Positions 1 through 32,000 are shown, numbered from the stretch's first letter. The stretch is 32,000 nt of DNA from Candidatus Baldrarchaeum yapensis (GCA_016840465.1 JAEOSH010000001.1:30001-62000), one strand, 5' to 3'. The notes: generated from the letters alone by a model not told the origin. Program-made: numbers and translations.

Positions 1-2
1 GG

Positions 3-386
3 AGAGTTATCCTAACCTCCGATGCTGAGTTGCATAGTAGAGCTCAGAAACTCGGTATACAATCTATTTTGTTGAGGAATTATGGCTTTGTCAATTTATT
101 AGCCGAGGTTCTCGCGAGGTTCGAAATACCACCCGTTGTGGACCCCAATTGTTCTAGGTGTCCTTATTGTAACGGGGTTGTGGTGTACTTAAGGCGCGAG
201 GACGTCAGTAAAATGCCTGATGTTCTAGACGTCTTAAGTCCTAACATTATAGAGGCGCATGAGGAGTTCTGGCGTTGTACTAAATGTGGGAAAATTTATT
301 GGAAAGGGAGGATGTGGAGAAACATAAATAGAATACTTGAAAAAGTTAAAGAGGAAATGATGCGTATTAAGAAAAAGACCTCGTAG
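3..386 (+). CDS. Mut7-C RNase (PIN-like) domain protein with C-terminal Zn ribbon; 5'-truncated by window edge
   Basis: Frame is open from position 3 (RVILTSDAELHSRA, matching the Mut7-C 'RxxLTxDxxLxxRA' segment); RCPYCNG and FWRCTKCGKIYWKG zinc-knuckle motifs. Confidence 0.85.
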   Translation, partial: RVILTSDAELHSRAQKLGIQSILLRNYGFVNLLAEVLARFEIPPVVDPNCSRCPYCNGVVVYLRREDVSKMPDVLDVLSPNIIEAHEEFWRCTKCGKIYWKGRMWRNINRILEKVKEEMMRIKKKTS

Positions 387-398
387 AGGCGTTTCGTC

Positions 399-1046
399 AT
401 GTTCATGTATAGTGATGAGGAAGGCGCGTACTTGGTCAAACTTGCGCGTAGGTCTATGGAGACCTACGTTGTAGAAAGAAGGAGAATAGACACGCCAAAG
501 GACGCTCCTGAGAAATTATGGAAGAAAGCGGGAGCGTTCGTCACATTAAACAAAATCGTTGAACAAAGACCAAAGATAAGAACGGAACTTAGAGGATGTA
601 TAGGAAGACCTTATCCCTTGCAACCACTAATAGAGGCGGTAATAGATTCTGCAATAGATTCCGCCGTTAACGATCCGAGGTTTCCGCCAGTAAGGCCAGA
701 TGAGCTAGATGATATACTTGTGGAGGTGAGTGTTCTAACACCACCTGAGCTGATAAAGGTGTCAGATCCGAAGGAGTATCCTAAAAAGATAAAGATCGGA
801 AGAGATGGACTCATTGTCGAGGGTGTGTATGAGGGTTATGTTTTAAGAGGACTATTATTACCTCAGGTTCCAGTAGAGTGGAATTGGGACGAGGAAACAT
901 TTCTAAGCGAGTGTTGCTTGAAAGCCGGTTTACCACCAGACAGTTGGTTGACGCGCAATGTAAAGATTTACAAATTCCAAGCAGAGATTTTTGAAGAAGA
1001 AGAGCCGCGGGGGAAAGTGATAAGAAAGATCCTAGAGGAGCATTAA
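399..1046 (+). CDS. AMMECR1-domain protein (TIGR00296-like)
   Basis: GAFVTL, LRGCIG, DPRFPP, IEVSVLT-like, GRDGLIV, GLLLPQVPVEWNW and KAGLP motifs typical of AMMECR1. Confidence 0.95.
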   Translation: MFMYSDEEGAYLVKLARRSMETYVVERRRIDTPKDAPEKLWKKAGAFVTLNKIVEQRPKIRTELRGCIGRPYPLQPLIEAVIDSAIDSAVNDPRFPPVRPDELDDILVEVSVLTPPELIKVSDPKEYPKKIKIGRDGLIVEGVYEGYVLRGLLLPQVPVEWNWDEETFLSECCLKAGLPPDSWLTRNVKIYKFQAEIFEEEEPRGKVIRKILEEH

Positions 1047-1050
1047 AGAA

Positions 1051-3072
1051 TTACGATTGGCTTTCTTCCAATATTTCCGAATCTCCAGGAACAGTTCGCT
1101 GCAAGTCCTCTATTGTTACGTACTTTGATGCTAGTTTTCTTTCCTCTTCCGGTAGCTTGTTCAATAACTTTCTTAGCAACATCCTGCAAATATCGTTTTT
1201 AGGAATTTTTCCGGGTATTAAAGTTATCCAGATATTTGTCTTTCTAGTAATTGCGGAAGGTGGACCATAAATTAGCATCCAAAATCCTTGATCCTTTACT
1301 AAACCCAGTGACAATTTCAGCGGAACATTACTGATGTAATTTCTCTTTCCTCTTACCATCACCGCCCCATGCTTTAAGTATTGGCCTGATGGCGGAGATA
1401 GTGATACCTGCTCTGCGTTTACCCAGTAAGCATCGATACTTCCGAATCCGATCTTCCATGCCTTAGAATATGATACAGCAAATTGTGCTGCCTCTAGGAT
1501 AGTACTTTCTGGAAGCTTTCTTCCACCCGTCTTTACTATTACGTGTGGTGCTCCCTCTATGTCCGCATGAACAAATATGTCCCCTTTTTCTAAGTATTTC
1601 CTGACAAGAGCTTCATTTTGCTTTGCGTCACGACCCGCAATTACTATAAATCCGTCAGAACTTTCAAACCATCTAAACTTCTCAAACCACTTCTTTGGAC
1701 GTGCTTTAATGATCTTCTCTTCTGCAATTTTCACCTCCAACTCTGCTTTCGTTTCCAATTGATTTAATTTCTCTTTAATTTCACTCATCGACTTCTTTAA
1801 TCCCTCGATTTTTTCAGAAAGTTTTTTCGCTTTCTCATAATATACTGATGCATTTTCGGGTACGGATTTTCTGATATCAATGGACACGTTTTCCCCATCC
1901 AGTACCAGTATAATCTTTGCCTCCTGAGGTCTTACGTCCTTTATGATAAGTGCGTCGGAGATTCCTCGCTTCTTTCCTTCCTCTATTCTTGAAATTATTT
2001 CGTTCCATTCGTAACCCTTATTCCTTGCATTTTTTATCGCACCGATGATCCTTTCGATGATTTCCTTATGCATAAATATCAGATTCCCCATCCTAACGAG
2101 ACGTTCCGCCTCCCGTTCTAAGGAGACTAACCTTTGCTCCTGAGTTCGCAAAATTTCTAATAACTTTTCGCGCTCATTTTCAATCTCCCCTAGTTTTTCC
2201 CTCCTCAGCAATTCCTGTTCGGTCTTAACAAAGTACTCATCAACCGCCTCATTAAATGATCCGAAACGTTTCTTCTCTTTACCCTCAAACAATTTTAGCT
2301 CTAAAGGCTCAAAGCCTACGGGGCTCCCATCTTCAAGTATTATGTGAGGCGAAATTTCGCCATTTCTGACCGAATTTATCAAAGTTTTTAGACATTCAAC
2401 GACCTCAATAATGTTTTTAATGGTAACTGCATCTACGGGAGCCTCTTTCGGAATATTGCACCTAAGAAGGGCTTCTTCGATTAAATGAGGATCCACATTA
2501 ATCGTTGAAATGAATGCACGCACAATATCCTTTTTTCTGGATTCCCTGAGACGGACGTAGAGTTCCTCCGAGGTCACGGAAAAGATGTCAAGTCCTCGGG
2601 AGGGCGGTGGGACGAATTTTTCTCCCACAATAACGTTTCTATCTTTCATCCTCTTATATCGATATGCAACTCTTATCTTTTCATCGGGTCCCACCAGAAT
2701 CACGTTGCCCTCCCTAAACAGTTCTATTACCAGCGTGTAATCTTCTTGTGCCTTTGTGCTAAATCTTAACAACACTATTCTATCAAAGTCGTGCTGAAGT
2801 ATCTCTGTTAGGCGACTCCCTCGTAGATACTTTCGTAATGCCATGCAGAAGGGAGGAGGATGGCATGGTTTTTCTCTAATATAGGATGTTAAGTGGATGC
2901 GTCTGCCTGGTTCTACGAGAAGGTTATAAACGGATTCTTTTCTAAGCTTAAAGAGGAAGAGCGGGGTTGGCGCTGTCAATTGGTAAATATTATCAACCCA
3001 AGCCATCTTTATTGTTTGGTTGAGTTCATATACGATCGCGGCAACATCGAGAGCCGAGAATGTCCCCTTCAT
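1051..3072 (-). CDS. rqcH: Ribosome quality control Rqc2/NEMF (NFACT) family protein
   Basis: N-terminal NFACT-N (PPPFCMALRKYL, FDRIV, ELFREGNVIL), central coiled coil, NFACT-R domain (WFEKFRWF, GRDAKQNE, FVHADIEGAPHV, SGQYLKHGAVMVRGKRNY). Confidence 0.93.
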   Translation of the reverse strand: MKGTFSALDVAAIVYELNQTIKMAWVDNIYQLTAPTPLFLFKLRKESVYNLLVEPGRRIHLTSYIREKPCHPPPFCMALRKYLRGSRLTEILQHDFDRIVLLRFSTKAQEDYTLVIELFREGNVILVGPDEKIRVAYRYKRMKDRNVIVGEKFVPPPSRGLDIFSVTSEELYVRLRESRKKDIVRAFISTINVDPHLIEEALLRCNIPKEAPVDAVTIKNIIEVVECLKTLINSVRNGEISPHIILEDGSPVGFEPLELKLFEGKEKKRFGSFNEAVDEYFVKTEQELLRREKLGEIENEREKLLEILRTQEQRLVSLEREAERLVRMGNLIFMHKEIIERIIGAIKNARNKGYEWNEIISRIEEGKKRGISDALIIKDVRPQEAKIILVLDGENVSIDIRKSVPENASVYYEKAKKLSEKIEGLKKSMSEIKEKLNQLETKAELEVKIAEEKIIKARPKKWFEKFRWFESSDGFIVIAGRDAKQNEALVRKYLEKGDIFVHADIEGAPHVIVKTGGRKLPESTILEAAQFAVSYSKAWKIGFGSIDAYWVNAEQVSLSPPSGQYLKHGAVMVRGKRNYISNVPLKLSLGLVKDQGFWMLIYGPPSAITRKTNIWITLIPGKIPKNDICRMLLRKLLNKLPEEERKLASKYVTIEDLQRTVPGDSEILEESQS

Positions 3073-3092
3073 GGCGAATCCCGGTGATGCTC

Positions 3093-3581
3093 ATGACGCC
3101 TGAGGATAAAATATTTTGGATCAAAGTAATATTTGCGTTTCTAGCGGCAGGGCTTTGCCTGCTCCTACCCCTTTCAGCAACATGGGCAGGCTTTTTCCTC
3201 GGAATATTAGTGTACATGGCATCTTACTGTGTTTCACAGTTAATTGTTGAGGAAGAGATTCCTGTGGAGGAAAGAATACTGGAAAAAATAGGTAAAATTC
3301 TGAAATCGGAAGTACCGTCTGAGATAAAGAACATCGTCTTTAAGAGTTCCAAGAGCGGAAGACTCAGTAAAGACCATGTGGAATTGCTAAAAAGGAAACT
3401 TACTGAATTGGGGGTAGATCAGAAGCGTTCAGAAAAAATAATTGCGATTATGAAGAGTGTTGAGGAGAAGATTTCCGAAGAGAAAAGAGGATCTCCTTTA
3501 ACCACGGGCATACTTACGTACTTTACCCTATGGCTTACTATATGGTTTTTAATATTCACACTGATGCACTTCCCGCCATAG
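3093..3581 (+). CDS. Three-TM membrane protein, EMC6/RAB5IF(OPTI)-like, with a long charged insert
   Basis: Two N-terminal hydrophobic helices, a ~80-aa Lys/Glu-rich loop, and C-terminal TTGILTYFTLWLTIWFLIFTLMHF resembling the EMC6/RAB5IF terminal helix. Start chosen at ATG 3093 behind GGTGA (3083-3087); ATG 3087 is an alternative. Confidence 0.6.
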   Translation: MTPEDKIFWIKVIFAFLAAGLCLLLPLSATWAGFFLGILVYMASYCVSQLIVEEEIPVEERILEKIGKILKSEVPSEIKNIVFKSSKSGRLSKDHVELLKRKLTELGVDQKRSEKIIAIMKSVEEKISEEKRGSPLTTGILTYFTLWLTIWFLIFTLMHFPP

Positions 3582-3591
3582 TTTCTCAATG

Positions 3592-3996
3592 TTAAGAAGT
3601 TTGTGCCATTTTTCTTAATTTTTCCGCCTCTTCCTCATCGCCCAACATACTTGCACACCTTGCGGCGCTTGTCAAGCACTGCTTTCTTTTGGTGTCGTCC
3701 CTAAGAAGTTTGAAATACTCCGCAGCCTTAAGGAAAAGTTCTTTGGCTTTTTGATAATTCTTCGTGGCATTATACAGTTTTGCGGCATTCATATATGAGT
3801 TGGCTGAATATTCATAGTCATAGACTTTAATGAAATGCTTTGCAGCACGTTCATATATCTCGGCTGCCTTTTCGAACTCCTTTCTGGATGCGTATGCCTT
3901 TGCTGCAAGAAATTCCTGGTATGCAGCTCTTCCAAAATCCTCCTCTTCAAGTAATTTTTGGGCCTCTCTCAATAATTGCTCCGGATCTTCACTCAT
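3592..3996 (-). CDS. Small helical-repeat (TPR/SNAP-like) protein
   Basis: Repeated AAxxYxxAA pattern (KAAEIYERAAKHF, SANSYMNAAKLY, KAKELFLKAAEYF); starts 2 bp after the GGGPS stop. Confidence 0.7.
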   Translation of the reverse strand: MSEDPEQLLREAQKLLEEEDFGRAAYQEFLAAKAYASRKEFEKAAEIYERAAKHFIKVYDYEYSANSYMNAAKLYNATKNYQKAKELFLKAAEYFKLLRDDTKRKQCLTSAARCASMLGDEEEAEKLRKMAQTS

Positions 3997-3998
3997 CC

Positions 3999-4781
3999 TT
4001 ACCGCCCCTTTCTTAGTTTCTCCTTACCCGCTTCTCTTATGGCAGTAACCATTTTCCTAACCTTCTCGGTGACTTCTTTCATATCCTTTAGATGTTCTAT
4101 TGCGGTTCCGACCTGTATACCATCCGCACCCGCGAGAACTATCTCTTTAGCCTGCTCGGCAGTTCTCACGCCGCCAGCATAAAAGTAAGGTACGGTTAGT
4201 ACAGATTTTATTGCCTTTATCAGGAAAGGTGGTGCTGGGGAGGGGGCGCCTGATCCGCTATCTGTGATGACTATATGTGCACCTAGGAATTCTCCTGCAA
4301 GTGCGCATGCGCATGCAATTTCTGGATCGTCCCTAGGGACCAAATTTGCGTCACCCACCCAGCCAGCTGCCCCACCGGGTTCTAAGAGAATATATGCGAC
4401 GGGAATAGGCTCGAGGCCGAACTTTTTGACAAGAGGCGCGCCGAGAATTTGCGCCTTTGTGATGAAATATGGATCCCTACTATTCATAAGAATCATGAAA
4501 TAAATTGCATCGGCGTACCTCGTTATTGTTCCCACATTTCCCGGAAATAGTATCACTGGGAGATTCGAGTTCTCCTTTATTGCCTTTACGGTGAGATCCA
4601 GAAGTTCTCCCTGTGCACCTATGGATCCGCCGACGAGTATCGCGTCAGTGCCACCTTCACTTGCAGCTAAGGCTATCTTTCCCGCTTCCTCCGGTTTTTG
4701 TTCAAATGGATCTATTAAACTGAGATGAACTGCCCCATAGGTCTCTATTCTCTCCTTAAGGTACTCTTCTACCTTTCCCAT
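3999..4781 (-). CDS. Geranylgeranylglyceryl phosphate synthase family protein
   Basis: HLSLIDP, TDAILVGGS, PVILFPG, NSRDPYFI, SGSG, AGGVR, IQVGT motifs of the GGGPS TIM barrel; GAGGG SD upstream. Confidence 0.9.
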   Translation of the reverse strand: MGKVEEYLKERIETYGAVHLSLIDPFEQKPEEAGKIALAASEGGTDAILVGGSIGAQGELLDLTVKAIKENSNLPVILFPGNVGTITRYADAIYFMILMNSRDPYFITKAQILGAPLVKKFGLEPIPVAYILLEPGGAAGWVGDANLVPRDDPEIACACALAGEFLGAHIVITDSGSGAPSPAPPFLIKAIKSVLTVPYFYAGGVRTAEQAKEIVLAGADGIQVGTAIEHLKDMKEVTEKVRKMVTAIREAGKEKLRKGR

Positions 4782-4962
4782 TAATAGTCCCTCATTTTCC
4801 CAGTTCGATTTAGTTATGTTTTTCTGGTCTCATCTTTAAATTTATCATTCCATCGGTTGGAGATTTTCCTCGGCGCTCATGTAAGGAAAAACCCCAGTCA
4901 AAAACCCTTTAAATGTTTCTTACGTACTCTAAGGTAGCAGTGATGCTTGGGTGTAAAGAGAG

Positions 4963-5283
4963 ATGTGCGAGTTTTCGGTAGTTGTGAGGGAAGGAAGTTC
5001 CGAGAAGGAGGTAGCACGAGACATCATCTATGCAAGAATGTGCGATAGAGGTCTTACGTTGAGAAGTTTCCTTGATGAAAAAACCGCCAATTCGGCGGTG
5101 ATTTTTGAGGTAGATGTGACTAAGGAGAGAATGGTGTTGATACGTGCGCCGTTCATTGAGCATTTTCTAAAGCTTTTGCTGATGTATGAAAGTTATAGAA
5201 GGGGCGAGAGGGACGCTGACGCTGTTAAGAAGATGTTGGATGAATTTTATAGAGAGGTAAAGAAATATTTGGATTCCACATAA
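4963..5283 (+). CDS. cooT: CooT-family nickel-binding protein with C-terminal helical extension
   Basis: N-terminal MCE (Cys2) followed by a ~60-aa beta-rich Hfq-like pattern ending IFEVDVTKERMVL; extra ~45-aa helical tail. Confidence 0.75.
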   Translation: MCEFSVVVREGSSEKEVARDIIYARMCDRGLTLRSFLDEKTANSAVIFEVDVTKERMVLIRAPFIEHFLKLLLMYESYRRGERDADAVKKMLDEFYREVKKYLDST

Positions 5284-5317
5284 AAGATGATGTTCTAAAC
5301 ATATGGAGGAGGTATTC

Positions 5318-5578
5318 TTGGTTAAGGCGTACGTGATGATAAACACGAGGCCGGGAAAAGAGACAGAAATAATTAAAGAAATCTCTAAAATGCCAGAGGT
5401 ATCAGAAGTTCATAGGGTATTTGGTCCCTTCGATATAGTAGTTGAAATAAAGAGTAGTAGCATGGAGGCGATCGTTGATTTGATATTTGAGAAAATACGG
5501 AAAATAGACGGGATCGAGAAAACGATTACCGCCATTACCGCCGAATATGAAATAGATGTGCATGATATGCCGATATGA
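5318..5578 (+). CDS. Stand-alone Lrp/AsnC ligand-binding (RAM) domain protein
   Basis: KAYVMIN, EVHRVFGPFDIVV, IRKIDGIEKTIT; no HTH. TTG start at 5318 preferred because GGAGGT lies just upstream; the track start 5303 is possible. Confidence 0.85.
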   Translation: MVKAYVMINTRPGKETEIIKEISKMPEVSEVHRVFGPFDIVVEIKSSSMEAIVDLIFEKIRKIDGIEKTITAITAEYEIDVHDMPI

Positions 5579-5580
5579 CT

Positions 5581-6615
5581 TCAGAGAATTGCAAAATGTT
5601 CCCTTCCCGACAATTCTCTCGACCCTATTACAACTCGATAGTAAGGAACTCCTCTTTCAGGCATAACTCTTTCTAATTTTCCATAAACTCTAATACGCTC
5701 GTTGACTTCGAGTATTCCGGCAAATACTCCTTCAAACGATACTAATTCTCTTATTGGTTCTACTACGGGGCCCCTTATTACAGTTACCTCACTGATTCCG
5801 TAAACTGCGGGATTAAACATCGATTCTGAAGTGTCCGATATCGACGCTTCTATCTCTATGGGACCCATCGGAATTATGCTCTTTTTCCCGTATTTCTCCG
5901 TTATTTCACTGTCTTTCTTTACCGGATGCACTGAAAATCTCGTACCTTCAAAAATTCCTAGATTCCATTTCCGCCTGAGAATTTCACGTGCAACCTCTAA
6001 AGGGATGCCGAAAAACTTCGATTTTTCGATACACCACCTCTCCTCGTAAAACTTCCTGATAGTCCTTTTCTTTTCAAGTTCGAGGATTACCTCCTTGAGA
6101 AGCAGGGACTCTTTCCTCCCATAAATTACTAGATCTATATCCGAGATTCGAGGATTATGAATCCCGAGCAGAATAGATCCCGTGACTCCGAAGCGACTCT
6201 CATCTATTCCGCTTTCTTTGCTTAACAGTTTAACTAATCTCACTAATTTTTCTTGCAAAGGATCTCTAGACTTCAGCCCTATTATCCTGCTCAACTCTCT
6301 CTCCGGAAGGTACCAATTCTCGATACGGGAATGAGGTACCGCTGAAAATGTTATCCTGTTATAAGGGCAATAGTAAATATATTCCGGATAATTCTGTTTA
6401 AGAAATTCAAATGTTGCACAGACATCACGCGCGGAATAGAACGAAATTTTTCTCTCGTAACATGACCTGCTGTCACACCACAGTCCATCAGATGCTGGTA
6501 CATATTTTAAATACGCAAATACCCTATCCGGCGGGTGCTCGTACCCAACTATGCAAAATATGAAATTTTCGACCGTCCTTATGTAGTCCCTATCTTTAAA
6601 CGGTCTTTTACACAC
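5581..6615 (-). CDS. Uncharacterised Pol-beta-superfamily nucleotidyltransferase (COG1665-like), paralog 2
   Basis: GVTGSILLG...SDIDLVIYG signature; HPPDRV, AVPH; beta-rich C-terminal domain; GTG start with GGAGGT SD. Confidence 0.8.
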   Translation of the reverse strand: MCKRPFKDRDYIRTVENFIFCIVGYEHPPDRVFAYLKYVPASDGLWCDSRSCYERKISFYSARDVCATFEFLKQNYPEYIYYCPYNRITFSAVPHSRIENWYLPERELSRIIGLKSRDPLQEKLVRLVKLLSKESGIDESRFGVTGSILLGIHNPRISDIDLVIYGRKESLLLKEVILELEKKRTIRKFYEERWCIEKSKFFGIPLEVAREILRRKWNLGIFEGTRFSVHPVKKDSEITEKYGKKSIIPMGPIEIEASISDTSESMFNPAVYGISEVTVIRGPVVEPIRELVSFEGVFAGILEVNERIRVYGKLERVMPERGVPYYRVVIGSRELSGREHFAIL

Positions 6616-6619
6616 AGGC

Positions 6620-7651
6620 TTACCTCCTTATCAGAAAATCGTCCCTGCTATTTCCTAGAATTATCCGATAGTAAGAAGTTTTATTTTTAACATCAGTAAC
6701 ACGCTCCACATCTCCTCTAACAATAATTATGTCGTTATCATTAGCGAGTTCTGTAAACCTTCCCCTGAATGACACTACTTCTTTTATCGCGTCGAGGCCA
6801 GCACCGTCTAATACACTGAGAACTTTAACGAGATATCTACACGGCGTGAAAATGGAATCGGAAGCATCTATGACTTTTGCTTTGACCGTTATACGACCGA
6901 CCTTCCTATAAATTCTGTCACCATATGTCTCGTTGATCTCTGATGGTTCTTTAACGAACCTTACAAAGAAGTCGACTCCCTTAAAGACTCCTTGGGAAAC
7001 CTTCCGGCTTTCCATTAGAAGGAAATCCTCGAAACTTACGTTCATTGCTTGTTTTTTAAATTCGTATAGATCTTTAAGCTCTGTTAATGTATATCTCCTT
7101 AAGTCTTTCTCGGATTCAAGCAATTGGTGTAATGCTTCATACGCTTTTCTGCATTCTTTTTCTCCGTAAATTACGAGATCTAAATCCGAATCTTCGGTTT
7201 CTAGCCCGACTAAAATGGATCCAGATATCCCAATACTAGATATCGGTATATTCGCCTCCTTAGATATAATTTTGGCTAGATCAATTGCATATTCCTTTAG
7301 TTTTCCGATCTCTTGCGATCCCGCCCTCTTAGATAATAGTTTCCTCAGCTGTTGCCTAGGTTCATAGACAATATTTATTCTGTCATGAGGTACGGCTTGC
7401 AGTTCCATTCCAAAAACATAATCAAAGTAGACATAGGCGGGATAATTGCTACGGAGGAAGTCATATCTCTCCTTTAAATCATACAACTTGGAATATCTTC
7501 GTCCGTCGGATCTTAAACGGTTTCCTCTTTCATTCAGGTAGTATCGAACAAAAGCAATCACTCTATCGGGTGGATGCACGAGCCCTTTAACGTCAAATAT
7601 TAAACCTTCCACAGTTTCCACGAATGCTCCTTCAATGATCGATGTTTTCAA
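6620..7651 (-). CDS. Uncharacterised Pol-beta-superfamily nucleotidyltransferase (COG1665-like), paralog 1
   Basis: GISGSILVG...SDLDLVIYG signature; HPPDRV, AVPH; TTG start with GAGGT SD, overlapping the mptA 3' end. Confidence 0.8.
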   Translation of the reverse strand: MKTSIIEGAFVETVEGLIFDVKGLVHPPDRVIAFVRYYLNERGNRLRSDGRRYSKLYDLKERYDFLRSNYPAYVYFDYVFGMELQAVPHDRINIVYEPRQQLRKLLSKRAGSQEIGKLKEYAIDLAKIISKEANIPISSIGISGSILVGLETEDSDLDLVIYGEKECRKAYEALHQLLESEKDLRRYTLTELKDLYEFKKQAMNVSFEDFLLMESRKVSQGVFKGVDFFVRFVKEPSEINETYGDRIYRKVGRITVKAKVIDASDSIFTPCRYLVKVLSVLDGAGLDAIKEVVSFRGRFTELANDNDIIIVRGDVERVTDVKNKTSYYRIILGNSRDDFLIRR

Positions 7652-8588
7652 GATTCTTTACCTCTCTTCGTAATTCGCCAACTTTACTTGTTCGCTTTGC
7701 CACAACATCAAAGTTATGGATGCTTTCGTAACTTCTTACTATGACTCTTATCCTTGAGTCTTCCGGCAACCAGTCAAATTCTTTGATTATATGTAGGAGG
7801 ACTGAGCGGGCACAATCCTCCACAAACATGGGGTTTAAGTGTCCCAACCGGATGATTACCTCTTCATCGTTTCTCTTCAGGACGTCCTCTATCTGTGAAC
7901 TCACGGATTCGTCTATTATTCGCAATAGGTCTCTCCAGTCTATATTTTTCCCATTATATCGGCGATCTATCTCAACAGATACCTTTGCACGCTGATTATG
8001 CGATGCTATTGGTATTATGTTCAATATCTTTTCTAATGTCTCCTCACTTAGCCCGATCTCATCGATACGCTTTTTTAAAAGATTTTTCACGAATTTCTTC
8101 ACTTGTAATTGCCCGCATGGACATACCAGTAGTCCATAGGTGCTTATTCCCGTCAGAACCTTAGGATCTCCCTTTCTAGTGTTCAATACCCTCGACCATA
8201 TACGTATAGGACGCATCATTGAGCCCTGTGTGATCTTTGATCTGTACGGAATCACCGTTATGCCTCTGATGCGCACTTCAGCTACCGATGCGTACTCGTG
8301 ATATCGCAACAGCAAATTTGTTGCCTCCAAACAGAACTCCTCGACTGACGTGTAGGGTTTGAAGGTCGCGCGTTCGACTATTTCCTCTATTGCGTCGGCG
8401 CTTCTAGACATGTGAATACCGCGCATGCTCGGGGGCATATCTATGAAAGCGTCTATTTTCACGGAGATCACAGAGACCTCTTTGCCATGCAATATCTTAA
8501 GTTGCCGAAACATTCCATAAACTCCAACTTTATCCAGTCTTAGCGGTATTTTTGGAAGTTCCGCCTGTACATCAACATCATTCGTCAT
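7632..8588 (-). CDS. mptA: GTP cyclohydrolase MptA (FolE2 family)
   Basis: RGIHMSR, CPC, HNQR, PMFVEDCAR, SYESIH motifs. Start set at ATG 8588 (GGTGA SD), overlapping the stop of the upstream gene. Confidence 0.9.
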   Translation of the reverse strand: MTNDVDVQAELPKIPLRLDKVGVYGMFRQLKILHGKEVSVISVKIDAFIDMPPSMRGIHMSRSADAIEEIVERATFKPYTSVEEFCLEATNLLLRYHEYASVAEVRIRGITVIPYRSKITQGSMMRPIRIWSRVLNTRKGDPKVLTGISTYGLLVCPCGQLQVKKFVKNLLKKRIDEIGLSEETLEKILNIIPIASHNQRAKVSVEIDRRYNGKNIDWRDLLRIIDESVSSQIEDVLKRNDEEVIIRLGHLNPMFVEDCARSVLLHIIKEFDWLPEDSRIRVIVRSYESIHNFDVVAKRTSKVGELRREVKNLENIDH

Positions 8589-10182
8589 TCTTGTCACCGA
8601 ATACATCCACGTCTTGTACGTAACTCTTTCCAAGCTTTAAGCATATTTCTGCCTTCTCAAGTTCTCTGCCCAAGTAAAGAGCGTGAGAAACCGTACCAAC
8701 TAGCCCCTTACTTAATATTGCAGCAGATAATTTTACAGCACTATTGCCAGAAAAAATACAAGAAATTTCACCATTAGGTCGATAATGGGCAACGTATATT
8801 GAATTTTCGCGATGATTTACCCATATCCTAAAGTATCCGCACTTATCACGTTCAACTTTTCCAGGTAATTTTATTTCGTTCGTATTTATCACCTTCGCTT
8901 CGTGCTTCTTAAACACTTCCTCATATTTTGGATCCCTTTTACTCTTTGCCAGTAATAATGTTAGCCCCACATCCTTCGGCGGCATTTTATTCATCTTGGC
9001 TATGAATGCCATTTTAACAGCTTTCAATAACTCACGTACGGAGTATCTGCTCTTAACACTCTCTTCGGATGTCAATATAACCCCCGCTCCTAGTTCCACC
9101 GCAATTGACGCTAAAAGAGCGTTTACGCCAGTGGTATCCACATCCATAAGATCTGTAACGTTCCTTGCACCTAATAACAAGGGTGTGTCACCATCAAATT
9201 TTCTGAAGACTATTGCTCTATGCAGGGAATTTACTATCCCTGGAAAGACTGGTGGATATATTATGGGATCCGCGAGTATTTTTCGAAAGCCCTTCTTACG
9301 GGCGTCATTTATGAGATTTATTAGGGTCTTCACCACCTGTTCAGCATTCATCACGTATTCGACCTGCTTCTGACCTATCGATGGAACTATCACTATTCCC
9401 ACATCTTCTGGAAGAGAATTCAGAAGATGCGAATTCTCTAAGCCTATACTTAACACCATGTCGATACCGGCATCGACCGCCGCTTCTATGTCCTCGTCAA
9501 AAACACTATCAACACTTAGTACTAGGTTTCTTCCGATTTCGCTACGAAGTCCCTTTACTACCTCCATTATCTTCTCAGGATGTGGCGCGGAAGGACTTCC
9601 GCCTAAGTCGATAATGTGTGCACCGCTCTTAATATAGTATTTTACTAGCGAAAGTATTTCTCCCAACGGGCGTTCTACGACATTATCCACTTCTGCTAAA
9701 ATCTTCGGCATGCAATCAGTTCCTACTTTCAAACGTCTTCCCGATCTACCAATCATGAAGTTCCTAAGATTATCTATTTCGACCTCTCGTTCCTTGTTAT
9801 CGATTTCCCCCAGATATTTCTTCAGAATAGAAGTTTTTAGTAGTAGATCGGCTGGTTCTATAGGTGATAGGTTTATTTTTCCCCTTAGAAGGTATGAAAC
9901 CACAAATGGTATGTCGGAGGCGTACCTCGGACCCTTGACTATAGTTACTCCTAACTCCTTTCCAATTTCGGATAAATCTCCGCGTACCATCCCGGATACC
10001 ATAATTAGGTCGTATTCTTTCAAATCTCCCCGTCGTTTGAGATGTTTCTTCAGGAAGTGTGGTGTCATGAGTGCGGCGACATCTATGGGCAATACTTCGA
10101 CATCCGCACTAACCGGAAGTTTTTTAGAAATTTCTTCTAGAAGCTTAGCCGCCAATCTACCCGTTACCAGAAGAATTTTCAT
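8578..10182 (-). CDS. Dihydropteroate synthase-like pterin-binding protein (MJ0107/Orf20 type; N-terminal extra domain, TIM barrel, C-terminal DUF4346-like domain)
   Basis: MKILLVTGRLA N-terminus, GAHIIDLG, LSVDS, LADP, RNVTDLMDVDTTGVNALL, and C-terminal GYFRI...HALYLGRELEKAE...YVQD. Confidence 0.88.
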   Translation of the reverse strand: MKILLVTGRLAAKLLEEISKKLPVSADVEVLPIDVAALMTPHFLKKHLKRRGDLKEYDLIMVSGMVRGDLSEIGKELGVTIVKGPRYASDIPFVVSYLLRGKINLSPIEPADLLLKTSILKKYLGEIDNKEREVEIDNLRNFMIGRSGRRLKVGTDCMPKILAEVDNVVERPLGEILSLVKYYIKSGAHIIDLGGSPSAPHPEKIMEVVKGLRSEIGRNLVLSVDSVFDEDIEAAVDAGIDMVLSIGLENSHLLNSLPEDVGIVIVPSIGQKQVEYVMNAEQVVKTLINLINDARKKGFRKILADPIIYPPVFPGIVNSLHRAIVFRKFDGDTPLLLGARNVTDLMDVDTTGVNALLASIAVELGAGVILTSEESVKSRYSVRELLKAVKMAFIAKMNKMPPKDVGLTLLLAKSKRDPKYEEVFKKHEAKVINTNEIKLPGKVERDKCGYFRIWVNHRENSIYVAHYRPNGEISCIFSGNSAVKLSAAILSKGLVGTVSHALYLGRELEKAEICLKLGKSYVQDVDVFGDKNDE

Positions 10183-10192
10183 TTATTATCCC

Positions 10193-10915
10193 CTATAAAC
10201 TCTTTAAGATCTCCAATATTCTACTCGGAGATTCCAAAACCGTTATTCCCTCCATTCTGGATAACTTCCTCAGGTTTCTGATTTCCACATCTCTAACCTT
10301 TGTCTTCACTTTCATGCCAAATGATAGAGCCCCGTATTTACAGAGATTAACACAAATTTTACAACCTATGCAACGTTGTAAGTCCACGGTGATCTTTCCC
10401 TCCACTACTTTTAACGCAACGGTAGGACAATTCTTAAGTGGAGGGCAATCTTCACATCCCCTGCAAATGTCCCTATTGGCGATAAGGGGTAATGTTGCAT
10501 CTACGTATCTGCCTCCTATGTCGGTGGGCAAAATGTACACGGGAGTGTCTGCTTTTATTGCCTGAGAAACAGCTGCCGTGATCAACGTATCCGAGATTCC
10601 GTGAACTATTTTTGCAATAGTATTGGAGGTGGCAGGAGCAACTATAAGTGCATTATACATTCTTAAAGAAAATCGTCCTATCTTAGGGAAACTACTCCCC
10701 TGCTCGCTTTCCCTTATTATTTCCGAATAGTAAGACCCATCCGATACCTCACTGAGGCGGTTCCATATTCCGTACATTCGCGCTACTTCCTCTCCCGCCT
10801 TTGATATGAAAATTGTCACCTTTATTGGCAAATTTTTTACTGCCCATCTGAAAACCTCAAAAGTTTCCAGTAGGAACTGCCCGCCACCAGTTATGCCCCA
10901 CGCAACTCTCTTCAC
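10193..10915 (-). CDS. dmrX: Iron-sulfur archaeoflavoprotein, dihydromethanopterin reductase DmrX type
   Basis: RVAWGITGGG and APATSNTIAKIVHGISDTL (HFCD flavoprotein fold) plus CRGCEDCPPLKNCP and CIGCKICVNLC ferredoxin motifs; located in a pterin operon. Confidence 0.85.
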   Translation of the reverse strand: MKRVAWGITGGGQFLLETFEVFRWAVKNLPIKVTIFISKAGEEVARMYGIWNRLSEVSDGSYYSEIIRESEQGSSFPKIGRFSLRMYNALIVAPATSNTIAKIVHGISDTLITAAVSQAIKADTPVYILPTDIGGRYVDATLPLIANRDICRGCEDCPPLKNCPTVALKVVEGKITVDLQRCIGCKICVNLCKYGALSFGMKVKTKVRDVEIRNLRKLSRMEGITVLESPSRILEILKSL

Positions 10916-12003
10916 ATTCTAGCACCACTTGTAAATTTGCTTCTTAAACTCTCTATTTCGTCGAAAAATATATGATCGAGAACTGTGCCCGCCGCTTCCT
11001 TAATTTTCATCACATCAACCAGCTTCTTGTAAATGCCCCCACTGAGACCATCAGCAATTATGGCTGCACCCTGCGCGGCCTCTTTAGCGACACGTGCAAA
11101 CCCCTTAATTGTCCGTACGGGGGCTATCTTTACTAAGTATTCTCGTAATATTCCTAGAAAGGTGTTTATTCTTGCTAACCTGCCGGACACCAGTATTTCG
11201 CGCGGATCTTGTAGTACCGCCAGTAATGAAAAAACGTCCTTTATTAGCCCTTCAGTTAATGCCTTTATTGCAATTCTGACGCGTTCATCATACTCGGCAA
11301 GTTTAAATAATTCTTCCGGCGTTGCGTTTTCGCATCCTGCTATATACACTGCACCTCCCTTGTAGATTGTTGTTTTTAACAAACTTCCCATGAGGTAAGC
11401 GAGTTCCGCGTCAAGCGCTCCACACGCCCTTAACCCTATATGTCCTTCTGCACCTCCGATGCCGTCTATTATTCTCCCATCGTCTATTGCCAGCACTGCA
11501 TTGAAGCCAGTGCCACTTTCAATAAGTATGAATCTCGTCTCCTCTATCGGTATTTGTAAGTTCTCCGATTGATCCACTATCGCCAAAGCAGCCACGCAAA
11601 CCTTATCAGCGGTGCCCATATCGATTTTATTCACTTTCCTATGGATAGGTACTGTAGGAAGATGTTTTACTCCCGGAATCACGTAAGCGGGTATTTCCTC
11701 TTCTATAAGCAGTTTTATTACAGAAGTAAGCCCGACAATTTCCTCTTTGCCTTCTCTTTTCAATGTCATTAAGAATATGTCAGCATCACTTATTTCAGAC
11801 ACTTTTTTAAGAGGGAGACCAAAGCCGCTGGGAGCAACTACCATATCAACTTCCTTAAGAGATTTCAGAATGTCGACTATTATCCTAGGATTCTTCAGGA
11901 CACGGCGTGTCGGAATAGACACATCTAATATCAAGGCACCATCTTCCAGCCCAACTAAATCCCAAGATCCCGTTCCAGGATCTATTCCCACAACTCTAGT
12001 CAT
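10912..12003 (-). CDS. DUF1464 family ASKHA-fold (butyrate/sugar kinase-like) protein
   Basis: VVGIDPGT phosphate-1 motif, APSGFG, KIDMGTADK, ESGTG, IIDGIGG, ILVSGR, AAQGAA. Start at ATG 12003 preferred (track start 12018). Confidence 0.85.
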   Translation of the reverse strand: MTRVVGIDPGTGSWDLVGLEDGALILDVSIPTRRVLKNPRIIVDILKSLKEVDMVVAPSGFGLPLKKVSEISDADIFLMTLKREGKEEIVGLTSVIKLLIEEEIPAYVIPGVKHLPTVPIHRKVNKIDMGTADKVCVAALAIVDQSENLQIPIEETRFILIESGTGFNAVLAIDDGRIIDGIGGAEGHIGLRACGALDAELAYLMGSLLKTTIYKGGAVYIAGCENATPEELFKLAEYDERVRIAIKALTEGLIKDVFSLLAVLQDPREILVSGRLARINTFLGILREYLVKIAPVRTIKGFARVAKEAAQGAAIIADGLSGGIYKKLVDVMKIKEAAGTVLDHIFFDEIESLRSKFTSGARM

Positions 12004-12021
12004 TATTTCCACTTCCAAGAA

Positions 12022-12999
12022 TTATAAGACTCGGATTTCCGCGCCGGTATTATTTGCTCTTGCAACAAAGACTTGGCCACCGATCTTGCTTAAAAATTCC
12101 TTCGTCTTTCTCATAAGTTCTATTGCTTCGTCGTATCCTTCAATAACACCATAGACAGCAGGCCCGAACGAACTCATCCCGGCCCCGTAAGCTCCCTTCT
12201 TTCTCATGAAGTCCATGAGTTCCCTAATCAGTGGCGATTGCAGATTCACCTCTACCTTCTTGAAGCCCACGTTCTGTATCATAGAGAGCCCTTCACCGAA
12301 AGAAGCTATGTCCTTTTCTACGATTGCTGGAAGAATTTTCATCAGTATTATATGAGATAAGATTCTAACTTCATCGACAGATATCGGACAGTACTTTTGG
12401 AATATCTCTATCTCCCTCACCCCATGGGCTCCCCTCTCCACATTCGGAATTGCAACGACGAACATCCAATCCGCAGGAAGTGCATAACGAACCAGAAGGG
12501 GTGCAGGTGGCGCTCTTGACGCGGAAGATGGAAGATATGTCTCTTTTTGTTTACCTTTACCAAATGTGTGGCCCCCATCGAGTATGAAGCCACCGCCCTC
12601 AAATGCAGCAACACCTATCCCTGAAGTGCCGCCTCGCCCAGCTATTCTTGCCAGTTCTCTGACAGAAGCTTCGATACCGAATAATGTTGTTATACCTTTT
12701 GCCACTGCGAGCAACAACTGGGTCGTAGAACCTAATCCAACATGCTTGGGTATTTGACTTTTTATTTCGATATGCACACCGGATTCTATTTTGTAACGTT
12801 GAAGTATCTTTTCGGCAATGGAAATCACTCGGTCGTCCTTAACGTTGACAGTTATGCCCTCATCCCGCTCACTTACCTCTAGTATAACATTCGGATACTC
12901 CAGTGCTACTCCTATTCCTCCATCGATCCTGCCAAGTGCGCCATTTAAATCTATGAGTGTAAAATGGAGACGACAGGGGGTTTTAACGTATACCTTCAT
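12022..12999 (-). CDS. mptG: Beta-ribofuranosylaminobenzene 5'-phosphate (RFA-P) synthase, GHMP-kinase fold
   Basis: TPCRLHFTLIDL, RIDGGIG, PKHVGLGSTTQ, GRGGTSGIG, GGFILDGGH, GMSSFGP. Confidence 0.93.
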   Translation of the reverse strand: MKVYVKTPCRLHFTLIDLNGALGRIDGGIGVALEYPNVILEVSERDEGITVNVKDDRVISIAEKILQRYKIESGVHIEIKSQIPKHVGLGSTTQLLLAVAKGITTLFGIEASVRELARIAGRGGTSGIGVAAFEGGGFILDGGHTFGKGKQKETYLPSSASRAPPAPLLVRYALPADWMFVVAIPNVERGAHGVREIEIFQKYCPISVDEVRILSHIILMKILPAIVEKDIASFGEGLSMIQNVGFKKVEVNLQSPLIRELMDFMRKKGAYGAGMSSFGPAVYGVIEGYDEAIELMRKTKEFLSKIGGQVFVARANNTGAEIRVL

Positions 13000-13059
13000 A
13001 TTGACCCAGCACGTCTCCGTTCCTTATTGTTTTTTAGACTAAATGATCACTCCTAAAAC

Positions 13060-13728
13060 CTAAATTGCCCTTTTAAACCTCTCGTGAATATCCTCAATCA
13101 GAGATCTCGTTAGACGTAGGTACTCGGAATCCGGAGCAGTCCTCTTTATGATATCGTAGCATATATGTAACATCTGCAAAAGTAGCAGAGAGTCTCGGAG
13201 TCTTTTTTCTTCGATCGCTGCCAAAAGCCTACTAGCGGCGACTAGCGCTTCTACGAAGCACCCTTCAGCGCGGCAGTAAGGCCTTATAATCGCACCTTCC
13301 CTTGATACCCCCTCTATGTGCACAACTTCGCATATTATTGTCGCTCTGCCACCTGAAATTCCACACATGTTGCACATTCTGACCTCTATCCAAAACTTAC
13401 TATCTTTTAATACTGGCGCATTGACAACTTTAGCATGTTTGAAACAGTTTGGTGGTAGTTCGGGTTCTGAGGGTCCTTTTCCCCAGCCCTTGAAAACTGC
13501 ATTGTAGAGGATGTTTGGCTCGTATATGAACTCGATGACAGCACAACGGTGATGAAGAATGTTTTTATAGGTATCTGATGTTACATACGGGCGTATCACG
13601 ATGTGTTCCATATCTGGGGTGCTTATTCCCATCATTGCGATGTTTGGCGTCGTGCCATCGATGTGATAGGTCGCTACTAAAGCTTCGTAGATCCAATTTT
13701 TTCTTAACCCTATGGCTGTAAGTTTCAT
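13060..13728 (-). CDS. DUF447 family FMN-binding split-barrel protein
   Basis: YEALVAT...PNIAMMGI, RPYVTSDTYKNI, CRAEGCFVEALVAASR; first gene of the pterin operon. Confidence 0.75.
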   Translation of the reverse strand: MKLTAIGLRKNWIYEALVATYHIDGTTPNIAMMGISTPDMEHIVIRPYVTSDTYKNILHHRCAVIEFIYEPNILYNAVFKGWGKGPSEPELPPNCFKHAKVVNAPVLKDSKFWIEVRMCNMCGISGGRATIICEVVHIEGVSREGAIIRPYCRAEGCFVEALVAASRLLAAIEEKRLRDSLLLLQMLHICYDIIKRTAPDSEYLRLTRSLIEDIHERFKRAI

Positions 13729-13821
13729 ATTGACACCACAAGTCTGAGTTTCCCGCCAGCATTACTTATATTTCCAAGCGCCGAATGAAGCTTGTGCTAA
13801 ATATTAAAATGGTGTCTGCTG

Positions 13822-15183
13822 ATGGCGGATCTTGAGGGAATTTGCAGAAAGATGATCTCCGAGGATAGACGCATTGAAGAGATCTTACAAAAGCTTGTCG
13901 ATGAAATACTCTTTTACAAGAAGATCGACAGAGACCTCGCTGAGCGGCTAGCGGCCGCCGTAGTAAAAGAAGTCAAGATGAGTCTTAAAATACCAGATGA
14001 CGATAAAATCAGGAGAATAATTTATTATCCAGTTGCGGGAGTAACCGCCGGGCAACAGGGACTCGGGAGTAGAGGAGAGGGAGATTTCTTTGCTCATAGG
14101 AAAATCGCGGAGATAATCTCTTCAAGTGGGTTGCGTGCATTTCTTGATGTAAGAGCACACGACGATGCCGGTGCCGTTAATGTTGATGGTGCTGGACTTA
14201 TAGTTGCATCAGTTGATGGAATACATTCCAGATTATCAGAGTATCCCTTCTTGGCTGGCTTTCACGCAACGAGAGCCGCACTTAGGGATGTATATGTGAA
14301 GGGGGCGCGCCCTGTCGGCATATTGATAGATATACACTTAGCGGATGATGCCGATATCGGGAAACTTTTCGACTTTATTGCCGGTTGTACAACTGTTTCT
14401 AAGCTTGCAGGTATCCCGATAATCGGCGGAAGTACACTAAGAATAGGAGGAGATATGGTAATAGGTACTAGAATTTCGGGATGTGTTGTAGCCATAGGGG
14501 TTTCCGTGGTTCCAGGCTACCTCTTAAAACGCCAGAACATCAGGCCCGGGGATTTGATTATTTGCACAGAGGGTAGTGGTGGGGGTACCATAACAACAAC
14601 GGCCATATTTTCTGGGAACTTTGATGTAATTTTAGAAACCTTGAACCTGCAGTTTATAAAGGCATGTGAGGCGATTTTCCGACCAAACATTATTACAAAA
14701 ATACACGCTGCGAGTGACTGGACAAATGGTGGGCTCAGAGGCGATCTAAACGAAATTTGTAAAACAGTCGGCGTTGGAGTAGTTGTTGAGGAGGAAAAAG
14801 TCAGAAAACTAATGAACCCGAAGGTTCTGGAGATGCTTGACTCTTTAAATATCGACTATTTAGGCGTGAGCATGGATGCCCTTCTCCTTTTTGCACCACC
14901 CGAGAATGTGGACGAAATTATAAACGTTATTAGAAGCACAGGCGTTAAGGTGGATGTAATAGGCGAAGTTACCGAAAATGCTGGGGAAAGTATATTGATA
15001 AAGAATGGGAAGAAGATTCCGTTAATGCCAAAATATAGAGAGTCTGCTTATACCGAAATAAAGAAAGTGGTTGGAGAACTTGCACCACCAAATAAGGAAG
15101 AGATCTTCAAAAGAGCTGCAAGGGCCGCACAAGAGGCAATAGAAAAGGTAAAATTTGTAGAAAAACTGATAATGGAAAGATAA
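13822..15183 (+). CDS. Archaeal AIR synthase-related (PurM/HypE/ThiL superfamily) protein
   Basis: GLGSRGEGDF, DDAG, VDGIHSRL, RAALRDV, GGSTLRIGGD, SDWTNGGLRGD motifs; N-terminal helical extension. Confidence 0.85.
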   Translation: MADLEGICRKMISEDRRIEEILQKLVDEILFYKKIDRDLAERLAAAVVKEVKMSLKIPDDDKIRRIIYYPVAGVTAGQQGLGSRGEGDFFAHRKIAEIISSSGLRAFLDVRAHDDAGAVNVDGAGLIVASVDGIHSRLSEYPFLAGFHATRAALRDVYVKGARPVGILIDIHLADDADIGKLFDFIAGCTTVSKLAGIPIIGGSTLRIGGDMVIGTRISGCVVAIGVSVVPGYLLKRQNIRPGDLIICTEGSGGGTITTTAIFSGNFDVILETLNLQFIKACEAIFRPNIITKIHAASDWTNGGLRGDLNEICKTVGVGVVVEEEKVRKLMNPKVLEMLDSLNIDYLGVSMDALLLFAPPENVDEIINVIRSTGVKVDVIGEVTENAGESILIKNGKKIPLMPKYRESAYTEIKKVVGELAPPNKEEIFKRAARAAQEAIEKVKFVEKLIMER

Positions 15184-15186
15184 CCG

Positions 15187-15876
15187 TCAGCCGCGCTTTA
15201 AGGCTCTCATTACGGCGTTCATGTGAACCTCGCCTGCCAGATAAATGCCTCCACTCCCCTCAAATATATCCCAGCCCCTTGATGCCCTACATCTGAACTG
15301 TGCAAGTAAGCCAGCCCTCTGTGCCGCTTGTTCGACAGGTAGTCCGATAAGCCTTTGTGCTACGAACCATGTTGTTCCACAGGGAGATCCTCTTAAGACC
15401 TCCACCTTAACTATTATTCCGTTTCTTTCCTCCAGAACAAATTTTGGTGCACCAAATTCTTCGGCAAATCTATCAACTACCTCGCTTCCGGTCGGAGGTT
15501 CAAGAGAACACATTACCCGCGGGGCGATTACCTTTAAAGACGTACCTGCTAAATTTAGGAGTTGCCTTCTTGATCCTAACTTCTTCCACGTGAGATCTTC
15601 GCCCGGTATTAGCATAGCTTTTATACCCATATCCACCGCAAGCCTTGCAAGATGAAGCGTCAGGTCAGGATGAAGAGTGTAAGCGATCAGGATATCCGCC
15701 GGTTGTAAATCGTTAGAATTTATGTACTTCTCTGGTGAGTCTATAAATGGAGGGAGATCCTTCGGTATTGTCATCACTCCAACTATTTTGACGTTTTTTC
15801 CTCTCCCCTTTATTGTTGCCTCAACCCTTTCTCCTATTTCGCCGCGTTTTATTAAAAACACCCGCACAGAACGCAT
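15187..15876 (-). CDS. DUF166 family protein
   Basis: GERV, LPPFIDSPEKY, LHPDL, CSLE, FGAPKF, VLRGSPCGTTWFVA, CRASRGWD. Confidence 0.8.
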   Translation of the reverse strand: MRSVRVFLIKRGEIGERVEATIKGRGKNVKIVGVMTIPKDLPPFIDSPEKYINSNDLQPADILIAYTLHPDLTLHLARLAVDMGIKAMLIPGEDLTWKKLGSRRQLLNLAGTSLKVIAPRVMCSLEPPTGSEVVDRFAEEFGAPKFVLEERNGIIVKVEVLRGSPCGTTWFVAQRLIGLPVEQAAQRAGLLAQFRCRASRGWDIFEGSGGIYLAGEVHMNAVMRALKRG

Positions 15877-15944
15877 GTTTATTCATCCATCAGAAATCAA
15901 AAATAGAAGTTCAGATGTCAGAATTGTCAAAAATACTATGTAAG

Positions 15945-15950
15945 AAAAAA
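15945..15950 (-). terminator. Candidate oligo-T terminator after cdhE
   Basis: T6 tract on the minus strand directly after the cdhE stop codon. Confidence 0.4.
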
Positions 15951-17744
15951 TTAGATCTTGAAGTTTTTTACGAAATCTACCATTTTTTCCGGCTCTTTTG
16001 GTCCTACTGCGACTTCCCATCCAGTTTTTGACGCTATATCACTGGCTAGATCTTTTAAGTCCTCCGAAACGATGAGTTTTCTATGCTTAACCAAATTTGC
16101 AATACCCGTGCGGTCTAAACACTGCGCTACTGCGTCTCCGCTGACCTCTCCGTCTTTAATTGCTTCTTCCAGCGTTTTACCCTTAGTACCAAGGACCACA
16201 ATCCATGCAGAGACATTTGCTTCGGCAAGCGGCACACGTAATGAATAATGCTCTTTGATATTGCTACTAGTTAGCACAACGGGGGCATTCTCGCTCGGTG
16301 ATTTGACCCCATATACTCCTTCTCTCACCCAGTATGACTTTCTAAGGAACTCAGGTATTCCAGCTGAGTCTCTTGGCCCTACGTGAACGTCCCATCCGGT
16401 TGCATCCTCTAATTCTCCCTTCAATCTTGCCGCAAGACCCGGTATTATTATTGCCCTATGCTTAACCACCTTTTCTAAACCTGCCTCCTTCATTGCCTCC
16501 GCTATTGAGTCCGCAGTCATGGTTCCGCCTGCCACCGCAGACTCAACATTGATGCCTCCTGTGTCTACCACTAGTAACCACGCATCGGCCTTTCCTTCCA
16601 CGTCGTTTCTTACAAGGTGATACGTTATTGCGAAGTTGCAAGTCACAAGGACTGGTGACCATTCATTTGGATTTCCTAACTTCTTAAGTCCTGGCTCAAC
16701 CGCAGGGTGTATCCGTGGGTCGGTGTAAATGTCCTGCCTGAGGGTTAAAGGTGCAAGAAGGGACCATGTATCAAGCGTGTGTATAATTAAGATGTCAGCA
16801 AACCTCTCAATAAGCATTGAGCAGAGAATAGATTCCATGAAAGCAAGTTCGATTTTTTCCGCTTCAGATAATGACGCACCATCTTTTCCTGCCCATACGA
16901 CAGCTGGTATTCCTAGAAGTGGCCATCCGAGTTCTTTGTCGCCCTTCTCTATCGCCGCCCTTCTTATCATAGTGAATATGTCAAGAGTGTCTGCTAATTG
17001 TCCTTCCCCAAAGAATGTTCCGGGATCAAGAACTATTTCCTTAATTCCAGCTTTCATGAACGCTCTTACAATGGATTTCAGCGTCGAAATGTCACCAGGG
17101 GCAGAAACCACGACGGGAACATTGTATTTCTGTGCTAGTTTACCGACTTCCTTCCAGTTATCTTTTGTTGCGGCATAAATCAATGGTTTTCTCTCTTTAG
17201 CCACTTCAAGCCCTGCTTCTAGAACTTTTGGATCGAGACTGCAAAGTATTAATGGTAGTTGACTATTCTCTACAACTTTCCTTACGCATTCCGCAAATTT
17301 TGCAGGATTCCCACTTGTACAGCGTACTGCAATTGCATCGAGCCTGTAGACTTGTCCTACCCTTTCAATCTTGAACTCGCTAATTCTCTTCACTCTAGCT
17401 ATGAGTTCATCCTCGGGCATTTCGTCATGAACGTCAATCGCAAAGACTGTAGGATTATAAAATGTTAATTCATGTCTGTACATCACTTCTTCTCCGCCAA
17501 TTGTTACTGCATTATCCCCAACGCCTATTACCACTGGCCTCACTGGTGGTGTTAGAAGTTCTTCTAACTTCTTTCGCGCACTCTCATATTTAGGATCCGT
17601 AAATAATGGCTTGCATTGTTCAAGTTTGGCTTCTCTTTGTATTAATTTGTAAGCAAACGCCATACAACTATCATATCCACATTCCTTACAATTAGTCCCT
17701 GGAAGCAATCTATAAACATCAAGCGGTTTCACCCTCTCGGACAT
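15951..17744 (-). CDS. cdhE: Acetyl-CoA decarbonylase/synthase gamma subunit (corrinoid Fe-S protein large subunit) with duplicated C-terminal domain
   Basis: LPGTNCKECGYDSCMAFA...C Fe-S domain, TIM barrel, DIYTDP, corrinoid domain (SPVLVTCNF, IIPGLAA, VGPRDS), then a second degenerate copy. Start ATG 17744 behind GAGGTG. Confidence 0.95.
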   Translation of the reverse strand: MSERVKPLDVYRLLPGTNCKECGYDSCMAFAYKLIQREAKLEQCKPLFTDPKYESARKKLEELLTPPVRPVVIGVGDNAVTIGGEEVMYRHELTFYNPTVFAIDVHDEMPEDELIARVKRISEFKIERVGQVYRLDAIAVRCTSGNPAKFAECVRKVVENSQLPLILCSLDPKVLEAGLEVAKERKPLIYAATKDNWKEVGKLAQKYNVPVVVSAPGDISTLKSIVRAFMKAGIKEIVLDPGTFFGEGQLADTLDIFTMIRRAAIEKGDKELGWPLLGIPAVVWAGKDGASLSEAEKIELAFMESILCSMLIERFADILIIHTLDTWSLLAPLTLRQDIYTDPRIHPAVEPGLKKLGNPNEWSPVLVTCNFAITYHLVRNDVEGKADAWLLVVDTGGINVESAVAGGTMTADSIAEAMKEAGLEKVVKHRAIIIPGLAARLKGELEDATGWDVHVGPRDSAGIPEFLRKSYWVREGVYGVKSPSENAPVVLTSSNIKEHYSLRVPLAEANVSAWIVVLGTKGKTLEEAIKDGEVSGDAVAQCLDRTGIANLVKHRKLIVSEDLKDLASDIASKTGWEVAVGPKEPEKMVDFVKNFKI

Positions 17745-17754
17745 ATTGTACACC

Positions 17755-18951
17755 TCATACTTTCATTGATACCCAATTGTAGAACATGGACACTTCCGCT
17801 TTTTTGTCAGAGATGAGAAAGTCTCTTATAGTTTTCACTATTTTTACCGCTGCTGGGTGTAACATCATTAGGAGATCACATCCTGCAAGCATAAGTCCTA
17901 TCCCTGTCGTTGCTTCCCAGAGTGGACCACGATATTCTGGCGGGCCCCATTCAGGTGCTTTTTTCTGTGATAACCATGCTTCTCTTGCCGCCCATGCATT
18001 CGTTATACCACCACTTATAGGCATCTGTAGAAGTTCCTCGCCTTTAAGCGCTGCTAGGCGTATTCTCTCGAAAACGCTGAATGCATACTGATAACCATAT
18101 CCGACTGCTGCTGATGTTGGATCCATGATTATTCGATCCTTCGGAAGACCTTCGCCCATCAGTCTGTTATTAAGTTCCTTGGCACCTGGGAAGTCTATGA
18201 AGCTAAGAGCTATCACATTATGTCCATATTCAACAGCCGCTCTTGCAATTCTAGCGTAATCATTTGCAAGCGATGCTGTGCTCAATGCGGTTCGTTCTCC
18301 TTCAATAACTTCCGCTGCTGCCTCTAGCACTAAAGGATCTTTCTTATTATCACCCGATCCACCTATTATTATTGGTACATCCTTAATTTGCTGGTATATC
18401 TCTTCAACAAGCTTAGCTGCTTCCTTTGGAGATTTATCTCCATATTCTGGGCTTGTGCTAATAAGATGAAGGGTTATAAGGTCCGGTTCGAACTCAAGTG
18501 CCTTCTTTGCCCAAGCTATTGGATCCTCCAGCACATCTTCGAAGTGTTGTCTAATCGGCTTTGGCAATCTAATCGGGTAATCAAATACATCCATCGATAC
18601 TACTGGTTTGTTCTTCATGGGATAATCGAATCTATAGAATGGAGGAGCCTTTTCCCCGCCTATCTTAATGACCTTCTTGCGACTGCCTCCCTCGGATTTT
18701 GTGGCTCCTATCTGCACTTCAACTATTTCTCCGGGGAATTCTTCACGTGGAATTTCGAAAGGTACGGTTTCCAGCGTTAGTTCTTCTAAGCTAACGCCTG
18801 GTGCTGCGGGTGGTCTTGCTAATGTTGGTAATATATTTAAGACCAATTCTTCAGCCTCTATTTCGACATTTTCCAGCTCTAACTCTCCAAATTTCTCGAG
18901 TATTTCAAGTATCGTTTTGCCAAGTCTTCTAATTTCTTCCTCCCCGCTCAT
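17755..18951 (-). CDS. cdhD: Acetyl-CoA decarbonylase/synthase delta subunit
   Basis: IGATKSEGGSR, IGGEK, HLIST, IGGSG, IIMDPTSAAVGYG, ERIRLAALKG, NAWAAREAW, MMLHP. Confidence 0.95.
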   Translation of the reverse strand: MSGEEEIRRLGKTILEILEKFGELELENVEIEAEELVLNILPTLARPPAAPGVSLEELTLETVPFEIPREEFPGEIVEVQIGATKSEGGSRKKVIKIGGEKAPPFYRFDYPMKNKPVVSMDVFDYPIRLPKPIRQHFEDVLEDPIAWAKKALEFEPDLITLHLISTSPEYGDKSPKEAAKLVEEIYQQIKDVPIIIGGSGDNKKDPLVLEAAAEVIEGERTALSTASLANDYARIARAAVEYGHNVIALSFIDFPGAKELNNRLMGEGLPKDRIIMDPTSAAVGYGYQYAFSVFERIRLAALKGEELLQMPISGGITNAWAAREAWLSQKKAPEWGPPEYRGPLWEATTGIGLMLAGCDLLMMLHPAAVKIVKTIRDFLISDKKAEVSMFYNWVSMKV

Positions 18952-18957
18952 AACGAA

Positions 18958-20349
18958 TCACTCTTTCTTCTTCTTCTTTGGAGGAAGTTCTCTCCTGATG
19001 ATCATCTTCTCAGCCGTTATCTTCACATTCTTAAATATTATTCTGAATCCGCCAGCAACCGGCACTCCTTCAACTGGAACCATCGCTGGAACCATTTCTA
19101 CTTCTTCTGGTACTTCTTCGGCTTTTTCTTCCATCTTTGCCCATCTTTCGACAACAGGGTGACCCTTCTGCTTCAGGAACTCTCTCAATTCTTCAATGGT
19201 CATAGCATCCTTCTCGGTTGCTATCTTATCATAAAGTTCTGGCGGAATAGCGTCCTTTACACGTTCCTTTATGTGACTTGGCATCCACACGACCCTAGAC
19301 CAGCCACCGTCAGCTTGGAAGAACTTTGGAGATCTCATGTAACCTATCGAAATACCAACGAAACCTTCTACCTGACGCCCTCCGCCAACTTCATTTGCTA
19401 ACGCTGAGAACGTTAGTCCTATTACTGTTGGCCCTTTGAAGTTTCTGTCAACAATTCCTATTCCATCAACTTCGGGTATGTAGAACGCTATTGCTTCGCA
19501 ACAACCACATGTTGTGTGCGGATAACCGAACATACTATAAAGGTAAACCCGTTCGACTTCGCCAAGAGATTTTTCCCTGACCGCCTCGTTTGCTCCTGAA
19601 TATTCTCCCCTTATAGGATCTAAACATTCTCCCTTCTCAACCCTGAAGTTCGGACCCTTCGGATCAATGCGTGCTGCCGCCCTTGCGTCAAGCCACGATA
19701 TTGAGCCGCAAAGCGATAGTCTATCCGGTGTAATTATACAGACGTGCGAAGGAGCAAAAGACTGGCATAGAGTACAACCGTAAAATTCCTCCACATCCTC
19801 ATCGTGAAGGGCTAATGCTCTTGCATCTCTTTCCTCATAAATCTTTAATGCCTTATCAAACCATTCCTTGACCTTTTCCGGATCCGTTATGAAGGTTACC
19901 TGTATCTTTTCAATTATTGGAAACTCCGATTTAAAGAGTCGTATGAGCACCTTTCCAATGTAGTTAAAGGAGTTCAATCCCTTCTTAAATGATGATCTGC
20001 TTAGCCTTAGCCAAATGTCGTAACGTTGGTTTAGATGCATGAATCCCTCAATGTAGTTGCAGAAGTAGTGAATTCTACGCTCAAATACACCTTCGAGATC
20101 CTTTTCTAACTCTTTGCCTGCGACCTCGACAATAATTCCAAAGGGATATGATTTCCCTTCCTCGAGGTCCTTGATGTCGGGGCCAACTATTATTACTTTT
20201 CCGTCCTCTACTTCCTCAGGTGGCTTGACCAAGCAAAGTTCGAACTTTTCCTTTACATTAGGACCTCCAAACTCGACATACATCTGTTCCTTTCTGATAC
20301 GCTCACCTTCATATATTGGACCGACATCTACCGGGATGTCTTCAAACAT
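18958..20349 (-). CDS. cdhC: Acetyl-CoA synthase beta subunit (archaeal ACS)
   Basis: PVDVGPIYEGERIRK, ERRIHYF, QRYDIW, FYGCTLCQSFAPSHVC, LCGSISW, HTTCGCCE, FFQADGG. Start 20349 or 20355. Confidence 0.96.
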   Translation of the reverse strand: MFEDIPVDVGPIYEGERIRKEQMYVEFGGPNVKEKFELCLVKPPEEVEDGKVIIVGPDIKDLEEGKSYPFGIIVEVAGKELEKDLEGVFERRIHYFCNYIEGFMHLNQRYDIWLRLSRSSFKKGLNSFNYIGKVLIRLFKSEFPIIEKIQVTFITDPEKVKEWFDKALKIYEERDARALALHDEDVEEFYGCTLCQSFAPSHVCIITPDRLSLCGSISWLDARAAARIDPKGPNFRVEKGECLDPIRGEYSGANEAVREKSLGEVERVYLYSMFGYPHTTCGCCEAIAFYIPEVDGIGIVDRNFKGPTVIGLTFSALANEVGGGRQVEGFVGISIGYMRSPKFFQADGGWSRVVWMPSHIKERVKDAIPPELYDKIATEKDAMTIEELREFLKQKGHPVVERWAKMEEKAEEVPEEVEMVPAMVPVEGVPVAGGFRIIFKNVKITAEKMIIRRELPPKKKKKE

Positions 20350-20358
20350 TCCCATACC

Positions 20359-20895
20359 TCATCCCCCCTTGAGGGAGGATATCATTTTTTCAAGAGCCTC
20401 TTTCCAATCTTTTTCGGAGAGGTTGGGGAAGGACCATGTTGCGTTTGGTTGGTACTCCTTATCGAGGGATATCGTGATCAACTTGGGTGCGAAATGTTTC
20501 AATGCGGATAACATCTGACTCTGTAGGTAGTAGGTGATGCCGAAGAATATAGCATGCGTGTATCCGCCATTTCCGTCGAATCCTTTCCACTCGGGATCCT
20601 TAAGCATGTTTGTTATGTTAATAAGAGGCATTGTTGCAACGGGTTTCACGCCATGTTCGAGGAGTATCTTTCTTGAGTGCGCCGTTGCAACCACCGGAAT
20701 TCCAAGCTTTGCAAGCTCAACTACGTACTTCACAAGAGGTTCTCCATCGACTTTCTCGGTGACTATTCTAGCTCCAACTATTAGTATTGGTCTCTTCGCC
20801 TTTTTCAGTATTTTAGCTACTGCTTCTCCTGATTTTAGGATACTTGCTGTTTTTGGTCCCGGGATATTACTAATCTGCCAGGGTTTCGCACTCAT
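20359..20895 (-). CDS. cdhB: Acetyl-CoA decarbonylase/synthase epsilon subunit
   Basis: PWQ..PGP, AKRPILIVG, WKGFDGNG, GITYYL, TISLDKEYQPNATWSF; ATGA overlap with cdhA. Confidence 0.93.
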   Translation of the reverse strand: MSAKPWQISNIPGPKTASILKSGEAVAKILKKAKRPILIVGARIVTEKVDGEPLVKYVVELAKLGIPVVATAHSRKILLEHGVKPVATMPLINITNMLKDPEWKGFDGNGGYTHAIFFGITYYLQSQMLSALKHFAPKLITISLDKEYQPNATWSFPNLSEKDWKEALEKMISSLKGG

Positions 20896-23240
20896 TTCGC
20901 CTTCCTCCTTATGAGTCTTGGTAGTAATGTCGGGTCGGGTATCTTCATGGGTTTCCAGCCCTTCTCCTTAAGAAACTCGAGAACTTCATCCTTCATTGTA
21001 ATGGGGATATCTGCCTCCGTTCTGACGAACAGGTGCAGATCTTCGGGCAAGCCACCGAAGAACTTCTTGTGTAAGTCTATATAGTGGGCAAGCTTTATAG
21101 CCCTTCCTTTTGTCGTGTCATTTGGCCTTATACATAACTTCGCTGTCATCACCATTGCCTCCTCCTTGCTCTCGGCAGGGTAGATTAGGTGCTCAGGAGC
21201 CGGACCCGCATACACCTTTTCGCCCGTTCTTGCGTCATACACGTACCAGTCCTCCTCTCTGTCCGGTCTACCAAGATACGCCCTACGATACTTGCTCCCA
21301 TGAGGACCAACTATTGCTGGAATTCCTAGTCTGTTGAAACCTGTAGCGATAGAGGCTGCCTTCTGGCTCATCGCACCCCAGGCAACACCAACTGCCCCCA
21401 CTCTGTTGAGTATGTAGTCAGCAATTTCCTCGTAGTTTCCTCTCAGGTTTCTTCGTGCGAATATGCTTGCAATCTTTATTGCGGCTCCCGATATGTGCGC
21501 ATTTGCAACACATGAACCAACGTTAACGAGACAACCTGCGTCGAAGTCTCCAGGATACACCTCGTATAATCCCTTGCCCTCCTCGGTCAAGTAGCGTGCG
21601 ATGTCCATTGCCTCACATCCGCTTGCTACAACTATATATCTTCTCCTAAGGAATTCTTCCGCCATTTCTGCAACTTCTCTATAGCTTCCTGGATAGTTGG
21701 GGCAACCAATATAAGCGACTACTCCCGGAATTTCTCCTAACACTATAGGAGCACCAACATTTCTTATCTCAGTGTCCTTAATCGGACCACGACCCGCTCG
21801 TATCTTGTATCTCTCCTTTTCGATCTCTGCCTCAGCGGCCTTTGTCATCAGCGTGAATATCGGGATACCCCTCGGGCATGCACTTTCACATCTTCCACAT
21901 CCGACACAAACTTCTGCCAACTCCGCTAACTTGCTGAGGTCGCCATTCTTGGCTGCTTGAACTGCTTCGTTTACTGGATAGTCATTGGGGCATGCCCTTC
22001 TACAAGATTTGCAGTTTGTACACTTCTTGGCGAGTTCTATTAATTCCTCCTTGCTAGGTAGCGTTTTGTATTGTTTTCTAAGTGGTGCTATCTTTATTGC
22101 TGTTTTCACTACGAGTTCTGCCGCCTTGCGTGGATCCTCTATGAACACTCCTGGGACTCTAAAGTTCACAAGATCGTCGACTATTTCATCAATGGGATCA
22201 TGTGTCCGGTCTGGTAACCCTTCACACTTCTTCTCATTAGTTGCTACCACCGGTGCATGTATTCTTTGCGCTTCTCTCACAATATCTGCTCGAATACACT
22301 GCTCATCCACTATAATGACATCTGGGATTCCTGTTCTTATATATCTTAATTGTCTGCTGAGAGGACCTATTATTTTGGCACCGGAATAGTATCGTGTCAT
22401 GTCATGCGCAGTGCAGCAAACTCCACATACCTCTACCTTATCATAGAGGTTGTGTTCCCTGAGATAATCGACGATCTCTACAGCAGGTGCAACATTATGG
22501 CCGATACACAAGATGACCGGCTTATTCCTATCTACAGTACCGAAACCTATTTCTACAAGTGGGGCGTCTGGGTCTCCCTTCGGGAAATTAAGCGCAACTA
22601 TTTGGATTATGTCTGCGATCTCCATGGCTAAATGATCAAGCATACCAACATGGAGGGCCTTGCTTTCAAAGTCCAAGTAATTTCCTTCCTGACCAGTGTG
22701 TGTTGCACTTAATAGTTGTACCAATTGTTCCTCTACATACTTTAGTGCAACATCGAAATCGCCTATTGTTTTCGGTCTAAAACCACAAATTAGTCTTGTA
22801 TGGGGAGCTTCTACTGCAATATCTCCTCCGAGGTCAACTGGGACATTTCTACCAAACTTCTCCACCAAATAGTGCCATAAGTGTCGAGCATGACCTGCGT
22901 GGGCGGCGAGACCGATTAGGCACGCCAGTAGCACAATTCTACCCTGTTGAGTTCCTATATCGAGGCCACAAGCACCACGTTTTCCTGCGGTGAGATCACA
23001 TTTGCCATATGTACATAAGCAACATAAATCACAGAAGGGTGCATAGAAGGGCTTATATCTCTTTAATAATGTCATATCCCACGATCTGAGATCCGTGACT
23101 TTGGGGAAGGGTGTCGGCCCCATTGGTTCCCATTCTTCCTCTTCTTCTATCACCGCGCCAATTGCGACCTCAAGGCCCTTTATCACGCCAATAGTCGTCT
23201 GCACTTCGGTTGCTTTAAGACGCAAGGATTCTCCGCTCAA
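20892..23240 (-). CDS. cdhA: CO dehydrogenase alpha subunit (archaeal CdhA)
   Basis: CDLCCLCTYGKC, GACG, HAGHARH, IGHN, GVCCT, DEQC, CTNCKSCRRACP, CVGCGRCESACP, GCPN, GSCVANAH, SQKA; TTG start with GGTGG SD. Confidence 0.97.
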   Translation of the reverse strand: MSGESLRLKATEVQTTIGVIKGLEVAIGAVIEEEEEWEPMGPTPFPKVTDLRSWDMTLLKRYKPFYAPFCDLCCLCTYGKCDLTAGKRGACGLDIGTQQGRIVLLACLIGLAAHAGHARHLWHYLVEKFGRNVPVDLGGDIAVEAPHTRLICGFRPKTIGDFDVALKYVEEQLVQLLSATHTGQEGNYLDFESKALHVGMLDHLAMEIADIIQIVALNFPKGDPDAPLVEIGFGTVDRNKPVILCIGHNVAPAVEIVDYLREHNLYDKVEVCGVCCTAHDMTRYYSGAKIIGPLSRQLRYIRTGIPDVIIVDEQCIRADIVREAQRIHAPVVATNEKKCEGLPDRTHDPIDEIVDDLVNFRVPGVFIEDPRKAAELVVKTAIKIAPLRKQYKTLPSKEELIELAKKCTNCKSCRRACPNDYPVNEAVQAAKNGDLSKLAELAEVCVGCGRCESACPRGIPIFTLMTKAAEAEIEKERYKIRAGRGPIKDTEIRNVGAPIVLGEIPGVVAYIGCPNYPGSYREVAEMAEEFLRRRYIVVASGCEAMDIARYLTEEGKGLYEVYPGDFDAGCLVNVGSCVANAHISGAAIKIASIFARRNLRGNYEEIADYILNRVGAVGVAWGAMSQKAASIATGFNRLGIPAIVGPHGSKYRRAYLGRPDREEDWYVYDARTGEKVYAGPAPEHLIYPAESKEEAMVMTAKLCIRPNDTTKGRAIKLAHYIDLHKKFFGGLPEDLHLFVRTEADIPITMKDEVLEFLKEKGWKPMKIPDPTLLPRLIRRKAK

Positions 23241-23291
23241 TGCTCCGCCACCTTAAGTTCATTTCGGTTCTCTATCTAAGAGATTCAGAAA

Positions 23292-23307
23292 ATTTAAAAT
23301 CTTTATG
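23292..23307 (-). promoter_or_regulatory. Candidate BRE/TATA promoter of cdhABCDE
   Basis: Minus strand reads CATAAAGA-TTTTAAAT about 50 bp upstream of the cdhA start. Confidence 0.45.
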
Positions 23308-23722
23308 CCGAGATTGCGAATTGAGGGTGTTACCTTTTTCGAGAAAATTATTACCATATGTGAGGACCTTTCATATGAGTATTTTTATCGCCTCATAACA
23401 ACGTGCTTCTCTTCGTTTTTTACGCTCTATATCTCTTTATTAAGCTCGTACTTATCGCTATAAGTAAAGATTGCAATGCTTTTGAGAAACTGTACCATAT
23501 TTGCTCGTAAATATGCAAAAATCTTTATAAACAACGTCTAAATCGAAATATTCGCTATTATAACTTGCAATATGTTAATCTCCTAGTTTGAATATTCACT
23601 GTACTAATTTTCAGATAGCTTTTCTGGAAATCTTCTTCGTCCGATTGTGATGATGCCAGATGTCAAGGAAAAAGATTAGATTGCTGCGAAAAGACAGTGT
23701 ACTAAAATATTTTCGCAAATTA

Positions 23723-24619
23723 TCATTTGAAGAGTTCATGGAGGTGTATTTTATATTGTCCCAGTTTTCCTCCGTAGTTTCCTGCTGATATCATCTTCAC
23801 TCCAGGAACTTTTGCTGCCTCTCTTATTCCCACGGCCATTGCTTCCTTAACGCTCTCTAAGGTTAGGCCATTTATCACGATCTCGTAGACGCAGTTTACG
23901 CCCTCCGGTATCTTGCTGTCAGTAACTTTTTCTCTTAAAGTTGGACAATATTGGTGATTTGTCGATGCATGCATGAATTTATATTTCAAGCTTCCAACTT
24001 TGCTTCCGCTTCTGCATATACCACCAGGGAATGGTGTTATAACGCCTTCTACTTTGCTAATTACATCAACAGCTCTTTTTGCTGCTTCAAGGCCTGCCTT
24101 GAGGTTTTCAGATAATATTAAGAAGTTTCCTCCGGCAACTCCTTTCTTTCCTCCGAAAGTCTCCTCTATTATGAACTCTCCTTCCATTACCGGAATCTTC
24201 CAGACAGTTCGCCCGCCTATTTCTCCTTTTTCCTCAAATCCATCTCCAAAATATCTGATTTGCCTCCCGGTTGGGAATGTTATTTCTGGATCTTCAAGAG
24301 CATTGAATGCAGCTGTTGTGGGGGCAGTTAATACGCATTGCGATATTCTAGCTAATAATTGCTCACCAAGGCTTTTCTTTTTTGACGTGCAAATAATTAT
24401 AGTTACACCCGGTCTGCCATCGGGGGTTTTTTCCGATGGAACCTCTACGTCTATGCCACACTCGCTTGGGCACATGATTACGGAAGTGCCAAAGCCGACC
24501 GCGCTTCTTGCAGCAGTATATGCCCACTCTAGAGATTCGGCTGTTATTAGAACCCTAGCCATCCACATTTGAAACGCTTCGGCGAATGTATCTTCAATTT
24601 CGACACCATTTATTTTCAT
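23723..24619 (-). CDS. ftr: Formylmethanofuran:tetrahydromethanopterin formyltransferase
   Basis: INGVEIEDTFAEAF, GFGTSVIMCPSECGI, TPDGRPG, QCVLTAPT, FGDGFE, GVAGGN, SGSKVGS, ISAGNYGGKLG. Confidence 0.98.
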   Translation of the reverse strand: MKINGVEIEDTFAEAFQMWMARVLITAESLEWAYTAARSAVGFGTSVIMCPSECGIDVEVPSEKTPDGRPGVTIIICTSKKKSLGEQLLARISQCVLTAPTTAAFNALEDPEITFPTGRQIRYFGDGFEEKGEIGGRTVWKIPVMEGEFIIEETFGGKKGVAGGNFLILSENLKAGLEAAKRAVDVISKVEGVITPFPGGICRSGSKVGSLKYKFMHASTNHQYCPTLREKVTDSKIPEGVNCVYEIVINGLTLESVKEAMAVGIREAAKVPGVKMISAGNYGGKLGQYKIHLHELFK

Positions 24620-24723
24620 TTTTGAACCACCCCACTCTGCTACCCGATCTCACGTGTGGGATAACTATTTATTCATTTCAAGATTCCGTTTCATAAAGCG
24701 TTTCGTGGAGATGGGTGAGTGCC

Positions 24724-25566
24724 ATGAAAGAAGTCGTTAGAGTGGGCGTCGTTAAATGCGGAAATCTCGGAACTTCAACCATGGTTGAACTCCTTTTAGA
24801 TGAGAGAGCAGATAGGGAGGACATCGACGTTCGTGTGGTTACGAGTGGTACCAAACTCGCACCCGATGCGGCAGAAGATGCCGCAAAGGCCATCTTGCAA
24901 TTCAATCCGGACCTTGTTATAATAATATCACCGAATGCCGCACTTCCTGGACCCTCACGTGCAAGGGAGGTAATAGCAGGCGCCAACATCCCAACGATAG
25001 TCATAAGCGATGGCCCTGGAAAGAAGGCAGTGAAGGATATCGAGGCAAAGGGCATGGGGTATATAATAATTCCTGCTGATGCAATGCTCGGCGCGCGTAG
25101 GGAGTTCTTAGACCCGATTGAAATGGCAATATTCAATGCAGACATAATAAAGGTACTGGCGGTCACTGGGGTGTTCAACATAGTCTACCAAGAAATCGAT
25201 AAGGTTATAGAGAGCATAAAGAAGGGAGAAAAGCCGGAACTCCCGAAGATAATAATCGATAAAGAACTTGCGACAAACGCTGCCGGCTTTGAGAATCCTT
25301 ATGCACGTGTTAAGGCCATGGCCGCGTATGAGATGGCAAGATTTGTAGCAGATTTGACAGTGGAGGGATGTTTTGTCGTAAAGGAGAGAGAGCGCTACAT
25401 ACCGATAGTTGCAGCCGCACATGAACTCATGAGATATGCCGCATTTCTTGCCGATGAAGCCAGAGAAATAGAGAAGTACGGCGATCATGTACTTAGGATG
25501 CCACATCATAAGACAGGACAGATCCTCATAAAGAGAAAACTCCTTGAGAAACCTGCAAAACAATAA
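24724..25566 (+). CDS. mtd: F420-dependent methylene-H4MPT dehydrogenase
   Basis: VKCGNLGTS, LLLDERADREDI, ISPN, DAMLGARREFLDPIEMAIFNAD, NPYARVKA, AAHE, RMPH. ATG 24724 behind GGGTGA. Confidence 0.97.
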   Translation: MKEVVRVGVVKCGNLGTSTMVELLLDERADREDIDVRVVTSGTKLAPDAAEDAAKAILQFNPDLVIIISPNAALPGPSRAREVIAGANIPTIVISDGPGKKAVKDIEAKGMGYIIIPADAMLGARREFLDPIEMAIFNADIIKVLAVTGVFNIVYQEIDKVIESIKKGEKPELPKIIIDKELATNAAGFENPYARVKAMAAYEMARFVADLTVEGCFVVKERERYIPIVAAAHELMRYAAFLADEAREIEKYGDHVLRMPHHKTGQILIKRKLLEKPAKQ

Positions 25567-25594
25567 AAAATGCAAAAATTACCTTATCTTTTTT
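25565..25594. terminator. Candidate bidirectional oligo-T terminator between mtd and fwdF-like
   Basis: T6 on + strand (25589-25594) after the mtd stop; A6 (25565-25570) and A5 (25574-25578), i.e. T tracts on the minus strand, after the fwdF-like stop. Confidence 0.45.
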
Positions 25595-25610
25595 GACTTA
25601 TACGAGATTG

Positions 25611-26285
25611 TTAGGAGGTTATCGGTTTCAATAACTTCTCTACAATTTCGTTCCAGAACTCCGTATGCTCCCCTTCCCATAGCACTTTTGTCCGCTTTAA
25701 TTCTATTGCTCCCTCAGCAGGGCACGCGAAGACACATGTACCGCAAAATATGCACTTATCCTTGTCCACATTCACCTTTGGAACCTTTTCCCAACCTTTT
25801 GATGGTTTAGGTATAGTAATTGCTTCTGTCGGACAAACATCGGCACATGTGGAGCATCCTCCGGGACATTTATCGATGTTTATCTTTATCTCACCCTCAA
25901 AGTATTTTTTCGCTTTAATTCCATATTTGGGGCACTCTACTTCTTCATACTTAAGTTCCGGTACTGCTTTCTGCTCTTTTAGTATTAATTTGTGCTCTCC
26001 GTTTATTTTGAGTTCTAGAGCACCAAATGGGCATAAAATGTCACATAGGCCGCATAGAGAACATTTTTGTTCGTTTATTATCACGGGCGGCAATTTTGTT
26101 AAACCTCTCTTAGATGCGCCCACTGGCCCGCGCTCGATTGCCTCCTTGGGACAAGCGGTTGCACATATCCCACAACCGACACATAGATTCTTATTTAGGG
26201 TCAATGTGACCCTAACGTTGAGAAGGCGAAGTTCTACGGTCATCCTGTCCTCTTCTATTTTGCGAGCAAGCATGGGGATCGTCAT
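25611..26285 (-). CDS. Polyferredoxin, short FwdF-like (four [4Fe-4S] motifs)
   Basis: CVGCGICATACP, CSLCGLCDILCP, CPGGCSTCADVCP, CIFCGTCVFACP; divergent from fwdGDB. Start ATG 26285 behind GGAGG. Confidence 0.8.
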   Translation of the reverse strand: MTIPMLARKIEEDRMTVELRLLNVRVTLTLNKNLCVGCGICATACPKEAIERGPVGASKRGLTKLPPVIINEQKCSLCGLCDILCPFGALELKINGEHKLILKEQKAVPELKYEEVECPKYGIKAKKYFEGEIKINIDKCPGGCSTCADVCPTEAITIPKPSKGWEKVPKVNVDKDKCIFCGTCVFACPAEGAIELKRTKVLWEGEHTEFWNEIVEKLLKPITS

Positions 26286-26510
26286 TTTGGCTTTCCTCCG
26301 CGTTAGCATTTAACTATTCGTGTGGCATAGAAGGTGAGCGGTGTCGAGATAGTCTAAAGTTTCATATATTTTAGGATATTGCCCGGAGAGACGAGTCCAC
26401 TGCCACCTTTTGGGTGCCGTGTTTACATATTTATTGCTCTTGCCCGCAGTGATGCCATAGCTAAATTATTAATATGAGGACTTTAAGTACCATAACGCGT
26501 GGTGCCGGAA

Positions 26511-26780
26511 ATGGCGGTGAAAATAGAGATCGATCATCGGAAATGTATGGGTTGTGGAAATTGTGTTGCAGTTTGCCCGGCCAATAGAAAAGCGGATCCT
26601 GCAGTTGCGTTGAGTGGTGCCGTATTTTCCGATAATGTCGTCTTAAGAGTTATAAACGGGGTTGCTTGTGTTATTAATGAAAGTTTATGTTTGGCGCGTG
26701 TCTATGATTGTTCCGCATGTATGGATGTATGTCCCTCAGGCGCTCTTAAATTAACAAAATACCCGCGAAGTAAAAAATAA
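26511..26780 (+). CDS. fwdG: FwdG-like 2x[4Fe-4S] ferredoxin subunit
   Basis: CMGCGNCVAVCP, VVLRVING, C...CSACMDVCP; directly upstream of fwdD. Confidence 0.75.
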   Translation: MAVKIEIDHRKCMGCGNCVAVCPANRKADPAVALSGAVFSDNVVLRVINGVACVINESLCLARVYDCSACMDVCPSGALKLTKYPRSKK

Positions 26781-26797
26781 GTCAGGGGAGACGTGCA

Positions 26798-27223
26798 ATG
26801 GCGAAGCGGGAGCTGAAGGTGATAATAATAACCGGTAGGTCAATAGAGCAAGGAATAGCGATAGAGGGCGGAAAGATGGAAATGGAATATCCTAGGGCAT
26901 GTGGAGTTTGTTACATGGATCCTTCTGACATGGAAAAACTGGATCTGATAGCAGGCGATCCTGTGCTTGTTAGAACAAAATTCGGCGAGGTTGTTTTGAC
27001 GGCTGTCAGATCGGAATATGCACCCCATGAGGGGATAGTGTTCATTCCCATGGGGCCATGGGCCAACAAAATCATAGACCCCAATACTAGTAGTATTGGA
27101 ATGCCATCCTTTAAGGGTGTAGAGGGTGTCGTCCAGAAGTTGGAAGATTTGGGAAAAAGGCCGCCGACAGCCACCGAAATAGTTGAGGAGGTTAAGAAGA
27201 CGGAGGGGTCCAAATATGCCTGA
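26798..27223 (+). CDS. fwdD: Formylmethanofuran dehydrogenase subunit D
   Basis: IITGRSIEQG, DPVLVRTKFGEVV, GIVFIPMGPWAN, SIGMPSFKG. Confidence 0.95.
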   Translation: MAKRELKVIIITGRSIEQGIAIEGGKMEMEYPRACGVCYMDPSDMEKLDLIAGDPVLVRTKFGEVVLTAVRSEYAPHEGIVFIPMGPWANKIIDPNTSSIGMPSFKGVEGVVQKLEDLGKRPPTATEIVEEVKKTEGSKYA

Positions 27224-28529
27224 GGTTGTTACGGATGTTGTTTGTCCCTTCTGTGGATGTTTATGTGATGATTTAGAAGTTGTCGTTGAAAATGGAAAGA
27301 TAGTGGAAGTGAGAAACGCCTGCTCACTTGGAACCGCAAAGTTTCTTTCTGCACAGAAGGAGGACAGAATAAGAAAACCTTACATAAGAAAAAACGGAAA
27401 ATTCGTAGAAGTTTCCTTAGAAGAGGCCATTAATAAAGCGGCAGAGATTCTGGTAAATGCCAATAGACCACTACTTTACGGATGGAGCTCCACCGAGTGT
27501 GAGGCGCACAGAGTTGGTATTATGCTGGCTGAGGAGTTAGGTGCCGTTATCGATAACACCGCGAGTGTATGCCACGGGCCATCGATAATAGCCGTACAAG
27601 AAATCGGTCTCAGCGGATGCACGCTGGGACAAGTGAAGAATCGTGCTGATCTGATAATTTATTGGGGCTCCAACCCATCAAGTGCACATCCTAGGCATCT
27701 TAGCAGATATACAATGTTTTGCCGTGGTTTCTTTAGAGATAAAGGGGCAAAGGAACGAACTCTGATAGTAGTTGATGTCAGAAGAACAGATACTGCAAAG
27801 CTTGCCGATTACTTCGTGCAGGTCAAGCCCGGGGGAGATTATGAATTAATACAGGCGCTAAGATATGCTATTAAGACGGGAGATCTGGATAAAAATGAAG
27901 TTTCTGGCGTTCCCAGAGACCTCATATTGAAAATTGCCGAGTTAATGAAAAGTTGTCACTTTGGTGCACTATTCTTCGGCTTAGGTCTTACAATGAGTAA
28001 GGGCAAACATAGAAACATAGATGCGGCTCTAAGTCTTGTTAGGGATCTGAACAGGTACACGAAATTCGTTCTGATGCCCATGCGCGGTCATTACAATGTA
28101 ACGGGCTTTAACACCGTGTCAACATGGATGACCGGCTACCCATTCTCGGTAGATTTCAGCCGTGGGTATCCACGATATAATCCTGGAGAATATTCGGCTG
28201 TTGACGTACTTTTAAGAGAGGAATGTGATGCCGCACTCATCGTTGCGTCAGATCCTGTGTCTCACTTCCCCAGAAAGGCCACAGAGCATCTTGCAAGAAT
28301 TCCTCTCATCGTTATAGATCCGCATTGGACACCTACCGCTATGCTCGCCGACGTAATACTACCGCCTGCGATTGCTGGCATAGAGGTTGATGGGACCGCT
28401 TATAGGATGGACCACGTACCATTGATGTTAAAGAAGGTCATAGATCCACCAGAAGGATGTCTGCCAGACAGAGAACTTGTTAAAATGATTTTAGATAGGG
28501 TTAGGGAATTAAAAGCGAGGAGTTCTTGA
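27216..28529 (+). CDS. fwdB: Formylmethanofuran dehydrogenase subunit B (Mo/W-pterin catalytic subunit, Cys ligand)
   Basis: CPFCGCLCDDL, ACSLG, DNTASVCHGPS, TLGQVKNRADL, HPRH, PMRGHYNV, TGYPF, GTAYRMD; ATG 27216 overlaps the fwdD stop. Confidence 0.96.
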   Translation: MPEVVTDVVCPFCGCLCDDLEVVVENGKIVEVRNACSLGTAKFLSAQKEDRIRKPYIRKNGKFVEVSLEEAINKAAEILVNANRPLLYGWSSTECEAHRVGIMLAEELGAVIDNTASVCHGPSIIAVQEIGLSGCTLGQVKNRADLIIYWGSNPSSAHPRHLSRYTMFCRGFFRDKGAKERTLIVVDVRRTDTAKLADYFVQVKPGGDYELIQALRYAIKTGDLDKNEVSGVPRDLILKIAELMKSCHFGALFFGLGLTMSKGKHRNIDAALSLVRDLNRYTKFVLMPMRGHYNVTGFNTVSTWMTGYPFSVDFSRGYPRYNPGEYSAVDVLLREECDAALIVASDPVSHFPRKATEHLARIPLIVIDPHWTPTAMLADVILPPAIAGIEVDGTAYRMDHVPLMLKKVIDPPEGCLPDRELVKMILDRVRELKARSS

Positions 28530-28530
28530 A

Positions 28531-30948
28531 TTAACCAGCAATTTTTCTCTTCTTTCGCTTTTTCAACCACTCTGATATTACTTTCTTCGTGCGCTCTATT
28601 TCCTCACGTGGTATCTTCTTTAGATATTCTACCATTTCACTAATTGCTTGGGCGAATTGTAAGCCTTCTGCAGCGCTGAACCAGGCCAGCCTCACTCTGT
28701 TTGTGTCCACTCCTAACTTTTCTAGTTGCTTTATGAGTCTCTCGTACCTCCGCTGAGCGTTTAGGTTTCCGGAAATATAGTGGCAATCCCCAGGGTGGCA
28801 ACCTGACCATAGAACCATACCTGCGCCCAATTCAAGAGCCCTGTATATGAATTCGGGCTTAACCCTTCCAGAGCACATAACACGTATTATTCTCACATTG
28901 GGCGGATACTGTATTCTACTGACACCCGCAAAATCTGCGCCTGCATAACTGCACCAATTGCAACAAAACGCAATGATCTTTTCTTCTGGATTTTCCTCTA
29001 GCGCTGCCTCTATTTGTGCCATTATTTGCTCATCCGTGAACTTGTTCTGATCAAGTGCGCCTGTGGGACATTCGCCCACACATGTACCACATCCCTTGCA
29101 TGCTGCCAGTGTTATTGTTGGCGGAGTTTTTCGAAGTTCCTCTATCGTTATTGCGTTGAACGGGCAAACCTTCTGGCACAATCCACATGATTTACACACT
29201 TCTGGATGTGCTAAGAAAGATGTTATCCCCTCTACTACCACCTGACCGCTAACAAGCAATCTTGCAGCTCTCGCAGCGGCCGCGCTTGCCTGCGTAACAC
29301 TGTCTTTGATATCCTTCGGCCCCTCCGCACCACCACATATGAATATTCCATCGGTCGCTGTATCTACCGGTCTGAGTTTCGGATGTGCCTCGAGGAAGAA
29401 GCCACTCTCTCCTGTCTGAAGGGGAGTTACTTTTAGTAATTCCTTAGATCCCTCAGATGGCACCGCACCTACCGATAGTATCACGAGATCTGCTTCTATT
29501 GTCATTAATCTACCAGATAGCGTGTCTTCGAATGTTATTAGCAGGTTCTTTGTCTTCTTGTCCTCTCTTATTTCGCTGGGGTGCGCACGTATGAACCGAA
29601 CACCAAACTCTCGCACCCTTCTATACAGTTCCTCAAATCCTTTCCCAAATGCTCTTATGTCCATGTATAACACTGTAATCTCGGTGTCCGGCCAGTGCTC
29701 CTTTATTAAGAAGGCGCTTTTCAGTGTTTCCATGCAACAATAGTATGAGCAGTAAATCCTTCCCGTTCTCTTATCTCTCGTTCCAACACATTGTATGAAA
29801 ACTACATGCTTTGGTCTCTTTCCATCGGAAGGTCTCACGAGTTCGCCACCAGTGGGTCCTGCTGCGTTAGTCAGTCTTTCGAACTCCATCGTTGTGATCA
29901 CGTTTTCGTAGATACCATATCCCCATTCCTTCAGTTCCTCTTTACTAACGGTATCAAATCCAGTTGCTACAATTATGACGCCGACCTTTAACTCCTTGAT
30001 TTCGGGTTGCATGTTGAAATCTATAGCCTTAGGCTCGCAAACTTTCTCACAGAGCCGACATTTGATACAGTGATCCATATCAATGAGGTAAGAGGGAGGA
30101 ATTGCCTGTGCGAATGGTATGTATATTGCTTTTCTTGGTGATAGCCCGACATCAAACTCGTTAGGAACTATTACCGGACAAACGTTTGCGCACTCTCCAC
30201 ATGCAGTACACTTATCTTCGATTACGTATCTGGGCTTTTTCAGTACCTTTACGGTAAAGTTACCGACGTACCCACTTATCTCCAGTATTTCCGAATATGC
30301 CAAAATTTCTACATTTGGATGGTGGTACACCTCAGCCATTTTTGGTGCAAGTATACATATTGAACAATCGAGCGTTGGAAACGTTTTATCAAGTTGGGCC
30401 ATACGTCCTCCTATTGAGGGTGCGCGCTCAACCAGATATACTTTAAACCCCATATCCGCAAGATCTAATGCCGCCTGAATTCCCGCAACTCCTCCTCCTA
30501 TTACCAACGCCTTATTCTCCACCGGAACCACTATATCCTCTAATGGCTTTAACAAACGTGCTTTTGCAACTGCCATCTTAACGAGGTCCTTTGCCTTTTT
30601 TGTCGCCTTTTCGGGTTCCCAGAGATGGACCCATGAACAGTGCTCTCGTATGTTTGCTATTTCTAGTAAGTATTTGTTAAGGCCTGCCTTCTCAACACAT
30701 CTTCTAAACGTTTCCTCGTGAAGGCGAGGGGTACAACATGCTATCACAACGCGATTCAAGTTATATTTCTTTATATCCTCTTGAATTTCTCTTTGTCCGA
30801 CCTCACTGCACGTATATAAGAGATGTTTCGAGACAACAACCCCAGGAAGCGTTGATGCAAATTTTGCAACTTCTTCACAGTCAATAATGCCTCCAATGTT
30901 TTTACCACAGTGACAAACATATACTCCTATTCGCACCTCATCGGACAT
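28531..30948 (-). CDS. hdrA: Heterodisulfide reductase subunit A fused to C-terminal MvhD
   Basis: RIGVYVCHCG, CCTPRLHE, GGGVAG, FPTLDCSICIL, four ferredoxin motifs, QCVGTRD..CSYYCCM; C-terminal FCCNWCSYAGAD, RVMCSGRV, GCHPGDCHY (MvhD). ATG 30948 has a GGAGG SD. Confidence 0.95.
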   Translation of the reverse strand: MSDEVRIGVYVCHCGKNIGGIIDCEEVAKFASTLPGVVVSKHLLYTCSEVGQREIQEDIKKYNLNRVVIACCTPRLHEETFRRCVEKAGLNKYLLEIANIREHCSWVHLWEPEKATKKAKDLVKMAVAKARLLKPLEDIVVPVENKALVIGGGVAGIQAALDLADMGFKVYLVERAPSIGGRMAQLDKTFPTLDCSICILAPKMAEVYHHPNVEILAYSEILEISGYVGNFTVKVLKKPRYVIEDKCTACGECANVCPVIVPNEFDVGLSPRKAIYIPFAQAIPPSYLIDMDHCIKCRLCEKVCEPKAIDFNMQPEIKELKVGVIIVATGFDTVSKEELKEWGYGIYENVITTMEFERLTNAAGPTGGELVRPSDGKRPKHVVFIQCVGTRDKRTGRIYCSYYCCMETLKSAFLIKEHWPDTEITVLYMDIRAFGKGFEELYRRVREFGVRFIRAHPSEIREDKKTKNLLITFEDTLSGRLMTIEADLVILSVGAVPSEGSKELLKVTPLQTGESGFFLEAHPKLRPVDTATDGIFICGGAEGPKDIKDSVTQASAAAARAARLLVSGQVVVEGITSFLAHPEVCKSCGLCQKVCPFNAITIEELRKTPPTITLAACKGCGTCVGECPTGALDQNKFTDEQIMAQIEAALEENPEEKIIAFCCNWCSYAGADFAGVSRIQYPPNVRIIRVMCSGRVKPEFIYRALELGAGMVLWSGCHPGDCHYISGNLNAQRRYERLIKQLEKLGVDTNRVRLAWFSAAEGLQFAQAISEMVEYLKKIPREEIERTKKVISEWLKKRKKRKIAG

Positions 30949-31258
30949 TATCCATTGCCTCCTTTCCGGATTATTGTAACTTGTAATTGTAAGATCAGCT
31001 TGCAGACTGCTCTGTTGTTGAGTAATACTGTTATTAAGCTTCACTTACTCGTACTGATGATCTACTAAATTAATACAGGTAAAAGTTTTGTTTGTAATTC
31101 GTGATCATCAGTATGATTCGAGGTTTATGCTGATTGGACGATTTGTTATTCTGCTCATGTTGCAATTTCCTTATCCACCCACAGCAGAAAGAGTAAGAAT
31201 CACTTACGTAAAAAATTTAACTCGGATCATGATTAAATCATGTACATGGATATGATAT

Positions 31259-31332
<74 letters not shown>

Positions 31333-31336
31333 TTCT

Positions 31337-31999
31337 TCATTTTAGCGTTTTAAACCATTCTTTGATTTCGATCGGGCGAAAGGCTTTTAACACCACACCT
31401 GGAAGTTCATTTCCTATTTCTGCTATGATACCGGGCGCTGTTGTTCCCCTTTTGCATACAATTGCATGTTCTAGTAATCCTAACCTTTCAATTCTTATTA
31501 TGTCTCTTAAGTGGCCTGTTCTTATGATGGCCTTTCGTACCGTCTGGCGGGGAGCGCCGCACACGATCACTCTCTCTAATCCACTTCTTACCCATCTTTT
31601 TATTGTCTTTAATTGATTTTCTGAAATTTCAGCTTCTATCTCCATGTTAACGTTATTTATGTCTACAATTTTTATTTCAACTGGCAAATTGTCTATTAGG
31701 GCGAACTTCTGTGAGATTTGTCTTAATGGAACCTTTGCAGAAGCAACAAGTTGCTTTCTAAGTTTATAAAGCGGAAGAAGTGCATCTTTTGGGACGGGTT
31801 TTACGACTCCTATGTCGACATAGATGCCGTAGCCGAACTCTTCCGAGTCTATTATTCGTCCTCTTAGAACATCTCCTTCGCTTATCTCATCAAACGACTT
31901 TATTGACTGATATTCCATTCTCAGATAATTTGCAGCAACTTCAGCGTCTTCCCCCTCTATAACTACTTTAACATAGTTTCTTTTATTATCTGCGATAGA
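31337..31999 (-). CDS. DUF2110-like conserved archaeal protein (OB/S1-like segment); 5'-truncated by window edge
   Basis: Frame stays open to the window end (..VVIEGEDAEVAANYLRMEY..); FGYGIYVDIG and DALLPLYKLRKQL motifs. Confidence 0.7.
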   Translation of the reverse strand, partial: SIADNKRNYVKVVIEGEDAEVAANYLRMEYQSIKSFDEISEGDVLRGRIIDSEEFGYGIYVDIGVVKPVPKDALLPLYKLRKQLVASAKVPLRQISQKFALIDNLPVEIKIVDINNVNMEIEAEISENQLKTIKRWVRSGLERVIVCGAPRQTVRKAIIRTGHLRDIIRIERLGLLEHAIVCKRGTTAPGIIAEIGNELPGVVLKAFRPIEIKEWFKTLK

Positions 32000-32000
32000 T

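Follow-up and report, generated by a model that had tools for sequence, protein, structure and literature searches.

Candidatus Baldrarchaeum yapensis carries a locus in which four known methanopterin-synthesis genes stand beside four uncharacterised ones, raising the question of whether two of the latter, both encoding nucleotidyltransferases, could supply the steps of the methanopterin sugar-phosphate tail to which no enzyme is assigned. The window, i.e., the whole stretch of DNA analysed here, spans 32,000 nt (GCA_016840465.1 JAEOSH010000001.1:30001-62000). The first-pass annotation had described eight co-directional genes at 5581-13728, and the ORF listing returned exactly these coordinates, with closely spaced genes on the minus strand. 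The uncharacterised genes encode DUF447, DUF1464 and two nucleotidyltransferases (NT1 and NT2). The features are, in operon order and then elsewhere in the window:

13729..13821, no strand: divergent control region of 93 bp between DUF447 and an AIR-synthase-like gene (sequence read)
13060..13728, minus: DUF447 protein, 222 aa, operon gene 1 (PF04289 and PF20766)
12022..12999, minus: MptG, beta-ribofuranosylaminobenzene 5'-phosphate (RFA-P) synthase, 325 aa (NF040726)
10912..12018, minus: DUF1464, ASKHA-fold protein like butyrate/acetate kinases, 368 aa (PF07318)
10193..10915, minus: DmrX, dihydromethanopterin reductase, 240 aa (TIGR02700; Flavoprotein and Fer4 domains)
8578..10182, minus: MptH-type dihydropteroate-synthase-like (DHPS-like) protein, 534 aa (TIGR00284)
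7632..8633, minus: MptA, Fe(II)-dependent archaeal GTP cyclohydrolase, 333-aa ORF (TIGR00294, PF02649)
6620..7651, minus: NT1, MJ1086-family nucleotidyltransferase, 343 aa (PF01909)
5581..6615, minus: NT2, NT1 paralogue, 344 aa, final operon gene (PF01909)
15951-23240: cdhA, B, C, D and E
23723-24619: ftr
24715-25566: mtd (416 bits)

The operon and its known methanopterin enzymes

Neighbouring genes are separated by gaps of 60 bp (DUF447/MptG), 3 bp (MptG/DUF1464), 10 bp (DmrX/DHPS-like) and 4 bp (NT1/NT2), or overlap by 4 bp (DUF1464/DmrX), 56 bp (DHPS-like/MptA) and 20 bp (MptA/NT1). The 56-bp overlap probably reflects an over-long MptA start, because the PF02649 match begins at residue 21, and the true start probably lies about 20 codons downstream of the ORF start. 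Likewise, the 20-bp overlap probably reflects an over-long NT1 start, given that residue 11 is where the ESM Atlas record starts. A TATA-like aaatataag precedes the DUF447 ATG by ~35-45 nt, and we infer that 13729..13821 is the putative promoter of the operon.

MptG (NF040726, 401.6 bits, cut-off 328), DmrX (TIGR02700, 279.5 bits, cut-off 251; flavoprotein with 2x[4Fe-4S]), the MptH-type DHPS-like protein (TIGR00284, 338 bits, cut-off 257; DUF6513, Pterin_bind and DUF4346 domains) and MptA (TIGR00294, 255.3 bits, cut-off 220) all score above the curated NCBIfam equivalog cut-offs, as expected of archaeal methanopterin biosynthesis genes. These family matches place MptA at the start of the pterin branch, MptG at the formation of RFA-P and DmrX at the reduction of dihydro- to tetrahydromethanopterin, while the MptH-type protein would join the pterin and RFA-P halves. 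The same window encodes methanopterin-dependent enzymes: ftr, mtd and cdhE, already named as neighbours in the first-pass annotation, were all found, along with cdhA-D and fwd subunit genes. We read the eight genes as a genuine operon serving a methanopterin-type one-carbon carrier, in an Asgard host with the archaeal Wood-Ljungdahl pathway. It differs from the known archaeal gene set in adding DUF447, DUF1464, NT1 and NT2, none with an assigned reaction, and related archaeal loci further add MptE-like and PTPS-like genes.

DUF447 and DUF1464 track the RFA-P branch

DUF447 matches both DUF447_N (PF04289, 45.3 bits) and DUF447_C (PF20766, 25.0 bits) above cut-off, and its matches in the control genomes fall in the same four archaea as those of the RFA-P synthase family. 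It follows the RFA-P (arylamine-ribitol) branch, as DUF1464 does. The latter matches PF07318 with 343.2 bits (cut-off 23.5) over model positions 1-325 of 327, and its predicted structure (pLDDT 90.8) finds its best solved matches in the butyrate kinase entries 1SAZ and 1X9J (E 2e-16 to 5e-15, TM 0.62), with acetate kinases at TM ~0.6. The model has the two-domain ASKHA fold and the alignment conserved phosphate-binding motifs, G11, D13, P14, G15, D133, G135, D138, K139, E167, G169, G188, G189 and G279 being invariant. Although it thus resembles the butyrate/acetate/propionate kinases, DUF1464 is a separate family, falling far below the butyrate kinase family cut-off (NF002834, 30.9 bits versus 222), and its context is methanopterin synthesis, not fermentation.

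DUF1464 and RFA-P synthase occur together in 60 Asgard and 30 Thermoproteota genomes and one without the other in 4 and 1 and in 8 and 4, respectively; these counts, like those below, were cross-tabulated by hand at author-chosen thresholds from related, partly incomplete genomes. Neither methanogen control, M. jannaschii or M. acetivorans, gave a DUF1464 match, and the protein is therefore not a universal late-step enzyme. We infer that DUF1464 acts as a kinase-like, ATP-dependent enzyme linked to the RFA-P branch in Asgard archaea and Thermoproteota. Of its earlier candidacy for a late step, membership of the pathway stands on the co-occurrence, but its distribution follows RFA-P synthase rather than the NTs, Ftr or the tail module described below.

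The nucleotidyltransferases and a CitG-like partner

NT1 and NT2 (36% identity) match PF01909 (NTP_transf_2) as their sole family, scoring 24.2 and 23.2 bits (cut-off 21), and both contain its G[SG] loop and metal-binding DxD carboxylates. The host genome encodes four such paralogues (NT1-NT4) of a large archaeal family without characterised members, M. jannaschii MJ1086 among them, and the GxxGS...SDxD motif is 100% kept across all four paralogue groups (G141, G144, S145, S155, D156 and D158 invariant). NT2, its catalytic motif intact, differs at NT1 positions 62, 227, 231 and 296-300. In the tree, the NT1 clade (99/94) and the NT2 clade (95/86) are separate, and the former is the sole NT clade in the single-copy, Loki-like Asgard family f9. 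The predicted NT1 structure (pLDDT 95.5) comprises an N-terminal beta domain, a Pol-beta NTase core (~114-237) and a C-terminal OB fold (~247-343). MJ1086 (Swiss-Prot Q58486, "Uncharacterized protein") is the only Swiss-Prot entry matching NT1 full-length in the structure search (TM 0.89, 29% identity, 340 aa); M. jannaschii apparently has one copy, whereas B. yapensis has four. No function is described for MJ1086, and no mention of it was found in the literature searched.

After the MJ1086 orthologue, the first named family in three structure libraries was MdcG (malonate decarboxylase holo-ACP synthase), with Foldseek probability 0.95-1.0 (0.99-1.0 over NT1 residues 1-176) and E 1e-3 to 7e-3, at a weak TM by hit (0.36-0.45). 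One of these MdcG matches is an MdcG-MdcB fusion. NT1-NT4 match none of the MdcG/CitX Pfam models (PF10620, PF20866, PF03802) in searches to E 10.

The most constant neighbour of the NTs is a gene for a CitG-like triphosphoribosyl transferase, found within 10 kb in 61 of 80 NT1-orthologue loci and mostly directly adjacent. Among Asgard genomes, 90 have both NT and CitG, 24 CitG only and 9 NT only, the last all ≤94% complete; in Thermoproteota, 46 have both, 7 NT only, 4 CitG only (all weak CitG matches) and 64 neither. DUF1464, NT and CitG genes are contiguous on the same strand in five Thermoproteota genomes (four of them single-contig assemblies), each with a single, weak NT match only. In the host, the CitG-like gene (PF01874, 251.7 bits, cut-off 27, full-length match) lies on contig C83, unlinked to the operon and beside a proteasome alpha subunit gene. 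The first-pass annotation missed this partner, which in the host genome is on a different contig. A search of the 96%-complete host genome for the CitD/MdcC-type carrier (PF06857) gave no match, while the model does match in the E. coli control; the classical acceptor is thus missing, which would leave a small molecule in that role.

This pairing bears on the possibility that the NTs act on RNA, tRNA or protein, the OB fold binding nucleic acid and the position in the operon being accidental. The NT1 core aligns with Pol X (3AU2, Z 8.1), Trf4 and TdT (Z 7.0), the structure search also returns poly(A) polymerases, and the OB fold matches those of SSB, RPA, MCM-N and editosome proteins (Z ~8). 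In addition, the NT3/NT4 pair sits after JAB/MPN and glutamyl-tRNA synthetase (GluRS) genes, not cofactor genes. However, Z ~8 is the usual background of that search, and the NTs adjoin CitG and, across two phyla, occur in genomes with CitG, Ftr and RFA-P synthase, a pattern unlike that of a housekeeping RNA enzyme. The NT family also gave no match in 46 Asgard and 64-66 Thermoproteota genomes lacking the CitG/Ftr/RFA-P markers, and we consider a nucleic acid- or protein-directed role very improbable.

A candidate route to the methanopterin tail

NT1 and NT2 are, from their sequences and context, testable candidates for the tail steps. As the whole best explanation, to which we give about an even chance of being right, a two-step small-molecule system like CitG/CitX would build the alpha-ribosyl-5-phosphate-hydroxyglutarate tail. 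NT1 and NT2 would contribute the transferase activity to a pair of enzymes patterned on CitG/CitX and MdcB/MdcG, with the CitG-like protein as the other half. In the first step, the CitG-like enzyme would transfer a 5-triphospho-alpha-D-ribosyl group from ATP to the ribitol hydroxyl of pterin-aminophenyl-ribitol, releasing adenine; in the second, an NT would join the 2-hydroxyl of 2-hydroxyglutarate to the alpha-phosphate, yielding the phosphodiester and pyrophosphate. The known chemistry fits this scheme: the methanopterin tail contains a phosphate and alpha-hydroxyglutarate, and methylotroph dH4MPT has neither (PMC8141765), although methylotroph islands do carry a gene annotated as triphosphoribosyl-dephospho-CoA synthase beside mch and orf5 (PMC11533326, PMC3615186). 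With its intact active site but different pocket, NT2 might serve a different acceptor or carry out a second transfer.

The likeness to MdcB plus MdcG and CitG plus CitX lies in the persistent pairing, at the family level, of a CitG-family gene with a Pol-beta-fold transferase gene, in MdcG coming first among named folds for the N-terminal half of NT1, and in the proposed product, an alpha-glycosidic ribose with a 5-phosphate diester to a hydroxyl. In contrast to MdcG and CitX (~180-210 aa), the NTs are ~340 aa long, with an extra C-terminal OB fold, and match no sequence model of those families; up to four ancient paralogues occur per genome, and in the host the two genes are unlinked and the carrier was not found. 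Counting against the CitG-like scheme are the unlinked host CitG gene, the lack of an MdcG/CitX Pfam match, the weak MdcG TM, the resemblance of the OB fold and Pol-beta core to RNA/DNA enzymes as well, the Asgard genomes with NT but without MptG, and NT3/NT4 beside JAB and GluRS genes. The cell-extract work of White in 1996 reportedly pointed to PRPP as the source of the ribosyl group, rather than ATP, and to an intermediate with a single phosphate, both of which also count against it.

White's extract data, which reportedly gave a monophosphate intermediate and a final step dependent on ATP, would suit another chemistry in the same pathway. The NTs would then be true nucleotidyltransferases that attach AMP or CMP to a phosphate monoester and so activate it, by the CofC/CofD logic of F420, acting on a ribose-5-phosphate intermediate or on 2-phospho-hydroxyglutarate from a kinase such as DUF1464; the second NT would transfer the activated group, leaving the CitG-like enzyme just to provide the alpha-ribosyl unit or to function elsewhere. 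Membership of PF01909 with an intact GS...DxD site in both tandem paralogues suits such an activate-then-transfer relay, as do the carboxylate/hydroxyl kinase fold of DUF1464 and its sharing of one operon with NT and CitG in the five Thermoproteota genomes. However, family f9 has MptG, DUF1464, CitG and Ftr with a single NT, and therefore a two-NT relay is not general. Moreover, the nearest named fold, MdcG, moves phosphoribosyl groups rather than nucleotides, and neither methanogen control gave a DUF1464 match. We regard this nucleotidyl relay as unlikely.

Distribution ties the CitG-like/NT module to methanopterin-type metabolism. Of 151 Asgard genomes, 88 have both NT and Ftr, 11 NT only, 6 Ftr only and 46 neither. 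Among 121 Thermoproteota genomes, 50 of the 53 with NT have Ftr or a match to the RFA-P synthase family (TIGR00144), compared with 2 with Ftr and 1 with an RFA-P synthase family match above cut-off among the 68 without NT. The gene order of the window recurs in Asgard families f8, f17 and f18 and at two further loci, L061 (Freyarchaeota) and L081, with CitG 4-6 kb away in f8, f18, L061 and L081. Methanopterin operons of Bathyarchaeia also contain NTs, as do those of at least four more Asgard families; one bathyarchaeial locus, L014, reads MptH-MptG-(PTPS)-DUF1464-DmrX-MptE-DUF447-CitG-NT1-NT2, its DUF447 gene overlapping the CitG start. Neighbourhood conservation and co-occurrence, the check that the first-pass annotation had proposed, support pathway membership of all three of its orphans (DUF1464, NT1 and NT2), and its view of the NTs as late side-chain enzymes is strengthened by the CitG partner, the location in methanopterin operons and MdcG as the nearest named fold. 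Its expected co-occurrence with mptG was too narrow: MptG is missing in 37 of 99 NT-positive Asgard genomes. Because most of these still have Ftr, co-occurrence with methanopterin-type metabolism is the better description.

The MptG-less genomes also bear on a further reading, that the module makes a different ribosyl-phosphate-linked cofactor, or a prosthetic group of a C1 protein, and is merely co-regulated with methanopterin/methanofuran genes. Five representatives keep Ftr but have no MptH-type DHPS, DUF447 or DUF1464 either, such that the proposed acceptor has no known source there, and families f2, f7, f15, f20 and f26 keep NT and CitG without any of these four genes. In many Bathyarchaeia the module adjoins mch, fwd and an ECF S-component gene, not mptG, and both CitG/CitX and MdcB/MdcG act on proteins. 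Against a different product stand the negative search for a CitD/MdcC-type carrier in the host genome and the translational packing of DUF447, CitG and NT1 within the complete methanopterin cluster of L014. In addition, 22 of 25 Ftr-negative, NT-positive Thermoproteota have an RFA-P synthase family match, indicating that the module tracks the aminophenyl-ribitol pterin and not methanofuran or Wood-Ljungdahl enzymes. Overall, we find a different product quite improbable.

Extending the CitG-like scheme, archaea might make the ribosyl-phosphate-hydroxyacid tails of methanopterin-type cofactors generally by small-molecule CitG/CitX machinery, with the ancient paralogues NT1-NT4, all intact in the active site but each with its own pocket, writing different tails, a generalisation that we hold tentatively and with more doubt than confidence. 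If true, Asgard archaea and Bathyarchaeia would carry undescribed methanopterin variants, and lineages that retain nothing but the tail module, Ftr and an ECF transporter component encoded alongside would use head-group precursors from their neighbours.

Composition and surroundings of the operon

The eight co-directional genes that the first-pass annotation had described at 5581-13728 are recovered as minus-strand ORFs with exactly the same coordinates, and Pfam and NCBIfam models identify its members, which are listed here in transcription order.

13060-13728, minus strand: DUF447 (Pfam), first in transcription order
12022-12999, minus strand: MptG, RFA-P synthase (NF040726, 401.6 bits; cut-off 328)
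10912-12018, minus strand: DUF1464 (Pfam, 343 bits)
10193-10915, minus strand: DmrX (TIGR02700, 279.5; cut-off 251)
8578-10182, minus strand: MptH-type dihydropteroate-synthase-like (DHPS-like) protein (TIGR00284, 338; cut-off 257)
7632-8633, minus strand: MptA (TIGR00294, 255; cut-off 220)
6620-7651, minus strand: NT1, sole match the general nucleotidyltransferase domain PF01909
5581-6615, minus strand: NT2, sole match PF01909; 36% identity to NT1

The tight packing noted earlier also holds: apart from a single gap of 60 bp, neighbouring genes overlap or are no more than 10 bp apart, and over-long start calls are the probable source of the two longest overlaps. DUF447 is preceded by a 93-bp region with a TATA-like box. 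By its family matches, the operon is of a known kind, a methanopterin biosynthesis cluster. The carrier-using genes expected in its neighbourhood were found around it (ftr, mtd and five cdh subunits), and fwd subunits and an HdrA-MvhD fusion are also encoded nearby; the ftr, mtd, cdh and fwd surroundings indicate that the organism uses a methanopterin-type carrier.

Divergent from the operon across the same 93 bp lies a gene for a 453-aa AIR-synthase-related (PurM-fold) protein (13822-15183, plus strand), followed, before the cdh cluster, by a DUF166 gene (15187-15876, minus strand); no homologue of either protein was found among the best 80 NT loci. The fusion gene (28531-31044, minus strand) encodes an HdrA-like flavoprotein of 837 aa that has several 4Fe-4S domains and a fused MvhD/FlpD domain, and adjoins fwdB- and fwdD-like genes at 26798-28529.

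The nucleotidyltransferase family and its CitG-like partner

At E <= 0.001, the protein collection contains about 1,955 relatives of NT1; those with a source name come mostly from Bathyarchaeia, Thermoproteota MAGs and Asgard archaea and are labelled hypothetical protein or 'predicted nucleotidyltransferase'. The structure model of NT1 (33-sequence alignment, pLDDT 95.5) has three parts, namely an N-terminal beta domain, a Pol-beta nucleotidyltransferase core at about 114-237 (Pol X, Trf4 and TdT at Z 7-8) and a C-terminal OB fold at about 247-343 (Z about 8). In Swiss-Prot, only M. jannaschii MJ1086, an uncharacterised protein, matches it over the full length (TM 0.89). Outside its own family, the named family that ranks first in three structure libraries is MdcG, the phosphoribosyl-dephospho-CoA transferase of malonate decarboxylase; the match spans NT1 residues ~1-176, and an MdcG-MdcB fusion is among the hits. 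With a TM by hit of 0.36-0.45 the modelled likeness is weak, and we treat it as a lead. Foldseek against the PDB gave no match to NT1 at E <= 0.001, and a sequence search of solved structures gave nothing useful for it.

The window's genome encodes four NT paralogues. Across the best 80 related loci, GxxGS...SDxD and several other residues are ~100% kept in all four groups, and the groups differ at NT1 positions 62, 227, 231 and 296-300 (R62, D227, R231 and R-G-R-F-C at 296-300 in NT1 itself); from this pattern, all four look catalytically competent with different pockets. The family tree contains four clades (NT1 99/94, NT2 95/86, NT3 and NT4 each 100/100). The NT1 clade takes in the lone NT of family f9 (Loki-like) and, from every tandem pair in other Thermoproteota, one member; the NT2 clade takes in the other member of those pairs and, on long branches, the single copy of four Thermoproteota genomes whose sole NT match is weak (three assembled in one contig). 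The prediction of an NT1+NT2 complex scored 0.00 and is silent either way on a heterodimer. The tandem pair NT3 and NT4 (382 and 349 aa) lies 26 kb upstream of the window (G000:C56:3587-5685, that is, locus L008 3587-5685), after JAB/MPN, glutamyl-tRNA synthetase and DUF72 genes; in Bathyarchaeia, NT3 and NT4 adjoin NT1 and CitG instead. A 452-aa protein in AlphaFold cluster A0A7V8VEV0 (rank 7, TM 0.64) combines a CMP/dCMP-type deaminase domain with a complete NT-family module in one chain, which may hint at the type of substrate.

Among the best 80 loci with an NT1 orthologue, taken from one scan of species-representative genomes, 61 have a CitG-like gene (triphosphoribosyl transferase-type, PF01874) within 10 kb, and many of the remaining loci are short. 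In most cases CitG directly adjoins the NT genes, in the order CitG-NT1-NT2 or CitG-NT1-NT3-NT4. Six of the 80 also carry all or part of the MptG-DUF1464-DmrX-DHPS-like block; the Bathyarchaeia locus L014 reads DHPS-like, MptG, PTPS-like, DUF1464, DmrX, MptE-like, DUF447, CitG, NT1, NT2, with a 7-nt overlap of DUF447 and CitG. The window's gene order recurs in L061 (Freyarchaeota), in L081 and in the Asgard families f8, f17 and f18, and CitG is 4-6 kb away in f8, f18, L061 and L081. The window's genome has a single CitG-like gene (251.7 bits), located on another contig (G000:C83:38968-39858) beside a proteasome alpha subunit gene.

Other genes recur in these neighbourhoods. An ECF-type transporter S-component gene (PF07155) lies between or beside CitG and NT1, e.g., at L006 9230-10000, at L040 13733-14440 and as ORFs of 250-320 aa that separate CitG from NT1 in many Bathyarchaeia loci; this hints at uptake of a vitamin-like precursor. 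L014 has two more cluster genes at 5002-5430 and 7384-8205 (both minus strand), PTPS-like and MptE-like kinase, the former between MptG and DUF1464. In L061, a TiaS TCKD-domain protein is encoded between NT2 and CitG (13512-14633, minus strand).

The NT/CitG module can best be viewed as a new form of the CitG/CitX and MdcB/MdcG systems. It has the partner family in common with them and probably shares their chemistry, and the modelled NT1 fold may weakly resemble that of MdcG. Unlike CitX and MdcG, the NTs fall outside those families by sequence (profile searches with MdcG/CitX models gave no match in NT proteins) and have an extra OB domain and multiple paralogues. The module also differs from both systems in having no carrier protein, as no CitD/MdcC was found in the window's genome. 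This absence fits a small-molecule acceptor, and the classical citrate-lyase or malonate-decarboxylase role of CitG and the NTs was rejected because of it.

Distribution among Asgard and Thermoproteota genomes

Genome counts for pairs of families, from hit lists cross-tabulated by hand at author-chosen thresholds; the genomes are related to one another and include many incomplete MAGs (order: both; first only; second only; neither)
151 Asgard, NT and Ftr: 88; 11; 6; 46
151 Asgard, NT and CitG: 90; 9 (all <=94% complete); 24; 28
151 Asgard, NT and MptG: 62; 37; 2; 50
121 Thermoproteota, NT and CitG: 46; 7; 4 (all weak hits); 64
121 Thermoproteota, NT and Ftr: 28; 25; 2; 66
Asgard, MptG and DUF1464: 60; 4; 1; 86
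Thermoproteota, DUF1464 and RFA-P synthase: 30; 4; 8; 79

The co-occurrence with mptG that the first-pass annotation proposed to check holds only in part, since NT and MptG occur together in 62 Asgard genomes but 37 of the 99 NT-bearing ones lack MptG. These 37 belong mostly to f2, a family of the window's own order, and to f7, f15, f20 and f26. One genome from each (G018, G074, G041, G052 and G111, respectively) has Ftr, CitG and NT genes, and in two of the five (G018 and G111) no more than about 500 bp separate Ftr from the NT genes; no RFA-P synthase, MptH-type DHPS, DUF447 or DUF1464 was found in any of them. A methanopterin-type carrier thus appears to be in use in these five genomes although they seem to lack the known pathway to its head group, which salvage or a non-homologous route might explain; alternatively, the carrier may be a different one.

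Among Thermoproteota, an RFA-P synthase family match is present in 22 of the 25 genomes with NT and without Ftr, and either Ftr or such a match in 50 of the 53 with NT; the 68 NT-less genomes include two with Ftr and one with an RFA-P synthase match over cut-off. DUF1464, NT and CitG are contiguous on one strand in five genomes whose sole NT match is weak (four assembled in one contig). A role of the module in methanofuran synthesis was rejected, as the module is kept in Ftr-less genomes with an RFA-P synthase family match.

From these counts, the NT family is close to coextensive with the use or synthesis of an aminophenyl-ribitol pterin, and its tie with CitG is tighter still. In the two phyla sampled (151 Asgard and 121 Thermoproteota genomes), its presence in a genome marks methanopterin-type metabolism better than mptG does, and as a marker the family exposes lineages that apparently use the cofactor without encoding the head-group pathway.

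DUF1464 and a proposed route to the methanopterin tail

The DUF1464 model (pLDDT 90.8) best matches butyrate kinase (1SAZ and 1X9J, E 2e-16, TM 0.62), then acetate and propionate kinases and then ROK sugar kinases; a sequence search of solved structures gave nothing useful. The ASKHA phosphate-binding residues are invariant in an alignment of 19 sequences, and the protein is probably an ATP-dependent phosphotransferase. Its membership of the pathway is supported by co-occurrence with RFA-P synthase in two phyla (in Asgard, the MptG and DUF1464 genes are usually adjacent). Among 14 control genomes, DUF1464 was found in Sulfolobus acidocaldarius only, and in neither the M. jannaschii nor the M. 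acetivorans control. Because it follows RFA-P synthase and was not found in these two, its distribution marks it as a lineage-restricted pathway member tied to the arylamine-ribitol branch. With DUF1464 proper not found in the methanogen controls, methanogenesis marker 12 (TIGR03281), a distant full-length match (33.7 bits, E 2e-8), may be an enzyme related to it that plays a comparable part. The four control archaea with a DUF447 match are also the four in which the RFA-P synthase family was found.

In methanogens, methane-oxidising archaea and many uncultured archaea, methanopterin serves as the central carrier of one-carbon units. In the known systems, CitG and MdcB use ATP to form a 5-triphosphoribosyl adduct in alpha linkage, adenine being released, and CitX and MdcG then couple the alpha-phosphate of the adduct to a hydroxyl group and release PPi. 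By analogy, we infer that the same two steps may be applied to a pterin intermediate and hydroxyglutarate: the CitG-like enzyme would act on the ribitol hydroxyl of the intermediate, releasing adenine, and an NT would join the alpha-phosphate to the 2-hydroxyl of hydroxyglutarate, releasing PPi. Together, the two steps would yield exactly the known tail, and inversion from ATP would account for its alpha-glycosidic configuration. White's extract work runs against this scheme in detail, as PRPP was reportedly the donor and a monophosphate intermediate needed ATP; we therefore keep nucleotidyl activation by the NTs as the main, if unlikely, rival to the CitG/CitX-like route.

The phosphate and alpha-hydroxyglutarate of the tail are both missing from methylotroph dH4MPT (PMC8141765), yet in methylotroph C1 islands mch and orf5 are accompanied by a gene with the annotation triphosphoribosyl-dephospho-CoA synthase (PMC11533326, PMC3615186). 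The order of the genes (mch-orf5-orf7), together with how PMC11533326 annotates them, identifies this CitG-like gene as orf7; Orf17, also considered as the CitG homologue, was rejected because it is a HisA/HisF-family protein whose role lies with methylofuran (PMC8141765).

A 2011 inventory counted about seven unknown proteins remaining in methanopterin synthesis (PMC3087415). Our literature search found no paper assigning the tail steps, linking CitG with methanopterin, treating MJ1086 or DUF1464 in a methanopterin context, or joining methanopterin biosynthesis with a nucleotidyltransferase or hydroxyglutarate. The roles of NT/CitG and DUF1464 are predicted here, and the locus and its relatives name clonable candidates (the CitG-like enzyme, the MJ1086-family transferase and DUF1464) and predict a defined reaction releasing adenine and pyrophosphate, so that a decades-old gap becomes directly testable. 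Directly after NT2, L014 encodes a 528-aa nucleoside/AMP-phosphorylase-like protein (Glycos_transf_3 + PYNP_C; 12148-13734, plus strand), which could be related to the adenine released by a CitG-type reaction.
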